Source: a bacterium
GTDB lineage: Bacteria; Armatimonadota; Chthonomonadetes; Chthonomonadales; CAJBBX01
Length of the DNA stretch: 57,505 nt
Direction of reading: 5' to 3'
NCBI GenBank assembly: GCA_009885735.1
Contig: VFKD01000043.1
Location: 1 to 57,505, forward strand
This document shows, one piece after another, positions 1-57,505 of this stretch. The notes beneath the pieces are model-generated. The model saw only the letters and a program-made list of their open reading frames with translations. It searched no databases and had not been told where the DNA came from. Both the position numbers and the translations under genes were made by a program. Positions within the stretch are counted from its first letter, which is position 1. The number at the start of each line of letters is the position of its first letter.

Positions 1-82
1 CAGCAGGCAACACACTTCCTTCAAGGTTGGAGGACAAGATGCGCGCCGACATTCCCGATCAGACAGTGATGGCGTGGGAAGG

Positions 83-514
83 TCAGGCGAGAGGAGGCGC
101 GCGAAGGCCGAGAGGCAAAACAGAGAGAGACTTGCAGGGCGGGCCGCGAGTCTCTACGTGGAGGATCGGCGTGGCGACCAGGGCGAATTGCGCAAAGGTA
201 AAGACGTGCGGTACCAGGACATCGACCGTGCCGACGTCAGTCCTGGATGCGACACGCGCAGCGCTCGAGTCTTGTGCGCTCGCCGTCATGACACACCCGC
301 ACTCGGCCGAACACATGCCGGTTCCGTTCGTCGGGGCGTCGGCATCCGCGCAGCGCTCATCACGGCTGCCGGATGGATCGTTGCAACAGCAGTAGAGCAG
401 CGTGACTCCGCACTGCCTGCCCTCGCAGAACCATGCTGCCCCTGCACCGGCAGGAACGAGAGCTATTGACACCATCAGGACTGAAAGCAGTCTCAGTCTT
501 ATGAGCGATTGCAT
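83..514 (-). CDS. Cys-rich secreted hypothetical protein (start taken at an internal Met of ORF 83..661)
   Basis: The internal start MQSLIRLRLLSVLMVSIALVPAGAGA looks like a signal peptide. It is followed by clustered Cys (WFCEGRQCG, CCC, CSAECGC). CATAAT lies 9 nt upstream of the ATG at 514. The C-terminal half is low complexity, so the 3' extent is doubtful. Confidence 0.3.
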   Translation of the reverse strand: MQSLIRLRLLSVLMVSIALVPAGAGAAWFCEGRQCGVTLLYCCCNDPSGSRDERCADADAPTNGTGMCSAECGCVMTASAQDSSAARVASRTDVGTVDVLVPHVFTFAQFALVATPILHVETRGPPCKSLSVLPLGLRAPPLA

Positions 515-669
515 GTTGAAGACATTATGGCATATTCGTCGCCAGCCCGGAGTCGCTCGAAGGGCTGCACAGGCCTTCCCGTGGCACCTCGCTGTGCTAC
601 AATTCACCAGATACGGACCACGCAGGACCTGCACTACCGCATCCAAGGTGCGATTTCCCAAGGTACTCC

Positions 670-2271
670 ATGAAACGCTGGCTCATCGCTCTTATTCCTA
701 TATTCGGCCTGGGCGCTCTGGTGAGCTGGCGCCTTCAGCTCGTGGCAGCGGACACTGCTGCCAAGGAGAAGGTGAAGAGCGAGCGAGGCAAGACGGCCCC
801 GCTAGTCTCCGTCACCCCGGCGGTAGTTCGGGACTACTCCCGAACGTACACTGCCATCGGAACCATTGAATCTCCTCACATTGTCCCCATCGCCTCGAAA
901 GTGTCCGGCAGGCTGATGTTCCTGACCGCTCGCGAGGGCGACCGCGTGACCACAGGCCAGCTACTCGCGCGCATTGATGCATCCGAGGTTGACGCGGATG
1001 TTCGCCGCGAGAAGGCCGCTCTCGCAGAGGCGCGATCGCGCCTTGCACAGGCACAGCTTACACAAGGTTCCACGGACGTAGGGATCGACAGTCAGATCCG
1101 CCAGCGCGAGGCGGCCGTGACAAGCGCGAACGCTGACATGGTTCAAGCTCAAGAGACCAATGTGGGCGAATTGGAAGAGGCCGCGGCCGCAGTTCGCGAC
1201 GTCATTGGCCGGATTCAAAGCGCTGAAGCCGGAATCTCAAGCGCTCAGGCGGATATCCGCAGCGCTCAGGCAAACCTGGAGAACGCTCAGGTGAAGCTTG
1301 GCCGTGTGCAGGCGCTCTTCAACCAGGGCTTTATCGCCGCTCAGGACGTGGACGACGCGCGCACTACCGTGAGCGTTCACAAGAGCACCGTGGATGCCGT
1401 CATGAGCAAGCGCAACTCCGCCCAGGCCCAACGGGCCTCCGCGGAGGCGCAGAAGGTTTCAGCCGAGCGACGCGTGGATGTGGTGCGGTCGCGAGGCAAG
1501 GCGAATATTGAGGCGGCTCGGGCCAAGGTTGCCGAGGCCAAGGCCGCCCTTGATGTGGCCCAGGCGAACGTGTCGCAGCGGCCCGCCTATCGAGCCGGCA
1601 TTGCTGCGCTTTCGGCAAACGTGGCTGCGTCGCATGCTGCGGTCCTGCAGGCGGAGGCGCGCCGCTCCGAGACAGAGCTGAGATCGCCCTTGGACGGCTT
1701 CGTCACCGCACGCACGCTCGACCCCGGCGCAATGGCATCTCCCGGTCAACCGATCCTCACGGTTCAAGCGCTAAGTCAAGTCTGGATGACCGCATCGGTG
1801 CCCGAGGACGTATCGCGCAAAGTTACGGTCGGAATGCCGGCAGAGATTGAACTGGACGGCCTGCCCGAGAAACGAATATCCGGCCACGTCGTGCAGGTAA
1901 ATCCCTCGGCGGACGTGCTAAGCCGGCAGTTCACCATTCGCGTGGGGCTGTCGAACGCAGGCGCCGCCATTAAGCCAGGAATGTTTGGCCGCGTACACCT
2001 CGTAGTTGAGCGCATCCTGGGCGCCGTGATGATTCCTCGCGAGGCGGTGAAGGACACGCTTGCAGGCAGGACTGTGACAGTGGTGGGCGTAGACGGAAAG
2101 GCGGAGATACGACAGGTTGTGATTGGCGCGTCGGACCCAACCGGTTACGTGGTGCAGTCCGGCCTCGCCGGGGGCGAGAATGTGATTGTCATGAGCGCAG
2201 GCGCAATCAAGGACGGCGCCAACGTCCGTGTAAATGCCGCAAAGCCTGCGACCGTGCAGAAGGAGAAGTGA
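670..2271 (+). CDS. RND efflux periplasmic adaptor (HlyD/MFP family)
   Basis: 533 aa with an N-terminal membrane anchor, a long Ala/Gln-rich coiled-coil hairpin (SAQADIRSAQANLENAQVKL) and a C-terminal beta-barrel region. It sits immediately upstream of an RND permease. Confidence 0.9.
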   Translation: MKRWLIALIPIFGLGALVSWRLQLVAADTAAKEKVKSERGKTAPLVSVTPAVVRDYSRTYTAIGTIESPHIVPIASKVSGRLMFLTAREGDRVTTGQLLARIDASEVDADVRREKAALAEARSRLAQAQLTQGSTDVGIDSQIRQREAAVTSANADMVQAQETNVGELEEAAAAVRDVIGRIQSAEAGISSAQADIRSAQANLENAQVKLGRVQALFNQGFIAAQDVDDARTTVSVHKSTVDAVMSKRNSAQAQRASAEAQKVSAERRVDVVRSRGKANIEAARAKVAEAKAALDVAQANVSQRPAYRAGIAALSANVAASHAAVLQAEARRSETELRSPLDGFVTARTLDPGAMASPGQPILTVQALSQVWMTASVPEDVSRKVTVGMPAEIELDGLPEKRISGHVVQVNPSADVLSRQFTIRVGLSNAGAAIKPGMFGRVHLVVERILGAVMIPREAVKDTLAGRTVTVVGVDGKAEIRQVVIGASDPTGYVVQSGLAGGENVIVMSAGAIKDGANVRVNAAKPATVQKEK

Positions 2272-2278
2272 TAGTCAA

Positions 2279-5200
2279 ATGAACATCGCACGCTTCTCTG
2301 TTACGCGGCCTGTGGCGGTCACCATGCGCATCGCCGCACTGGTGCTGCTCGGGGCAATCTGCCTAACTCGCCTGCCGGTTGATCTTCTTCCCAAGATCAC
2401 TCTGCCCACCATCGTGGTGCAAACCACCTGGCCAAACGTAGGGCCAGAGGAAATGGAGGCGGTCATTACACGGCCTGTCGAGAGGGCCGTCTCGTCGGTT
2501 CCAAACCTCTATCAGGTGACCTCGAACACTTCCGAGGGCCAATCCTTCGTCCGCATCCAGCTGGCGTGGGGAACCGACGTGGGCCAGGGCGCGGCAGACG
2601 TTTTGCAGCTCGTGCAGCGAGCACGGAGGGAGTTCCCGAACGACCCGACCCTACAGTCTCCCGTAGTCTTCAAGTTCGACCCATCGCAGATGCCGGTACT
2701 CACCTACGGCGTATCCGGGATGACGGACTCAGTCAAGCTGCGGATGCTGCTCGATAACCAGGTCGCGCCCATCCTCGAGTCTGCAGACGGCGTAGCCTCG
2801 GTGAGCATCTCCGGCGGACAGACGCGCGCGATAATGGTGGAGGTGGACCCTGCGAAGCTGCGCGCACACAGTCTCTCGCTGAGCGAGGTCTCGAGGCGAA
2901 TTGCCCAGGAGAACTTGAACCTTCCTGCCGGCATTGCGAAGCAGAGCGACACCGAATTCACCATTCGCAGCCTGGGCCTCTTCACGTCTGTGGACGAGAT
3001 TGCCAAAGTACCCATTGGACAAAACCGCGGCAGGATCGTCACTATCGGAGACGTTGCAACGGTTCGCGACGGCGCTCCGGAGCGCAGGATATTCACTAGG
3101 CTCAATGGCGAGCCTGCAGTCGCCATCGTAATCTCGAAACAGAGCGGCGCCAACACGGTTTCGACCGTCGAGGCTGTCCAGAAGCGACTGCTGAAGGTTA
3201 ACGAGCTGTTCCCTCAGCTCTCATTTGGTCTGGCGCAGAACCAGGCGCAATACATCGCCAATTCCATCGACAATCTGAAGCATCACGCCCTCCTTGGCGG
3301 CATCCTGGCGATCCTCATTCTGCTGTTCTTCCTCCGCAATCTTCGCAGCACGTTCGTGGTGGCTCTTTCGATACCGATCTCGATTATCTCAACCTTTAGC
3401 CTGCTGTACATCTGCGGCTTCTCGCTGAACGTCATGTCGCTCGGCGGGCTCGCGCTGGCCACCGGGCTCATCGTGGACGACGCCGTGGTGGTGCTGGAGA
3501 ACATCTTCAGGCACATTGAACGGGACAAGAAGCGCGCGGCTGAGGCGGCCGTCTCGGGCACCAACGAGATCATGGGCGCGGTGCTGGCCTCCACGTTTAC
3601 GGTGATGGTGGTCTTCCTGCCTCTGCTGCTCATCAAGGGGCAGGCGGGCCAGATGTTCACCCAGTTCGCCCTGGTGGTTATCTTCTCAATCCTCGTGTCG
3701 CTTCTGGATGCAGCGACCGTGGTGCCGATGCTTGCCTCCAGGATGATACAAGGCGATGCGCACCACGAGGACATTGAGGACGGACACAAGCGTGGAATTC
3801 GTGAGAGAATGTTTCACCGCTTCGGCCAGTGGTTCGACAGCATGGACGAGTCGTACCGTAACGGGCTTCGGTGGGCGCTTCGGCACAGATATGCGATTAT
3901 TGGCGGCGCTGCCACGCTGACTGCGGCGACCTTCCTCATGGCGCCGTATGTGGGTACCGAACTGATGCCGCAGACGGACGGCGGAGAGTTCTCGATCAAC
4001 ATCAAGCTGCCTCCAGGCACTGCTTTGGCGACCACGAACAAGACGATTCTCGAGATTGAAACTCTGGTGCTCAAGAACCCGAATGTCGAAACTACTTTCG
4101 CCTCCGCTGGTGGAAGCATGCGGTTTCGCGCCTCTGTTGGGTCTCCCAAGTCGAACGAAGGCACTGTGATCGCGAAGCTGAAGCAGGACAGGAAGCAGGG
4201 CACGGCGGCCGTGATGGCTGATCTCAAGAAGGACCTTGCCAAGCTTGCAGGCGTTCGCGCCTCTCCAATGCTTTCGGACATTGTGGCCGGAATGATCTCC
4301 GGCGGGCCGGCCGGAGTGGAGTTCAACATTTTCGGCAACGACCTGCCCACACTCGCTCGCCTCGGTCAAGATGCCCTGGCCCGAGTGCGCAACATTCCGG
4401 GCTACGAGAATCCAGACACCAACTGGCAGGAGGCCACCCCGGAGCTTCGGTGGAACGTGGACCGCGAGAAGGCCGCGCAGTTCAATTTGAGCTTCCAAGA
4501 CGTTGCCAGCGCCATCGGCACGGCCACGAACGGGTCCGTGGCCAGCTACTTCCAGGATGCTGGGTTTCAGTATCCTATCATTGTTCAGTTTCCAGCATCT
4601 GAACGCAAGAGCGTGGAAAGCCTTGCAAGCCTGCCTGTGAGAACGGCATTCGCGGGTCGTCCAGGAGGCGACAGATCGCCGGACATCCTTCTCGGGCAGA
4701 TTGCCAAGCCGAACTTCGGCATAGGCCCCAGCGAGATTACTCGCCAGGACAGGCAGCGGTTCATCTCGGTCGGCGGTCAGGCTCTAGGGCGATCAGAGGG
4801 TGAAATACAGAAGGACATCGGCAAGGCCCTCAAGGACATGCTGCTCCCTCCCGGCTACTACTGGGACTGGGGAACGCGACTAAAGAACCAGGCTGAGGAG
4901 TCGTCCGGCATGTGGCTCGCAGTGGGGCTCGCCATCTGCCTTATCTATATGCTGCTAGCCTCCCAGTTCGAGTCGTTTGTTCACCCGCTTACGGTTCTGC
5001 TCTCGGTGCCTCTCTCCGCAGTCGGAGTGGTGCTGGCGTTCTTCCTGACTGGGCGAACCTTCGGCATGACCGCCTACATTGGGGTCCTGATGCTGGTGGG
5101 AATCGTAGTCAAAAACGGCATCCTGCTGGTGGATTACACGAACGTGCTGCGCGGACGCGGAATGGCTCGCGACGAGGCCGTTATCACCGCTGGTCCGACC

Positions 5201-5488
5201 CGGCTTAGGCCGATCTTGATGACTACGCTCGCCACAATCGCCGGCATGCTGCCTATCGCAATCGGGTACGGCCAGGGCTCGGAGACGCAGGCGCCGATGG
5301 CCACGGCGGTTATAGGCGGTCTCATTACGTCCACCATGCTTACCCTTTTTGTTATTCCTACCGTCTATACCATGTTCGACGACCTGGGGAGGTTCCTTCA
5401 GAAGGACAAGCGCGACTTGACGCGAGCGCTGCTGGTGGAGCCCTCCCCGGAGGCGGTTGAGCGCGAACCGGTGGGACCCGTGGCTTGA
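2279..5488 (+). CDS. RND efflux permease (AcrB/HAE family)
   Basis: The start MNIARFSVTRPVAVTM is a typical RND N-terminus. The product is about 1070 aa with 12-TM architecture and two large periplasmic loops. AGGAGAAG lies upstream of the ATG at 2279. The ORF-track start at 2234 overlaps the adaptor gene and is probably too far upstream. Confidence 0.93.
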   Translation: MNIARFSVTRPVAVTMRIAALVLLGAICLTRLPVDLLPKITLPTIVVQTTWPNVGPEEMEAVITRPVERAVSSVPNLYQVTSNTSEGQSFVRIQLAWGTDVGQGAADVLQLVQRARREFPNDPTLQSPVVFKFDPSQMPVLTYGVSGMTDSVKLRMLLDNQVAPILESADGVASVSISGGQTRAIMVEVDPAKLRAHSLSLSEVSRRIAQENLNLPAGIAKQSDTEFTIRSLGLFTSVDEIAKVPIGQNRGRIVTIGDVATVRDGAPERRIFTRLNGEPAVAIVISKQSGANTVSTVEAVQKRLLKVNELFPQLSFGLAQNQAQYIANSIDNLKHHALLGGILAILILLFFLRNLRSTFVVALSIPISIISTFSLLYICGFSLNVMSLGGLALATGLIVDDAVVVLENIFRHIERDKKRAAEAAVSGTNEIMGAVLASTFTVMVVFLPLLLIKGQAGQMFTQFALVVIFSILVSLLDAATVVPMLASRMIQGDAHHEDIEDGHKRGIRERMFHRFGQWFDSMDESYRNGLRWALRHRYAIIGGAATLTAATFLMAPYVGTELMPQTDGGEFSINIKLPPGTALATTNKTILEIETLVLKNPNVETTFASAGGSMRFRASVGSPKSNEGTVIAKLKQDRKQGTAAVMADLKKDLAKLAGVRASPMLSDIVAGMISGGPAGVEFNIFGNDLPTLARLGQDALARVRNIPGYENPDTNWQEATPELRWNVDREKAAQFNLSFQDVASAIGTATNGSVASYFQDAGFQYPIIVQFPASERKSVESLASLPVRTAFAGRPGGDRSPDILLGQIAKPNFGIGPSEITRQDRQRFISVGGQALGRSEGEIQKDIGKALKDMLLPPGYYWDWGTRLKNQAEESSGMWLAVGLAICLIYMLLASQFESFVHPLTVLLSVPLSAVGVVLAFFLTGRTFGMTAYIGVLMLVGIVVKNGILLVDYTNVLRGRGMARDEAVITAGPTRLRPILMTTLATIAGMLPIAIGYGQGSETQAPMATAVIGGLITSTMLTLFVIPTVYTMFDDLGRFLQKDKRDLTRALLVEPSPEAVEREPVGPVA

Positions 5489-6909
5489 AACGATCGGCGT
5501 TACAGGTCTTTGTCCTTGGCGCCTCGCTCGCGGTCTCCATTCGGGCCGATTCGCAGGCGCCAACTGCGACGCAGCAGCCTGCGGTCGAGCCGGTCATCAA
5601 GGCGAGTCCCCTGCCGCCACTTGTGAAGCTTCCTGTGCCGCCGACCGCTCAGGATGCCGCTCCCAAACGACCCGTCACCGCAGCCGAAGCGGCGCGAACC
5701 GCGCTTCTGCTTCAGCCGGACCTCATCGCAGCGCGTGCAAGCGTCTCTATGGCGCAGGGCCGAACGAGGCAGAGTCGTTCCGGGCTCCTGCCGCAGCTTG
5801 GGGTAGGCGCCGCCTACACTCACACCGAGAGCATTCGCTCGGGCGGGAGCTCAAGTGGAGGGACCGGAGGCACCGGAGGAGGATCGTTCGTCACCGTTCC
5901 CGGCTACCAGATCTCCACGAACCTGCAGCAGCTTCTGTTCGACTTTGGCCGCACTCGCAGCCTGGTGAAACAGTCCGAGGACCTGGAGCGGGCGGCCCAC
6001 GCGAATCTTAAGCGAGTCCAGTCTGACCTCGTGTATGACGTCAAGCTGGCCTTCTATTCACTTGTTCAAGACCTACGGCTCGTGGAGGTTAACGAGGCGA
6101 ACGTCCGGAGCCAAGACGCGCAACTCGCCCTCGCCCGTGCCCGTTTGGACGAGAAGGTGGGGCTTCCCCTGGACGTGGTTCGGGCTCAAACGGCCGTCTC
6201 CGAAGCAATACTGAACCTAACGCTTGCCCGGAACAACGCCTCGATCTCGCGGACGCGGCTGGCGACCATCATGGGCCTAGATGCGAGAACTCCCATCGAA
6301 ACGGCAGACAGCGCCGAGCCGGCTCCCAGAAGCGACGACGTAAACGAGATGGCGACGGAAGCGCTGGCACAACGACCCGAGGCTATGCTGGCGGCAGCGG
6401 AGCTTTCGGCTGCGGAGAAGGGGCTCGCCGCTGCACGTCACACAAACTCCCCGAGCTTGGCCGCGAATCTGGGGCTCTCCGCACGAGGCAACTCGGTTCC
6501 TCCGACGAGCATCAACGCAAGCATCGGCGCATCTATTTCGTGGAGTCCGGTCGATTCCGGCTTCACCCAGGGCCGCGTGCAGGAGGCAAAGGCTCTGGTC
6601 GATTCTGCGCGAGCCGCCGCTGCTCAGGTCCGCCTGACTATCGTTGAGGAGGTTTCGACGGCCTACCTGAACCTGCGCACCGCCGAACAGCGCACCGTCA
6701 CAACCGAAGCCCAGGTAACCAGCGCGCAGGAAGCGGTTCGCCTCGCGGAGGGGCGCTATCGCGCAGGGCTCGGCACTTTCCTGGACGTGATCGACACGCA
6801 GTCTGCCCTCCTTGCTGCCCGCACGAGCCGGGTGAATGCTGTAACCTCTATTGAGTTGGCCCGGGCCGCGCTCGCAAGGGCTGAAGGTGGGAGGGTACCA
6901 CGTGCATAG
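5485..6909 (+). CDS. TolC-family outer membrane efflux protein
   Basis: A TTG start overlaps the RND stop (TTGA). It has a signal peptide and duplicated alpha-helical repeats typical of OMF proteins (LDVVRAQTAVSEA..., FLDVIDTQSALLAAR). Confidence 0.9.
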   Translation: MKRSALQVFVLGASLAVSIRADSQAPTATQQPAVEPVIKASPLPPLVKLPVPPTAQDAAPKRPVTAAEAARTALLLQPDLIAARASVSMAQGRTRQSRSGLLPQLGVGAAYTHTESIRSGGSSSGGTGGTGGGSFVTVPGYQISTNLQQLLFDFGRTRSLVKQSEDLERAAHANLKRVQSDLVYDVKLAFYSLVQDLRLVEVNEANVRSQDAQLALARARLDEKVGLPLDVVRAQTAVSEAILNLTLARNNASISRTRLATIMGLDARTPIETADSAEPAPRSDDVNEMATEALAQRPEAMLAAAELSAAEKGLAAARHTNSPSLAANLGLSARGNSVPPTSINASIGASISWSPVDSGFTQGRVQEAKALVDSARAAAAQVRLTIVEEVSTAYLNLRTAEQRTVTTEAQVTSAQEAVRLAEGRYRAGLGTFLDVIDTQSALLAARTSRVNAVTSIELARAALARAEGGRVPRA

Positions 6910-7146
6910 GAACACTTGGTGCTAACTGACGCTACCAACCTTGCCAGTCCGATGCAAGAACTGCCTGCCCTGCCCAGATTGAAATGTCCTAGTGTTTGTT
7001 TTGCCCATGGGCCAATGAGACAAAGTGAGGTTCAATCAATCTGAGAGTCGTGGGCTCGATTGGCTATGGTCGCGCGGTGCTACATGTGGTGAGAATGCAC
7101 TTAACTCTACCGTTGCCGCTCACAGGTCCTCCATCGCCCCTGCACT

Positions 7147-7175
7147 TTCACACAAAAGCATTTTCCTGCTATAAT
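7147..7175 (+). promoter_or_regulatory. Sigma70-like promoter positioned for a leaderless vapB mRNA
   Basis: TTCACA (7147..7152), a 17-nt spacer and TATAAT (7170..7175). The ATG at 7182 lies 6 nt after the -10 box, and no Shine-Dalgarno sequence is possible. Confidence 0.45.
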
Positions 7176-7181
7176 GTTTTC

Positions 7182-7448
7182 ATGCGAACCACGATTGACG
7201 TACCGGATGACCTCATGCGGCGTGCCAAGGCTACTGCCGCGATGAACGGGCTCAAGCTCAAGGACCTCGTTGCACGATACATTGAGCGCGGCCTGCAAGA
7301 GGGCTTCTCCTCTTCGAATGGGTCGGAACTTCGACCGAAACGATATCTTCCCGCTGCGGTGCGACAAGGTACTGGAACCCCAATTCCCTATCTATCGAAT
7401 GCCGAGCTCTACGCAATACTTGACGAAGAAGATGCCGCAAGTGGGTGA
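7182..7448 (+). CDS. vapB: Type II antitoxin, VapB-like (MRTTIDVPDDL-type)
   Basis: The N-terminus MRTTIDVPDDLMRRAKATAA is characteristic of small antitoxins paired with PIN toxins. The gene overlaps the downstream PIN gene. Confidence 0.8.
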   Translation: MRTTIDVPDDLMRRAKATAAMNGLKLKDLVARYIERGLQEGFSSSNGSELRPKRYLPAAVRQGTGTPIPYLSNAELYAILDEEDAASG

Positions 7449-7872
7449 CCTGCTTGATGTCAACGTATGGCTCGCGCTTTCAGACACGGACCACGCGCAT
7501 CATGTTCCAGCCAGCCGATATTGGGAGGCCGACACTGCCGAGAATGTGGCGTTCTGCCGTGTAACGATGCTTGGTTTGCTTCGCCTAGTGACAAACCAGC
7601 GGTCAATGGCCGGCCGCCCCTTCACGATTACGCGGGCCTGGCAACTGTATAAAGGATTCCTTGCGGAGCCGGGAGTTCGGCTAACCGGCGATCCTGACGG
7701 AGTAGAGGAGCAATTGGAGGCAATTTCCAACGGTGCGAGCTTTTCGAACAAGCACTGGACCGACTGCTACCTCGCTGCGTTCGCCCTGTGTGCCGGAATG
7801 AGAATTGTGACCTTCGACCGTGACTTTGAGCGCTTTCCCGATCTCGACCTCCTTCTTCTTAAGCAGGAATAG
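7432..7872 (+). CDS. vapC: Type II toxin, VapC (PIN domain)
   Basis: LLDVNVWLAL (first PIN acidic residue) and C-terminal IVTFDRDFERF. The ATG at 7432 overlaps the antitoxin by 17 nt. An alternative GTG start lies at 7441. Confidence 0.85.
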   Translation: MPQVGDLLDVNVWLALSDTDHAHHVPASRYWEADTAENVAFCRVTMLGLLRLVTNQRSMAGRPFTITRAWQLYKGFLAEPGVRLTGDPDGVEEQLEAISNGASFSNKHWTDCYLAAFALCAGMRIVTFDRDFERFPDLDLLLLKQE

Positions 7873-7930
7873 GCCCCTTCATGAGATCTACATCCCACCT
7901 GCGGACAGCCGCAGCCAAGCGAGGTGATGG

Positions 7931-9328
7931 TTGATCTCAAACTGTGCAGCGCTCCTGGTAATGGCAGCCCTAAGCGGTGCCATACAGGGAATCAGTCCAT
8001 CTGGGCCTAATCGCAATCCAGACCCACCACTCGTCATCACCCACTGCACTCTCTTCGACTCCCTCTCAGGCCGCATGCTGCCGGACCGAACTGTATTGGT
8101 CCGAGGAGAGCGCATCGCAGCCGTTGCTGGTCCAGGAGACCGCCTCCGTGTTCCTTCAAACGCTCGCCGCATAGACGGGCGCGGCAAATACCTCATTCCT
8201 GGGCTGATAGACGCGCACGTCCACCTTGTCCACGTCCTGGACTTTGCCCACGTGACCGGCGACGAGGTGCTCCCGCTCTATATCGCGGCGGGAGTCACGA
8301 GCATACGGAGTACGGGCGATGAACTCGTGGCCGCCACACTGGTTGCCCGGTTTGCGGACTCACACCCGTCCAAGAGTCCCCGCGTGTTTACGTGCAGCCC
8401 GCTTCTGGACGGCGATCCTCCCATTCACAAGGACGTGGGCCGCGCGGTGAACAGCCCCTCTGACGTGCCGCCACTCTTCGACGACCTTGTAAGCTGGAAG
8501 GTTCGAACAGTAAAGATCTATGCAGGGACCCGAAGGGAGGTTGGGAAAGCGATCATCAACGAGGCGCATCGCCGCGGGCTTTTCGTCACCGCACACCTCG
8601 GCGCGTATTCGGCACAGGACGCGGTGGAGGACGGCGTGGATGGTCTGGAGCACATCTGGTCCGTCTTCAACTACATCATTCCCACGGATGTATCGGGACA
8701 GCCGGGTCATCGCGGACGGCTGGACCTTGGGAATCCGCTCAGCGAAGCGCTCGTTGCAAAGCTGGCCGCGCGCAAGACCTACGTGAACCCCACACTGGTG
8801 GTGTTTCGGAACATGATTCTGCTGCCGGACGTGCCGGAGGTGCGAGACTCGTCGGACTACAAGCATGTTCCGCAGCGACTCAGGGACTTCTGGCCCGTCT
8901 ATTTGAAGCAGACCGGCTGCCCACAAGGCGGACCGCTAGACGACCGCCGAAGGGAGTTCGCGAAGTACCAGGAGCTGACCGGCAAGCTCTATCGCGCAGG
9001 CGTGCCTCTTCTGGTGGGAACAGATTCGCCTGAACCGAACGTGGCACCTGGACTCTCGATGCACACCGAGATGGAGCTGCTAGTTGAGTCTGGACTACCA
9101 CCCGCAGCGGTGCTGCAAGCCGCCACCCTCACGAACGCCACTATTCTCCGTGAGGACAAGCGGCTCGGTTCTGTCACCGTCGGCAAGCTGGCCGACATGG
9201 TCCTTCTCTCCGCGAACCCGCTGAAGGACATTCGCAACACCAGGAAGATCGAACTCGTGGTGCTCGGCGGGCGAATGCGCGCGCCTACGGCGCTCCCAGC
9301 AGCTCGGATCGGCAGTCCGCGACACTGA
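7931..9328 (+). CDS. Amidohydrolase-family metal-dependent hydrolase (secreted)
   Basis: Signal-like N-terminus and a GLIDAHVHL metal-binding motif. About 465 aa with a C-terminal composite beta domain (GKLADMVLLSANPL). Confidence 0.85.
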   Translation: MISNCAALLVMAALSGAIQGISPSGPNRNPDPPLVITHCTLFDSLSGRMLPDRTVLVRGERIAAVAGPGDRLRVPSNARRIDGRGKYLIPGLIDAHVHLVHVLDFAHVTGDEVLPLYIAAGVTSIRSTGDELVAATLVARFADSHPSKSPRVFTCSPLLDGDPPIHKDVGRAVNSPSDVPPLFDDLVSWKVRTVKIYAGTRREVGKAIINEAHRRGLFVTAHLGAYSAQDAVEDGVDGLEHIWSVFNYIIPTDVSGQPGHRGRLDLGNPLSEALVAKLAARKTYVNPTLVVFRNMILLPDVPEVRDSSDYKHVPQRLRDFWPVYLKQTGCPQGGPLDDRRREFAKYQELTGKLYRAGVPLLVGTDSPEPNVAPGLSMHTEMELLVESGLPPAAVLQAATLTNATILREDKRLGSVTVGKLADMVLLSANPLKDIRNTRKIELVVLGGRMRAPTALPAARIGSPRH

Positions 9329-10445
9329 CAGTCCGAATGAGGGACTTAGCCGACTGGATGTGCGCCGGATCGACGACAACTCCGGCAACTCCAACGCCGA
9401 TCAGTGCGTGCAGATCGGATTCAGTCGGACTGGGCAGCACCACCTCAAGCGGGAGCATCAGATTGGCCGCTTCCACTACCAAGGCATCGAGCGCAGCAAT
9501 TAGGTTGTGGCAACTCTGCAGGCCCTCCGCAGGCAGCACCACAATGAGGCGCGTCAGGTTGAATTCCGACAAGTCCACTTTCGCTGCATCGGTCAATGAC
9601 AGCACCCCTGCGATCTTTACCGGGCCTATCGGAAGCTGCTCCTCAATGGCGTAGCCACGCGCCTCGGCGATGTAGTCGAGCAGGCCGGCAAACGCCGGCA
9701 GGCCCGATGCGAGCGGCACTGCGAGCGTGTATTCCGTTCTGGTGGCTGCTCTGAGCAAGGAGGGTATCGAAACTGTCTGCGCATCTCCCGCAACGGTGAT
9801 CGCTTTCCCTGAGCACTCTTCTCCGAGCGCGAGGAGAGTTTCGTGCTGCGCCTCGTCGTCCATGTGCGGCGGTAAGACAGCCGAGGCTGTAGGTACAAAC
9901 AGACCGTCCGCACCTGATTCCATGGCTCGGCCGATGTCCGCTGTCGTTTGGAGGCGGCCAAGAACACGTATCTCGCGGCCATCCGACGTGCGAACAGCCT
10001 GGTGCGTGTAGTCGAGAAATAGTCGCCTTCGAGGTGAAATCCGCTCCTGCTCCGCCTGATAGAGCGACAGAGTCACGCCGTCAGGGTCGAGCAGCACCAC
10101 TCCGGATTCTGCGTCCACCAGCACAAGGTCGTAGTCCTTGGCCTTCTCCGTTATTCCCTGCAAATCAACCACGGTGGGCACCTGAAGCTGCTTTGCAGCC
10201 GAGTCGTACTGGTCGCAAAGAATCGCCACCACGTTGTGCCCGGGCAGGTGCATTCCGGCCGCGAGCGAGTAGTCATCCGTAACCAACACCAAGTCGAGGG
10301 GCTCCTGCCGCGCGCCATGCCCCGCAAGTGCCATCTGGTCGATAACCGGAGCAGGCAAGAACGGAATACCTTGGGCCGAGCGAATGACGGCCGCTGTGCC
10401 GAGTGCAGAGCCTGGATAGACTGGCTTGCCACGTAGACGTTGCAT
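9285..10445 (-). CDS. PEP-utilizing-enzyme-like protein (PtsI-like, apparently lacking the catalytic His)
   Basis: N-terminal GKPVYPGSALGTAAVI resembles the start of PtsI. DYDLVLVDAESGVVLLDPD resembles the swivel domain. GADGLFVPT resembles the TIM-barrel G-x-G-L-F-R-T motif. No TSH phospho-histidine motif is visible. Confidence 0.45.
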   Translation of the reverse strand: MQRLRGKPVYPGSALGTAAVIRSAQGIPFLPAPVIDQMALAGHGARQEPLDLVLVTDDYSLAAGMHLPGHNVVAILCDQYDSAAKQLQVPTVVDLQGITEKAKDYDLVLVDAESGVVLLDPDGVTLSLYQAEQERISPRRRLFLDYTHQAVRTSDGREIRVLGRLQTTADIGRAMESGADGLFVPTASAVLPPHMDDEAQHETLLALGEECSGKAITVAGDAQTVSIPSLLRAATRTEYTLAVPLASGLPAFAGLLDYIAEARGYAIEEQLPIGPVKIAGVLSLTDAAKVDLSEFNLTRLIVVLPAEGLQSCHNLIAALDALVVEAANLMLPLEVVLPSPTESDLHALIGVGVAGVVVDPAHIQSAKSLIRTVSVADCRSELLGAP

Positions 10446-10657
10446 GAGCGCGTGCTCCCATCGCGATAAATGAAAGAAGAAAGCTGAACCGTTAGACTAC
10501 CATACGAGGAACAAGGGTGTTATGTGCCATGGATGTTCAAACAAGTCCGGCACTCAAAGGGAAACGTGGTGAGTGAAACAGCTGTCGGCCAGAAACCCAG
10601 CATTTTCACGGATACGGCTAGTATCGGAAACAACCGTCAATACCAATAGAACGACCT

Positions 10658-10930
10658 TTGTGGAGTAGTAGAGCCGTGAACATAACAGATGCCAAACAGC
10701 TTGTCGGCCAGAAGTGTGAAATCTCGTGGTCTGGACGCGGCGGCCTCGTACAAGAGACTGTCTCAATGGTGTACGACGTGTCGTACGTCAAGCTGTACGG
10801 GGGCTACCTCGTGACGGACGTGGAAGACATTCGACTAGACAAGCTCATGCTTGTGAGCACCATTGCCGACTGTGGCGCCAAGAGTCGGGTGTTTGAGCTG
10901 CTGCATGATAGCGCACGTGAGGCTGCGTAG
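10658..10930 (+). CDS. Small hypothetical protein
   Basis: 90-aa ORF in a lower-GC stretch. An alternative GTG at 10676 has GGAG 10 nt upstream. A strong hairpin follows the gene. Confidence 0.4.
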   Translation: MWSSRAVNITDAKQLVGQKCEISWSGRGGLVQETVSMVYDVSYVKLYGGYLVTDVEDIRLDKLMLVSTIADCGAKSRVFELLHDSAREAA

Positions 10931-10959
10931 TCTAGGCTAGGCTGAACTCACTCCTTGTT

Positions 10960-10992
10960 CCGAGCCCCGCAGGCGCCGCCTGCGGGGCTCGG
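10960..10992 (+). terminator. GC-rich hairpin downstream of 10658..10930
   Basis: ccgagccccgcagg / cctgcggggctcgg forms a perfect 14-bp stem with a 5-nt loop. There is no clear U-tract. Confidence 0.45.
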
Positions 10993-11068
10993 CTGCGTGT
11001 GGCCGCTATGCGCCAAGATGTGACAGAATAGGAGCAGAACTACTTCGCTGTCTTGGAGCGCCTTCGCC

Positions 11069-11815
11069 ATGCCTGTCGTGAGCGCCGTCAATCTGGAGCG
11101 CATCCCGCTCCACGGACTGTTCGTCCACCGAGTAACCCTCTCATCTGCGCTTGATGCTATCGATGCCTTCAGTACGCTAGGCCGCCCGCACCACGTTGTG
11201 ACGCTCGACGCCTCGATGTGCGTGATGGCCCAGACAGACCGAGAGCTAAAAACCATTGTTTCGAACGCAGATCTCGTAACTCCAGACAGCGCGGGTGTGC
11301 TTTGGGCCTGCCGTCGCAAGGGCGAAGCGCTGGAGGGGCGCGTGAGCGGCGTTGAGCTCGTGGAGCGGCTCTGTGCACAGTCGGCGGATCGAGGCTATCG
11401 CCTCTTCTTCCTGGGCGCCGCTCCCGGAGTAGCCGAAGTCGCCGCAGAGCGGATGCGTGCGAAGTACCCCGGCTGCAGCGTAGTGGGCACGCGAGACGGC
11501 TTCTTCGAAGAGAGAGACATTGATGCAGTCATCGAAGAGGTTTGCGGCGCGCGGCCGCACATTCTCTGCGTAGCCATGGGTATCCCGAAGCAAGAGAAGT
11601 TCATCTCGAAACACAAGGACTCCCTCGGCGTGCCTGTACTCATTGGAGTCGGCGGGACGTTCGACGTGCTCTCCGGAGCGGTTAGCCGCGCGCCTTCTTG
11701 GGTCCAGCGCCTCAACCTCGAATGGCTCCACAGGCTTATGAAGAATCCCCGCAAGATTGCCAAGGTCCTCACGCTGCCTAAGTTTGTGTGGCAGACGCTC
11801 CGCGACAAGTCGTAG
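11069..11815 (+). CDS. WecB/TagA/CpsF-family glycosyltransferase
   Basis: Family motifs VTPDSAGVLWA, RLFFLGAAPGVAE and ILCVAMGIPKQEKF. 248 aa. Confidence 0.9.
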   Translation: MPVVSAVNLERIPLHGLFVHRVTLSSALDAIDAFSTLGRPHHVVTLDASMCVMAQTDRELKTIVSNADLVTPDSAGVLWACRRKGEALEGRVSGVELVERLCAQSADRGYRLFFLGAAPGVAEVAAERMRAKYPGCSVVGTRDGFFEERDIDAVIEEVCGARPHILCVAMGIPKQEKFISKHKDSLGVPVLIGVGGTFDVLSGAVSRAPSWVQRLNLEWLHRLMKNPRKIAKVLTLPKFVWQTLRDKS

Positions 11816-11887
11816 CTTTACGCCAAGCAGTTCGTGTGGAGCGGGCAACCCCAGGAGGGTGGCCCCTACAGTTGCGTAGTACGTGCT

Positions 11888-13156
11888 CTAGAGGGGCCGA
11901 AGACCCTTTGCTGCCTTACGGCGCAAGCCTGTCGGTCGGATCGCATCAAGGTCTGCGCTTACTGCTCCGAGCCACCGGGCGAGCCTCAGTAGACCGGCAG
12001 CCAGGGCATCCGCAAATTGCGGATCGTTGCCGGTCGCTGCATCCTCCAGCCAGAACCCGAGCATGTTTAGCGACCTCGCCTTGCGGTCGAACTTTGCATC
12101 CATTCTGCCAACCAGCTTGTCTCCCCACAGGATCGGCAGAGTGTAGTAGCCCCAGGTTCGCAAGCGTGCGGGCTTGTAGACTTCCCAAACATAGTCGAAC
12201 GCAAACAGCTCGCGCGTCTTGCCTCGGTCCCACACAACATTGTCGAGAGGCGCAATGAATGTGACCTCGGAAGCGCTCAGAGGGTGGTTCGTCGTCCACT
12301 CCTCGGGTACCTTGCCGGACTCCAGCGCGTTTAGGATTCCTAGATAAGCCGTGGGTACATAGCGTGGCGCATTGCGGGCCTCAACGTGAATTACTGTAAG
12401 CTCGCCCTCGGCGACGAGACCCGAGGCGAGGCGTACAACGTCTGCGGTGGTGAGCTTCCCCATGTAGGCACGAGCCCGACGGCCAATCTCGGTGGCAGTG
12501 CCAAACGCCGCATCGTGGGTCGCCTTAAGGAAGAGGTGCCTCTCTGCCACTTCGGCGTCCGCGCACTCCACATTATTCCCGATGCGCCCTGCAGCGCGCT
12601 CAACGAGGTCATAGACGCGTTCGTTGCGCCTTCGGCTGTGCGTGATGATCTCGCCCACGAGCCAGAGGTGATACAGAGCAACGCTTGTTTGCTTCTCGGT
12701 GCTGTAGCCCGCTGGAATGCGGTCTGAGTTCTTGAAGTCTCGGCTGCTGAGCGGCCCTCGGCTGCGAATCTCCTCGCGCACCATGTCGATCAGGTCGCGC
12801 TGCTCGCTCGCCCACTCCTTAGTGCGAGCCTCCCTCGTGCGCATGATCGAGCGAAGGTACGGCAGGTCCTCCCGCGGGTAGATAAGCAGGATGCCGCCGT
12901 AGTCCACGAACTGCCGCTCGGCGTACATCACCTGGTCGAGCATCTCCGGCTGGTAGCCCTCCACCCGAGCGTGAAGAGTGAGGTCGTGGCTGCGCCGGAC
13001 TATCTGAAGCGGGTCGATCTGCACGGTTTGTGATGCGCGAATAGCGTCGGCCGTGCCCGCCAGCCCAGTGAACCTACGTCCGGGCCAGAGTCCGTGGCAG
13101 CCCAGCACGTAGCGACGCGTAGTGGTGAGCGAAACTGAGACCGAATTCCTGGACAA
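11888..13156 (-). CDS. Winged-helix DNA glycosylase-like protein (YcaQ/DUF1006 family)
   Basis: 422 aa. YTLPILWGDKLVGRMDAKFDRK and the N-terminal layout are typical of the YcaQ family. Confidence 0.8.
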   Translation of the reverse strand: MSRNSVSVSLTTTRRYVLGCHGLWPGRRFTGLAGTADAIRASQTVQIDPLQIVRRSHDLTLHARVEGYQPEMLDQVMYAERQFVDYGGILLIYPREDLPYLRSIMRTREARTKEWASEQRDLIDMVREEIRSRGPLSSRDFKNSDRIPAGYSTEKQTSVALYHLWLVGEIITHSRRRNERVYDLVERAAGRIGNNVECADAEVAERHLFLKATHDAAFGTATEIGRRARAYMGKLTTADVVRLASGLVAEGELTVIHVEARNAPRYVPTAYLGILNALESGKVPEEWTTNHPLSASEVTFIAPLDNVVWDRGKTRELFAFDYVWEVYKPARLRTWGYYTLPILWGDKLVGRMDAKFDRKARSLNMLGFWLEDAATGNDPQFADALAAGLLRLARWLGAVSADLDAIRPTGLRRKAAKGLRPL

Positions 13157-13391
13157 GAGTTAGCCTAGCTCATTTCGGTGGTGACGATCGTGTACCAGGC
13201 GCTGGCGCCTTGGTGCAACTGGATGGCAAAGGGCAGGAGGCACGAGGACGGGGCAGTATCCATCCTCTTCGCTAACGAGATTGTGGCACGGAGAAGCGCG
13301 AGGCCTACTCGGCATCGCCCTTCTCCCGTCAACCACAAGGAGAGAAAGCACTAGAAAGGCGCACTCACGTACGGTCAGCGAGGAGTTCGAC

Positions 13392-14102
13392 CTAGTTCGG
13401 CTTCTTTCGCGGACTTGGCTTTTGGACAGGCTTGGTGGTCTGCGTAACCGGAGGGGCAAGGACCGCGTTGTTCGCTCCGCCCAGCGACAGGAGGTCCATC
13501 AGGCCGCCGGAGGAGGCGCTCTCCTCAATCTCACGCTTCAGGTCGAACGGCCGCACGTCGCTTATGCCCGAGACGCTCTTGAAGTTCACCAGCGACAGCA
13601 CGAGAATCGAATCGCCGGCGAGCTTTCCGCCAAGAGCGGAAGCGTCTGGCGCGGCATCTCCGTCAGCGCCTGCCTGCGCCGCCAACGCCATAAGGTTCGG
13701 CTGCTGCTTTTTGACCTTGTAGGCGACGATGAAGGTCTCGCCTGCCATCGAAAGGAGCTGTCCCTTGGTGTAGTATACGGGTCCGGATTGGCCGCCTCCG
13801 CCTCCGAACAGGCTGCTCATGATCATCATGCCTGCTGCCGCGCCGGCCGCGTCGCCGGGTCCTTTTCCCTTGCCGGAGGCCATGCCGGCCTGCATGAGCG
13901 GACCGAGAATGTCGCCCAGCCCCTTCTCTTGGGTGCCCGGAACGCCGTCAATAACCAATCTCCGCCAGTCCGCTGTCAAGTCCTTGAGCTGAAGGGTGTG
14001 AGGCGCACTTCTGCCGGCGAGAAAATCCGTGAATTCTACTGCCTGAGCCCCGCAGGGACGTACGGCGCACAGCAGTGTAAGGCAGCCAAGTGCAAGCTTC
14101 AT
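13392..14102 (-). CDS. Secreted hypothetical protein
   Basis: Signal peptide MKLALGCLTLLCAVRPCGAQA, a Gly-rich central segment and a Pro/Lys-rich C-terminal tail. The overlapping plus-strand ORF 13281..14177 looks like a shadow frame. Confidence 0.55.
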   Translation of the reverse strand: MKLALGCLTLLCAVRPCGAQAVEFTDFLAGRSAPHTLQLKDLTADWRRLVIDGVPGTQEKGLGDILGPLMQAGMASGKGKGPGDAAGAAAGMMIMSSLFGGGGGQSGPVYYTKGQLLSMAGETFIVAYKVKKQQPNLMALAAQAGADGDAAPDASALGGKLAGDSILVLSLVNFKSVSGISDVRPFDLKREIEESASSGGLMDLLSLGGANNAVLAPPVTQTTKPVQKPSPRKKPN

Positions 14103-14455
14103 CGCGTTCTCCGTTCGATGTCAGGATTGAGTGATGGAAAGGCGCGGCACGCAAAAGTGCCAGCATCTCCCAGCTGAGTATATGCTAAGGAGGTCTGCTT
14201 GGCAAGCCCACGTCTACCCTGCCTGAATTCCGTGGAAGTGTCGTACGCATTTCCGATACACTGGGCGAACGCTGGTGCCTAGACGGCACCTAATACCTAT
14301 GCAGAACCCACTTCTTCAGAAACTCAAGCACTGTGGCCTAATCGATGCGGCATCACCAAATCGCCGTGAAGTACGAGGCCCAACGAAGTCGGGCATCATG
14401 GTGTATGGGTTTCATCACTTGCCTTGCTTCACAGCTGGATGTTCAGCCGCGGACT

Positions 14456-14908
14456 TCACCCATTAGCTCGAGGCCGTCGCTTCGGCCCAGCCATCACTCG
14501 AATGATCGACCTGGGCTCTATCGGCTCATTGCTCCTCACCGCGTTTTCGTGCGCCTGGCGAACGAGGTCCACCACATAGGGGTCTTCCAACTCTTCCACT
14601 GCAGTCAATCGAAGGTGGCGTATGCGGCTTCCCTTTCCCACCAGACGGCCCTCAGGATCGTGCAGTCGGACGCCATCTGAAAAACCAAGGTTCACATACT
14701 TGGTGTAGACTGGAAGATGGATGAAGTGATCGGCGTTCCTATCTGTGAACCCAAAAGCAACCCCAACGGCATTCGTCGCATCCCACACGGTTTCGATGCA
14801 GGGCGGAAGCAGTTCCAGCATGCGTTTCCGGAGTTCGCGCGCAAGCACTTGCACCTCGTAGGGATACGGCGCTAGGAACTCCACATACTCCGGCGGTTCT
14901 GGCAGCAT
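14456..14908 (-). CDS. DUF1801 (YdhG-like) domain protein
   Basis: 150 aa. Layout and motifs (VWDATNAVGVAFGF, YTKYVNLGF) match the DUF1801 family. Confidence 0.7.
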   Translation of the reverse strand: MLPEPPEYVEFLAPYPYEVQVLARELRKRMLELLPPCIETVWDATNAVGVAFGFTDRNADHFIHLPVYTKYVNLGFSDGVRLHDPEGRLVGKGSRIRHLRLTAVEELEDPYVVDLVRQAHENAVRSNEPIEPRSIIRVMAGPKRRPRANG

Positions 14909-14944
14909 GGCTCAGTATGCCGCTCTTCTCGACGTGAGTCAATG

Positions 14945-15560
14945 GTGGAAGCTTCGTTCAGGGTGACAAAATGGGTGTCTCATCGGGCTTGACCGTGGCG
15001 GACCCTTCAACCCTTCGGCGCTCTCAGGGCAACCACACGCCTCGATGCGGGCGGGGCAAGCCCCGCAGCCCTGCGCATATTTCACAAGCGGACAGGGCCA
15101 TGCGCACGTCACGCTCGGATCGTTCGCGCGCCGCGCCCCCCGCCACGCCCCGGAGGGGCAGCAACAACCATAGCCTCGGGCAGCGCCCGGGGAAAACGTC
15201 GTCCGCTCTGATGCGAGGAGACCCTTCAGCTCCACTTCGATACGGCTGAAGCTCCGTTCAGGGTGACAAATTGGGGTGTCTCGTCGGGTTTGACTGTGGC
15301 GGGCCCTTCGACCTTTCGGCAAGCTCAGGACCGGCACGCGGCTCGATACGTTCCTTCGTTCCCGCTAACTGCATCCGGGAATGACGCGGGTCGATGCGGT
15401 CCTTCGACTGCGGCTCGATACGGCTGAGCAGCGCTCAGGATGCGCGGATTAGCAGGCTGAGGATGCGCGGAATTGCCGCGCTCAGGGTGCGCGGATTATG
15501 AAGCTCGTGCGCGTTCAACGGCGGTCGGGACAAGCCCCACAGCCATGCGCACGTTAGGGC
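14945..15560. repeat. Cluster of GC-rich intergenic repeats
   Basis: About 100 bp at 14949..15050 recur at 15249..15350 (gaagctNcgttcagggtgacaaa...). The motif gggcggggcaagccccgcagccctgcgca (15049..) recurs near 15524 and 43620. gctcagga / tcgatacgg motifs recur at 42343..42442. Confidence 0.75.
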
Positions 15561-15575
15561 AGACGAATCTGCGTC

Positions 15576-15605
15576 TTGCCTCCCGCCCCCCGCTGCCGGT
15601 ATACT
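15576..15605 (+). promoter_or_regulatory. Candidate pyrG promoter
   Basis: TTGCCT (15576..15581), an 18-nt spacer and TATACT (15600..15605). The predicted start falls on GGGC at 15611..15614. Confidence 0.45.
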
Positions 15606-15624
15606 AATAAGGGCTACAGACTAG

Positions 15625-15656
15625 ACCCCGCCCCAGAACTACTGGGTGCGGGGTTT
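15625..15656 (+). terminator. Candidate pyrG leader attenuator hairpin
   Basis: accccgcccca (15625..15635) pairs with tgggtgcggggt (15643..15654), giving 11 bp with one bulge, followed by TTT. It lies between the predicted start and the pyrG ATG at 15709. Confidence 0.4.
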
Positions 15657-15708
15657 GCGCGTTTGAGGGCTTCCCGGCGCTTAACCATTTTGAGAAGGGG
15701 AACATGCG

Positions 15709-17403
15709 ATGACCAGGTTCATCTTCGTAACCGGTGGAGTGGTGAGCTCCATCGGAAAGGGCATCACGACGGCATCGCTGGGCCGCCTCCTTCGAAATCG
15801 CGGCTTCAGCGTCACCGTGCAGAAGCTCGACCCATATCTAAACGTGGACGCTGGCACCATGAACCCCTACCAGCACGGTGAGGTGTTCGTGACGGAGGAT
15901 GGCGCGGAGACCGACCTCGACCTCGGCCACTACGAGCGGTTTATCGACGTCAACCTGACGAAGCACTCCTCCATCACCGCCGGCTCCGTCTATAGCGAGG
16001 TGATAGCCAAAGAGCGCCGCGGAGACTATCTGGGCGGAACCGTGCAGATGATTCCGCACGTCACCAACGAGATCAAGGACCGCATGCGGCGGGTGGCCGA
16101 AGAGACCTCCGCCGACGTGGTGATCTGTGAGATTGGCGGCACCGTGGGTGACATTGAGGGACAGATATTTCTTGAAGCGCTGCGCCAGTTCCGCAAGGAC
16201 GTAGGCGTCGGCAACACTCTCTTCATCCACGTCACCCTCATTCCGGATGTGGGCCCCTGGAGCGAGATCAAGACCAAGCCCACTCAGCACTCCGTGATGA
16301 AGCTGCGCGAGGTGGGAATTCAGCCGGACGTGCTCATCTGCCGATCCCACAGGCCGCTCACCGAGGAGCACCGCGAGAAGATATCACTCTTCTGCGATGT
16401 GGATCGAGACGCGGTGATCGAGGCAATGGACGTGGAGACTATCTACGAAGTGCCGCTCCGCTACGAGCAGCTTGGCCTCGCGAACCTGGTGGTGCGCAGG
16501 CTGGGCCTGGAGGAACGCGCGCCGGCAATGGAGGAGTGGGAGCAGATAGTCCGCCGAGTGAAGCACCCCAAGCACGAGGTGGATATCGCCATTGTCGGCA
16601 AATACACCGGCAACGGCGACTCGTACATCTCAATTGCCGAGGCGCTAAAGCACGGAGGAATTGCCAACGACGCTCGCGTCAACCTCCACTGGATCGAGAG
16701 CGACGAGCTGGAAGAGGCGGACGTGGAGGCTACTCTCGCTCCGATGGATGCCATCGTGGTGGCCGGCGGATTTGGCGCTCGCGGAGTGGAGGGCAAGATT
16801 CAGGCTGTTCAATATGCCCGCGAAAAGCGCGTGCCGTACCTGGGCCTGTGTTACGGCATGCAGATGGCCGTAATCGAGTATGCTCGCAACTGCTGCGGAC
16901 TGGAGGGCGCGAATTCCGAGGAGGTGGAACCCGCGTGTCCGCATCCGGTGGTTCATATCCTTCCCGAGCAGAAAGACGTACGCTACAAGGGCGCCTCTAT
17001 GCGACTGGGGTCCTACAAGTGTCAGCTCGTTGCGGGCTCGCTTGCCGAGCGTCTCTATGGCGCCGGCCAAATCCACGAGCGGCACAGGCACCGATATGAA
17101 GTGAACAACGACTATCGCGAGCTGCTGGCAAAGAACGGCCTGCTCTCCTCGGGTATCTCTCCAGACTACCGCCTGGTGGAGATAGTGGAGCTGCCCGGCC
17201 ATCCGTTCTTCATTGCCACGCAGTTCCATCCTGAGTTCAAGTCCCGGCCAAACCGCGCGCATCCCCTGTTCCGGGGCCTAGTCGAGGCCGCGCTCAAGCA
17301 GGGCGGCAAGGCTTTTGACCTGAGCGCACTTCCCAGTTCGAACGGACACGCCGTGGTCACTGCACACGACCCGATAGCGGCGGAGCTCGAAGTCGCCGAA
17401 TGA
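15709..17403 (+). CDS. pyrG: CTP synthase
   Basis: [20 protein letters not shown]-terminus and a C-terminal glutamine amidotransferase domain (GLCYGMQ). 564 aa. AAGGGG Shine-Dalgarno sequence upstream. Confidence 0.97.
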
Positions 17404-17909
17404 ACCTTCACGACATCCCAGTGGGCCAGAACGCACCTGAAGAGGTGAACGTCGTGATCGAGATTCCGCAGGGGAGCTCGAACAAGGTGGAATACAACCC
17501 GGAATGGGCGGCGTTTGTGCTGGACCGCACGCTCTATTCGCCACTCTATTACCCGTGCAACTACGGCTTTATTCCGAGCACGCTCTTCGAGGACGGAGAT
17601 CCGCTGGATGTCCTGTTGATCAGCAGCCACCCCATATCAACCGGAACGATTGTGCGGGCTCGCCCGGTTGCCGTGCTTCACATGGCGGACGACAAGGGCC
17701 AAGACGACAAGATTGTCGCGGTGCCCTCGGGCGACCCGCGGTTCGAGCAGGTGAATCGCCTCTCAAACCTCTCGCAGCACCGCCGCAAGGAAATCGTCCA
17801 CTTCTTCGAGATCTATAAGGACCTGGAAGACAAAACCGTAGAGGTGCAGGGATGGGATGACGTTCCGAAAGCCCACCAGCTCATCCGGCGCTACTCAGTG
17901 CAGCGCTAG
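17400..17909 (+). CDS. ppa: Inorganic pyrophosphatase
   Basis: 169 aa. [16 protein letters not shown] and [20 protein letters not shown] motifs. ATGA overlap with pyrG. Confidence 0.95.
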
Positions 17910-18523
17910 TCGCTTCCGTCATCTCGCGTGAACCGATGAACTCGCAGCCTGTCCGACTGAGAGATAACTGTGAACGCAATGTTCGCAGTGAAGTCACCCG
18001 CCGAACCTGGCGATGTGTTCAGGATGCGCCCCATTGCGCGGATGATGTCGCCTGACTTCGCACGCTCCTCGGATGCCGCCAACGAAAATCGAATATCCAC
18101 GAGTGTATCACTGTCGGGACAGTCCCCGAAGTGGGCCTTCATTCCGCCCGTACTTACGTCGCTAAGGCGCGCTTCGGTCCAGCCTCCAGCCGCCGACCCA
18201 TCCCTCACAAATCGATAGGCAATCGGCAAGTCTATCTTTCTGCGGTTGCTTGCCCGACGGTCGTTGCCCACGATCTCCGCAACAGCGGTCAGATTGATCG
18301 TGGAGTTCTCGATAGAGCTAACGCGCACTTCGCCTGAGTATATCCCGCGCTTGTCTGCTACCGCTAGATAACCGCAGGCGCCCATGAGAGCCGCACTACT
18401 GCCGGCAGGCAGAGCGGGCAACTGCAGCGAGACTCCCTTCTTCGTTAGCTCCAGCACACGGCCAACCAGCCGCACGGCAGGACGCGAAAACTTCACCTCA
18501 CCGAGTAGGATCCCGGTCGACAT
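17906..18523 (-). CDS. PilZ-domain protein (c-di-GMP receptor candidate), paralog 1
   Basis: RRASNRR (RxxxR) and DVSTGG (D-x-S-x-x-G) in the C-terminal half. The N-terminal half is shared with the neighbouring paralog. Confidence 0.7.
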   Translation of the reverse strand: MSTGILLGEVKFSRPAVRLVGRVLELTKKGVSLQLPALPAGSSAALMGACGYLAVADKRGIYSGEVRVSSIENSTINLTAVAEIVGNDRRASNRRKIDLPIAYRFVRDGSAAGGWTEARLSDVSTGGMKAHFGDCPDSDTLVDIRFSLAASEERAKSGDIIRAMGRILNTSPGSAGDFTANIAFTVISQSDRLRVHRFTRDDGSD

Positions 18524-18666
18524 AAGCTAGATTCCTCATTCAGCACGGCAATCTTGGGCCGTAACTCATATCCCTTGTGCCATGTTTACGAGAGAATATG
18601 AGACTACCTTGGCCTCGTGACAACGAGAATCTTCACCAGTTCCAAGCAGAACAATCCCGTGGAGCG

Positions 18667-19284
18667 CTAGACGTATCCGTCATCTCTGGTAAAGTGATGC
18701 AGGCGCAGCCGATCTGCTTGGCCGACCACCTTAAACGAGATCTCGGCTGCGAACTCTCCGCGAGTATCGGGCACAACATGCAGTATACGCCCAACAGATC
18801 GAACATTGTTACCGGACTTGCTGGTCTCATCTGCCAACGGGAGCGAAAATCTCAGGTCAACGCTTGACCCCACTTCCGGGCGAACTCGAAAGTGCGCCTT
18901 CATCCCGCCAATGCTAAGGTCGCTCAGCCGCGCCTCGGCCCAGACACCAACTGCCAGACCGTCTCTCACGAATCGATATGCAACCGGTATCTCCACCTTG
19001 CGCCTATTCGACGTGCGCCTGTCGTTGCCCACAATCTCGTCTGCAGCGATCAACTTTATGGTGGAGTCCTCTATTGAGTGGACCCGCACTTCGCCGGAGT
19101 AAATGCCTCGCTTATCGGCAACCGCGAGAGAACCGCACGCACCAGCGAGTGCGGCGATGTTGCCCGCATCCAACCCCGGCACCTGCAGTGTTACTCCCAG
19201 CTTAGTCAGCTCCAATACACGTCCAACAATTCGTACTGCCGGTCTCGAGAATCTCACTTCACCAAGCAACGCCACCGTAGCCAT
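18667..19284 (-). CDS. PilZ-domain protein, paralog 2
   Basis: RRTSNRR and DLSIGG motifs. Roughly two-thirds identical to 17906..18523 by eye. Start taken at MATVALLGEV, which has GAGGGA upstream. Confidence 0.7.
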   Translation of the reverse strand: MATVALLGEVRFSRPAVRIVGRVLELTKLGVTLQVPGLDAGNIAALAGACGSLAVADKRGIYSGEVRVHSIEDSTIKLIAADEIVGNDRRTSNRRKVEIPVAYRFVRDGLAVGVWAEARLSDLSIGGMKAHFRVRPEVGSSVDLRFSLPLADETSKSGNNVRSVGRILHVVPDTRGEFAAEISFKVVGQADRLRLHHFTRDDGYV

Positions 19285-19456
19285 ACTATCACTTCCCTCA
19301 TCAACACGACACATGCATTCCGAAGCCTATCTAGCTTCTGCCATATTCACGAGCGCAAATGAGACCGACAGGTTGGCCCGAACGATGGAGGGTGGGCGGA
19401 TGGTGCTGCGACTTAGCCCCTGATCTCCCTGCGAGAAGTGACGCGAGCACTCATCA

Positions 19457-20431
19457 TTACGCAGAGTCAGCGTCGACTAAGCTGATTGCGGCGAGGTCCT
19501 GCGCCCGTTCTCCTAAGCCGGCCGCCACCACTTTGCAACCTTCAAGCGAACGCGCCCATGCATATTCGGAAAGCGCTTCGCGAACAGGCGAGAGCAGGAG
19601 CTCACCCGCATGGATTGCAAGTGTTCCGAGGATGATTCTCTGTGGATTGAGGATCTGGACGATATTCGCAAGGCCGAGACCAAGGTAGGTCCCGACCTCG
19701 TTAAGTACTCCCATGCTGAGTGCGTCTCCCCGCTTTGCGCACTCGATGACGTGCTTTGCAGTAATGTCCGCCGCACGGCCTCCTGCTGCCGCCAGAAGCG
19801 CCCTTCCGCGGCCGTAATTGAGGCTTTCCCGCGCGAGGCGAGCAACAGCGGGTCCCGATGCCAATGCCTCCAGGCAGCCCCGCTTTCCACAACCACAAAT
19901 AGGCCCGTTCATCAAGATCGTCTGGTGCCCCACCTCTCCCGCAAGGTCACTGTGACCTCGATACAGCTTGCCGTCGAGGATGATCCCGCCTCCTATGCCC
20001 GTGCCCAGGGTCAGGTAGACAATGTTCTGGAAGCCAACTCCCGCGCCCCAACGCCACTCAGCGACGGCCGTTGCGTTCGCGTCGTTCTCCAGTACGACTC
20101 GGACGTCTGGAAATGCCTCCTCAAGGATTGCCCGCACCGGCACGGCCTCCCAACGGGGCAGGTTGGGAGGTCTCAGGATAGTCCCGGTAGAGGTATCTAG
20201 GGGACCTCCGCACGATACACCGACTCCGAGGAGGCTCTCCAGAGTGAGCTTGTGCTTCACGAGAAGAGCGCTTGCAATACGCTGAAGATCGTCGAGGACC
20301 TTTGCGGGCTCCGCAGACTGATCGGTCCCAAGCTCCTCACGGTCGACAAGCTGACCATCCGGCGTTCCAATAGACACGGCGCACTTAGTGCCGCCTATAT
20401 CCACTCCCAGCACTCTCTTATTGGCTGCCAT
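19457..20431 (-). CDS. ROK-family sugar kinase (glucokinase-like)
   Basis: LGVDIGGTKCAV ATP-binding motif and CGCGKRGCLEALASG zinc motif. 324 aa. Confidence 0.9.
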   Translation of the reverse strand: MAANKRVLGVDIGGTKCAVSIGTPDGQLVDREELGTDQSAEPAKVLDDLQRIASALLVKHKLTLESLLGVGVSCGGPLDTSTGTILRPPNLPRWEAVPVRAILEEAFPDVRVVLENDANATAVAEWRWGAGVGFQNIVYLTLGTGIGGGIILDGKLYRGHSDLAGEVGHQTILMNGPICGCGKRGCLEALASGPAVARLARESLNYGRGRALLAAAGGRAADITAKHVIECAKRGDALSMGVLNEVGTYLGLGLANIVQILNPQRIILGTLAIHAGELLLSPVREALSEYAWARSLEGCKVVAAGLGERAQDLAAISLVDADSA

Positions 20432-20492
20432 TAGCGTCTCTCCACCCTCTCAGGGATAAGTCTGCTCCTGCGGGGTTCAGAGTACCTCGTGA

Positions 20493-20843
20493 TTAGCTGG
20501 AGCCGGGGTTTCGAGTGGCGCCAGCATTCGCTGAGGCGCGGTGGTCCATTGCATTGAGAAAGCTCGTCAGGCGTCGCAGAAGGGAGTTGTAGCGTGAATA
20601 CGCGCTTGGCCCGATGGAATCCTCGAGCAGCTCGTAGAGCTGGTGGGAGGCTGGACGAGACGTGTCGAGATTGGCGGGCACATCAAGTCCGAGGCGGCGG
20701 AGGCGACCGCGTGCGATCAGCATAAGCAAGGAGTTCTCGGTCACCCTGCCCGCGTGCAGATCATCTAGCCCGGCGACGACTAGCTCGGCGCCAGGCAAGC
20801 CCTCCAGGTCCTGGGCCAACCGGCTAAACCTCGGATGCGTCAT
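20493..20843 (-). CDS. Hypothetical protein
   Basis: 116-aa ORF that overlaps the upstream minus-strand frame by 20 nt. No family recognised. Confidence 0.4.
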   Translation of the reverse strand: MTHPRFSRLAQDLEGLPGAELVVAGLDDLHAGRVTENSLLMLIARGRLRRLGLDVPANLDTSRPASHQLYELLEDSIGPSAYSRYNSLLRRLTSFLNAMDHRASANAGATRNPGSS

Positions 20844-21158
20844 TTGCTCGGTTCGCGAGGAATTGATTCAGTCGTTCCTCGAATGATTGCGCGTCGATTG
20901 CTGGATATCGATCCAAGCCTGACCGAATCGCCGCTGCAAACCTGTTTCGGTCCACATGTCGCCGCACAACGGTCACCTCTGCTGAATTGTGTACTGCCAC
21001 CGGCTCCGCGACGCACGGCACATGGTCGCATCGTACCCGATTGCAGCCATCGTGAAGTGGTTCGTTCGTGCCAGAAGCTTCGCTGGATGCGCCAAGATCG
21101 TGACTTCTCTTTTGAAGGCACTTCGTATATAATACGGAATGGCGGGTTCCGAGGTCAC
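20824..21158 (-). CDS. Hypothetical protein, reading frame unresolved (possible frameshift)
   Basis: The 3' part reads well in frame 20824..21339 (..VAEPVAVHNSAEVTVVRRHVDRNRFAAAIRSGLDRYP..). The 5' part reads better in frame 20973..21158 (GTG start, MTSEPAIPYYIRSAFKREVTILAHPAKLL). All ATG starts of the long frame overlap nfeD. Confidence 0.2.
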
Positions 21159-21226
21159 AGGCAGAAGAATCGGGCCTAGCCGATGTTTTGAAGACGAGCG
21201 GTTCAGGCCGCTCAGGAGGCGTACGG

Positions 21227-21991
21227 TTGCCGGCGCTCGACATTCTGTTCTGGAGCTGCCTCATGCTCGGCGGAGCATACACGCTTGTTACGCTCTTCAT
21301 GGGCGGGTTCTCGCACGCTATTGACACCGTCGGCCACATTGGTCACGGCATCGGCGGCGGGCACTCGATAGACATCTCGCACGGCGCCGGACACGGCCAT
21401 GACCTGGGAAGCCACGCGGGCGCGGACCATGGCGGGGCGCATCATGGGCATGGCCACGCACATGCGGATGCCCAAGCGCACCATTCGCTCGATTCGGATG
21501 GAAACGGCAAGGTGTCGCTCCTCGAGTACTTCAATCCTATGTCGGTCGCTGGGTTCCTGCTGGGGTTTGGCGGGCTGGGAGTGCTCTCTGGAACGGTGGG
21601 CGCCACCGACACCGCCAGGCTGCTCTATGGGTTCTCCGGTGGATTTGGACTGTGGATGATCGCCTACCTCCTCATCAGCAAGATGTTCGGCAAGGCAGAG
21701 CACACCAGCCACACTCGCGCCGACGAGGGTGTGGGATTGCGAGGGCAGGTTGTAGCGCCCATTGCAGGCGACAAGCCGGGAATGGTGCAGTTTATCGTAG
21801 CCGGAACACGCCAGAGCCTGCGGGCGATTACCGAGGATGACGAGCCGATTCCCATGGGCGCGACAGTTCGCATCAGGCGAATCTCGAACCGAATGGCAAC
21901 CGTTATGAGGCTCGACACGCCGTTCCTTCCGTCTGCTGCCTTGCATGTCGATGAGATCGCGGTGCATCAGGGCTCGGAGCCAGAGCCTTAG
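21227..21991 (+). CDS. NfeD-like membrane protein with a His-rich loop
   Basis: The TTG at 21227 has AGGAGG 7 nt upstream. TM helices flank a His/Gly-rich segment. The C-terminal OB-like NfeD domain reads GLRGQVVAPIAGDKPGMVQFIVAGTRQSLRAI. The gene lies directly upstream of flotillin. Confidence 0.7.
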   Translation: MPALDILFWSCLMLGGAYTLVTLFMGGFSHAIDTVGHIGHGIGGGHSIDISHGAGHGHDLGSHAGADHGGAHHGHGHAHADAQAHHSLDSDGNGKVSLLEYFNPMSVAGFLLGFGGLGVLSGTVGATDTARLLYGFSGGFGLWMIAYLLISKMFGKAEHTSHTRADEGVGLRGQVVAPIAGDKPGMVQFIVAGTRQSLRAITEDDEPIPMGATVRIRRISNRMATVMRLDTPFLPSAALHVDEIAVHQGSEPEP

Positions 21992-22056
21992 GCTGTAAGC
22001 AAACTAGTTTGATGGCAATCTTGCCATATCGTTAATGCCGAGTAGAGGAGAATACA

Positions 22057-23712
22057 GTGGGAGAGCTACCGAAGTATTTGACGATGATAGCGGGCGTCTC
22101 GATCGGAGTAGTCGCCTTCTTTCTAGCCATAGTAACCGTCTACAAGGGTCTCTACAAGCGGGTTGGGCCAAACGAGGTCCTGGTGATCTCTGGTGGCAAA
22201 GGCGAGACCATCACGGACGACATGGGCGAGCGCCGGAGGATTGGCTTCCGCATCGTGAAGGGCGGCGGATCGCTCGTGAATCCGCTCACCGAGCGCGTGG
22301 AGATCATCTCGCTCGAGCTTATCACGCTCGACATTGTGACGCCTGAGATGTATACAAAGATGGGCGTGCCTATCAAGGTGGACGGCGTTGCGCAGATTAA
22401 GGTGCGCGGCGACGATGTGAGCATCCGCACAGCCGCCGAGCAGTTCCTAAACAAGTCGCGCGACGAGATCAAGCAGATCGCCTATCAAACGGTTGCGGGC
22501 CACCTCCGCGCCATCCTCGGGACGCTCACCGTTGAAGAGGTCTATGCCGCGCACGACACCTTTGCACAGAAGGTGGCGGAAGTCTCGGCGGGCGACCTCA
22601 CGAACATGGGCCTCGAAGTCGTGAGCTTCACCATTCGCGAGATTAGCGACAGCCGCGGATACCTCGAGGCCATTGGCAAGACCCGAATAGCGCAGGTCAA
22701 ACGCGACGCTCAGATCGGCGAAGCCGAGGCAAATCGCGACGCCACGATTCGGGCGGCAAACGCAAACCAGGAGGCCTCGACGGCAAAGTTCCTGGCGGAC
22801 ACTCTCATCGCCGAAGCCGACCGCGACTACAACATGAAGGTGCAGGACTACACTGCATCGGTCAACATCCGCAAGGCAGAAGCTGACCTCGCCTACGACC
22901 TGCAGAAGTACAAGTCGGCGCAGGCCGTTAAAGAGCAGGAAGTTCAAGTTCAGATTGTCGAGAAGGAGAAGCAGGCGGAGCTCGAAGAGCGCGAGATCGC
23001 CCGCAAAGAGAAGGAGCTCGTCGCCACCATTCAGCGGCCTGCTGAAGCGGAGCGAAATCGCATTCAGACCATCGCCGAGGCCGAGCAGTATCGGCTAAAG
23101 ACCACTGCGCTAGGACAGGCGGAAGCAGCGAAGATGACAGGATTCGCCCAGGCGGAGGTCGTACAGCGAAGCGGTGAGGCGGAGGCGTCTGCAAACAAGA
23201 CTCGCGGTTTGGCAAATGCCGATATTCTTCGAGCGCAGGCGCTCGCCGAGGCAGCATCCATAGAGGCAAAAGGATTGGCCGAGGCCAAGTCTATCGAGGC
23301 AAAGGGTCTTGCCGGAGCGGAGGCCGTGAAGGCGCAGGGCCTCGCGGAAGCGCTCGCGATGGCAAAGCGAGCCGAGGCGTTCAAGACATATAATGAGGCG
23401 GCCGTCGCACAGATGCTCATCGACAAGCTGCCCGAGATTGCAACGGCCGTGAGCGCGCCACTAAGCCGCATCGACAAGATCGTGATGGTGAACTCGGGTG
23501 GCGAAGGTGGCATCGGCGCCAGCAAGCTCACCCAGGAGGTGACCAATATTATCGCACAGGTGCCACCGGTGCTCGAGGCGATGACCGGCATTCGACTGCA
23601 GGACCTCATCAGCAAGGTGCCGGGGATTGGTTCGCAAACAATTGATGCGCAGCCGCTGAACGGGCCGCCTGTCTCGCCGCCTGCGAGGGATGTAGCTACG
23701 CCGACCAAATAG
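22057..23712 (+). CDS. Flotillin (SPFH/Band 7 family)
   Basis: N-terminal anchor, SPFH domain and a long Ala/Glu-rich flotillin repeat region (EAKGLAEAKSIEAKGLAGAEAVKAQGLAEA). 551 aa. GTG start with GAGGAG upstream. Confidence 0.9.
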   Translation: MGELPKYLTMIAGVSIGVVAFFLAIVTVYKGLYKRVGPNEVLVISGGKGETITDDMGERRRIGFRIVKGGGSLVNPLTERVEIISLELITLDIVTPEMYTKMGVPIKVDGVAQIKVRGDDVSIRTAAEQFLNKSRDEIKQIAYQTVAGHLRAILGTLTVEEVYAAHDTFAQKVAEVSAGDLTNMGLEVVSFTIREISDSRGYLEAIGKTRIAQVKRDAQIGEAEANRDATIRAANANQEASTAKFLADTLIAEADRDYNMKVQDYTASVNIRKAEADLAYDLQKYKSAQAVKEQEVQVQIVEKEKQAELEEREIARKEKELVATIQRPAEAERNRIQTIAEAEQYRLKTTALGQAEAAKMTGFAQAEVVQRSGEAEASANKTRGLANADILRAQALAEAASIEAKGLAEAKSIEAKGLAGAEAVKAQGLAEALAMAKRAEAFKTYNEAAVAQMLIDKLPEIATAVSAPLSRIDKIVMVNSGGEGGIGASKLTQEVTNIIAQVPPVLEAMTGIRLQDLISKVPGIGSQTIDAQPLNGPPVSPPARDVATPTK

Positions 23713-23810
23713 CAATTACAGCCCCTCTTCTTCGCACTGCCGAGGTTAGGGGCTGGTGCGTACGTCCGCCTCCAGTCCGCGCAGGCGCGATACTGGTTAC
23801 TTAGCCGAAT

Positions 23811-24203
23811 CCGTTCGTCCTGAGCGCGCCTCAGCCGTATCGAGGCGCAGTCGAAGGATGCGATCCGAGTCCCGAACAGCATTGCGAGCAGGCGGACTTC
23901 GCAGGCACAGCCGCGTACTTCAGTGCGCGGACACAAAAACGAGGCCATCGTGGTCCTGAAGCGGCACGGGTTGAAACCCGGCCCCGACACTGCAAAACCC
24001 ACCTGCATTGGTTGAGGACCTAGTCCGCGAATGCACATCCGCTCATCCTGAGCGCGGCTCAGCCCTATCGGGCCGCAGTCGAAGGACGCAGACACAGCCG
24101 CGTACTTCAGTGGGCGGACGCAAAAACGAGGCCATCGTGGCCCCGAAGCGGCACGGGTTGAAACCCGGCCCTGACACTGCAAACCCCACCTGCGTGGGTT
24201 AAC
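23811..24203. repeat. Tandem duplication of a 170-200 bp GC-rich intergenic element
   Basis: Unit 1 spans about 23811..24012 and unit 2 about 24036..24203. They share cctgagcgcg..ctcagcc..tcgaagga..cagccgcgtacttcagtg.gcggac.caaaaacgaggccatcgtgg.cc.gaagcggcacgggttgaaacccggccc.gacactgcaaa.cccacctgc. Unit 2 lacks about 35 bp. Confidence 0.8.
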
Positions 24204-24225
24204 AGCGAAGTTCGCGGGAGTTCCA

Positions 24226-26850
24226 ATGCCTAGCCAAAACTGGCTTACCGGACGATCACGATCATTCTCTGGCGAAGCGCTTCGCGAGATATCCTTCCCG
24301 CTTGGTGGGATCGGCACCGGCACCGTCAGCCTCGGTGGCCGTGGCAATCTGCGTGACTTCGAGATCTTTAATCACCCCGGCTACGGGCATGACCTCCCCT
24401 ACACGTTCTTTGCGCTCTGGGCGCAGCCAGAAGGCGGTGCGTCAGTTGCTCGCGTACTGGAGCGGCAACTCCTGCCCCCGTTTGGCGGCTCATCCGGCCC
24501 CTCCACGGCGCGAATGAGCGGCCTGCCTCGATTCGAGAAGGCCGAGTTTCGAGGCGAGTATCCCCTAGCAGAACTGGCTCTCCGAGACGCCTTGGTTCCC
24601 CTCTCGGTGTCACTGCAGGCGTTCAACCCCATGGTCCCGCTCGACTCTCATGCGAGCGGACTGCCGATCGCACTCTTCCGGTGGAAGCTGCACAATACTT
24701 CAGACAGGCCAGTCACCGCGTCGATTGCCTTCAGCGTATTGAACGCATGCGGGCACGACGGGACCACCTGTCTCTCGAACCGACACGCTGCACATCTCGG
24801 AAGAAACCTGAATGTGCTGCGCAGGTCCGACGGACTCACCGGCATCTTCATGCGCACCCAGAAGGTGGACCACACTCATCCTCACTTTGGAACCATGGCG
24901 TTTGGCGCGACGGCTAAGGATGTGAGCCACACGGTCCACTGGAGTCGGGCCGGCTGGTGGGACGATGCTCAGCACTTCTGGGACGACTTCCGAACAGATG
25001 GGAACCTTGAGCCAAGAGGCGATCTCACTCCTAGCCCGGACGGTCAGACAGATGTGGGAAGCCTGTGCGCCAGAGTGACGATTGAGCCAGGTGGCAGTGA
25101 GGAGATTCTGTTCGCTCTCGCATGGCACTTCCCGAACCTCCACAACCGATGGAACAGCGAGGAGGCCGTTAAGGACCAGCGGATTGGCAACTTCTACACC
25201 ACGCAGTTTGCAGACGCATGGGAGGCTCTTTCCTACGGCGTTCAGGAGCTGCCACGCATAGAGAAGTACACCAGAGCCTTCCATCGCGCGCTCTTCATGA
25301 GCACTCTTCCAGAACCAGTGATCGATGCGATCTCTGCGAACTCCTCCATCCTTCGAACCACGACGTGCCTTCGGACCGAGGACGGAAGATTCCATGCGTT
25401 CGAGGGATGCTCGGACAATGTGGGCTGCTGCCCCATGAACTGCACGCACGTCTGGAACTACGCTCAGACCGGCGCCTACCTGTATCCAGAGCTCGAGCGC
25501 AGCGTGCGCGAGACGGATTTCCTGGTAAACACCCGACCGGACGGCCACCAGGCGTTTCGCACCTTGCTGCCAATGGTGGGCGAACTTTGGGCGTTCAAAC
25601 CGGCGGCGGACGGGCAGATGGGCTCGGTCATGCGCGCCTATCGAGAGTGGCTGCAGAGCGGTGACGATGGCTTCCTGCGCCGTCTCTGGCCCGGCATTCG
25701 AGCAGCGATGGCGCATGCCTGGAGGCCGGGTGGATGGGACCCAAACAGAGACGGCGTGATGGAAGGCGAGCAGCACAACACCTACGATATCGAGTTCTAT
25801 GGCGCTAACACCATGATGGGCACGCTCTACTTGGGAGCGCTTCGCGCTGCGGAAGAGATGGCAAACGCGCTGGGCCTAGAGGTGGACGCGCGGGAGTATC
25901 GCGTGGTCTTTGAACGGGGCCGGGAGAGGCTGCATGAGCAACTCTGGAACGGCGACTTCTACAGGCAAATTGTGAGCACTCCTGCACATGGCGCGGCATC
26001 CGACGGTGTTCTGCCCCACCTCCCTGCCTCGATGCAGGAGGGCAATGCTATTCCAAGATATCAGTATGGCGACGGATGCCTCTCGGATCACCTCATCGGC
26101 GAGTGGCTCGCACAGCAGCTGCACTTGGGCGAGATGCTCCCCACAGAGTCGGTTCGCTCCGCGCTGTCGGCCATCTTCCGGCACAACTTTCGCGCGAACC
26201 TGTCCACCCACGAAAGCGTGCAGCGAGTCTATGCGGTGAATGACGAGGCTGGGCTGGTTCTCTGCTCGTGGCCGCGTGGCGGTCGGCCCGAATACCCCTT
26301 CCCCTATGCGGATGAGGTGTGGACCGGCATCGAGTACCAGGTTGCCTCCCACTGCATCTCTGTTGGGCTTATCGACGAAGGGCTGCAGATCGTCGACGCA
26401 GCGCGCAGCCGACACGCAGGCTACAACCGCAATCCTTGGAACGAATTTGAGTGCGGCCACCACTACGCTCGCGCCATGTCCTCGTGGTCGCTGCTCTTGG
26501 CCTTGAGCGGCTTTCGGTACGATGCCGCTCATGGTATCCTTGGGTTCGCACCTGTCTGTTCGGATGATCGATTCCACTGCTATTTCTCCGCAGGCACGGG
26601 CTGGGGAGTGTACAGCCAGAGGGAGGAAGACGGCGTCTTTGAAGCCGGCATCGGGCTGAGCTGGGGCAAGATCACTCTGCGGGCGCTTCAGTTGCCGCTC
26701 CCTGCCGAGGGCGCTATCACTGTCCATAAAAACGACCGGCCGCTGGATGCATCGCGAGATGGGGCGATTGTACATTTCCCTCATCCTGTGGTACTCAGTG
26801 AAGGCGATGTCGTGTCGGTTGCAGTCCAGCGAACAGTTCAGCAGCAATAA
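24226..26850 (+). CDS. GH116-family beta-glucosidase (GBA2-type glucosylceramidase-like)
   Basis: FPLGGIGTGTVSLGGRGNLRDFEIFN N-terminal motif and an (alpha/alpha)6 catalytic C-terminal half. 874 aa. Confidence 0.88.
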   Translation: MPSQNWLTGRSRSFSGEALREISFPLGGIGTGTVSLGGRGNLRDFEIFNHPGYGHDLPYTFFALWAQPEGGASVARVLERQLLPPFGGSSGPSTARMSGLPRFEKAEFRGEYPLAELALRDALVPLSVSLQAFNPMVPLDSHASGLPIALFRWKLHNTSDRPVTASIAFSVLNACGHDGTTCLSNRHAAHLGRNLNVLRRSDGLTGIFMRTQKVDHTHPHFGTMAFGATAKDVSHTVHWSRAGWWDDAQHFWDDFRTDGNLEPRGDLTPSPDGQTDVGSLCARVTIEPGGSEEILFALAWHFPNLHNRWNSEEAVKDQRIGNFYTTQFADAWEALSYGVQELPRIEKYTRAFHRALFMSTLPEPVIDAISANSSILRTTTCLRTEDGRFHAFEGCSDNVGCCPMNCTHVWNYAQTGAYLYPELERSVRETDFLVNTRPDGHQAFRTLLPMVGELWAFKPAADGQMGSVMRAYREWLQSGDDGFLRRLWPGIRAAMAHAWRPGGWDPNRDGVMEGEQHNTYDIEFYGANTMMGTLYLGALRAAEEMANALGLEVDAREYRVVFERGRERLHEQLWNGDFYRQIVSTPAHGAASDGVLPHLPASMQEGNAIPRYQYGDGCLSDHLIGEWLAQQLHLGEMLPTESVRSALSAIFRHNFRANLSTHESVQRVYAVNDEAGLVLCSWPRGGRPEYPFPYADEVWTGIEYQVASHCISVGLIDEGLQIVDAARSRHAGYNRNPWNEFECGHHYARAMSSWSLLLALSGFRYDAAHGILGFAPVCSDDRFHCYFSAGTGWGVYSQREEDGVFEAGIGLSWGKITLRALQLPLPAEGAITVHKNDRPLDASRDGAIVHFPHPVVLSEGDVVSVAVQRTVQQQ

Positions 26851-26875
26851 TCTTGCCCAATGGAGCGCCTTAGCT

Positions 26876-29017
26876 ATGCCGAAGTTGACAATGCTCTCTC
26901 CCCTGATCCTAGCCGCAGGCGTCCTATCCATAATCTCCAGCACAAAGGCTGAACTCGACATGAAGGCCACTCCGCCCTCCGCAATGAAGATACCCCGCAT
27001 ACGCACTCTGCACGGCGAGAAGTTCGTGGATGACTACTTCTACCTGAATGACAAGAAGAACCCGGAGGTTATCAACTACCTTAACGCCGAGAACAAATAC
27101 GCGAATACGGTATTAGCGCCCACCAAAGCCCTGCAAGCGAAACTCTACAAGGAGATTGTGGGACGCATCAAGGAGACCGACCTTGAGGTACCGGTGCTCG
27201 ACCGCGGCTACCACTACTATTCACGAACCGTGAAGGGCAAGCAGTACCCCATTCGATGCCGCCGCAAGGGAACAATGAAAGCTCCCGAGGAGATACTCCT
27301 CGACCTGAACACGATGGGCAAGGACAAAGGAAAGTTGAAGGCATTCCTGAGTGTTGGCACCTTCGCCGTGAGCGACGATGGAAATCTCCTCGCCTACTCG
27401 CTCGACACCTCGGGATTCCGAGAGTACGAACTCTACTTCAAGGACCTGAAGTCCGGGAAACAGATGAAGCAGCGCTTCGGCAAGGTGCAGCAAGTGGCAT
27501 GGTCGTCCGACAGCCGCACCGTCTTCTACGTCACCGAAGACAAGGCCAAACGAAGCTACAGAGTGTGGCGCCGACGCCTGGATGGAGCCAAAGCCGAGCT
27601 CATATACGAAGAGAAGGACGCGCTTTACAACGTCTATATCAACCGCTCTGCCGACCGAAAGGTACTCTTTCTTACCTCTGGAAGCTCCGAGACTTCGGAA
27701 GTGAGGTTCATCTCAAGCTCCAGCCCAGAGGATAAACCCAAGCTGATTGCAGCACGCAAGACTGACCGCGAATACTACGTCGATCATGCCGGAGGCATCT
27801 TCTACATTCGGGACAACAGAGACGCCAAGGACTTCAAAGTGATGCGTGCTCCCGCATCCGACTTTCGAGAGGCGAACTGGACCGAATTGGTCCCAGAGGT
27901 CAGAGGCGCGAAAATCGAGCAGATGCTCTTCCTTAGCTCTCATCTAGTGCTTTTTCGCAGGGAAAGCGCGGTACCCAAGATACTGGTGACGAATTTGAAG
28001 AGCGGCAAGTCGCATTCCGTAAAGATGCCTGAGGCAATCTACTCGGTGTTCGAGGGCGGTAACCCGGACAGTGCAAGCAAGAAGCTGCGGTTTACCTACA
28101 TGTCGTACACTACCCCCGCCTCGGTGATGGAGTATGACCTGGCTTCGCACAAGAAGACCCTCCTCAAGCGCGAGGACGTGCGCGGCGGGTATGACCCAGC
28201 TAAGTACAAGTCGGAGCTTCTTTGGGCCACTGCAAAGGACGGCACTAGAATCCCTCTCGCGATCACCTACAAGAAGACAACCAAGCCGGGACCGAACACG
28301 CCGCTGCGGCTGGATGGCTACGGCTCGTATGGAATTCCAAGCTCGCCGACATTCGGCTCTCCTCGCCTGAGCCTCCTTGATCGCGGCTTCATCATCGCTG
28401 AGGCCTATGTGCGGGGCGGCGGCGAGATGGGCGAGGAGTGGCACGACCAAGGCAAGATGAAACACAAGATGAACACGTTTACAGACTTCATCGCCTGCGC
28501 GGACTTCCTTGTGGAGAAAGGCTACTCGAGTCACGAGAAGATGTGCATGGAGGGAGGCAGCGCCGGAGGCCTACTGATGGGTGCCGTGCTCAATTTGCGG
28601 CCCGATCTCGTAAAAGCCGCACTGCTCTATGTTCCCTTCGTCGATGTGATCAACACCATGCTGGATGAGAGCCTTCCGCTCACCGTGGGCGAGTTCCTGG
28701 AGTGGGGCAACCCCAAGGTAAAGGAGCAGTACGAGTGGATCGCTGAGTACAGCCCCTATGACAATCTTGAGGACAAATCGTATCCGGCCATGCTGGTGCG
28801 CACCTCTCTCAATGACAGTCAGGTGCTGTTTCACGAACCTGCGAAGTACGTCGCCAAGATGCGAACGATGAGAGCCGACCCGAACCCCCTTCTCTTCCTG
28901 TGCAACATGAATGCAGGCCACGGAGGCTCTTCGGGACGTTACGACAAGTACAAGGAGACCGCGACAGACTACGCATTTCTGCTCACCACTTTGGGCGTGG
29001 AGAAGGCGACCCGCTGA
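26876..29017 (+). CDS. ptrB: Oligopeptidase B / prolyl oligopeptidase family S9A (secreted)
   Basis: Start at MPKLTMLSPLILAAG (signal-like). HGEKFVDDYFYLNDKKNPEVINYLNAEN N-terminus, catalytic GGSAGGLLMG, and the C-terminal His in AGHGG. Confidence 0.88.
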   Translation: MPKLTMLSPLILAAGVLSIISSTKAELDMKATPPSAMKIPRIRTLHGEKFVDDYFYLNDKKNPEVINYLNAENKYANTVLAPTKALQAKLYKEIVGRIKETDLEVPVLDRGYHYYSRTVKGKQYPIRCRRKGTMKAPEEILLDLNTMGKDKGKLKAFLSVGTFAVSDDGNLLAYSLDTSGFREYELYFKDLKSGKQMKQRFGKVQQVAWSSDSRTVFYVTEDKAKRSYRVWRRRLDGAKAELIYEEKDALYNVYINRSADRKVLFLTSGSSETSEVRFISSSSPEDKPKLIAARKTDREYYVDHAGGIFYIRDNRDAKDFKVMRAPASDFREANWTELVPEVRGAKIEQMLFLSSHLVLFRRESAVPKILVTNLKSGKSHSVKMPEAIYSVFEGGNPDSASKKLRFTYMSYTTPASVMEYDLASHKKTLLKREDVRGGYDPAKYKSELLWATAKDGTRIPLAITYKKTTKPGPNTPLRLDGYGSYGIPSSPTFGSPRLSLLDRGFIIAEAYVRGGGEMGEEWHDQGKMKHKMNTFTDFIACADFLVEKGYSSHEKMCMEGGSAGGLLMGAVLNLRPDLVKAALLYVPFVDVINTMLDESLPLTVGEFLEWGNPKVKEQYEWIAEYSPYDNLEDKSYPAMLVRTSLNDSQVLFHEPAKYVAKMRTMRADPNPLLFLCNMNAGHGGSSGRYDKYKETATDYAFLLTTLGVEKATR

Positions 29018-30288
29018 CCGGCGCCGATCTGCAGGCGCAGCAGGCCTCCAAACAGAAGGTCATTGTGATCGGCGGCGGCGCCGCAGGAATCATCGCGGCA
29101 TGGCGGGCTGCCTCGCTCGGCGCCGAAGTGACGCTCATCGAGAAGAACGAGCGGCTTGGCATCAAGATCCTCATCTCCGGCGGCGGAAAGTGCAATATCA
29201 CCCATGACGCCTCAGTGGAAGAGACGCTTAAAGCGTTTCGGCCCAATGAGGCGAGGTTTCTGCGTCCGTCGATGTACCGGTTTACCAAGGACGATGTGCT
29301 GCAGCTCGTGTGCCGGCAAGGGCTGGAGGTCTACACCCGGCCGGATGGCCGCATCTTTCCGACAAACGGCACGGCGAAGGACGTGGTGGCGGCCCTGTCC
29401 ACATTACTCTCTGAGACGGGCGTGAGTGTCTGGACGTCGAACCCAGTCTCAGCAATATGCAGTGCAGAAGGGCGAGTGTCGGGAGTAAAGCATGCGGGAG
29501 GGGAACTGACCGCGGACCGCGTCATCATCGCGGTCGGCGGAAGTTCCTATCCGGCAACAGGCACCACCGGCGACGGGTTCAAGTGGGCACGGGAGATGGG
29601 CCACACCGTGGTGCGCGTCCGTCCCGCGCTTGCCCCACTGATCCTCGACCCGGTTCCCGCTGCCGGCTGGGCAGGCATCTCTCTTCGCGACATTCTTCTG
29701 AAGGCGCGTAACGCCAAGCATGTGGTGGCCCGCTGGAGGGGCGATATGCTCTTCACCCACAAGGGCATCTCGGGTCCAACTGTTTTGGGAATAACCCGAG
29801 AGGTTGCGGAGGCGCTTGATGCAGGACCGATACATGTCGTCGCGGACCTCGTGCCGGATGAAACGTTCGAAGCGCTGAACGAACGCATCAAGACCTGGTG
29901 CAGCCTCAATCCGCGCAAGAGGCTTGCTGGTCTAGTAGACGGAGTTGTCGCGGCCCGAATGGTTGAAAGTGTGCTTGAGTACGCGGGCGTTTCGCCGGAC
30001 ACTGCCGGAGCCTATCTGGAGCGGTCTGCGCGCAGCAGGCTCGTCGAGGTCCTCAAGGCTTACCCGCTCGGACGGGTACACCAAGTCCCAATCGAGAAAG
30101 GCGAGGTAGTGGCGGGTGGTGTCTCGCTAGACGAGGTGGACCCGCGAACGATGGAATCGCGACGGATACGGGGCCTCTTCCTGTGCGGAGAGGTGCTGGA
30201 CATCGCAGGTCCAGTGGGCGGGTACAACCTGCAGGCAGCCTTCTCTACCGGCTATGTCGCCGGCGATTCGGCAGCGAGTCCTGTGTAG
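29014..30288 (+). CDS. HI0933/BaiN-like NAD(P)/FAD-dependent oxidoreductase (start codon unresolved)
   Basis: KVIVIGGGAAGIIAA Rossmann motif and GGGKCNITH. There is no ATG between the upstream stop (29017) and the GxGxxG motif. Candidate starts are CTG 29014, CTG 29029 and GTG 29065. The ATG at 28900 would overlap ptrB by 118 nt. Confidence 0.8.
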   Translation: MTGADLQAQQASKQKVIVIGGGAAGIIAAWRAASLGAEVTLIEKNERLGIKILISGGGKCNITHDASVEETLKAFRPNEARFLRPSMYRFTKDDVLQLVCRQGLEVYTRPDGRIFPTNGTAKDVVAALSTLLSETGVSVWTSNPVSAICSAEGRVSGVKHAGGELTADRVIIAVGGSSYPATGTTGDGFKWAREMGHTVVRVRPALAPLILDPVPAAGWAGISLRDILLKARNAKHVVARWRGDMLFTHKGISGPTVLGITREVAEALDAGPIHVVADLVPDETFEALNERIKTWCSLNPRKRLAGLVDGVVAARMVESVLEYAGVSPDTAGAYLERSARSRLVEVLKAYPLGRVHQVPIEKGEVVAGGVSLDEVDPRTMESRRIRGLFLCGEVLDIAGPVGGYNLQAAFSTGYVAGDSAASPV

Positions 30289-30304
30289 GCGGACAAGGCT
30301 GCTC

Positions 30305-30333
30305 TTTACTGTCGGAACTGTCGCAAGTATAAT
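30305..30333 (+). promoter_or_regulatory. Sigma70-like promoter positioned for a leaderless GNAT mRNA
   Basis: TTTACT (30305..30310), a 17-nt spacer and TATAAT (30328..30333). The ATG at 30341 lies 7 nt after the -10 box. Confidence 0.4.
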
Positions 30334-30340
30334 GGCGATC

Positions 30341-30871
30341 ATGAACTTGGAGACTGCCCGGCTGATTCTTCGACCCTTCGAAACCGCTGACGCAGTTGCA
30401 GTCCAGAGCTACGCGAAGGACAGGCGTACGACTCGCTATATGAAGTGGGGACCAAACTCGCCGCGACAGACACTGTTCTTCCTCAATAGGGCTCAAGCGA
30501 CTGCGCGCGAGACGCCACGCCTTGAGTTTGATTCGGCGATAATCCTTCGCGAGACTAACGAACTTATCGGAGGCTGTGGCATCTACATCCGCTCGGTCGA
30601 CCACAAGGAGGCGGAGCTGGGCTACTGCTTGCGACGGGATATGTGGGGGCAGGGAATAATCCCCGAAGCTGCAACCAGATTGTTGGAGTTCGGCTTCGGC
30701 GAACTTTGCCTGCATCGCATCTTTGCCCGCTGCCACGTCAAGAACACGGCGTCCGCGCGCGTAATGGAGAAGATTGGAATGCAGTACGAAGGCGTAATGA
30801 GAGGCTCTCGATTCATCAAGGGCGCATGGTGGGACTTCAAGCTGTACGCGGTGCTGGAAAGCGATAGGTAG
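30341..30871 (+). CDS. GNAT N-acetyltransferase (RimJ/RimL-like)
   Basis: MNLETARLILRPFETADA is a typical N-terminus. YCLRRDMWGQGI and HRIFARCHVKNTASARVMEKIGM motifs. Confidence 0.85.
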   Translation: MNLETARLILRPFETADAVAVQSYAKDRRTTRYMKWGPNSPRQTLFFLNRAQATARETPRLEFDSAIILRETNELIGGCGIYIRSVDHKEAELGYCLRRDMWGQGIIPEAATRLLEFGFGELCLHRIFARCHVKNTASARVMEKIGMQYEGVMRGSRFIKGAWWDFKLYAVLESDR

Positions 30872-30875
30872 GATC

Positions 30876-31592
30876 GTGCAGGTTCCCAGCTCGCGCTCCG
30901 CGGCCGCTCTTGCCGCCTTGCTGTTTGTCGGCATAGCCGGCGGACTGCTCTACTTCGTTTCCGTTGGTCGCAGGGCTGAGAGCGGGCTCCGCATCACGGG
31001 CCGAGCCCTGCCCGCCGCAACGACCACCGCAGCCGCGCCTTCGCCGCCGACTTCTGCTGAGAAGAGCTCGCCTGGTGGTGAAGCTCCCGCAGAGATTGCG
31101 GTTCACATCGCAGGTGCAGTCATGAAGCCGGGTGTTTATCGCCTCAAACCCGGCGCTCGCAACGAGGATGCGCTCAAGGCGGCGGGCGGCGCCAAGGCCC
31201 AGGCAAATCTTGATGCAGTGAACCTTGCCGCGAAGGTGGAGGACGGCGCGCAGCTCTATTTCCCCACCAAGGAGGAGCAGCCGGGAGGGGCGGTGGATTC
31301 TGCGTCGAGTGGCGTGGGCTCGTTTGGCAAAGGCGCATCCAACCCATCTAGCCCAGCAAGTGCTGCGGCAGGCGGGAAGTTCACCACGCCTGGGCAAGGA
31401 ACCATCAACATCAACTCCGCTGGAGAGGCCGACCTGCAGCGACTGCCTGGAATTGGACCAGCAACTGCAGCCCGGATACTGGCGCACCGAAAGCAGAACG
31501 GCCCATTTACCGCGCCGGAGCAGCTTACTGACGTCAGCGGCATCGGCGAGAAGAAGCTGGCAGCGATGCTGCCCTTCGTGCGGGTGAAGTGA
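30876..31592 (+). CDS. comEA: ComEA-family DNA-binding protein
   Basis: Membrane anchor, SLBB-like segment (VHIAGAVMKPGVYRL) and a C-terminal double helix-hairpin-helix (INSAGEADLQRLPGIGPATAARIL...VSGIGEKKL). Confidence 0.85.
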   Translation: MQVPSSRSAAALAALLFVGIAGGLLYFVSVGRRAESGLRITGRALPAATTTAAAPSPPTSAEKSSPGGEAPAEIAVHIAGAVMKPGVYRLKPGARNEDALKAAGGAKAQANLDAVNLAAKVEDGAQLYFPTKEEQPGGAVDSASSGVGSFGKGASNPSSPASAAAGGKFTTPGQGTININSAGEADLQRLPGIGPATAARILAHRKQNGPFTAPEQLTDVSGIGEKKLAAMLPFVRVK

Positions 31593-31677
31593 TGCGACAC
31601 TGGGTAACTGCGGGCCGCCGAAGTGAATACTACACTTATGAACCTCGATAGACCGCGACTTTCGACGAGCGAACCCA

Positions 31678-32514
31678 ATGCTTAACCTTGAGAGGAGAGC
31701 GTGCCCGTCTTGCTCCGCCGATTGCCTGGGAGCGGAGCAGACCTGCTGGCAGTGCGGCGGCAGGCTTGATGGTCCTGACAAGCCGGAGTTGCAGCCAAAC
31801 GCAGATGCACCGAACCAATTTGACGAGCTCATCAACTTTAGCGACCTCGCGCCTGCTCCTCCCGCGCCTGTGGTGGAATCTCGAACCAAGAGGCTGATGC
31901 GCACGCTCACGGGCGAGACGATAGAGATTGAAGCTCCAGAGGAGCAGGGCCAAATCATCGCGGCGGAGATTGGCAAGTCGACCCTCTCCACCACGCTCAC
32001 GGGTCCGGTAATGCGCCTCACCTTCTGCAAGAGCTGCGGCCAGCAGAACGACGAGAACGCCGTTGACTGCCGAAAGTGCAAAACGACCCTGGAGGTGGTG
32101 GAGGCTGATTCTGTCCCAGAGATCCAGAAGCTCCCGCGCTACTGGCCGTTCGACCTACTGGGCAGTGTCTGGATACTTCTCGGATTCGCTGCGATATACT
32201 GCGGTCGGTTTCTCGTGAAGGCGACTGATGAAGCCGACACGACGCTATCGGACTACTTCTGGACTGGGGTGGTGGCCTGCGCGCCAGGCATATTCATCGT
32301 GCTGCGGCACTACTTCTGCAAGCCCCTCTTCTGGACGATGACGCTTGGATCCGCCCTGGTTTGGTCTGTAATCATCTTCATCTGGGCAATTGGCCACCTG
32401 CATGTGTCCGACAACGGTCAAGTGGGCCTCATGTGGCTGGCCTCTTTGAGCGTCCTCTCGCTGGTAAGCTACTTCACCGTTCGGCAGAACGACGCATTCG
32501 ACGCGGGCCACTAG
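31678..32514 (+). CDS. Zinc-ribbon membrane protein (hypothetical)
   Basis: Two CxxC...CxxC ribbons (CPSCS..CWQCG and CKSCG..CRKCK) followed by about 4 predicted TM helices. Confidence 0.55.
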   Translation: MLNLERRACPSCSADCLGAEQTCWQCGGRLDGPDKPELQPNADAPNQFDELINFSDLAPAPPAPVVESRTKRLMRTLTGETIEIEAPEEQGQIIAAEIGKSTLSTTLTGPVMRLTFCKSCGQQNDENAVDCRKCKTTLEVVEADSVPEIQKLPRYWPFDLLGSVWILLGFAAIYCGRFLVKATDEADTTLSDYFWTGVVACAPGIFIVLRHYFCKPLFWTMTLGSALVWSVIIFIWAIGHLHVSDNGQVGLMWLASLSVLSLVSYFTVRQNDAFDAGH

Positions 32515-32529
32515 ACCGCGGCGGGTACA

Positions 32530-32805
32530 ATGCGTGTACGCGATTTGGGCATCACGTGCCATACCTGCCGGTCCTACAATCAGGTTGATCGACACTGCTT
32601 GGTTGGAAAGGCGAACCCACAGCGCAAGCTCGATGCGATTAGCCTCGCCGAAACGCTGGGACCGAACTCCCTCTGCCTCCACAACCGCTATCGCGAACCG
32701 CTGCTCCTCAGAATGCATCGGCCGAAGGAGCGCTTTGTGTGGCCCGCTCCGCTTGTGCGGTCGCTAAGGGTAGAGGTTGATGTCGAGATCATCGAAGATG
32801 AATAA
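32530..32805 (+). CDS. Small hypothetical protein
   Basis: 91-aa ORF with an acidic C-terminus. No family recognised. Confidence 0.3.
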   Translation: MRVRDLGITCHTCRSYNQVDRHCLVGKANPQRKLDAISLAETLGPNSLCLHNRYREPLLLRMHRPKERFVWPAPLVRSLRVEVDVEIIEDE

Positions 32806-32826
32806 TACAAGGGGACTTCCATTCAC

Positions 32827-33282
32827 ATGTCAAACCGCACAGCCGTTGTAGAGACGAGCAAGGGAACCATTCGCTTCGAGCTGGATGAAGCAGGCGCGCC
32901 TATCACCACCGCAAACTTCATCGCATTGGCGGAGAGCGGATTCTATAACGGGCTCAAGTTCCACCGCTACGTATCAGGTTTCGTCATTCAGGGCGGCTGT
33001 CCGCAGGGTACCGGCACCGGAAACGCAGGCAAGCAGATCAAACTCGAGACGAAGGGCAAGTTCAAGCACGACACCGCGGGCACGGTGGCCATGGCGCGTT
33101 CGCCAGAGCCGGATTCGGCCTCCTGCCAGTTCTACTTCACGCTGGCCCCAGCCACGTTCCTGGATGCCGAGAATGCCCAGGATGGGTTTGGCTATGCAGC
33201 ATTCGGCAAGGTGAACGAGGGATTGGAAGCTGTGCTCGCCCTCCGGAAGGGCGACACGATAACCACGGTAAGCGTGGAGTAG
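32827..33282 (+). CDS. Peptidyl-prolyl cis-trans isomerase, cyclophilin type
   Basis: [21 protein letters not shown] and SQFYFTL-like (CQFYFTL) motifs. 151 aa. Confidence 0.93.
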
Positions 33283-33410
33283 CGCCAAAGAGTGGTCGCG
33301 TAGATCCTCACGATTGACGCCGCGCATCAAGGATGAACCACACCTGGACAAAGTCGCCGAGCAACTAAATGACAAATTCGCTGAGCAGTTACACTGGAGT
33401 TGGCGCAGGC

Positions 33411-33439
33411 TTGACGAAATCCTATATCACCACTATACT
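33411..33439 (+). promoter_or_regulatory. Sigma70-like promoter positioned for a leaderless abiEi mRNA
   Basis: TTGACG (33411..33416), a 17-nt spacer and TATACT (33434..33439). The ATG at 33447 lies 7 nt after the -10 box. The surrounding stretch is AT-rich. Confidence 0.45.
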
Positions 33440-33446
33440 CTGATAT

Positions 33447-34079
33447 ATGAGTTCAGCATACAATCGAATACGATCGGAGGACCCAGCCCACGAGGCGCTG
33501 GAGGCGCTGCGCCGACGCGGCGGGCTCGCTCGCACGGGTGACCTGGCGCGCGAGGGAATCCGAGCGTCCACACTCACCGCCCTGTGGCGGGAAGGTCGTC
33601 TCATTCGGATTAAGGCGGGACTCTATCAGCTCCCGGACTCGCTCGCCGAGGAACATGCCGCGCTGCTGCAGGCGGCTCTCGCCGTGCCGGATGGCGTGAT
33701 CTGTCTGATATCCGCTCTGGACTACTACGGCCTCACGGACGCCAACCCGGAGGCAGTGTTCATCGCAATTCTCATGGGTGGGTGGGCGCCGAAGGTTATC
33801 GAACCCCCGGTACGGTTTGTCCGTTTTCGATCTCGGCTGTTCGACATGGAGATCTGTCGGGAGGAGATCGGCGGACGATCGGTCCGGATATACTCGCCCG
33901 AGAAGACTCTCTGTGACTGCCTCCGGCTGCCGGAGATTGTAGGGCTGGACATTACACTGGCTGCTCTTCGCCGCTATCTGGGGTCGCCGGAAGCAAATCG
34001 GAGCCGCCTAATGGAAGTGGCGCAGGCGTGCAGGGTCGAGCGCCGCCTGCGCCCTTATGTGGAGGCCATGGATGGCTGA
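33447..34079 (+). CDS. abiEi: AbiEi-family type IV antitoxin (winged-helix regulator)
   Basis: N-terminal transcriptional-regulator-like domain (LARTGDLAREGIRASTLTALWREGRLIRIKAGLYQL). The size and its pairing with a DUF1814 nucleotidyltransferase match AbiEi. Confidence 0.75.
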   Translation: MSSAYNRIRSEDPAHEALEALRRRGGLARTGDLAREGIRASTLTALWREGRLIRIKAGLYQLPDSLAEEHAALLQAALAVPDGVICLISALDYYGLTDANPEAVFIAILMGGWAPKVIEPPVRFVRFRSRLFDMEICREEIGGRSVRIYSPEKTLCDCLRLPEIVGLDITLAALRRYLGSPEANRSRLMEVAQACRVERRLRPYVEAMDG

Positions 34080-35037
34080 CCATGGTGGTGATCAGGAGGA
34101 TCGACCGCAAACAGCCGCTGCGCGGGCTATGTCGGTTCGGGACCGCCTGCTCAATCTCGCTCGCGGTCAGGGCGTGCCCTACAACACGCTGCTGCGCCGT
34201 TTCCTGGGGGAGAGGTTTCTCTGGCGGCTGGCTCAGTCACCCTTTCAGGACGAGTTCATCTTGAAGGGTGCCTTCCGGTTGGTTGCCCGCAGCACAAGCT
34301 GGGCACGCGCAACCCGCGACATCGACCTACTGGGCAGCGGCGCATCCGACCCGGAACGGCTCGCGGCGATTTTCCGTGAGATTTGCATGGTGGAAGTTGA
34401 TGCCGAAGATGCCGCCCGTTTCGATCCGGAGACCGTGCAGGCAGTCGCGATCATAGAGGGAGCGGAATATGGCGGGATCCGCGTAACTCTGACCGCGTAT
34501 CTGGGCACGGCACGCGAGCGGATTCAGGTCGATATAGGCTTTGGTGATGCGGTTACACCGTCGCCCGAATCCCTCCAGGTGCCCTCACTCCTGCCGGGCA
34601 TGCCGATGGCTCAACTTCGGGCGTACAATGACGTAACGACCGTCGCCGAGAAGTTCCAGGCGATGGTTAAGCTGGGACCGACGAATAGCCGCATGAAAGA
34701 CTTCTACGATCTCTATCGATTCGCCACTACAACGGAGTTCGATGGCCGGCTGCTGGGAGAAGCGATCCGGAGGACCTTCGAGAGGCGTGCAACTGCATTT
34801 CACGAAAGCGAGGCGACTTTGGCGCCGGCGTTTCGGCTGATCCCTGGCAAGCAGACGCAGTGGGTGGCATTCCGCAGGTCTCTCGGCGTGGCAGCGATGG
34901 AGGTTCCGGAAGAGTTTGCGGAATTGGTCGCCACGATTCAAGGATTCCTGTGTCCGGTTCACCTCGCGTGCCGACAACAAAAGCCGCTGAGCCTGGGCTG
35001 GAATCCAGAGGCTCGTTTGTGGGAAGTCGAACTGTAG
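34072..35037 (+). CDS. abiEii: AbiEii/AbiGii-family nucleotidyltransferase toxin (DUF1814)
   Basis: ERFLWRLAQSPF, FILKGAF, TRDIDLLG and KFQAMV motifs. The ATG at 34072 has GGAGG 6 nt upstream and overlaps the abiEi stop by 8 nt. Confidence 0.82.
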   Translation: MADHGGDQEDRPQTAAARAMSVRDRLLNLARGQGVPYNTLLRRFLGERFLWRLAQSPFQDEFILKGAFRLVARSTSWARATRDIDLLGSGASDPERLAAIFREICMVEVDAEDAARFDPETVQAVAIIEGAEYGGIRVTLTAYLGTARERIQVDIGFGDAVTPSPESLQVPSLLPGMPMAQLRAYNDVTTVAEKFQAMVKLGPTNSRMKDFYDLYRFATTTEFDGRLLGEAIRRTFERRATAFHESEATLAPAFRLIPGKQTQWVAFRRSLGVAAMEVPEEFAELVATIQGFLCPVHLACRQQKPLSLGWNPEARLWEVEL

Positions 35038-35104
35038 GCTGCAGCTCGTCAGTATGTCTCGTCACCGCTAACCACGTGGGACGGCCCGCAAGAAAGGCAC
35101 GCAC

Positions 35105-35410
35105 ATGAGTTCTGTAACTTCGGAGTCTGTCCGCAGAGAGTTGGCCGATGCTCTTCGGATCGACCTGGTGGGTCCGAACAACGACCATGCGTTTGCCCGC
35201 GAACTGGTGCCCGAGCCGCCCTCGCGCTGGTATCTTACCGGTTTTCTGGTTCCATCCGGCGCATCACTCGAGCGCCGTTCCGATCCTACATCGCAGGAGG
35301 AGCTAGACCTTGCCGGCGAACTCGGGGTGTCGCGACGAATGCGATTGCGGGGAACCATATCTCCGGCCCTGACTGCACGACGCGATCTTAGGCGTGCCGG
35401 TACGGGTTGA
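35105..35410 (+). pseudogene. Possible 5' remnant of a large defence-type helicase gene
   Basis: The first 55 or so residues (RIDLVGPNNDHAFARELVPEPPSRWYLTGFLVP) resemble, from memory, the N-terminus of large helicase-like defence proteins. The remainder is Arg-rich low complexity, and the frame ends just before cysM. Confidence 0.2.
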
Positions 35411-35469
35411 CTGTCAATGGGTGTTGAGCCCCTGCCCGTTCCTGACAAATGCTATACTTTTGGTCAGGA

Positions 35470-36444
35470 ATGACCGCGATGACACTGCCGGAACCCAAGC
35501 TGAGCCCGCCGAGCGTGCGCACGGCTGAGCTCTCGATCGTTGAGCTGATCGGCAACACCCCGCTTCTGAAACTGCGCAAGATCGTGCCCGCCAATCCGCG
35601 CGTCGAGATTCTCGCGAAGGCCGAGTGGTACAACCCCGGCGGCTCTATCAAGGATCGTCCCGCGTGGAACATTATCCAGGAGGCCGAGCGCTCCGGCAGG
35701 CTGACTCCGGACAAGACCATCCTGGACGCCACAAGCGGCAACACCGGCATCGCCTATGCAATGATCGGCGCAGCCTGCGGGTACCGGGTTACTCTGTGCC
35801 TTCCGTTGAACGCCAACGAGGAGCGCAAGAGCCTTCTGCGCGCTTTCGGCGCGGAGCTTGTCCTCACGGACCCCAGGCAGAGCTCCGACGGCGCTATTCT
35901 GAAGGCACGGGAACTCTTTGCCGCGAATCCGGATAGATACTTCTACGCGGACCAGTACAATAATCCTGCCAACTGGCAGGCGCACTATGCGTCGACAGGA
36001 CTCGAAATCTGGCGACAAACCGGCGGGCGCATCACGCACTTTGTTGCCGGCCTCGGCACCAGCGGGACGTTCATGGGAGTGGGCCGGTACCTGAGGCATG
36101 TCGCTCCTCACGTAAAGCTCGTTTCGATGCAGCCCGATTCGCCGTTTCACGGCCTTGAGGGCATGAAGCACATGGAGACGGCAATTGTTCCCGGCATCTA
36201 CGAACCGTCCCTTGCCGACAGCGCATTGGAGGTGGGCACGGAGGATGCGCACACCATGGTGAAGCGCCTCGCGCGGGAGGAGGGAGTGCTTGTGGGCATC
36301 TCGTCCGCTGCGAACCTGGTGGCGTCACTGAAGTTGGCTGAGACTCTGGACGAGGGCGTTATCGTGACGATCTTCTGCGACAATGGCGACCGCTATCTGT
36401 CGGACAGGTTCTGGGAGGAGGAGACCGGTGATCCGGCTATCTGA
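35470..36444 (+). CDS. cysM: Cysteine synthase, PLP-dependent (CysM-like)
   Basis: NPGGSIKDRPA (PLP lysine), TSGNTGIAYA and GLGTSGTFMG motifs. The start could be ATG 35449, 35470 or 35479. Confidence 0.9.
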   Translation: MTAMTLPEPKLSPPSVRTAELSIVELIGNTPLLKLRKIVPANPRVEILAKAEWYNPGGSIKDRPAWNIIQEAERSGRLTPDKTILDATSGNTGIAYAMIGAACGYRVTLCLPLNANEERKSLLRAFGAELVLTDPRQSSDGAILKARELFAANPDRYFYADQYNNPANWQAHYASTGLEIWRQTGGRITHFVAGLGTSGTFMGVGRYLRHVAPHVKLVSMQPDSPFHGLEGMKHMETAIVPGIYEPSLADSALEVGTEDAHTMVKRLAREEGVLVGISSAANLVASLKLAETLDEGVIVTIFCDNGDRYLSDRFWEEETGDPAI

Positions 36445-36844
36445 CGAGCTGCTCAGCGGCATTCGCGACCATGCCCGCGCTGACTATCCATATGAGTGCT
36501 GCGGCGCGATGCTGGGAACCGAAGTTGGTGGTCTGAAAGAAATCACTGAGCTGCGCCCAGTGGAGAATGTCCATGAGGACGGACATGAGCGCAGATTCCT
36601 GATTTCGGCTCGCGATATGTTTCTGATCGAACGCGAGGCTCGAGCAAAGAGCCTCAACGTGCTTGGATTCTACCATTCGCACCCGGACCATCCCGCACGG
36701 CCTAGCGAGTATGACCGCGAACATGCCTGGCCGTACTATAGCTACGTGATTGTCTCGGTGATGAAGGGCGAGCCTGCCGACATGACGAGCTGGACCCTCG
36801 CCGAGGGCGGCCTCGCCTTCGACGCGGAGGAGATTCAGTCCTGA
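36428..36844 (+). CDS. mec: JAMM/MPN+ metalloprotease (Mec-like)
   Basis: ECCG and HSHPDHPARPSEYD (JAMM H-x-H-x7-S-x2-D). The GTG at 36428 follows GGAGGAGGAG and overlaps the cysM stop by 17 nt. Confidence 0.85.
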   Translation: MIRLSDELLSGIRDHARADYPYECCGAMLGTEVGGLKEITELRPVENVHEDGHERRFLISARDMFLIEREARAKSLNVLGFYHSHPDHPARPSEYDREHAWPYYSYVIVSVMKGEPADMTSWTLAEGGLAFDAEEIQS

Positions 36845-36849
36845 TCTCC

Positions 36850-36869
36850 GGGTGGGGCTTGCCCCACCC
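36850..36869 (+). terminator. Short GC hairpin between mec and the carrier-E1 gene
   Basis: gggtgggg cttg ccccaccc forms an 8-bp perfect stem. There is no U-tract, so it may be a processing or stability element rather than a terminator. Confidence 0.3.
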
Positions 36870-36965
36870 TGCCGGTGCCTACTCACAGGTAAACTGAACA
36901 CGACAGATCCAGAATGGACGCTGTCCATCTGCCGCCAGAGTCCGTAGGACGAGGAGAGAGCCCAA

Positions 36966-38420
36966 ATGCCGGTAAAACTGCTGATTCCCACTGCTTTACT
37001 GCGCTACGCAGACGGCGTAGATGAGATAGAAGTTCAGGCCGCCACGGTCAAAGAGGCCCTTGAGCAGCTCGCCGACGGCCACCCGGAGATAAAGCGGCAC
37101 CTGTTCGGAGCGGATGGCGAGTTGCGCCACTACGTGAACGTCTATGTGGGCACGGAAGACATGCGCCACCTGGACGGCATAGCCACCGTGCTCGCCGAAG
37201 GCGCCGAGGTAACCATCGTGCCCAGCATTGCCGGCGGTGTTGGGGTGCTCCGCGACGACTTTGAGTCGGTCACCCTCAGCAAAGAGGAAATGCTTCGATA
37301 CAGCCGCCATCTCATCATGCCCGAGGTGGCAGTCGCCGGACAGAAGAAGCTGAAGGCCGCGAGGGTGCTTTGCATCGGAGCTGGAGGGCTGGGATCGCCT
37401 CTGACGATGTATCTCGCAGCGGCTGGAGTGGGCACTATCGGCATCGTCGACTTCGATGTGGTGGACTACACGAACTTGCAGCGCCAAATTATCCACGGCA
37501 CCGAGGATGTGGGCCGCCTGAAGCTGCACTCTGCCATAGACTCGCTGAAGAGCATCAATCCGTTCGTCAACGTCATTGGATTCGAGGAGCGCTTCACCTC
37601 CGAGAATGCCCTGGACATCGTCAAGGACTTCGACATCGTCATAGACGGCACAGACAACTTCCCCACGCGCTACCTGGTGAACGACGCCTGCGTGCTGATG
37701 GGCAAGCCGAACGTCTATGGCTCGATTTTCCGGTTCGAGGGTCAGGCCAGCGTATTCTGGGCTGAAAAGGGCCCGTGCTACCGCTGTCTTTATCCCGAGC
37801 CGCCACCTCCCGGCATGGTGCCGTCGTGTGCAGAGGGAGGCGTCTTGGGCATCCTTCCCGGCGAGATCGGCATCATCCAGGCCACGGAAGCCATCAAGCT
37901 CATCCTGGGTATCGGCGACCCGCTGGTCGGCAGGCTGCTGCTCTTTAATGCGCTCAAGATGAGCTGGAGAGAGCTGAAGCTGCGCAAGGACCCAAGCTGC
38001 CCGCTCTGCGGCGATAACCCCACCATCACGGAGCTGATCGACTACGAGCAGTTCTGCGGCATTTTGCCGCCCTCCGTGGAAGCTCCCGGCCAAAGTTTGT
38101 CCAAGTGGGAGATGTCGGTCGTGGAGCTCAAGGCGAGCATGGACCGTGGCGAGAAGCCCTTCGTACTGGATGTTCGCGAACCCTACGAGCGTGAGATTGC
38201 TAATATCCCGGACACGATTCTCATCCCGATGAACGAAGTTCCGAACCGCCTCAATGAGATTCCCAGGGACCGCGAGGTGATACTGCAATGCAGGTCCGGC
38301 CAGCGCTCGATGGATATCCTCGAGTACCTGCGCACGCAAGGGTATACAGAGCTGAAGAACCTGAAGGGCGGTGTCTTGGCATGGTCGGACGAGATCGACC
38401 CTGAAGTTGCGCAGTATTAG
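36966..38420 (+). CDS. Fusion protein: ThiS/MoaD/CysO-like sulfur carrier + MoeZ/MoeB-type adenylyltransferase + rhodanese
   Basis: Residues 1-91 have a beta-grasp carrier pattern ending TIVPSIAGG (GG codons at 37233..37238). The frame continues without a stop into LRYSRHLIMPEVAVAGQKKLKAARVLCIGAGGLGSP, PPPGMVPSCAEGGVLG and a C-terminal rhodanese domain with CRSGQRS. Confidence 0.85.
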   Translation: MPVKLLIPTALLRYADGVDEIEVQAATVKEALEQLADGHPEIKRHLFGADGELRHYVNVYVGTEDMRHLDGIATVLAEGAEVTIVPSIAGGVGVLRDDFESVTLSKEEMLRYSRHLIMPEVAVAGQKKLKAARVLCIGAGGLGSPLTMYLAAAGVGTIGIVDFDVVDYTNLQRQIIHGTEDVGRLKLHSAIDSLKSINPFVNVIGFEERFTSENALDIVKDFDIVIDGTDNFPTRYLVNDACVLMGKPNVYGSIFRFEGQASVFWAEKGPCYRCLYPEPPPPGMVPSCAEGGVLGILPGEIGIIQATEAIKLILGIGDPLVGRLLLFNALKMSWRELKLRKDPSCPLCGDNPTITELIDYEQFCGILPPSVEAPGQSLSKWEMSVVELKASMDRGEKPFVLDVREPYEREIANIPDTILIPMNEVPNRLNEIPRDREVILQCRSGQRSMDILEYLRTQGYTELKNLKGGVLAWSDEIDPEVAQY

Positions 38421-38461
38421 CCTTCGGGAACTTTCAAACCACGTAAGCCGATAATGAAACC

Positions 38462-38914
38462 ATGAGATCACATCGGTCTTTTGCCGCTAGGTGGTTCGCC
38501 CTGCTCGTCGCAATCGCGACTTGCAGTTCGACCGCGGCTACGACCGTCCGATGGCAGTGTACTGACGGCACGCCGTGCCCGGCAGACTGCCGAATGGCGC
38601 ATGGCGTAGTTCCCAAGGACAACGTGAAGGCTCCGGCCTGTCCTCGCTGCAAGCTCGACTCTGCCGTTCAACCGACGCGCGGGAGCGGCGTGGGCTGCAC
38701 ATCGCCGGTATGTGTTCCCCGCGTTACGGCTCCAACTCAGTCTCGCACAGCCGACGTTTACGCTCCCTCTATCGACCACTCGGCGTGCTTGTCGGAACTG
38801 CCGCCTCTTCCGACTCCATTGGGTTCAGAAGAGCACACTTGTGCCGACATCCCCTTTGTCCCTCCGCAGCCCCCTGGAGCCACTGGCGCACGCGCGCCTC
38901 CCTCGCTCTCCTAG
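38462..38914 (+). CDS. Cys-rich secreted hypothetical protein
   Basis: Signal-like MRSHRSFAARWFALLVAIATCSS. Contains CTDGTPCPADC and CPRC motifs and a Pro-rich tail. GATAAT (38450..38455) lies 6 nt upstream of the ATG, suggesting a leaderless mRNA. Confidence 0.45.
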   Translation: MRSHRSFAARWFALLVAIATCSSTAATTVRWQCTDGTPCPADCRMAHGVVPKDNVKAPACPRCKLDSAVQPTRGSGVGCTSPVCVPRVTAPTQSRTADVYAPSIDHSACLSELPPLPTPLGSEEHTCADIPFVPPQPPGATGARAPPSLS

Positions 38915-38988
38915 ATCCGTCCGATTGCACCTCTGATGGTTTGGCACGCCTGCGCCAAGCCCGCATGCACTCACATCTAGGAGATTCC

Positions 38989-39918
38989 ATGACTCATCAG
39001 ATCAACGCGTGGCAGACTGCCGTGGCCCTCTGGCTTGCCGCATTTGGTCCAGCGGCAGCACTCGCCCACGAACCGCTCTGGGGCGAATCGCCCCAAACGT
39101 TCGCCTTCGGGGTGTTTCATCCCGAGATTCGCTTTGGCTACGACAATGCATCGGTGCTGCTCGGCGGCAGCCGCAGACTCCATAACCCGGACAGTCTGCG
39201 ACGGTCGCGCCTGGACAGCCTCGTCTCGCTCGCCTATGCGCCCGAAACCTGGCTGAACGTCAAGCTGGAAGTACCCTTCGCGCAGGTCGCAAGCCAACAG
39301 CGCATTGCCGGTTCGCTGCGAAGTTCAACCGTTTCCGGAACAGGCGACCTGGTGCTAAGCGCCAAAACGCGGTTCGAACAGCGCTTCGGACCAGACTGGA
39401 AGTTCCACCAGAGCGCAACGGTCGGCCTGCAGCTTCCCACGGGTGAGCGAGGAGGGCGCATGCCGGACGGATCGCTGCTGGCGCCGTCCGACCAGCCGGG
39501 TTCGGGGCGGTTCGGATTGAGCCTCGGCTATGCGGTTGCCTATGAGCGGCTTGCAGACACCACCTGGGCATCGGTCATGTTCCGCACGGATGCTCCGTCG
39601 GGGAAATACCGCCGAGGCGACAGCCTGATGGCGGACGCGGCATACGGCTACTGGGTTCGGCGGGCACTCAGGCCACAGGACGAAGGATTGCTTCTCGCGC
39701 TGGGGCCTCACCTGGAGATGTCCGGCAAGGATAGAGCTGCCGGCGCCTCGGACCCAAACAGCGGATACACATCCATCGGCCTGCAGGCGACGTTCATCCG
39801 AACCCAAGGGCAGACCCAGACCCGGATCGGCATTCTCGTGCCTCTTCACCAGCATGTGGCCGGTACTCAACTTCGAAGCGACCTGCAGATACGCGCAGGA
39901 TGGGAGATGCTGCTATGA
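38989..39918 (+). CDS. Outer-membrane beta-barrel protein (MetA-pathway/transporter-like family)
   Basis: The start MTHQINAWQTAVALWLAAFGPAAALA is a signal peptide, with AGGAG 5 nt upstream. Alternating beta-strand pattern throughout. The ORF-track start at 38575 adds an implausible Arg/Ser-rich extension. Confidence 0.6.
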   Translation: MTHQINAWQTAVALWLAAFGPAAALAHEPLWGESPQTFAFGVFHPEIRFGYDNASVLLGGSRRLHNPDSLRRSRLDSLVSLAYAPETWLNVKLEVPFAQVASQQRIAGSLRSSTVSGTGDLVLSAKTRFEQRFGPDWKFHQSATVGLQLPTGERGGRMPDGSLLAPSDQPGSGRFGLSLGYAVAYERLADTTWASVMFRTDAPSGKYRRGDSLMADAAYGYWVRRALRPQDEGLLLALGPHLEMSGKDRAAGASDPNSGYTSIGLQATFIRTQGQTQTRIGILVPLHQHVAGTQLRSDLQIRAGWEMLL

Positions 39919-40505
39919 ACCGATTCCTCTTCGCATTCATGCTCACCTGCGCCCTGCTGGTTCTGCCCATCATTGGCAGGACCCAGCTAAGGCAAGCAGT
40001 GCTGGGAGTCAACGGAGCCACCTGCCCCACCTGAGCCTACAGCCTCGACAAGGGGCTGAAACGCCTGGAAGGCGTTGAGAAGACACAACTCATCACGGAC
40101 AAGCCGGTGCGCATTGTAATCAGCCTGAAGTCTGTAAGCTGGATCGACCCACCGAAGTTTGCAAAGCAGATCGCGGATGCGGGCTATGGCGCGCGCAAGG
40201 AGGAGGTACGGCTAACCGTTGTTGGCACGGTGGAGCGGGATGGTGATCGTTTGGTGCTGACCCTACCCGAGATGAAGCCTCCCATTCGGCTTCTGCTCTC
40301 GGCCACTGGCTTGAAGGACAAGGCTGCGGCGGCCACTGCAACCGAGGCAATCAAGCTGCTGGAACAGAATGTGGGTAAGCTGGTCGAGGTAGAAGGCATG
40401 TGGATCCCCGCGGACAAAGGCGCGGGTCCTCTGGCGCTGCAGCGCTTGGCGCCAGTGAAGTTCTCGGAGCACGCTAAGGACCCAGTTCCAAAAGCAGGAA
40501 CCTGA
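39915..40505 (+). CDS. Candidate selenoprotein: exported HMA-domain protein with a C-P-T-U motif (in-frame TGA at 40032..40034)
   Basis: The ATG at 39915 overlaps the upstream stop (ATGA). MNRFLFAFMLTCALLVLPIIG...AVLGVNGATCPT is followed by TGA and then AYSLDKGLKRLEGVEKTQLITDKPVRIVISLK, continuous with ORF 40107..40505 in the same frame. The GxxCxxC HMA pattern has the stop at the second Cys. Hairpins follow the TGA. Confidence 0.6.
40040..40076 (+). promoter_or_regulatory. Candidate bacterial SECIS hairpins for the UGA at 40032
   Basis: Hairpin A: cagcctc (40040..40046) / ggggctg (40052..40058), 7 bp including one G-U pair, loop GACAA. Hairpin B: aacgcc (40060..40065) / ggcgtt (40071..40076), 6 bp, loop UGGAA. 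Confidence 0.35.
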
Positions 40506-40579
40506 CTGTCGGCGTCGAAACCATACCTTGGTTCAGCTCATTCCCGAGAGAACCAGAACCGGAAGGAAGGAGAGATTCA

Positions 40580-40981
40580 ATGAAAGGGCTCTGCGCGCTG
40601 CTCGCAGCAGGCCTCCTGATCTCAAGCGTTTCGCTTGCCCAGGAGCCAAAGGCCAAGACGTTCACCGTTATTATGGATGGTGCCCTCTGAGGCGGATGCG
40701 CTGGCCAGTTGGCTAGCTCGCTCTCAGCAGTCGATGGAGTGAAAGTCGTCACTGCTCCGAAGAAGGGCACCGGCGATGCCGGAACGACATTTGCGGTGAT
40801 TGAGTTGACAGGAAAGACGAAGATCAGTCAAGTGATCGCGGCGGTGGAATCGGCCAAAACCCCACATGCCTCCAAGGTCGCTCCCGATGTGACGGGGCTC
40901 GCGCCATTCAAACTCAAGGCGACCACAACCGTCGACGAGATCCGCAAAGCGCTGGTAAAGGCAGGACTGCTAGAAGAGTAG
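40580..40981 (+). CDS. Candidate selenoprotein: exported HMA-like protein with a U-G-G-C motif (in-frame TGA at 40688..40690)
   Basis: AAGGAGAG lies 6 nt upstream of the ATG at 40580. The signal peptide MKGLCALLAAGLLISSVSLA is followed by QEPKAKTFTVIMDGAL, then TGA, then GGCAGQLASSLSAVDGVKVV, continuous with ORF 40709..40981 in the same frame. The stop sits at the first Cys of the CxxC motif. Confidence 0.6.
40700..40717 (+). promoter_or_regulatory. Candidate bacterial SECIS hairpin for the UGA at 40688
   Basis: gctggcc (40700..40706) / ggctagc (40711..40717) forms 7 bp including one G-U pair. The loop is AGUU, and its G lies 20 nt from the U of the UGA. Confidence 0.35.
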
Positions 40982-40997
40982 CGCACCCACTCGCAGG

Positions 40998-41051
40998 GGT
41001 GTCCCGGTTGCTCCAAGCCCACGGGCTTGTTTCCAAAGCAATCGGGACGCC
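40998..41051 (+). terminator. Nested stem-loop downstream of the second HMA gene
   Basis: The outer 14-bp stem is ggtgtcccggttgc / gcaatcgggacgcc (two G-U pairs). It encloses an inner hairpin, caagccc ac gggcttg (41014..41029), followed by TTT. Confidence 0.4.
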
Positions 41052-41094
41052 CTGCTGCACTCGCTGGGTCTAGTGAAAGGGACTTACCTGCCAA

Positions 41095-41319
41095 ATGTGC
41101 CGAAGCATCAAGAAGCTGCGCCGCGCCGAGAGCGAACCTTCGCCCGAAGAGATCCGGGCGGCCGCGCTGCAATTCGTCCGCAAGATTAGCGGATACAACG
41201 CCCCATCCAGAGCCAACGCAGAGGCGTTCGAACGCGCCGTTGCCGACATTTCGAGATCGTCCGAGCAGTTGCTAGTTTCGCTGAACGCCAGCGGTGGTGC
41301 GCCAGTCCAGGCAGGCTAA
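41095..41319 (+). CDS. DUF2277-family small protein
   Basis: MCRSIKKLRR...EEIRAAALQFVRKISGYNAPSRANAEAFERAV matches the DUF2277 pattern. 74 aa. Confidence 0.75.
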   Translation: MCRSIKKLRRAESEPSPEEIRAAALQFVRKISGYNAPSRANAEAFERAVADISRSSEQLLVSLNASGGAPVQAG

Positions 41320-41325
41320 GACTAG

Positions 41326-42237
41326 CTAGAAGTGGTCCGCAGGGCTGAGCGCGAGCTCGGCCTGCCGGAGTGCTGCTCCATGCTCCTCTCGAAGCACTAT
41401 TGCGAGCACGGTCACTGGCGCCTCCTGCACGTGGTCGCAAGGGATGCCCATCGATTCTAGGGAATCTATGCGGCCAGGTGCTTCTGGAACCTCCAGAACT
41501 TCCGCTCCTGTGGCCTCGGCTGCTGCACGAAGTAGATCACAGAGGGCGCGCGGGCTCTGTGCCTCCGCCTCCAGCACTCTGCAGAGAGGCGCAGCCTCAT
41601 CATGCTGCAGGAAAGCATATCCGCTCACCGTGGCATCACGGCACACCAACACTGTCTGGACAAATCTGCGCACGTAGTCCCACCGCATGCGGTCGCGAAT
41701 GAGCGCGCCGTGGTGCAGCCCAAGAGTTCGTGAGTGTATCTCCTCTATCCGGGGCCAGTCCTTCTCCGTTGCCCGACGCACGCGCGGCCTTGCTGGCTTG
41801 TGTCCAAGGGCGTCAGCTTGTACCCAGAACCTCGTGTCGCAGCCAACAACCGTCCAACCCAACCGTTTGTAGAGCGAGGGAGACGAGGTGACCAGTATCG
41901 CGGCCGCATAGGGTCCGTCCTGGAGCGACTCCATCGTCTGCTTCAGCAAGTGCGACGCCAGACCCTGACCCTGCAGTTCCGGACTGGTGGCAACTCCCGC
42001 GACACCAACAATTGGAAGCGCATCGGCGCCTATCCTCATGCGCGCAGGCACGAGCGTGAGGCAGGAGACTATCCGCCCCTCTGCCAGCAGCACTCGCTTG
42101 TGGGTGATGTCGAAACAGGGGTCGGTGTAAAAGACTGTCTTCGCCGCATCAAAGGGGAGGTCGAACGCATCGCACATAACCTGAAGCATCTGGTCTAGCT
42201 CGTACTCGAGCGGAACGCGAACCTCTAAGCGTGGCAT
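41326..42237 (-). CDS. GNAT acetyltransferase (Eis-like, two-lobed)
   Basis: VGVAGVATSPELQGQGLASHLLK acetyl-CoA motif. 303 aa with a second GNAT-like lobe. Confidence 0.78.
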   Translation of the reverse strand: MPRLEVRVPLEYELDQMLQVMCDAFDLPFDAAKTVFYTDPCFDITHKRVLLAEGRIVSCLTLVPARMRIGADALPIVGVAGVATSPELQGQGLASHLLKQTMESLQDGPYAAAILVTSSPSLYKRLGWTVVGCDTRFWVQADALGHKPARPRVRRATEKDWPRIEEIHSRTLGLHHGALIRDRMRWDYVRRFVQTVLVCRDATVSGYAFLQHDEAAPLCRVLEAEAQSPRALCDLLRAAAEATGAEVLEVPEAPGRIDSLESMGIPCDHVQEAPVTVLAIVLREEHGAALRQAELALSPADHF

Positions 42238-42342
42238 GTCCGCATCGCATTCCGACGCATACTTAGCGGCGCCAACAATAGGAGGCTAGACATGAATTGC
42301 TTATGCAAAGGCCACTTCTGTTCGGTCAAACGCTTGATGGTG

Positions 42343-42442
42343 CATTCTTCGACTGCGCCTTGATACGGTCCTTCGACTCTGCCACGGTGAGGCTGTGGCA
42401 GGCTCAGGATGAGCGGGTGCGCGCTCAGGACGAGCGGATTCT
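42343..42442. repeat. GC-rich intergenic repeat copy
   Basis: ttcgactgcgccttgatacggtccttcgac...gctcaggatgagcgggtgcgcgctcaggacgagcggatt matches motifs at 15400..15500. Confidence 0.6.
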
Positions 42443-42463
42443 ACAATCTGAACGGTATTGGGG

Positions 42464-42991
42464 CTAGGGCAGTTCGTCCACAATGATCTTGTCGTTCGTG
42501 TAGACGCAGGTCTCGGAGGCGATGCGCATCGCCTCTTCCACGATGCGTCTCGGGGGGAGATCGGTATTTGCCACCAGCGCACGGGCGGCAGCCTGCGCGT
42601 AGGGTCCTCCGGATCCTATCGCGGCGACTCCGTCGTCCGGCTCGATCACGTTGCCATCGCCGGAGAGCAGGTAGAGCTTCTCGGAATCCGCCACAATCAT
42701 TAAGGCCTCCAGCCTTCGAAGCACGCGATCCGTGCGCCAGTCCCTCGCAAAGTCGATGGCAGCCCGCGTGAGGTTGCCACCGGCGGCCTCGAGCTTCGAT
42801 TCGAATCTATCCGCCAAAGCCTGTGCATCGGCCACGCTGCCGGCAAAGCCCGCCAGCACGCGGTTGTTGTACATCCTTCGTATCTTGCGAGCCGTGTGCT
42901 TGACGATGATGTCGTTCATCGTCACCTGGCCGTCTCCAGCTATGGCAACGCAGTCGCCGCGCCGAACCGCCACAATCGTTGTAGATCTCAC
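42464..42991 (-). CDS. hslV: ATP-dependent protease subunit HslV
   Basis: The protein aligns along its whole length with E. coli HslV as I recall it. Matching segments are [50 protein letters not shown] and [18 protein letters not shown] start, with MRS preceding the catalytic Thr. Confidence 0.93.
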
Positions 42992-43099
42992 TACGTTTGG
43001 GTCTCCCTCTTAACGCCGCAAAGGACCTCGCCCTGTTCCACTTTGAGTGGGCGAAGTCCTCTGAATAGGTCGGTATTCGGCTGATGCCAAGCTCTGGGC

Positions 43100-43315
43100 C
43101 TATTGCATCCAGCAGCGCCTCGCGACATAGAGATCGAGCAGAACGCTCTCGCAGTCTTGCTCAGCCATCCTCGCGACCAGCTTGGGGTGGCCTATGAGGT
43201 CCTGAATTCGGGGATGCCGAGGCAGGGTCCATTCCGGAACCTCCATCTCATCCCTATTGTACGCTGCCTCAACGTCGAGGTGGAACCGCTGCGCTGCACC
43301 GTCGTTCTGACGCAT
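43100..43315 (-). CDS. Small hypothetical protein
   Basis: GGGGAGGTG Shine-Dalgarno sequence just upstream of the ATG at 43315. 71 aa. No family recognised. Confidence 0.4.
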   Translation of the reverse strand: MRQNDGAAQRFHLDVEAAYNRDEMEVPEWTLPRHPRIQDLIGHPKLVARMAEQDCESVLLDLYVARRCWMQ

Positions 43316-43699
43316 CACGACACCTCCCCGTATGAATTTGGTGGAGCCCCGTTGAAACCTTGTGAGACTAGGACGATCTGCGTGGCCGGCGTGTTCCAGA
43401 GTAGATTATCGGCGGCCAGCTCTGCCATCTTGCCGGTAAAGATGCCCGAAACTCGTGCCACGGGCCGGAAGCCTCTGGGCTAACTTCCCCTATCTCTACG
43501 CTTGGATGCGGGCGAGAATTCCCGGATGTTCAACTGTTCGCGCCTGCCACGCGCGCATGGCGGTATCCGGTAGTCGTGCGGACGCAGGGCACATTCGACG
43601 CAACCCAATCGTCAGCCACGGGCGGGGCAAGCCCCGCAGCCCTACGCACGCCCTCTCGGCAGCCGGATGGTCGACCCGTGTGGTCGCCCTTCCTTCACC

Positions 43700-43952
43700 G
43701 GTTGGGCGGTTCCGGGGCGGGCGGGACGCCCGCGCTCCGCGCCTATGGAGTCGTACCGACCCGTTGCCGTTTGCCGTTGCCGGCCGAAGGTCATCCAGCC
43801 TGGGCGTTTACGGCCCAGGATTATCGGAAGAGTGAACGCGCAGCTCTTGTAACGCTTCCGTGGCGGGCGGGACGCCCGCGCTCCGCACCTGTGCAATCGT
43901 CCCGACCTGTTGCCTTCTGCCGGTTCCGGCCGAAGGTCATGCAGCCTGGACG
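43700..43952 (+). repeat. Two direct copies of a ~120-bp GC-rich element (left flank of the PIN/HTH cassette)
   Basis: Copies at about 43700..43820 and 43857..43952. Core sequence: gcgggcgggacgcccgcgctccg..gtcgtaccgacc.gttgcc.tttgccgttgccggccgaaggtcatccagcctgggcgtttacggcccagga. Contains a gcgggcg-gga-cgcccgc hairpin. Confidence 0.8.
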
Positions 43953-44600
43953 GTAGGTTTCGCAGAGTTGAGACCGAGCACTGTAATCCCAGGCGATCGA
44001 CGGGTTGAACCTCCAATTCGAAGCAACCCATCGGCAAAACTCTGCAAACTGCCTTAGCCTGGTCACCGCATTGACCAATCCCTGTTTCGCAAGTGTGTCT
44101 AGCAACTGGTCGATGGTCTGCGGCGGGTTCGTGAGGTCGAGCCGCTGTCTACGAACTACCGCACATACCGTCTCCTCATCCTCATCGAGTAGCTGCCGAA
44201 CGAGATCATCCGGATGCACAGCGCGGATGCCGTGGCCGCTCAGCACTGTATCCGGAAAGTCGCGGAGGTTTACGGTGACGATGACTTCGGCGCGAGCTTC
44301 AATTGCTGCGGCGGCAACGTGCCGATCATCCGCATCCGGAAGCACGATGGAGGAGATGTGCCGCTCGTAGCCGATCACGACGCTGCCAAGGATGTGCTCG
44401 TTCATCAAGTCGCGCGTGCGCTCCAGGCGCTCGCGGCTAAGGTCGGGACGCGACTCAAGTACGCTGCGGATCCACTCCTCGTGTATCTCGTCAGTCCATC
44501 GCGCCTGAACGAGTCCCGCGCCGGCAAGCCGAACAAGCAAGTCCCTGAGTGGCGCCGGATACAGGACGCAAGAGTCGTAGAGCGCGATGCGGCGGGGCAA
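43821..44600 (-). CDS. PIN-domain toxin (3' end runs into the repeat element)
   Basis: IALYDSCVLY (first acidic residue), LPDADDRHVAAAA and IVTVNLRDF motifs. The last 45 or so codons (..GCMTFGRNRQKATGRDDCTGAERGRPARHG..) are encoded by repeat copy 43857..43952. Confidence 0.78.
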   Translation of the reverse strand: MPRRIALYDSCVLYPAPLRDLLVRLAGAGLVQARWTDEIHEEWIRSVLESRPDLSRERLERTRDLMNEHILGSVVIGYERHISSIVLPDADDRHVAAAAIEARAEVIVTVNLRDFPDTVLSGHGIRAVHPDDLVRQLLDEDEETVCAVVRRQRLDLTNPPQTIDQLLDTLAKQGLVNAVTRLRQFAEFCRWVASNWRFNPSIAWDYSARSQLCETYRPGCMTFGRNRQKATGRDDCTGAERGRPARHGSVTRAARSLFR

Positions 44601-44601
44601 C

Positions 44602-45060
44602 TCAGTAGCCCAGCTTCAGCTCTTGCGCTTCCTCGGTCAATTGCCGCATGGCTGCTTCGCGTCCTTCATCAGCCTTCGTCTTGAACGTCATCAAGTCAAC
44701 GAAGCGCACGCGCCGATGGCTTCCAAGTCTCTGGTACGGGATTCGTCCAAGCTCTAGTAGATGGACAAGGAAGGGCCGGGAGACGTTCAGAATCTCAGCC
44801 GCTTCCTGAGTCGTGAGCATCGCATCGGTAGGCACGAGCGTTATCGCATTGCCCTTTGCCATCTCCTTGAGGATGTCGCGCAGCATTCGTACGGCCGAAG
44901 CAGGGAGAGCAAGCGCGGTATTCGGTGAGCCTTCGTCCAAGATCTGAACCCGCAGCTCGTGCGTGACCGAGGACAACGGCTCCAGCGCCAGAGACGTTTC
45001 GGCGGCTAGCTTACGATCCTTCTCGGTCGGCCTAATGGTTCTGGCCTTCAATGTTGGCAT
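44602..45060 (-). CDS. Helix-turn-helix (excisionase/MerR-like) antitoxin partner of the PIN toxin
   Basis: LTTQEAAEILNVSRPFLVHLLELGRIPYQRLGSHRRVRFVDL HTH motif. The ATG at 45060 has GGAGG 8 nt upstream. The stop lies 1 nt from the PIN start. Confidence 0.78.
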   Translation of the reverse strand: MPTLKARTIRPTEKDRKLAAETSLALEPLSSVTHELRVQILDEGSPNTALALPASAVRMLRDILKEMAKGNAITLVPTDAMLTTQEAAEILNVSRPFLVHLLELGRIPYQRLGSHRRVRFVDLMTFKTKADEGREAAMRQLTEEAQELKLGY

Positions 45061-45191
45061 GGTATTGGCCTCCAAGGACATTGTCTCACAGAATCGAACA
45101 GAACGCAACAAACGCACAAATCGAACGGCCAACCAACTCGACAGAACCACTAGCGCTAATCACCGCATGCATGTGCCGTCGGTGTGATTCT

Positions 45192-45545
45192 GCCGGTGCG
45201 GGCGGGACGCCCGCACTCCTTCTCCAGTCCGCGCCTAGGGATTCGTACCGACCTGTTGCCGTTTGCCGTTGCCGGCCGAAGGTCATCCAGCCTGGGCGTT
45301 TACGGCCCAGGACCGGTTGGGCGTTACGATGGCCGGCGGTACGCCAGCGTTCCGCTGACCTCCGCGCCTAGGGATTCGTCCCGACCTGTTGCCGTTTGCC
45401 GTTGCTGGCCGAAGGTCATTCAGCCTGGGCGTTCATGGCCCAGAACTGGTTGGGCGATTCCGTCGCGGGCGTCCTGCCCGCGCTCCGACGCCAGTCCGCG
45501 CAGGCGGACTTCGCAGCTTCAGCCTCGTACTTCAGTGCGAGGCAC
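45192..45545 (+). repeat. Two and a half direct copies of the same ~120-bp element (right flank of the PIN/HTH cassette)
   Basis: Copies at about 45192..45312 and 45313..45445, plus a partial copy at 45446..45545. The tail of the partial copy (gcaggcggacttcgcag..cgtacttcagtgcg) matches the 23811..24203 repeats. Same orientation as the left-flank copies. Confidence 0.8.
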
Positions 45546-45565
45546 GTGTATAGTGCGCGCTGACA

Positions 45566-46465
45566 CTACACGTCTCCAGCCCGAGGGTGCGCCTCGCCAT
45601 AGGCCTGCTGCATGTGCTCGGTGGTGACGTGCGTGTAGATTTGCGTGGTGGCAAGCGATGCATGCCCCAGAAGCTCCTGGACCGCGCGAATGTCCGCTCC
45701 GTTCTGCAGCATGTGGGTTGCGAACGAGTGGCGCAAAACGTGCGGTGTAACATGTAGCCGGTGGCCGACAGAGTCGATGTACTTCTCGATGGTGCGCCGC
45801 ACGCCTCGATCGGAAAGGCGGCTGCCGTACTTATTGAGGAACAGCGCGACCTCCGCCTTGCCATGCGGATTGCGCTCGAGGAGCACACGGCGGCCTTCAG
45901 CAAGATAGGCATCGAGCGCATCAACGGCCATGCGGCCAATCAGCGCCATCCTGTCTCTGCCGCCCTTGCCCCGGCGCACCCGGAGCAGCTCGGACGACAG
46001 GTCCAGATCGCCGACGTCGAGGTGTATCGCTTCGGATGCACGCAGCCCCGCACCATAGAGGACCTCCAGAAGCGCCCTGTCGCGGAGGCCCGCCGGACTC
46101 TTGTCGGGCGCCTCCATCAGTGCCTGAACCTCCTCGCCCCGAAGGAACTTCGGCAGGCGATGCGGCTGCTTAGGCGTCCGAATTCCTCGCATCGGGTCGT
46201 CCGTTCTATATCCGCTGCGCACGAGGAACCGAAAGAAGCTCCGAAGCGCGGCGAGCTTGCGCGCCACGGTGGCGGGCGCATAATCGTTCGGCGCCAGGGT
46301 AGCTAGATAGGCTCGTACGGTGGACCGATCCACCTCCGGTCGCCCTTCGACGAACTCAACAAACGAGGCGAGATCGGACGCATAGGCGCGGACGGTGTGC
46401 TCAGACGCGCCGCGAGCGGCTTCCAGCGAGTGCAGGAATGCATCCGAAGCCTCCGCATAGTTCAT
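45566..46465 (-). CDS. xerC: Tyrosine recombinase XerC/XerD family
   Basis: SEHTVRAYASDL N-terminal SAM-like domain. Catalytic ARH-R-H-R-Y pattern (GLRASE, HVLRHSFATH, LLGHASLATTQIYTHV). The ATG at 46465 overlaps the eamA stop (ATGA). Confidence 0.9.
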   Translation of the reverse strand: MNYAEASDAFLHSLEAARGASEHTVRAYASDLASFVEFVEGRPEVDRSTVRAYLATLAPNDYAPATVARKLAALRSFFRFLVRSGYRTDDPMRGIRTPKQPHRLPKFLRGEEVQALMEAPDKSPAGLRDRALLEVLYGAGLRASEAIHLDVGDLDLSSELLRVRRGKGGRDRMALIGRMAVDALDAYLAEGRRVLLERNPHGKAEVALFLNKYGSRLSDRGVRRTIEKYIDSVGHRLHVTPHVLRHSFATHMLQNGADIRAVQELLGHASLATTQIYTHVTTEHMQQAYGEAHPRAGDV

Positions 46466-47391
46466 GCCGACTGCCTTGTGCCCACTCGATACGCCGACAC
46501 CGCCATCTGAACCGCTGCGAAGACAACGAGCGCGCCGCCTATCCACGTTGAGACAGTGAGCGGCTCACCAAACACGAGCGTGCTCGCCGCGGCGGTGTAG
46601 ACTATCTGCGACAGCATAAGCAGAACCCCTTCCGCCGTGCGCACGTACCGGTAGCCGTAGGTCATCAGGAACTGAGCGCCCATGCTCAGCGCGCCAACCG
46701 CCAAGAGAATCAGCCAACCCATCGGGGTTGGCCACACGGGCGGCTGTGCAATCCAGCCCAGCAGTGCGACAGGTATTCCTACCGCCGAGAAATAGAAGAG
46801 GATGCTCGCCGAGGTTTCTGTTTGCCGGAGGCGCCGGACGGTGGTGATGGAGAGTCCGGCCAGCAGCCCAGACGCCAGCCCCCAAGCGTCACCAGAACGA
46901 AGTGGACCAGACTCCGGCCTGGTGATTAGCACGATGCCGACAACTGCAACCACTATGCCAACTCCTGCGCGGCGGCCAATGCGCTCCTTGAGCAAGATGG
47001 CCGCGAGGACCGGTCCAAAGACCAAAAATGTGTAGTTCAGAATCACCGCGTGGGCCAGCGAGGTGGTCTTGAGGCTCACGAAGAAGGCGAACACCGCGAG
47101 GGCGCCAGTCAGTCCGCGCCACAGAAGCCCGATCCGGTCTTGCCCGAGAAGCCTCGCCTCCTTCACCCAGAGCAGCGGCAGCATCGCAAGGAAACCAAAC
47201 AGAAACCGAAAGAACGTCACCTCCGAAGCGGGTATCGGCGTGCCGACGATTGGCAGGCTGGTCGCCTTGGTGCAGAGAGTCATGAGCGAGAAGAGGACCG
47301 CGCTCAGAAACATCGCGGCGATTGCCGTGCCGCGCCTCGGCATGTCATCCGGTCTGGATGAAAGCGTGATTGGGCTACGGGCATTGGGCAT
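46462..47391 (-). CDS. EamA/DMT-family transporter
   Basis: About 10 TM helices in two duplicated EamA halves. 309 aa. Confidence 0.85.
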   Translation of the reverse strand: MPNARSPITLSSRPDDMPRRGTAIAAMFLSAVLFSLMTLCTKATSLPIVGTPIPASEVTFFRFLFGFLAMLPLLWVKEARLLGQDRIGLLWRGLTGALAVFAFFVSLKTTSLAHAVILNYTFLVFGPVLAAILLKERIGRRAGVGIVVAVVGIVLITRPESGPLRSGDAWGLASGLLAGLSITTVRRLRQTETSASILFYFSAVGIPVALLGWIAQPPVWPTPMGWLILLAVGALSMGAQFLMTYGYRYVRTAEGVLLMLSQIVYTAAASTLVFGEPLTVSTWIGGALVVFAAVQMAVSAYRVGTRQSA

Positions 47392-48569
47392 CAGAAGGGA
47401 TTGACAGGCGTTCCGTTGCGCCTCACCTCGAAGTGCAGATGCGGTCCAGTAGCCAAGCCTGTGCTGCCCACTCGCGCGATCACGTCTCCCTGTTTAACTG
47501 TTTGTCCCTCGGAGACGCCAAGCGACGAGCAGTGACCATAGAGCGTGGTCACTCCCCCGCCATGGTCGATGATCACCGTGTTGCCATAGGCCTTCACATA
47601 TCCCGCCACCACCACCTCTCCTGCCGCGGCCGCCCGAATTCTAGCCCCGTGTCGGGCGCCGATGTCCACGCCAGTATGCAGCCGCGTTCTCCTGAGGATG
47701 GGATGAAATCTCATTCCAAACGGCGAGGTGACAGCTCCCTCGGCAGGCCGGATGAAGGAGCCGCTCCAGACCTGCCTGAGCCTGGCCTGACCGCGAGCGG
47801 TAAGCTGCATAGCCCGAATGCGGGCCTCAATGCTGCTGGAGGCGGCCTCAAGCTCGTCGAGCACTTGCTGCAGCTTCTCCTTGTTGTCGCGAACGTCGGA
47901 AAGCAGCTCCTGCTTGTACTCCACGTCGCCTTCATACTTCTCGGTTCGGTCCTTGAGCTCTTCGCGCGTGTCGCGCAGCTCGGAGAGCCGCCTTTCGAGG
48001 TCCGCATTGTCCTCAGCCAACTGCTTGGCGTCGGTGTCTATTCCTTGAACGAGTTCCACATCGCTCTCCACGACACGGCTCACATAGTAGGACCGCGAGA
48101 GATAGTCCTGCACGCTTCGCGATCGATAGAGGACCTGGATGTAGCTCGTCTTGCCGCGCTGGTAGTTCTCTCTCAGCCGCTGAGCCAGGAGCCCGCGTCG
48201 GCCATTCAGCCTCAATTCTGTGTCGGATATGCGCCTCTCCAAGTGGTTTCGCTCCGCAACGAGCCGACGCATTCGCCGCGTGGCGGACTCGAGGTGGCTC
48301 TCGGTGTCCGTCAGTCTCGCCTGAACGACCTCGACCTCGTCCACGAGCCGCTTCTCCTTGCGGCGAGTGTCTCGCAATCGAGTCTTGGTGGTCTGCATCT
48401 TTGTGCGCACCGATCTAAGATCCTTGCGAAGCTGGGACGAGGACTTGCGCGGCTTGCCAGTCGATTTCGACCGTTGCTTCTGAGCGTCCACCACGCTGGG
48501 AGCAATAGGACCGTATCCAACCAAGGTGACCATTGCCCAAACTGCAAGTGAACCTAGCGTTCGAGGCAC
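47391..48569 (-). CDS. M23 peptidoglycan metalloendopeptidase with a coiled-coil (EnvC-like)
   Basis: Long coiled-coil followed by the C-terminal M23 domain (HTGVDI, GNTVIIDHGGGVTTLYGH, PHLHFEVR). The GTG at 48569 lies 6 nt after the ftsX stop and gives a membrane-anchor N-terminus. Confidence 0.86.
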   Translation of the reverse strand: MPRTLGSLAVWAMVTLVGYGPIAPSVVDAQKQRSKSTGKPRKSSSQLRKDLRSVRTKMQTTKTRLRDTRRKEKRLVDEVEVVQARLTDTESHLESATRRMRRLVAERNHLERRISDTELRLNGRRGLLAQRLRENYQRGKTSYIQVLYRSRSVQDYLSRSYYVSRVVESDVELVQGIDTDAKQLAEDNADLERRLSELRDTREELKDRTEKYEGDVEYKQELLSDVRDNKEKLQQVLDELEAASSSIEARIRAMQLTARGQARLRQVWSGSFIRPAEGAVTSPFGMRFHPILRRTRLHTGVDIGARHGARIRAAAAGEVVVAGYVKAYGNTVIIDHGGGVTTLYGHCSSLGVSEGQTVKQGDVIARVGSTGLATGPHLHFEVRRNGTPVNPF

Positions 48570-48574
48570 TCCCG

Positions 48575-49480
48575 CTACACTCTCCGAAGATAGCGACGAA
48601 TCGAGAGCGTGCTGCTTACCCATCCCATCGCGGCCCCGGCTGCCAGCAACAGCCCTACAATGACAGACGGGCTCATAGCCGCAGGCATTGTAAACGCAAA
48701 GGGCGTCTGGAGTCGCCCTGCGAACTGCGAGACCTGGCGAATGACGAGAAGAACCAAACCACATGCAATTATCGAACCGGCCAGACCACAGAAGACACCC
48801 TCGATGACGAGTGGCATCCGGATGAAGCCGGACGACGCTCCCACAAGCTGCATCACTCGGATCTCTCTGCGCCGAGCAAAGATCGTGAGGCGAATGGTGT
48901 TTTGTATCACAAATGCGGTTGCGAGAAACAACAGCAGCGCGACTGCCATCCCTACATTGCGAATAAGCCGAGTGGTTGCTAGGAGCTTGTCCAGGGTCTC
49001 GCGATCGTCTCGCACATGCTCGATTGCCGGAAACTTATCCTTGTCGCGCAAAATGGCGGCAACCCGCCGAGTAGCCTTGGGATCCGAAAGCTGTACATCC
49101 AGCCGGTCCGGCAGAGGATTGGCGCCAACAAGCGCATCGGTGATGCGGGTGCCGGCCTTGTGATCTTCGTCCATCATCTGCCTCAATGCAGCTTCTCGGG
49201 GCACCAGGCTAACCCGATAGACGCCTGGGATTCGCTGAACCTTGGCCTTAAGCTGCGCTGCTTTGGACCGAGAGGTCTCCATCGTAACGAATGCCGCAAT
49301 CTCAAACTGGCGCGGCTGGGCATCCATGAACTGCTGCACGCGGTGAAGCAGAAACACGGCGCTGCCGAGCACGGCCATCGCGACGGCGACCGTCGTGATG
49401 GAAGCAGCCGACATAAGTCCGTTCCTTCGGACGTTGCGCGAGGCCTCCTCTATCAGGAAGCCGAAGCTAGAGAGGCTCAT
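48575..49480 (-). CDS. ftsX: Cell division permease-like protein FtsX
   Basis: FLIEEASRNVRRNGLMSAASI N-terminus, a periplasmic loop and three C-terminal TM helices. Overlaps ftsE by 14 nt. Confidence 0.9.
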   Translation of the reverse strand: MSLSSFGFLIEEASRNVRRNGLMSAASITTVAVAMAVLGSAVFLLHRVQQFMDAQPRQFEIAAFVTMETSRSKAAQLKAKVQRIPGVYRVSLVPREAALRQMMDEDHKAGTRITDALVGANPLPDRLDVQLSDPKATRRVAAILRDKDKFPAIEHVRDDRETLDKLLATTRLIRNVGMAVALLLFLATAFVIQNTIRLTIFARRREIRVMQLVGASSGFIRMPLVIEGVFCGLAGSIIACGLVLLVIRQVSQFAGRLQTPFAFTMPAAMSPSVIVGLLLAAGAAMGWVSSTLSIRRYLRRV

Positions 49481-50186
49481 GCACGCCTGCCATCGCACAC
49501 TCGCCGGATGGCAGGTATACGCCATCCGCTTCGTCACGCACCTTCCGTCCGTAGGCCATCTCCACCACGCGCCTGCGAAGTTCATCTACAATCAGCTTGT
49601 CGTGAGTGGCCACCATCACCGTGGTTCCGCGCTTATTGGCTGCATCAAGGATCTGCGCAATCACGAGTGAGGTGTCTGGATCCAGGTTCCCCGTGGGCTC
49701 GTCGGCCAGCAGGATGGGCGGATCGTTCACAAGCGCACGGGCGATGGCCACGCGCTGCTGCTCGCCTCCCGAGAGCTGGGATGGATAGGCATCGCACCGA
49801 CGCATCATTCCCACCATCTCGAGCACGGCGGGAACTCTTCGACGCACTTCACGACGACCTATGCCGAGAACGCGAAGGGCAAATGCTACGTTCTCGAAGA
49901 CGGTTCGGGTGGGCAGCAGTTCATAATCCTGGAACACAACGCCCATCTTTCGACGCAGTTCTGGAACCTTTCTAGGGTCCATCGCGCCGACGTCCACGCC
50001 ATCTACTTTCACACTCCCGGATGTGACCTGCTCCGCGCGATAGAGCACCTTGAGAAGAGTTGACTTGCCGGCGCCCGTAGGTCCAATTACGAAGACAAAC
50101 TCACCGCTTTGAACTTGCAGCGACAGGTCCGCAACCGCAGCGCGATTGGAATCGTACTCAACTCGCAGGTTCTGGATATCGATCAT
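49467..50186 (-). CDS. ftsE: Cell division ATP-binding protein FtsE
   Basis: Walker [10 protein letters not shown], signature LSGGEQQRV and Walker [13 protein letters not shown]. Start at [11 protein letters not shown]. Confidence 0.93.
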
Positions 50187-50249
50187 CGGCGTTCGCACTC
50201 TGTCCCTACGCGCATTTAAGCACCTGCTCCTCCGTGTGTCAACCCGGCG

Positions 50250-50279
50250 TTGACACCACTTTCGGGCCTGTGGTATGTT
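50250..50279 (+). promoter_or_regulatory. Candidate greA promoter
   Basis: TTGACA (50250..50255), an 18-nt spacer and TATGTT (50274..50279), with an extended TGG immediately upstream of the -10 box. Confidence 0.5.
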
Positions 50280-50366
50280 ACTCAGACGCAAGACCTCTCG
50301 CACCGTGCCAAGCAGAGCAGCCCCGCGGACGGCGGTCACCCACAATCGAAGGAGCGATTCCGCCGA

Positions 50367-50843
50367 ATGCCAGACGAAATAATCCTGACCGAGAGCAGCT
50401 ACAAGAAGCTCCAGGATGATCTAGAGCACATGAAGACGGTGAAACGTGCAGAGCTGTCGGAGGCGCTGCGGAAGGCCAGAGGCTATGGCGACCTCTCCGA
50501 GAACTTCGAGTATCACGCGGCTCGTCGCGACCAGGGTCTTCTCAATGGGCGGATCCTGGACATAGAGCGCACACTCGAGCTTGCGATAGTTGTTTCAGAC
50601 AGTGGACGCGGCACGGATGTGGTCGGCCTGGGCTGTATCATCATGGTGCGAGAACACGAAACTGCAGAGGAGTGGGAATACACCCTGGTGGACCCGGTTC
50701 AGGCCGATCCGGTTAACGACCGCATCTCCATCTCGTCCCCAGTAGGGCAGGCGCTCTATGGGCTGGCCGTGGGCGAGATCGTCGAAGTGATGATACCAGC
50801 CGGCGCTGCCCGCTACGAGGTTTTAGGCATTCGCCGGGAGTAA
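50367..50843 (+). CDS. greA: Transcription elongation factor GreA
   Basis: LTESSYKKLQDDLEHMK and GDLSENFEYHAAR motifs. GAAGGAG Shine-Dalgarno sequence upstream. 158 aa. Confidence 0.93.
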   Translation: MPDEIILTESSYKKLQDDLEHMKTVKRAELSEALRKARGYGDLSENFEYHAARRDQGLLNGRILDIERTLELAIVVSDSGRGTDVVGLGCIIMVREHETAEEWEYTLVDPVQADPVNDRISISSPVGQALYGLAVGEIVEVMIPAGAARYEVLGIRRE

Positions 50844-50864
50844 AGAGCCTGTGCAAATGAAGAA

Positions 50865-50939
50865 GCATAAGCGCCGATAGGCGGGGAGCGCCTGGGCAGC
50901 GACCCAGGGCGGCTGCTCCCAGCAGCACGGCGCTTATGC
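50865..50939 (+). terminator. Long nested hairpin downstream of greA
   Basis: The outer stem is gcataagcgccg (50865..50876) / cggcgcttatgc (50928..50939). The inner pairings are gggagc/gctccc and cctggg/cccagg. There is no U-tract. Confidence 0.4.
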
Positions 50940-51064
50940 GGTGGTGAGTGTTTGCTCTCCTAGATTACTAGTATGCAGGCGGCGTGCCAACTGTTCCCAA
51001 TCGTCATATTATCAGTGAATTATCATGCCCTGGTCAACCAAACGTCCTAATTCCCGAGGTTCCG

Positions 51065-51391
51065 ATGAGCACCAGCAGGCCGGACCCACTTACCGAGCTT
51101 ATCAAGATCCTGCGTGAGCAGCTCCAGCAGAAGGACGAGCGGATTGAGCGCCTCGAGATGCTCCTGCGGCAAGCAAACGCCTCCTCTGCTTCTGCGGTGA
51201 AGCCGATGCTAGCCTCGCAACCAGCGCTGAGACTCGCCAAAGCCGCGCCTGCTCTAAAAGCAGACGATCCAGAGCCAATCCCGGAAGTTCCACAGGGACG
51301 GGAACCCACGGCGAAGTTCGGCAAGGACCAGCTCCGCCTCCAGCATGCCATGCTGGAACGACGAAAGCGAAAGTGGGGATACTCGGAGTAG
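51065..51391 (+). CDS. Hypothetical coiled-coil protein
   Basis: MSTSRPDPLTELIKILREQLQQKDERIERLEMLLRQ, then Ala/Pro-rich, with a basic C-terminus. No family recognised. Confidence 0.4.
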   Translation: MSTSRPDPLTELIKILREQLQQKDERIERLEMLLRQANASSASAVKPMLASQPALRLAKAAPALKADDPEPIPEVPQGREPTAKFGKDQLRLQHAMLERRKRKWGYSE

Positions 51392-51453
51392 CATTCAGCC
51401 GGACGGTATGGATGCTTCGGCGTGTCAGTTAACCTTTGCTGAATCAGCCAGGC

Positions 51454-51495
51454 GAAAAAATGGACGGCCGTGAAAGGAGAGGAAACCGGCCGCCC
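51454..51495 (-). terminator. Rho-independent terminator (minus strand)
   Basis: On the minus strand, gggcggccg / cggccgtcc forms a 9-bp stem with a 16-nt loop, followed by ATTTTTT. It lies about 150 nt downstream of the hydrolase stop. Confidence 0.55.
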
Positions 51496-51645
51496 AAGTA
51501 AGGAAGGTGAACTCGAATCCTTCACATTGTCGGCATCCATTGCGATGGGCGCGAGGGTTAGAATTACTGGGTTTTCGGTGCTGCTTGTTAGGCGCTCCAG
51601 AACATGATGGTTGCCGCACGGGGGGTTCGGGCTAAACGCCACCCC

Positions 51646-52356
51646 CTATAGCTCCGCAATCCACCTCCCGACAGCTCCGCGAGCCTTGTCCGGTGCCTCT
51701 AGGTGGCTGCCATCAACCTCCACGACGCTCGCATATGCACCGCAGCGCTCCGCGAGCCTACGAGCAGCAATGGGCGTGGCCAACACATCGCCTCTGGCCG
51801 CTACGAAAAGGCTTGGTACTTCCAGAGCGCCGATGCGAGAAGCAAGTAAATCGAGTTCCAGCACGAAGCTGTGGGCCGGCGTACCGCGGATGTGCCCCGC
51901 GCGCTGAGCAAGCATCGCGGCGCCTATCGGGCTCGAGAATGCAGCCGAGGGCGTGTCTGATACAGTGATCGCGACGACGCCGCGAATTCGCTCTTCGCTT
52001 CCCGCCAGCACGAGGGCAGCAAGTCCGCCCATCGAATGACCGACTACCAGCGGAGCCTCGTCCTGCATCGCTTTGCGGACATACTCGACTGCAGCGCGGA
52101 GATCATCCACAACGCACTCTGCCGAGCATAGCTCACCATCGCTATCGCCCAGAGTGTGTCCCCGAAAGTCGTACGACAGCGCTCGATGCCCCTTCCCCGC
52201 CAGGTAGCTCGCAGGGAGGTCCATGCTTGCCTTAGAGGCCGTGAAACCATGAGCCAGTACGACAGGGGGTCGTGTCACGCCAGTGGGCGGCGAGTAGACT
52301 AGTCCTGCAAGAGACCTGCCCGCACCGATGGGAATTCGAACCCGTTCAATCCTCAC
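51646..52356 (-). CDS. Alpha/beta hydrolase
   Basis: VLAHGF and the GHSMGG nucleophile elbow. 236 aa. Confidence 0.8.
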   Translation of the reverse strand: MRIERVRIPIGAGRSLAGLVYSPPTGVTRPPVVLAHGFTASKASMDLPASYLAGKGHRALSYDFRGHTLGDSDGELCSAECVVDDLRAAVEYVRKAMQDEAPLVVGHSMGGLAALVLAGSEERIRGVVAITVSDTPSAAFSSPIGAAMLAQRAGHIRGTPAHSFVLELDLLASRIGALEVPSLFVAARGDVLATPIAARRLAERCGAYASVVEVDGSHLEAPDKARGAVGRWIAEL

Positions 52357-52371
52357 GATATTCGACTTTGA

Positions 52372-53502
52372 TTAGGCAATGGCGCGGCGGCTAGTCGCGA
52401 CGAGCCGCTGAAGCGTGGCAGACTGCACAGCGCGAGTCTGGGCAGTGAGGTTATAGAACATTGCCTCGCGGAAGAGGCGTTGTGCAGAGTGCTCTCTTGA
52501 ATTCGCCAGGCCACCGCTCGCCGCGACTACACCGTGAGCTGAGCGCACAGCCAACTCCAGGCAGGCCGCCCTTACAGCGAGCGCTTTCTCGATATACTCA
52601 GGCTCGGTGGATCGGCCCCGCCAGCGGTCCACCGCAGACCGCACGGCCTGCTGCTCCGCCAACAGGCAATCTGCCAGGTCGCACACATCCGCAGACCCTC
52701 GGTCGGAGCCGAGCTGCTGAAGAAGACGAATGCAGGCGGTGATGAGACCCAGGGGTTGAGGGGTGACATTCAGGACAGCATTGGCGTCGTTGTCTGCCAT
52801 CTGGTCCTGCGAGATGGTCTTCATCACGGCTCCCGCTGCAATCCGGTGCTCAGAGAAGTGGAGAGTGACCGTTCCGGAGGCGTTCATGGCCGCCAGCTTC
52901 ATCGGCTCGGAAACGTGGAGGGTGGCGGACTCGACTACTGGGATTGCGGCATAGAGCAGCCTGCCGTCCGGGAGAGTTGCGCCAAGAACCACGTGCTGAG
53001 TGATGGGCCACCCGGTGAACCACGGAGCGACACCCGTTACCAGAAAGTCGCCGCAGGCGAGCGGCTCAGCCCGAACGGCCGGGGCGCCCTGACGGCGCAG
53101 ATGCGAGAATGCCACTCCCGACATGAGGCTTCCGGAAGCCATCTGCGGCAGCATCTCGCGTTTAAGATCGTCGTTTTCGCTGCCCAGTATCAGGCTGCAG
53201 GCGCTGAGGTGCTGGCCCTGAACAAACGTGGTGAGCCCACAAGCTGCGGAGAGCATTTCCTGATAGGCGCGGACCACCTCAGCTGGCGCGCCAAGGCCGC
53301 CATACTCCGTAGGCACGGTCATTCCAAGGAGCCCTCCCTCGGCGAGAAGAGCAATGTTGGCCGCAGGAGGCTGATCAGCCTGGTCCGCTGCATTCGCACT
53401 GCGCGCTATGGGACCCTCCGCAAGGTCACGTACGCCGTCCAGTAGACGGTCCCATTCGGTCGCTAAAAGTGAGTTCGGCGGAGTCTTCTCGGCTGCCGGC
53501 AA
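52372..53502 (-). CDS. Acyl-CoA dehydrogenase-family protein
   Basis: GLLGMTVPTEYGGLG and the three-domain ACAD layout. The TTG at 53502 is preceded by GGGAGGGAG and gives 376 aa. The longer ORF-track start would overlap the divergent promoter. Confidence 0.78.
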   Translation of the reverse strand: MPAAEKTPPNSLLATEWDRLLDGVRDLAEGPIARSANAADQADQPPAANIALLAEGGLLGMTVPTEYGGLGAPAEVVRAYQEMLSAACGLTTFVQGQHLSACSLILGSENDDLKREMLPQMASGSLMSGVAFSHLRRQGAPAVRAEPLACGDFLVTGVAPWFTGWPITQHVVLGATLPDGRLLYAAIPVVESATLHVSEPMKLAAMNASGTVTLHFSEHRIAAGAVMKTISQDQMADNDANAVLNVTPQPLGLITACIRLLQQLGSDRGSADVCDLADCLLAEQQAVRSAVDRWRGRSTEPEYIEKALAVRAACLELAVRSAHGVVAASGGLANSREHSAQRLFREAMFYNLTAQTRAVQSATLQRLVATSRRAIA

Positions 53503-53580
53503 TCGGCTCTCCCTCCCTCGGCAGCCAACCGCTATGCGCCGCCCAAGTTGATTGAGTCTACCCGACCACGCAACCTCGAT

Positions 53581-53609
53581 TTGACCTGCAGCCCGTCCCC
53601 TGCTACAAT
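53581..53609 (+). promoter_or_regulatory. Candidate promoter of the zinc-ribbon / RNase H operon
   Basis: TTGACC (53581..53586), a 17-nt spacer and TACAAT (53604..53609). A GGAGG Shine-Dalgarno sequence follows, before the ATG at 53629. Confidence 0.5.
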
Positions 53610-53628
53610 CTGGACCGGAGGAAACCGT

Positions 53629-54339
53629 ATGAAAGAGGCACTGATCGCCCTGCATCACTTGCAGCAGGTTGACTCGGCGATCGCACTTGCTGTTCGCAGA
53701 ATGAAGGCGCTTGACGACGGCAGCGCCGAGAAGATGGCCATGGAATCTGCTCGGACCGCCCACGACGAAGCCTCCAGCCGCCTTCACAAGACAAGCGCGG
53801 ACCTCCACGATGCCGAGCTTGAGCAGAAGTCCGTCGAGGACAAGAAGCGCGACTATGAGTCGAGGCTATACGGCGGCCGAGTCACTGCGTTCAAAGAACT
53901 TGAGAGCATGCAGCAGGAAATCGAGGCGCTTGGGCGGCGGCGCAGCCACCTGGACGATCGCATTCTCGAGCTGATGGACACCTTGGATCTGCACCGCGAC
54001 GAAGAGAAGTCCTCCTCATCCGCATCGACTGCTGCCGAGGCGGCCTTCGCTGCCAAAGCTAAGGCGTTCAAAGCCGCCACAGCAAAGTACACTAGCGAGC
54101 TGAAGGTACTTCGTCCCGAGCGCGACAAGCTCGCGGAGCCTGTTGCAGCGCCACTGCTGAAGCGGTACGAGGCAATTCGAGTGAGCAAGCTGGGAGTGGG
54201 CGCTGCGAGGATTCTCGACGGCATATGCGAGGGCTGCAAGACAACACTTCCGGCTCAGTCCATTGAAGACGTGGTCGACAAGGGCGTTCTCCGGACGTGT
54301 GACAGTTGCGGGCGAATACTCTGCCCGACCGCCCTATGA
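53629..54339 (+). CDS. Coiled-coil C4 zinc-ribbon protein (DUF164/COG1579-like)
   Basis: LHHLQQVDSAI, a long coiled-coil and C-terminal CEGCKTTLP...CDSCGRIL. Confidence 0.78.
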   Translation: MKEALIALHHLQQVDSAIALAVRRMKALDDGSAEKMAMESARTAHDEASSRLHKTSADLHDAELEQKSVEDKKRDYESRLYGGRVTAFKELESMQQEIEALGRRRSHLDDRILELMDTLDLHRDEEKSSSSASTAAEAAFAAKAKAFKAATAKYTSELKVLRPERDKLAEPVAAPLLKRYEAIRVSKLGVGAARILDGICEGCKTTLPAQSIEDVVDKGVLRTCDSCGRILCPTAL

Positions 54340-54749
54340 CCAAGCTGATCGCTCATGTGGACGGAGCTGCACGCGGCAACCCAGGACCCGCCGGAATCGG
54401 CGTTTCCATCACGCGCCCGGACGGATCCGTCGTGAAGGAGGTCGCAGAACCGCTGGGCCGCACGACGAACAACGTAGCCGAGTATTCCGCTCTAATCCGA
54501 GGCCTCGAGGAGGCCCGAGCCCTGGGATGCTCCGAACTGCAGGTCTATACCGACAGCGAGCTGATGGCACGCCAGATAGCAGGGATATACCGCGTTAAGA
54601 CGCCTCATCTGCTTCCCCTCTACCAGCGGGCCACCGCGCTCCTCAAGCAGTTTGACAAGGCCAAGGTGACGCATGTGCGGCGCGAGATGAACAAGGAGGC
54701 CGACAGACTGTCGAACCTTGGGGCCGACAAAGTCGGCTCGGAGGATTAG
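54336..54749 (+). CDS. rnhA: Ribonuclease H (RNase HI family)
   Basis: HVDGAARGNPGPAGIG, TNNVAEYSALIRGLE, VYTDSELM and NKEADRLSN. ATGA overlap with the zinc-ribbon gene. Confidence 0.86.
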   Translation: MTKLIAHVDGAARGNPGPAGIGVSITRPDGSVVKEVAEPLGRTTNNVAEYSALIRGLEEARALGCSELQVYTDSELMARQIAGIYRVKTPHLLPLYQRATALLKQFDKAKVTHVRREMNKEADRLSNLGADKVGSED

Positions 54750-55105
54750 CCCGTCGTTCTTGCCAGCAGGCTGGCGCCAACGCCGGCGGCAAGCAGGCCC
54801 AGTACAATCCACGCGAGGCGCGACTTTGCTGGGTCGCCGCCGGAACGATATGCGACCGCCAGAGCCATGAGCCGCAGGGCGGGCGTCAGCATCAGCAGCA
54901 GAAGTCCGATGGTGAGGCAGGCCGCATCTCCACGGATTGCACCAGTCGCCGAGTCTACAATCTGCCTCGGGGGGGGCGTGCCGGACAAGGCTCTGAGCGC
55001 AACTGTCCACGCAATCCCAACTGCCAGAAAGCCGAAGCTGAGCAGCAATCCAGCCCGCAGCGCCCGATGCGCGGCACGGTCTATGGCCGACGATTGTTCG
55101 TCCAT
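54746..55105 (-). CDS. DUF1634-like small membrane protein
   Basis: Three predicted TM helices. It lies immediately downstream of a TauE/SafE gene, a pairing I recall for this family. Start at MDEQSSAIDR. Confidence 0.6.
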   Translation of the reverse strand: MDEQSSAIDRAAHRALRAGLLLSFGFLAVGIAWTVALRALSGTPPPRQIVDSATGAIRGDAACLTIGLLLLMLTPALRLMALAVAYRSGGDPAKSRLAWIVLGLLAAGVGASLLARTTG

Positions 55106-55118
55106 TATGCCGAATACC

Positions 55119-55946
55119 TCAAAACGGCAGCCCTGCCCGACGGGCCATGGTGACCGCGGTATATCCCAGCACCGCTGCAAAGAGCCATCGCAGCGTGGAC
55201 GACTTCGCTCGGCCTGCCAGCCTGGCCCCAATCCGACCGCCCGCCAACACGCCGACCGTGCATGCAGCTGCGAGGTGGAGGTCTACATAGCCGTCTGCAA
55301 AGTATTTCACGGAGGTTGCCACGGCCGTCACCCCAATCATGAACGCGCTCGTGGCGACCGCAGCCCGGAGTGGCAGGCCCATTCGCGATACCATGAATGG
55401 CACCATGATAAGGCCGCCGCCAATTCCCAACACGGCTGAGACAACTCCCGCAAAGCCGCCCGCCGCAAGACCGAGACGATGTCCGCGCACGCAATAGTAT
55501 GCGTGTGCCTTTCTCTCGGGATCATAGAACTGAACCGCACCTGCATCATCTGGGCCGACCTCGAACACACCTGTGCCGGAGCGGCGAGGCGCTACGATGG
55601 TAAGCGCTGCGTAAACAGCCGTGACGGCGAAGAAGCCGGCTACAAAATGATCCGAGAGCCTTAGCGCTAGAAACGTGCCGGCAATCGCACCCACGGTGGT
55701 GGCCACCTCGAGGTAGAGGGCGAGCCCAACGTTCACGAGGCCGGCGTTGAGGTAGGCCAAGGAGGCGGATCCGCTCGTGGCAATCAGACTCACTAGGCTA
55801 GAGGCAACCGCCACCTCGCGGGGCACGTCCATGAACGCAATGAGCGCCGGAACGAGGATGATGCCGCCGCCGAGGCCCAGCATTCCGCCGAAGGCTCCTG
55901 CAACCAGCGCGACAAGGGCGATCTCGATGAACTGGGCGGCGGTCAC
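55119..55946 (-). CDS. TauE/SafE-family anion exporter
   Basis: 275 aa with multiple TM helices and repeated G-rich motifs (GMLGLGGGIILVP, LGIGGGLIMVP). Confidence 0.85.
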   Translation of the reverse strand: MTAAQFIEIALVALVAGAFGGMLGLGGGIILVPALIAFMDVPREVAVASSLVSLIATSGSASLAYLNAGLVNVGLALYLEVATTVGAIAGTFLALRLSDHFVAGFFAVTAVYAALTIVAPRRSGTGVFEVGPDDAGAVQFYDPERKAHAYYCVRGHRLGLAAGGFAGVVSAVLGIGGGLIMVPFMVSRMGLPLRAAVATSAFMIGVTAVATSVKYFADGYVDLHLAAACTVGVLAGGRIGARLAGRAKSSTLRWLFAAVLGYTAVTMARRAGLPF

Positions 55947-55973
55947 AGTGGGGATAGCAGAGGGTGCGCGGGA

Positions 55974-57505
55974 CTACTCCCGAGCAACTCTGTGCGAGAG
56001 GGGTGCGCCGCCGGCGTGAACCACCACCGTGTCCGGCATGAAGCCCGTATAGGTTGGACACAAGTTCTTTAGCAGCTTGTAGAGCTCGATAGTGTTTCCC
56101 TGCTCTGCAGCATCAATGAGTCGATCAATGCCGCGATTTACCTCCACAACAGATATCTCGGAAGGCGCCGCCGCAAAGATGCGCTCATGCCGAGTCACCG
56201 TAGTACCCTCCTCGGTGGTGAGCAGCTCTTCCACAAGCTTCTCGCCAGGACGCAGGCCGATGATGTGGATTGCAATATCCTTGTCTGGGGTAAGGCCGCT
56301 GAGCCGAATCATATCTCGGGCAAGGTCCAGAATGCGAACTGGATTGCCCATGTCCAATAGATAGATCGCGCCGTTGCCGCCCAGGGCTCCCGCCTGAACC
56401 ACGAGCTGAGACGCCTCTGGAATAGTCATGAAATAGCGTACAGCGTCCGCGTCTGTCACCGTGACGGGACCGCCCTGTTCTATTTGCCTTCGCATCGTGG
56501 GTACGACGCTGCCTCGGCTTCCCAGAACGTTGCCGAACCGAACCATGGCGAACATGGTCCGGCTAATGCTTGCTTCAACCTGAATGATGAGCTCGGCTAT
56601 CCGCTTGGATGCGCCCATCACGTTGGTGGGGTTCACCGCTTTGTCCGACGAGATCATAACAAACCGCTTCACACCAAAGTGACTTGCCAGCCTTGCGAGG
56701 TTGCGCGTGCCAAGGACGTTGTTGGTGATAGCCTCCTCGGGGTTGGCCTCCATAAGTGGAACATGCTTGTGGGCCGCAGCATGAAATACCACGGTTGGAC
56801 GGTGCCTCTCAAAGAGCCGTTCAAGCCTGTCGTAATCCCTTACGTCGGCGATGAGGCCCCGCACTCGGACTCCATGGTCACGCAGCATCTCCTGCTCGAT
56901 CTCGAATATGGAGTTCTCACCATGACCAAGCACCATGAGCTCCGCAGGCCGAGCCGCTGCGATCTGACGCACTAACTCCGACCCAATGGAACCGCCGCCG
57001 CCAGTCACCAGGACCCGCTCACCCTCAAGATATGCGACTATCGCTCGCTCATCCACGCGCACAGCGGGCCTGCCCAGAAGGTCCTCGACCGAGACATCCC
57101 GCAGGGTTCGCATCTGGTCGTCGACATCCAAGATGTTGAACTCTGGAGTGATCCGCAGCTTGGCCGGAAGGTCTTCGCAGCGCGCGATGATGTTTCGCAG
57201 CATCTCGCCCTTCGCGGTAGATATAGCGATGATTATCTCGTCTACTGAGCACTGGGTAACTATCTCGCGAACCTGAGATAAAGACCCGAGCACCGGTGCA
57301 CCCTGCAAGTTGAGGTGGTGCTTGCCTGGGTCGTCGTCCAAGTAGCCGACCAACTGCAGGCCGTCGGATGCGCGGCGGCGTATCTCCCTCGCCAGCGAGA
57401 CTCCGCGAACCCCCGCGCCCACGATAAGGATCCGTCGAAGGGCGCCGTTTGACGATGAACGCAAGGATGCGGGGCGCTCATCAACGACAACCCGGTAGGA
57501 GAGCC
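55974..57505 (-). CDS. Polysaccharide biosynthesis protein, CapD/PglF-like NDP-sugar 4,6-dehydratase (5' end beyond the window)
   Basis: VLVTGGGGSIGSEL Rossmann motif, HAAAHKHVPLME and FVMISSDKAVNPTNVMGASKR. The frame stays open upstream of the TTG at 57464 to the window edge, so the N-terminal membrane domain probably lies outside the window. Confidence 0.88.
   Translation of the reverse strand, partial: LSYRVVVDERPASLRSSSNGALRRILIVGAGVRGVSLAREIRRRASDGLQLVGYLDDDPGKHHLNLQGAPVLGSLSQVREIVTQCSVDEIIIAISTAKGEMLRNIIARCEDLPAKLRITPEFNILDVDDQMRTLRDVSVEDLLGRPAVRVDERAIVAYLEGERVLVTGGGGSIGSELVRQIAAARPAELMVLGHGENSIFEIEQEMLRDHGVRVRGLIADVRDYDRLERLFERHRPTVVFHAAAHKHVPLMEANPEEAITNNVLGTRNLARLASHFGVKRFVMISSDKAVNPTNVMGASKRIAELIIQVEASISRTMFAMVRFGNVLGSRGSVVPTMRRQIEQGGPVTVTDADAVRYFMTIPEASQLVVQAGALGGNGAIYLLDMGNPVRILDLARDMIRLSGLTPDKDIAIHIIGLRPGEKLVEELLTTEEGTTVTRHERIFAAAPSEISVVEVNRGIDRLIDAAEQGNTIELYKLLKNLCPTYTGFMPDTVVVHAGGAPLSHRVARE

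Follow-up and report, generated by a model that had tools for sequence, protein, structure and literature searches.

A CysO-like sulfur carrier encoded as the front end of its own E1-rhodanese enzyme, beside a JAMM peptidase that may release it

The stretch of bacterial DNA analysed here, a 57.5-kb contig that we call the window, carries a group of three genes on its plus strand (35449..38420) wherein a ubiquitin-like sulfur carrier is made as the front end of its own activating enzyme, beside a deubiquitinase-like protease. This arrangement is real and widespread. From the observed anatomy, conservation, linkage and fold we infer, with a probability of roughly 0.7, that these genes form one operon in which the JAMM peptidase would free the fused carrier after Gly91, and that the freed carrier would enter thiocarboxylate-dependent cysteine synthesis of the M. 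tuberculosis type. The domains and motifs of the operon are far beyond chance, given the domain matches at curated thresholds and a three-domain chain that recurs in the best 120 homologues. All four functions of operon type 4c of Iyer et al. 2006 lie within the interval on one strand, and this arrangement is kept in most related loci. No Rfam family is matched anywhere in the window.

The first gene (35449..36444; ORF call, Pfam and NCBIfam) encodes a PLP-dependent cysteine synthase of the CysK/CysM family with 331 amino acids. Such an enzyme had been noted before, with a start at 35470, which is Met8 of the present ORF. The protein has the fold expected of the family (PALP, E=3.4e-71 in Pfam) and its motifs, including SIKDR with the PLP-lysine (residues 66-70), SGNTG (96-100) and GLGTSGT (201-207). 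Among PDB entries, CysM of E. coli scores best (2bht, 1.7e-77), and M. tuberculosis CysM reaches 5.5e-60 (3dwg_A). In NCBIfam, it scores above the cutoff of the cysKM subfamily (TIGR01136, 351.5 versus 344.15 bits) and below those of two models for the cysM equivalog (TIGR01138, 372.1 versus 394.2 bits; NF008735, 315.5 versus 413 bits). Because the enzyme is nearer to E. coli CysM and below the equivalog cutoff, it is the gene context that speaks to its acceptor substrate and carrier dependence. This context suggests O-phosphoserine as acceptor and a protein thiocarboxylate as sulfur donor.

The second gene encodes a Mec+-like JAMM/MPN+ metallopeptidase, whose longest ORF spans 153 amino acids (36383..36844). 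Its true start is probably the GTG codon at 36428, which yields a protein of 138 amino acids and overlaps the stop codon of the cysM-type gene. A Shine-Dalgarno-like GGAGGAGGAG precedes this GTG, and the alignments of homologues start near residue 16 of the 153-residue ORF. The match to Prok-JAB (PF14464, E=1e-28) reaches 100 bits versus a Pfam cutoff of 25, and the top PDB match is 2kcq (1.5e-24). The JAMM/MPN+ protease of the preliminary description is borne out by the full E...HxH-x7-S-xx-D motif, which was located by a regular expression on the translation. It comprises the partner Glu38 (36494..36496) and H98-S-H100-x7-S108-x2-D111 (HSHPDHPARPSEYD, residues 98-111, 36674..36715), the latter aligning with the identical HSHPDHPARPS of 2kcq.

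A spacer of 121 nt (36845..36965), in which a ribosome-binding-like GGAGAGAG is present, separates the peptidase gene from the ATG codon at 36966. This codon opens a single uninterrupted frame (36966..38420) for a protein of 484 amino acids and a predicted mass of 53.26 kDa, in which a carrier (Ubl) domain, a linker, an E1 adenylation domain and a rhodanese domain follow in this order. The first 91 residues (36966..37238), earlier read as a beta-grasp carrier, form a CysO-like domain of the ThiS/MoaD type. Scanned alone, they match ThiS (PF02597) with 38.4 bits versus a gathering cutoff of 22.5 (E=1.9e-9; E=4.9e-8 for residues 15-91 in the whole ORF), and the match reaches the final profile position (76/76) exactly at G91. 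Among PDB sequences, the domain matches CysO 4n6e_B (5.4e-12) and M. tuberculosis CysO 3dwg_C (2e-11), in both cases over residues 2-91, and thus end-to-end. The AF2 model of the domain (mean pLDDT 90.7, pTM 0.81) has a predicted beta-grasp fold, with Foldseek TM values of 0.85-0.88 to these two CysO structures and to SAMP1.

The adenylation domain and rhodanese that had been proposed for the rest of the ORF are likewise present. The ThiF/MoeB-type domain (residues 112-346, 37299..38003; ThiF PF00899, E=1.6e-82) includes an ATP loop, GAGGLG, found by motif search (residues 138-143, 37377..37394), two zinc Cys pairs (CYRC 271-274 and CPLC 345-348) and a conserved Cys288 (SCAEGG), all of which are invariant in an alignment of 68 sequences. 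Its NCBIfam scores of 551.4 bits for MoeB (PRK07411, NF005646; cutoff 633) and 526.7 bits for MoeZ (PRK07878, NF005902; cutoff 647) are those of a family member, not of a curated equivalog. Foldseek matches it to MoeB (1jw9_B, TMt 0.93) and also to ThiF and Uba4. The rhodanese domain (residues 386-475, 38121..38390; PF00581, E=7.5e-13) aligns to its counterpart in Uba4 (6yub). A motif search places its active-site Cys442 (38289..38291) at the head of CRSGQRS (CRSGQR, residues 442-447), and the 68-sequence alignment shows no variation at C442, G445, R447 and S448.

The features quoted in the preliminary description are all found where it placed them, including the segment TIVPSIAGG, which ends at residue 91, and an internal GG that no stop codon follows. 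The junction DNA reads ...GCC GGC GGT GTT GGG GTG CTC..., with the two Gly codons at 37233..37238, and shows neither a stop nor a frame change. The end of the domain is formed by Gly90 and Gly91, which correspond in the alignments to the C-terminal GG of CysO and to the final position of the ThiS profile. With 393 more residues behind it, Gly91 has no free C-terminal carboxylate in the primary translation product. Because there is no stop after the GG, the domain could qualify as a sulfur carrier only after proteolysis.

Conservation marks this GG as the predicted scissile site, with a cut after G91. All 68 aligned sequences share P86, A89, G90 and G91, and the 120 best homologues all contain AGG, within an IVPSIAGG motif that hardly varies. 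A linker (residues 92-103, VGVLRDDFESVT, 37239..37274) extends from the GG to the conserved LSxxExLRYSRH with which the E1 starts. The distance from GG to RYSRH varies from 14 to 62 amino acids among homologues (median 28) with no sequence conservation, and the P1' residue is mostly V, A, T or S. In the full-length AF2 model, two confident domains flank residues 87-97, where pLDDT drops under 50, and the linker is predicted to be disordered; the pTM of 0.59 means that the placement of the carrier on the E1 is not reliable in this model. Thus, the invariant GG, the unconserved linker of variable length and the low pLDDT make the carrier-E1 junction look like a cleavage site.

There are 120 best protein clusters among the database homologues (NCBI, JGI, ENA and Logan sources), and every one of them has the length of the fusion (461-516 amino acids, most 476-516). 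All three precomputed Pfam domains are found in 118 of these, and the other two have the fusion length and the IVPSIAGG motif. At least 586 species genomes contain a match, and among the 80 best loci from species-representative genomes, carrier and E1 are fused in 71, which belong to Armatimonadota, Acidobacteriota and several more phyla. Of these 71 fused loci, 70 have an adjacent JAMM match, two of these matches being weak or set apart, 64 have a cysM-like match in the flank, and about 60 show the order cysM-JAMM-fusion, with cysM directly upstream of the JAMM gene. Some fused loci depart from this pattern. L054, which has full flanks, contains neither a cysM nor a JAMM gene within 4 kb, and the sole JAMM-like match of L021 is weak (24% identity) and lies downstream. 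L058 has a JAMM gene and no cysM within 4 kb, and L036 has no cysM match, though its upstream flank is only 143 nt.

Eight relatives have split carrier and E1 genes in the same operon, which comprises the same four genes and thus also a cysM-type gene. In an E1 tree, the split forms are scattered among the fused forms in at least five places. The carrier gene and the E1 gene share a frame in all eight loci, and the split carriers extend past the GG by 1 to about 27 residues, with ends that include GG+R, GG+RE, GG+NGDR and GG+CSALNK. Since free carriers also run past the GG, post-GG processing looks general in this carrier family as judged by sequence comparison. There are also two lineages with Rosetta-stone fusions, in which a JAB domain is part of the same chain, namely JAB-Ubl-ThiF-Rhd in Pseudomonas sp. 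(WP_457339519.1) and JAB-ThiS-Rhd-ThiF in Teredinibacter waterburyi (WP_188152452.1), and the GG is kept in both. The GG is also retained in a Ubl-Rhd-E1 architecture.

Release of the carrier by the JAMM protein had already been suggested in the preliminary description. The idea has gained strong comparative support from the adjacency of the genes, the invariant GG and predicted disordered linker, the post-GG extensions of split carriers and the JAB-Ubl-E1 chains, and the cleavage itself is predicted from these. In the proposed mechanism, a 53-kDa pro-protein would first be translated, whose carrier would not be adenylatable because Gly91 is without a free carboxylate. The JAMM/MPN+ peptidase would then cut between Gly91 and Val92, within a linker that would be exposed and disordered, which would give a 9.8-kDa CysO-like carrier ending in -AGG-COOH (predicted mass 9776 Da) and a 43.5-kDa MoeZ-like enzyme. 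The E1 would adenylate Gly91, and the persulfide of rhodanese Cys442 would turn the adenylate into a thiocarboxylate. Next, the PLP enzyme would put the thiocarboxylate sulfur on the aminoacrylate derived from O-phosphoserine or O-acetylserine, and an S-to-N acyl shift would lead to carrier-Gly-Gly-Cys. The same JAMM enzyme would finally hydrolyse the carrier-Cys bond, whereby cysteine is freed and the carrier recycled. Because such a pathway already needs a peptidase that cuts after GG whatever follows, any C-terminal extension would be tolerated, from one residue to a whole E1, which would account for the recurrence of fusion and fission among the relatives. We found no experimental study of the 484-residue protein or of any orthologue in the literature. 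The fused loci with an incomplete gene set and the scores of the PLP enzyme and the E1 below their equivalog cutoffs also count against this reading.

A more doubtful proposal is that the tether serves as a zymogen-like checkpoint. Perhaps the carrier occupies or blocks the E1 until the JAMM enzyme is active. The same peptidase would also be needed to complete each catalytic cycle, and thus the start-up of the pathway would be tied to the presence of the recycling enzyme, and possibly to its metal or redox state. Such a checkpoint would also offer a model, in bacteria, of the reason why the precursors of ubiquitin-like proteins are so often blocked. In a bolder form of this proposal, protein modification would be a further task of the freed carrier in these bacteria.

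It is unlikely that the carrier, once cleaved after the GG, works mainly in conjugation like SAMP, TtuB or Urm1, in molybdopterin synthesis or in the thiolation of tRNA or other targets, with the JAMM protein as a deconjugase. The cysM-type gene directly upstream of the JAMM gene recurs across several phyla and is found in the split operons too, the best PDB sequence matches of the carrier are two CysO proteins, and an ORF and Pfam scan found no E2-like, MoaE or tRNA-thiolase gene in the cluster. In favour of such a role, the best NCBIfam models are archaeal, with 59.6 bits for the carrier against SAMP1 (cutoff 60) and 80.5 bits for the peptidase against desampylase (cutoff 130). The top structural match of the carrier in Foldseek is also SAMP1 (3po0), and MoeZR of M. 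tuberculosis serves both the Moco and the cysteine pathways (PMC3227635).

We consider it distinctly improbable that the carrier domain is never released and instead stays on the E1 for good as a structural or regulatory module, with the real carrier encoded elsewhere. There is a precedent in ThiF proteins with an N-terminal Ubl, for which a different role was inferred where a solo ThiS is present in the operon (Iyer et al. 2006; PMC1779556). However, the present operon is without another carrier, and the fused domain is a full-length CysO homologue ending in an invariant GG, which would be needless in a purely structural domain. In addition, the split relatives place a free carrier at exactly the same operon position, and a JAMM gene is linked in almost all loci. 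No second carrier gene is found in the window, which also speaks against such a module, although the window is one contig of the genome and a second carrier may be encoded elsewhere in it.

The cleavage that we prefer to attribute to the JAMM enzyme might also be carried out by another agent, either through self-cleavage or by a housekeeping protease acting on the linker, in which case the JAMM protein would act only on carrier-Cys during the cycle. We give this a slim chance. The predicted disordered linker would be open to many proteases, but the cut has to fall precisely behind G91 for the carrier to be productive, which a non-specific protease would not achieve, and JAMM enzymes are known for such a cut in QbsE, CxnE and MoaD-MoaE (PMC5925218, PMC8832034). 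The physical fusion of JAB to the Ubl-E1 chain in two lineages points the same way, whereas the missing JAMM match of L054 and the weak one of L021 would fit another protease. Finally, the notion that a sequencing or assembly error erased a stop or frameshift between two genes, for which one may cite the split operons and the origin of the window as a single metagenome-style contig without read support, is effectively refuted by the uninterrupted architecture in 120/120 best clusters and 71/80 independent genome loci, and this comparison with orthologues, which the preliminary description had asked for, confirms from sequence that the fusion is genuine. With no stop behind the GG and a first domain that matches a beta-grasp carrier in sequence and predicted fold, none of the three grounds for refutation named in the preliminary description is borne out.

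The preliminary description implied a singular arrangement. The fusion is real, but it is less singular than that, being widespread, and Ubl-E1 fusions have been mentioned briefly in earlier work on comparative genomics (PMC1779556, PMC2948915). The Mec+/CysO/CysM/MoeZ(R) system of M. tuberculosis has the same four activities, with a carrier ending in ...AGG, a JAMM enzyme, a CysM-type PLP enzyme and an E1-rhodanese. There, MoeZR thiocarboxylates CysO and Mec+ hydrolyses CysO-Cys (PMC3227635). However, CysO is encoded there on its own, as a protein of 93 amino acids whose GG is free, and moeZ lies at an unlinked site, whereas the present operon has the carrier as N-terminal domain of the E1, with all genes side by side as cysM-JAMM-fusion. 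The present PLP enzyme also scores nearer to CysM of E. coli than to that of M. tuberculosis.

Operon type 4c (Iyer, Burroughs and Aravind 2006; PMC1779556) has the same components and the same predicted role, and the split relatives are plain examples of it. The carrier is listed there as a separate gene, and a carrier-E1 fusion is not described as far as the text shows. A beta-grasp domain is also located N-terminal to an E1 in the Ubl-ThiF proteins of Campylobacter and relatives (PMC1779556) and in Ubl-E1-TBP of Thaumarchaeota (PMC2948915). However, the Campylobacter-type Ubl is described as differing from ThiS, a solo ThiS occurs beside it, and a different role is inferred for it (PMC1779556). 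For these comparative-genomics fusions, a context with rhodanese, CysM or JAMM is not given, and cleavage was neither proposed nor tested (PMC1779556, PMC2948915).

The QbsE and CxnE precursors likewise have residues past the GG, and a co-encoded JAMM enzyme exposes the GG before E1 activation. HcyS-Ala and HcyD of Wolinella are another pair of sulfur-carrier precursor and trimming JAMM enzyme. In thioquinolobactin synthesis, QbsD trims QbsE-GG-CF, and in that of chuangxinmycin, CxnF is proposed to trim CxnE, which has 10 amino acids after the GG (PMC5925218). The split relatives, with 1 to about 27 residues past the GG, are an exact fit to this pattern. The extensions of QbsE, CxnE and HcyS are 1-10 residues without function, whereas the present extension is an activating enzyme of 393 residues.

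JAMM trimming of sulfur-carrier precursors is established for QbsE/QbsD and for MoaD-MoaE (PMC5925218, PMC8832034). Linear MoaD-MoaE fusions, in which a carrier is joined via its GG to a pathway partner and a JAMM cut is needed for activity, are cleaved by JAMM enzymes in the cases of Deinococcus DR0402, Haloferax HvJAMM1 and mycobacterial MoaX (PMC8832034). In these fusions the carrier is joined to MoaE, the enzyme that accepts the sulfur downstream, and not to an E1, and the pathway leads to molybdopterin, not cysteine. Eukaryotic ubiquitin precursors (polyubiquitin, Ub-L40 and Ub-S27a) also have a GG that is blocked by a fused protein until release by a DUB (PMC11354881). Their partners are ribosomal proteins or more ubiquitin rather than an E1, and the present system would transfer sulfur instead of conjugating proteins.

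The first gene of the operon (35449..36444, +) encodes a 331 amino acid PLP enzyme of the CysK/CysM family (Pfam PALP, E=3.4e-71). Among NCBIfam models, it scores above the cutoff for the cysKM subfamily and below that for the cysM equivalog (372 bits versus a cutoff of 394 bits). Among solved structures, its best match is E. coli CysM (1.7e-77), and M. tuberculosis CysM matches at 5.5e-60. The second gene encodes a JAMM/MPN+ peptidase (longest ORF 36383..36844, +; Pfam Prok-JAB, E=1e-28), and a motif search of its translation finds the complete catalytic set E38, H98-x-H100-x7-S108-xx-D111. This longest ORF shares 62 nucleotides (36383..36444) with the 3' end of the cysM-like gene. The true start is probably the GTG codon at 36428, which would yield a protein of 138 amino acids, because a strong Shine-Dalgarno-like sequence, GGAGGAGGAG, is located ahead of it and homologue alignments begin there.

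The third gene (36966..38420, +) encodes the 484 amino acid fusion in one frame. The Pfam match to its ThiS/MoaD domain (residues 1-91) ends exactly at G91, and is followed by a ThiF/MoeB adenylation domain (residues 112-346) with the ATP loop GAGGLG, two CxxC pairs and Cys288, and by a rhodanese domain (residues 386-475) with Cys442 in CRSGQRS. A stop codon was looked for after the Gly-Gly codons (37233..37238) and is absent, in that the DNA directly downstream reads GTT GGG GTG and remains open. Thus, the ORFs, junction DNA, Pfam domains and motifs agree throughout with the preliminary description of the operon and its fusion.

Outside the operon, the window consists of ordinary chromosomal DNA, with an RND efflux operon and genes for CTP synthase, a flotillin-like protein, a GH116 glycosidase, a prolyl oligopeptidase and an M23 peptidase. 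Two overlapping genes (33447..35037, +) immediately precede the cysteine operon, one for an AbiEi antitoxin-like protein of 210 amino acids and one for an AbiEii nucleotidyltransferase toxin-like protein of 326 amino acids. By their Pfam matches, they form a pair of the type IV toxin-antitoxin or abortive-infection kind. A cyclophilin gene is located at 32827..33282. The ORF downstream of the operon (38575..39918, +) weakly matches Phenol_MetA_deg, a family of outer-membrane channels (E=6.3e-8), and its translation probably begins far into the listed 447 amino acids. The GC content is 60% for the window and the operon alike. No regulatory RNA or tRNA is found in the whole window by an Rfam scan at gathering thresholds or by ARAGORN, and promoter and terminator consensus sites between 34900 and 38800 are no more numerous than in shuffled controls. 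Two antisense open frames, one of 491 amino acids spanning the entire fusion gene (36996..38471, -) and one of 262 amino acids opposite cysM (35464..36252), are treated as shadow ORFs of GC-rich coding sequence.

The N-terminal piece of the fusion is a genuine member of the sulfur-carrier family, and its earlier assignment as a beta-grasp domain is borne out. Residues 1-91 alone exceed the Pfam ThiS threshold and match solved CysO proteins over their full length (Amycolatopsis 4n6e_B, 5.4e-12; M. tuberculosis 3dwg_C, 2e-11), wherein IVPSIAGG of the fusion lies opposite ILPAVAGG. The AlphaFold model of these residues has a pLDDT of 90.7 and TM-scores of 0.85-0.88 to CysO and SAMP1 structures, and the remainder of the chain superposes on MoeB, ThiF and Uba4. 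An HMM built from fused carrier domains finds no second carrier-like ORF in the 57.5-kb window, where its sole match is the fusion ORF. Another natural carrier with a blocked GG is seen in PDB 1v8c, a 168 amino acid 'MoaD related protein' of Thermus thermophilus. The carrier domain of the fusion aligns to residues 9-87 of this protein, up to an internal GG beyond which a second domain begins.

One possibility is that the carrier and peptidase serve protein modification or some other thiolation, as they also resemble archaeal SAMP1 and desampylase. The gene context suggests instead a cysteine route, in which the PLP enzyme would act on O-phosphoserine or O-acetylserine and use a protein thiocarboxylate. 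Of the 71 fused loci among relatives, about 60 have a cysM-like gene as the immediate upstream neighbour of the JAMM gene.

The fusion is not peculiar to this contig. The 120 best-scoring protein clusters (90% identity), drawn from NCBI, JGI, ENA and Logan assemblies, all have the full length of the fusion (461-516 amino acids, mostly 476-516) and share 61-76% identity with the window protein. The precomputed ThiS+ThiF+Rhodanese architecture is present in 118 of them, and the other two have fusion length and IVPSIAGG. A scan of one genome per species reveals at least 586 genomes with a relative, and the fused state is found in 71 of the 80 best loci. These loci derive from Armatimonadota, many Acidobacteriota classes, Kryptoniota, Omnitrophica, Ignavibacteriales, Chloroflexota and others, as well as from one archaeal metagenome-assembled genome (MAG) in which the carrier and E1 ORFs are split. 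The nearest relatives are Chthonomonadales (Armatimonadota; 72-76% identity). When 50%-identity representatives are searched exhaustively, fused proteins account for about a dozen of the 150 best matches and extend down to 40% identity, and the rest are ordinary E1-rhodanese proteins of 370-400 amino acids. An assembly or frameshift artefact is ruled out by the junction DNA and by this recurrence among orthologues, which is unanimous for the protein clusters.

Gene callers may nevertheless hide the fusion by clipping its carrier domain. The NCBI record HZO87026.1 (P0296) is annotated as a 390 amino acid 'MoeB', and its sequence is identical to that of residues 113-501 in a 501 amino acid fusion (P0037). 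These two Chthonomonadaceae proteins belong to one 90% cluster, and the shorter begins with M where the linker of the longer has Ile. In annotation, the carrier of the proposed thiocarboxylate route goes unseen inside a gene labelled 'MoeB', and its domain is clipped in at least one NCBI record. If our reading is true, hundreds of soil and freshwater bacteria from the Acidobacteriota, Armatimonadota and other phyla would use a protein-thiocarboxylate route to cysteine.

We infer that a cut after GG releases the carrier, based on conservation and predicted disorder at the junction, gene linkage, split relatives, phylogeny, protease fusions and the presence of a sole carrier in the window. Among 120 homologues, AGG is invariant and IVPSIAGG nearly so. 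The stretch that follows is free in sequence and 14-62 residues long, usually starting with V, A, T or S, and it extends to the conserved E1 opening LSxxExLRYSRH. The full-length AlphaFold model has confident flanking domains and a pLDDT below 50 for residues 87-97, and therefore the junction is predicted to be exposed and flexible. The pTM of this model is 0.59, such that the mutual placement of the domains is unreliable. The JAMM gene is directly upstream of the fusion in 68 of 71 fused loci and about 1.3 kb upstream in another (L014). A nearby JAMM or cysM gene is missing within 4 kb in a few fused loci.

At eight loci, a stop separates carrier and E1 within an operon that has the same gene order as the fused loci. 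The two genes share a reading frame in every case, as expected if a stop codon arose inside the linker. None of these eight free carriers ends at GG, and their ends are instead GG-R, GG-RE, GG-NGDR, GG-CSALNK, GG-KEAGVVKA or GG plus about 25 residues. A word-index search for carrier-only homologues gave 18 candidates, which serve as examples rather than frequencies. Independent free carriers in the database are also extended (GG-K, -R, -W, -GA, -RS, -VI, -SNG and -TNRV), and two of them are in PALP-JAB-ThiS-ThiF/Rhodanese operons. These tails suggest that processing after GG is general to this operon family and that the E1 fusion is its extreme. When the E1 portions are placed on a neighbour-joining tree, split loci occupy at least five separate positions among fused loci, which points to repeated interconversion.

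In an Armatimonadota MAG (L067, 2108..3782), an E1-rhodanese gene without a carrier domain adjoins the JAMM gene, and its product retains at its N-terminus the linker (…NSVGVISDERGEAAEL…) seen after GG in fused Chthonomonadaceae proteins, suggesting that the carrier domain was lost or relocated. The cysM gene abuts the carrier gene in the archaeal MAG (Ca. Sysuiplasma, L047) and in an Omnitrophica MAG (L021), and no convincing JAMM gene is located within 4 kb at either locus. The archaeal locus was scored as split because an in-frame reading met a stop between the two ORFs, and its placement among bacterial copies on the E1 tree hints at horizontal transfer. Finally, the carrier ORF of P0125 (142 amino acids, on a 910-kb contig) passes GG, continues through a 50-residue linker-like tail and stops just short of where LSNDEILRYSRH would start. 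This looks like a gene split at the distal end of the linker, or like a frameshift.

In some proteins, the protease is also part of the chain. Cultured isolates yield WP_457339519.1 (P0186; Pseudomonas sp., 619 amino acids, JAB-Ubl-ThiF-Rhodanese) and WP_188152452.1 (P0162; Teredinibacter waterburyi, 634 amino acids, JAB-ThiS-Rhodanese-ThiF, six cluster members). Further forms are Ubl(ThiS)-Rhodanese-ThiF and Ubl-ThiF (P0141, P0143). In all these architectures, the carrier domain still ends in GG, and in the JAB-containing chains a cut after GG would leave the protease on the N-terminus of the carrier.

In M. tuberculosis, MoeZR thiocarboxylates CysO and CysM joins the CysO thiocarboxylate to O-phosphoserine, after which the CysO-cysteine adduct is hydrolysed by the JAMM enzyme Mec+ (PMC3227635). 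The operon described here probably adds a single step before this pathway, wherein the JAMM enzyme would first cut Gly91-Val92 to give a 9776-Da carrier and a 43.5-kDa E1 (calculated masses). Thiocarboxylation, joining by CysM and JAMM hydrolysis of the carrier-cysteine adduct would then proceed as in M. tuberculosis. All of these enzymatic steps, including cleavage of the fusion, are predicted. The added cut would be mechanistically cost-free, since Mec+-type enzymes already hydrolyse the peptide bond after the carrier GG. For related JAMM enzymes, trimming of the short tails of QbsE and CxnE has been reported or proposed (PMC5925218), and JAMM enzymes cleave linear MoaD-MoaE fusions (PMC8832034). 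We think that extensions after GG, whatever their length, come and go in this operon family because the JAMM enzyme would cut after GG anyway. The series, which begins with a single residue after GG, passes to an entire E1 after GG and ends with a protease-carrier-E1 chain, represents a natural experiment in processing. It would show that a recycling peptidase also licenses carrier precursors, a logic later used for ubiquitin, and the fusion offers a defined linear substrate for studies of bacterial JAMM specificity.

The fusion is therefore real, common, mechanistically predictable and apparently uncharacterised. Searches of largely open-access full texts gave no description or test of a fusion between a CysO-type carrier and a MoeZ-type E1. 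Ubl-E1 fusions 'shared with bacteria' receive a single sentence in Makarova and Koonin 2010 (PMC2948915). Iyer, Burroughs and Aravind 2006 (PMC1779556) describe a different, non-ThiS Ubl on some ThiF proteins and assign it another role. Their operon type 4c has the same set of components as the operon described here; however, its carrier is encoded by a separate gene, whereas here it is fused to the E1.

Follow-up and report, generated by a model that had tools for sequence, protein, structure and literature searches.

Two adjacent bacterial genes with in-frame TGA codons as candidate exported selenoproteins of the heavy-metal-associated (HMA) type

Closest described systems

Reviews of bacterial selenoproteins list the NF041115 UxxU metal-binding proteins and cation-transporting ATPases that contain selenocysteine (Sec), together with selenoproteins similar to DsbA, DsbG and thiol:disulfide interchange proteins (PMC13188914, PMC9312934). 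The view, held in the original prediction, that envelope-located selenoproteins are uncommon is to be qualified, both exported and HMA-type selenoproteins having precedents in these reviews. Since HMA-type selenoproteins are already known, the two genes described here, found in a stretch of DNA of 57.5 kb (the window), would represent new families of a known kind.

NF041115 (UxxU_metal_bind) is the best NCBIfam match of gene 1 (E = 2e-6). By sequence, both have the HMA-type beta1-loop-alpha1 region with Sec (putative in gene 1) replacing CxxC ligands, and the UxxU motif of NF041115 is exactly that of the gene 1 orthologues, the copy in the window being CxxU. Gene 1 scores 27.8 bits against an equivalog cut-off of 95, over profile positions 4-37 of 74 only, and gene 2 scores 11.5 bits against the same cut-off. 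Unlike NF041115, gene 1 adds a signal peptide and a C-terminal domain of ~100 aa, and it follows a gene for an outer-membrane channel.

As for Sec at the first ligand position, as predicted for gene 2 (U-G-G-C), it is found in the Sec-containing P-type ATPase (UxxC, in an N-terminal HMA domain) and in the MerT/CopZ fusion-like NF045683. Soft-metal handling is presumed for these proteins, as it is for genes 1 and 2; however, they are domains of membrane transporters, whereas genes 1 and 2 are predicted to encode small soluble exported proteins, and the score against NF045683 is 15.7 bits with a cut-off of 375.

Regarding overall layout, the periplasmic MerP (TIGR02052) has a signal peptide and then a single HMA domain with CxxC, like genes 1 and 2, and the PDB profile matches to MerP cover the whole domain. 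MerP and the CopZ/Atx1-type proteins (PF00403) carry two cysteines in a GMTCxxC motif, from which both genes differ; the TIGR02052 scores, 23.3 and 15.4 bits, are far under the equivalog cut-off of 92.55, and Pfam scans of the neighbours in the window gave no MerA, MerT or MerR, that is, no mer operon context. Finally, the DsbA-like, DsbG-like and thiol:disulfide interchange selenoproteins (PMC13188914) share export and, with gene 2, the UxxC motif, but their fold is that of thioredoxin and their role a redox one, while the similarity of genes 1 and 2 is of the HMA type.

The two genes

39915..40505, + strand: gene 1, predicted exported selenoprotein, 196 codons including Sec
40032..40034, + strand: in-frame TGA of gene 1, putative Sec codon for the second ligand of CxxU
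40580..40981, + strand: gene 2, predicted exported selenoprotein, 133 codons including Sec
40688..40690, + strand: in-frame TGA of gene 2, putative Sec codon for the first ligand of UxxC

The coordinates, ATG starts, in-frame TGAs and open frames first proposed for both genes all hold on re-reading. Gene 1 starts at the ATG at 39915, in an ATGA overlap with the TGA stop of the porin gene upstream; a second possible start is the ATG at 39900. Its product starts with a signal peptide, continues with an HMA-type domain in which the C-P-T-U site lies, and ends in a beta-rich domain of ~100 aa. Around the site it reads GVNGAT-C-P-T-[TGA]-AYSLDKGLKRL, the first ligand being the TGC at 40023-40025, and the frame stays open past the TGA until the stop at 40503-40505. 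Gene 2 starts at the ATG at 40580, preceded by GGAAGGAGAG; its product has a signal peptide ending SLA/QE, the site U-G-G-C and a TPH motif that is conserved. The gene reads DGAL-[TGA]-GGC at the site and is open to the TAG at 40979-40981. Signal peptides occur in all full-length members of both families.

For both genes, we hold the following explanation as a whole to be highly probable: SelB- and hairpin-dependent insertion of Sec at an HMA-type site, export, and likely soft-metal binding. A hairpin just 3' of each UGA would recruit SelB with Sec-tRNA(Sec) during translation, and Sec would replace one ligand Cys of the HMA-type CxxC, so that the sites become C-P-T-U (gene 1) and U-G-G-C (gene 2). 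Both products, with their N-terminal signal peptides, would be exported unfolded to the cell envelope, where the selenolate/thiolate pair would most likely bind a soft metal ion, e.g., Cu(I) or Hg(II); a low-potential redox pair is the less likely alternative. What the sequences show is described below, namely conserved recoding signals, exchange of Sec and Cys, export signals and HMA-type similarity; Sec insertion itself, the envelope location, the bound metal and the connection of gene 1 with the channel are what we infer.

Around the site, just 9 of 24 aa are identical between the two genes, so recent duplication was rejected as the origin of the pair. A search of the window for further gene pairs with an in-frame TGA gave no other convincing selenoprotein candidate.

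TGA as a stop codon in the window

TGA had been described as an ordinary stop elsewhere in the window, and this is confirmed: it is the last codon of the ORFs that close at 2271, 5488 and 34079, of which those at 2271 and 34079 are Pfam-supported genes, and a rough gene call gives it as the stop of 12 of the 37 window ORFs with 150 aa or more. Because TGA terminates many ordinary ORFs of the window, genome-wide reassignment of this codon was rejected. An error of sequencing or assembly was rejected as well, for gene 2 by a second assembly and for both genes by the conservation of the TGA across lineages: in the separate Logan assembly of run SRR8670874, a segment of 1139 bp that contains the gene 2 TGA is 100% identical.

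Conservation of the TGA codons

One relative of gene 1, L004, came from a scan of species-representative genomes with the part of the protein that follows the TGA. The orthologues, L001, L004 and L011/L012, represent three further lineages: two are lake metagenome/MAG loci (one labelled Armatimonadota, MAG JAPLCR01, a taxon not found in the selenoprotein literature searched), and one comes from JGI metagenome contigs. The TGA column of the window gene is TGA in all three (4/4 with the window), and the protein flanking it is near-identical across the four lineages, GVNGATxPTxAYSLDKGL(K/R)RL. In addition, the first ligand, a Cys in the window, is encoded by a second TGA in L001, L004 and L011/L012, resulting in U-P-T-U.

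As for gene 2, its TGA column is kept in five metagenomic relatives (L007, L008, L009, L010 and L016; six loci with the window), and three full-length relatives have Cys in that column, namely P0004 (CGMC), P0006 (CANC) and P0011 (CGAC). Exchange of Sec and Cys is also found in a syntenic pair, L008 (Sec) and L015 (Cys), both with an Asparaginase_2 gene immediately upstream. P0007 is not informative, as the gene ends at a contig edge; the ORF layout of P0023, taken alone, fits the TGA pattern. Judged from these sequences, gene 2 is a separate small family in which the TPH motif is conserved and the predicted Sec form and the Cys form interchange.

The original prediction had each stop replacing one of the two ligand cysteines. 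A Cys aligned with the UGA is indeed found for gene 2; for gene 1, with four lineages known in all, none of the homologues found has Cys in the column of the window's UGA, and the exchange occurs only at the neighbouring, first ligand column, where Cys in the window stands against predicted Sec in the three others. Across both genes, the internal stops examined are TGA in nine of nine cases (two of them contributed by the closely related L001 and L004); the terminal stops are a mixture of TGA, TAG and TAA.

These data bear on the possibility that the two genes are recently inactivated pseudogenes or relics in a genome that lost its Sec machinery, with the TGAs acting as stops and N-terminal peptides, or nothing functional, being made. 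In line with it, the machinery is not seen in the window: none of the 20 window ORFs scanned with Pfam is SelA, SelB or SelD, and with ARAGORN neither a tRNA nor a tRNA-Sec was detected in the 57.5-kb window, L001, L004 or L008. Moreover, the Cys at the first ligand of gene 1, in place of the Sec of its relatives, may be a step away from Sec. However, the frames are intact on either side of each TGA, as are the starts, Shine-Dalgarno sequences, signal peptides and hairpins; lineages as distant as 45-53% protein identity retain the TGA in that column, with no other stops or frameshifts. Scattered stops of the pseudogene type, which would have spoken against the original prediction, are absent from the orthologous loci, the TGA being at the same column in three lineages for gene 1 and five loci for gene 2. 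Decay of the two genes is, in our judgement, very improbable, and the selenoprotein reading is preferred.

Hairpins downstream of the UGA codons

40040..40058, + strand: hairpin A of gene 1, CAGCCUC-GACAA-GGGGCUG, -11.1 kcal/mol
40060..40076, + strand: hairpin B of gene 1, AACGCC(U)-GGA-(A)GGCGUU
40687..40727, + strand: putative SECIS of gene 2, with the UGA at the base of a long stem

In the published model, a bacterial SECIS has a loop of 3-9 nt, a stem of 4-16 bp and a G within the first two loop positions; its distance to the UGA is 16-37 nt, and its minimum free energy is -7.5 kcal/mol or lower (PMC13188914). The hairpins proposed at 40040-40058, 40060-76 and 40700-40717 are present, the last corresponding to the upper stem of the gene 2 structure (40700-40706 paired with 40711-40717, loop AGUU at 40707-40710).

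In gene 1, hairpin A is paired in all four sequences, its basal pair being C-G, U-A or U-G; its loop starts 12 nt past the conserved UGA and 21 nt past the upstream UGA of the UxxU forms. Hairpin B is the best candidate SECIS for the gene 1 UGA of the window: the loop starts 31-32 nt after the UGA and is UGGAA or UGGAU with G at positions 2-3 (GGA, with G at positions 1-2, in the window's own fold), the energy ranges from -9.0 to -11.9 kcal/mol, and two pairs are changed on both sides. Taken together, the gene 1 hairpins are 98% paired across the four sequences, with three pairs changed on both sides, and the first 60 nt past the UGA fold better than shuffled sequences (z = -3.07).

The gene 2 hairpin occurs in all six Sec forms, with a loop AGUU or GUU located 16-17 nt after the UGA, energies of -9.9 to -15.8 kcal/mol and three pairs changed on both sides; taken alone, it is weaker against shuffles (z = -1.9 to -1.1). 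It is absent at the corresponding position in both Cys forms checked (n = 2). The residues encoded by the hairpin are GQL(A/T) or RSLT in the Sec forms and KQMA, GKLS or GELN in the Cys forms; the hairpins are partly constrained also by conserved amino acids. When covariation was controlled with shuffles, 34-39 of 500 equalled or exceeded the value observed; the samples are small, with four and with five to six sequences. A whole-window Rfam search gave no family at the gathering threshold, and the E-value mode over 39850-41050 gave only a chance snoRNA match.

The gene 2 hairpin, in all six Sec forms, and hairpin B of gene 1 fall within the published bSECIS constraints; hairpin conservation, a point on which the original prediction depended, is seen as retention, compensatory changes and fit to the model (PMC13188914). 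This argues against reading of the UGA without selenium, e.g., through a suppressor or a near-cognate tRNA for Cys or Trp, which would yield full-length proteins that are not selenoproteins. The Cys forms of gene 2 imply that Cys is functional at the site, and the Sec machinery is absent from the 57.5-kb window, two points that agree with such read-through. On the other hand, a conserved hairpin with a fixed distance from the UGA and a G in the loop is a hallmark of SelB-dependent recoding, and for gene 2 the hairpin is found only in the TGA forms (two Cys forms checked); the UxxU orthologues would require two efficient read-through events 9 nt apart, and ordinary genes of the window use TGA as their stop. 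We regard selenium-free read-through as very unlikely. The proposal that both genes are candidate selenoproteins gains from the conserved TGAs, the Cys homologues of gene 2 and the conserved SECIS-like hairpins, and at the level of sequence it is strongly supported for both.

Nature of the site

Both read-through products had been reported to fit the HMA pattern. With U replaced by C, gene 1 scores 26.3 bits against Pfam HMA (PF00403), above the gathering cut-off of 24.8; gene 2, with 20.5 bits, remains under it. In a PDB profile search, almost all the matches of gene 1 are HMA domains, the best one being the ATP7B HMA domain (E = 1.6e-9), with MerP at E = 4.4e-4. The gene 2 family profile gives weak matches (E = 0.003-0.05), nearly all of them HMA domains and of full domain length. 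The AlphaFold model of the Cys-form relative P0011 has the order beta-alpha-beta-beta-alpha-beta with a core pLDDT of 74-89; Foldseek found no match for it in the PDB at E <= 0.001, and its list includes the HMA domains 4a48, 6fp6_B and 8b2r among other ferredoxin-like folds, none significant. In the gene 1 model, beta1 is missing and the HMA part is of low confidence, and for the C-terminal domain Foldseek gave only weak hints of an OB fold (E >= 0.037).

It is conceivable, though rather unlikely, that the two proteins are true selenoproteins in which UxxC and CxxU form a redox centre, as in an envelope thiol/selenol oxidoreductase, and not a metal site. Redox proteins make up most of the bacterial selenoproteins (PMC9312934), the gene 1 cassette of L001 and L011 includes Cys-rich proteins and a TlpA-like thioredoxin, and the sites are without the Met of the GMxCxxC copper-chaperone motif. 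Against a redox centre, the similarity found is only to HMA metal-binding domains (Cu-ATPase domains, MerP, CopZ and NF041115), and there is no thioredoxin-fold similarity. Soft-metal binding is the function that we favour for both products.

Genomic context of gene 1

38462..38914, + strand: secreted Cys-rich protein with WQCxDGxPCPxxC ... CTSPxCV, conserved in L001 (7294-7746) and L011, w/o Pfam family
38989..39918, + strand: outer-membrane beta-barrel channel gene (Phenol_MetA_deg family, Pfam match), its stop overlapping the gene 1 start

In L001, the gene directly before the gene 1 orthologue shares 64% identity over 176 aa with the channel gene, and L011 has the same order, channel then gene 1. 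By gene order and predicted products, gene 1 is part of a conserved envelope cassette comprising the Cys-rich secreted protein, the outer-membrane channel and the putative selenoprotein; in lineages other than that of the window, a small CC-rich protein and a TlpA-like reductase are part of it as well, the TlpA-like protein being found in L001 and L011.

A further reading, offered tentatively, is that this cassette constitutes a previously undescribed selenium-dependent envelope system, gene 2 being a second, independent family of envelope selenoproteins. The secreted UxxU/CxxU HMA protein, with its OB-like C-terminal domain, would act together with the channel and with the Cys-rich, CC-tailed and TlpA-like proteins: at the outer membrane, its diselenol site would capture a soft metal (Cu, Hg or Ag) or a chalcogen species and would be kept reduced by a dedicated reductase.

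Significance

Both families are rare; their database entries are unnamed, and they are N-terminally truncated in 12 of 13 matches for gene 2 and in both of the two for gene 1. Recognition of the two genes as selenoproteins restores the signal peptides and metal sites of both families, and the case shows where annotation pipelines lose selenoprotein genes. In conclusion, two families would be added to the bacterial selenoproteome, and the use of Sec would be extended to exported HMA-type proteins. The link between gene 1, the outer-membrane channel and the TlpA-like reductase gives a lead on selenium-based metal handling in the envelope; if the tentative reading of the cassette is true, the organism would be unusually invested in extracytoplasmic selenium chemistry.

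Probable Selenocysteine Codons of Genes 1 and 2

Gene 1 and gene 2, whose read-through products carry C-P-T-U and U-G-G-C sites (U, selenocysteine or Sec), are very probably both true selenoprotein genes, as the original prediction held: both TGAs are conserved, each is flanked by conserved coding sequence on either side and followed by conserved SECIS-like hairpins, and the sites interchange with Cys. The predicted starts, TGAs, stops and frames match the sequence and are listed here with the gene 1 hairpins and the upstream genes.

Features of the two genes and of the region directly upstream
38462-38914, +, secreted Cys-rich protein (WQCxDGxPCPxxC ... CTSPxCV), before the channel gene
38989-39918, +, outer-membrane channel gene, Phenol_MetA_deg family, directly before gene 1
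39915, +, start ATG of gene 1, sharing ATGA with the TGA stop of the gene before it
40032-40034, +, in-frame TGA of gene 1, read from the sequence
40040-40058, +, hairpin A, CAGCCUC-GACAA-GGGGCUG
40060-40076, +, hairpin B, AACGCC-UGGAA-GGCGUU
40503-40505, +, terminal stop of gene 1, frame open from the TGA to here
40580, +, start ATG of gene 2, with GGAAGGAGAG directly upstream
40688-40690, +, in-frame TGA of gene 2, read from the sequence
40979-40981, +, terminal stop TAG of gene 2, frame open from the TGA to here

Gene 1 translates as MNRFLFAFMLTCALLVLPIIGRTQLRQAVLGVNGATCPT, TGA, then AYSLDKGLKRLEGVEKTQLITDKPV..., and gene 2 as MKGLCALLAAGLLISSVSLAQEPKAKTFTVIMDGAL, TGA, then GGCAGQLASSLSAVDGVKVV...; the predicted signal peptides end at SLA/QE in gene 2 and at LRA/DV in the gene 1 orthologues. 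TGA is indeed an ordinary stop elsewhere in the window, terminating the ORFs at 2271, 5488 and 34079 and, in a rough gene call, 12 of the 37 ORFs that reach 150 aa. A stretch of 1139 bp that includes the gene 2 TGA was matched with zero differences in the Logan assembly of run SRR8670874. As for the Sec machinery (selA, selB, selD and tRNA-Sec), none was seen within the 57.5-kb window.

Relatives and Hairpins of Gene 1

A search of 5.8 billion proteins with gene 1 returned only the truncated product of the window itself and one more truncated protein, P0002, encoded on a 69-kb ENA metagenome contig (L001); in frame upstream of P0002, this contig reads MRTVRFVALAGFLLVATLSLRADVKNAWVGVNGAT, TGA, PT, TGA, AYSLDKGLKRLDGV. 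The same U-P-T-U site occurs in L004, a Lac Pavin MAG that bears the label Armatimonadota and is close to L001, and in GC-rich JGI metagenome contigs (L011/L012), so that the TGA column of the window is TGA in all four lineages; the other ligand column is TGC (Cys) in the window versus TGA in the remaining three. None of the gene 1 relatives recovered is Cys-only.

When the window is compared with the L001/L004 lineage, the 60 nt 3' of the gene 1 UGA are 93% conserved as DNA, while the whole proteins are only ~50% identical; the folding z-scores of this segment are -3.07 (window) and -3.77 (L001). Hairpins A and B are present as predicted: across four sequences 98% of cells are paired, against 36-54% in slid controls, and three pairs are altered on both sides, namely one at the base of A (C-G/U-A) and two in B (A-U/C-G and A-U/G-C). 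The published model for the bacterial Sec insertion hairpin (bSECIS) takes a 3-9 nt loop with G in its first two positions, a 4-16 bp stem, a distance of 16-37 nt from the UGA and an MFE <= -7.5 kcal/mol (PMC13188914). Hairpin B fits it for the conserved UGA (loop UGGAU/UGGAA, spacing 31-32 nt, -9.0 to -11.9 kcal/mol); hairpin A, 12 nt from this UGA, is too close; in the UxxU forms its distance from the upstream UGA is 21 nt. A separate hairpin for each UGA in this family is a speculation.

Relatives and Hairpin of Gene 2

A word-indexed protein search with gene 2 gave nothing beyond one 99% identical fragment; when the 96 residues past its TGA were used in an exhaustive HMMER search, 17 proteins came up, of which three are full-length with Cys at the TGA column, and most of the others begin a few residues past the motif. 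In the DNA of five truncated relatives, an in-frame TGA stands at the exact column of the window, and in all five a start codon and signal peptide lie ahead of it. Homologues carry Cys or TGA at this column, one of the comparisons by which the original prediction was to be judged.

Relatives of gene 2 around the TGA column (TGA between slashes)
P0004, Cys form, ..LEGAMCGMCAKQM..
P0006, Cys form, ..RGSMCANCAGKL..
P0011, Cys form, ..KGSMCGACAGEL..
L007, Sec form, VVSGAR/TGA/PGC
L008, Sec form, LLKGSI/TGA/GGC
L009, Sec form, VVNGAV/TGA/GGC
L010, Sec form, VVEGAL/TGA/PGC
L016, Sec form, LILTGAQ/TGA/PGC

An Asparaginase_2 gene precedes both the Sec form L008 and the Cys form P0011 (locus L015), which makes them an orthologous Sec/Cys pair. 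A large-database profile search found only 13 family members, 12 of them truncated and none with a name or a Pfam domain.

The predicted hairpin after the gene 2 UGA is present and common to all six Sec forms, with paired changes in orthologues: its loop, AGUU (GUU in L016), begins 16-17 nt past the UGA, its energy is -9.9 to -15.8 kcal/mol, and the bSECIS model (PMC13188914) fits in every case. In the window the stem reaches down to include the UGA itself (40687-40727). Three pairs of the upper stem are altered on both sides, and in L010 an Ala-to-Thr change (GCU to ACU) is offset by a synonymous GGC-to-GGU on the opposite strand of the stem. The residues encoded by the hairpin are G-Q-L-(A/T) in five Sec forms and KQMA, GKLS or GELN in the Cys forms; in the two Cys forms checked, this position folds into nothing comparable (-4.3 and -5.6 kcal/mol).

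Protein Fold

The HMA-type pattern claimed for both products stood for gene 1, which with U written as C scores 26.3 bits to Pfam HMA, above the cut-off of 24.8, but gene 2 falls slightly under it (20.5 bits). Among the NCBIfam models, gene 1 matches NF041115 best ('UxxU_metal_bind metal-binding (seleno)protein'), followed by the MerP and CopZ models, all far under their respective cut-offs. The matches of profile searches against PDB sequences were nearly all HMA domains: ATP7B (1.6e-9), CopA (2.8e-8) and MerP (4.4e-4, across residues 28-93) for gene 1, and PacS (0.003) and MerP (0.026) for the gene 2 family, the latter weak yet covering the whole domain. The AlphaFold model of P0011 has a beta-alpha-beta-beta-alpha-beta order (core pLDDT 74-89) with CxxC between beta1 and alpha1; Foldseek against the PDB gave no significant match for it.

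In the model, the C-terminal ~100 residues of gene 1, after the HMA part, fold into a beta-rich domain that includes one helix (pLDDT 73-86), with weak OB-fold hints at most from structure comparison. A T-P-H motif (..A(K/E)TPH..; window residues ~94-96, DNA ~40856-40867) is invariant in the gene 2 family; it is absent from the canonical HMA signature and, judging from the alignment, may provide a third ligand or functional residue. Recent duplication of one gene into the other was ruled out: 9 of 24 residues are common around the site, and nothing beyond.

Gene Neighborhood

An envelope cassette upstream of gene 1 is kept in the window (38462-39918), L001 (7294-9827) and L011 (~1100-3674), with the channel and Cys-rich protein genes conserved in both contigs; these add two products absent from the window, a small secreted protein whose tail is CC-rich (..CCIMxSGCCxMCPxCC..) and a thioredoxin of TlpA-like type (CPPC). 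Gene 2 relatives are found without this cassette and have their own neighbors, so genes 1 and 2 look like independent units that happen to lie side by side at this locus. A DUF2277 gene adjoins the family member in the window (41095-41319) and in the forest-soil contig L016 (2876-3145); in L010 the homologue lies directly downstream of a ThiF-rhodanese gene, and in the window the ThiS-ThiF-rhodanese gene is set apart from gene 2 by the gene 1 cassette.

This triple fusion (36966-38420) follows a PLP-dependent cysteine-synthase-like gene (35449-36444), and together (35449-38420) they suggest a thiocarboxylate pathway with a CysO/MoeZ-type sulfur carrier; the 491-aa minus-strand ORF antisense to the fusion (36996-38471) is almost certainly no gene but a GC-rich shadow ORF. 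Elsewhere, the window has an AbiEi antitoxin and AbiEii nucleotidyltransferase toxin pair (33447-35037; type IV toxin-antitoxin or abortive-infection module) and a 100-nt direct repeat (43707-43806 and 43853-43952, 86% identical, spacing 146 nt) in a non-coding stretch adjoining a minus-strand PIN-domain gene (43821-44600). Finally, a three-gene efflux operon (670-6909), which may have a bearing on metal export, comprises genes for an HlyD/CusB-type membrane-fusion protein and an outer-membrane efflux protein (OEP) and a 1084-aa ORF that by its size is a putative RND pump.

Proposed Function and Novelty

Bacteria insert Sec when SelB, carrying Sec-tRNA(Sec), docks on the hairpin and the UGA is decoded. 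By analogy, SelB with Sec-tRNA(Sec) on the hairpin of each gene would allow its UGA to be decoded, the signal peptides would direct export of both products, and the U/C pair would then bind a soft metal in the manner of MerP or CopZ. Such a metal-binding envelope function, as suggested by the sequences, has slightly better than even chances for both proteins; the main functional alternative is a redox role of the U/C pair, and the TlpA-like protein of the cassette, which could keep the selenol pair reduced, is compatible with either role.

HMA-type selenoproteins are already known, namely NF041115 UxxU metal-binding proteins, Sec-containing cation-transporting ATPases and MerT-type proteins (PMC13188914, PMC9312934), and so are exported UxxC selenoproteins with a thioredoxin fold. 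Genes 1 and 2 score under the cut-offs of every one of these models, and their families lack annotation. The description that fits best is that of new families within an already known kind.
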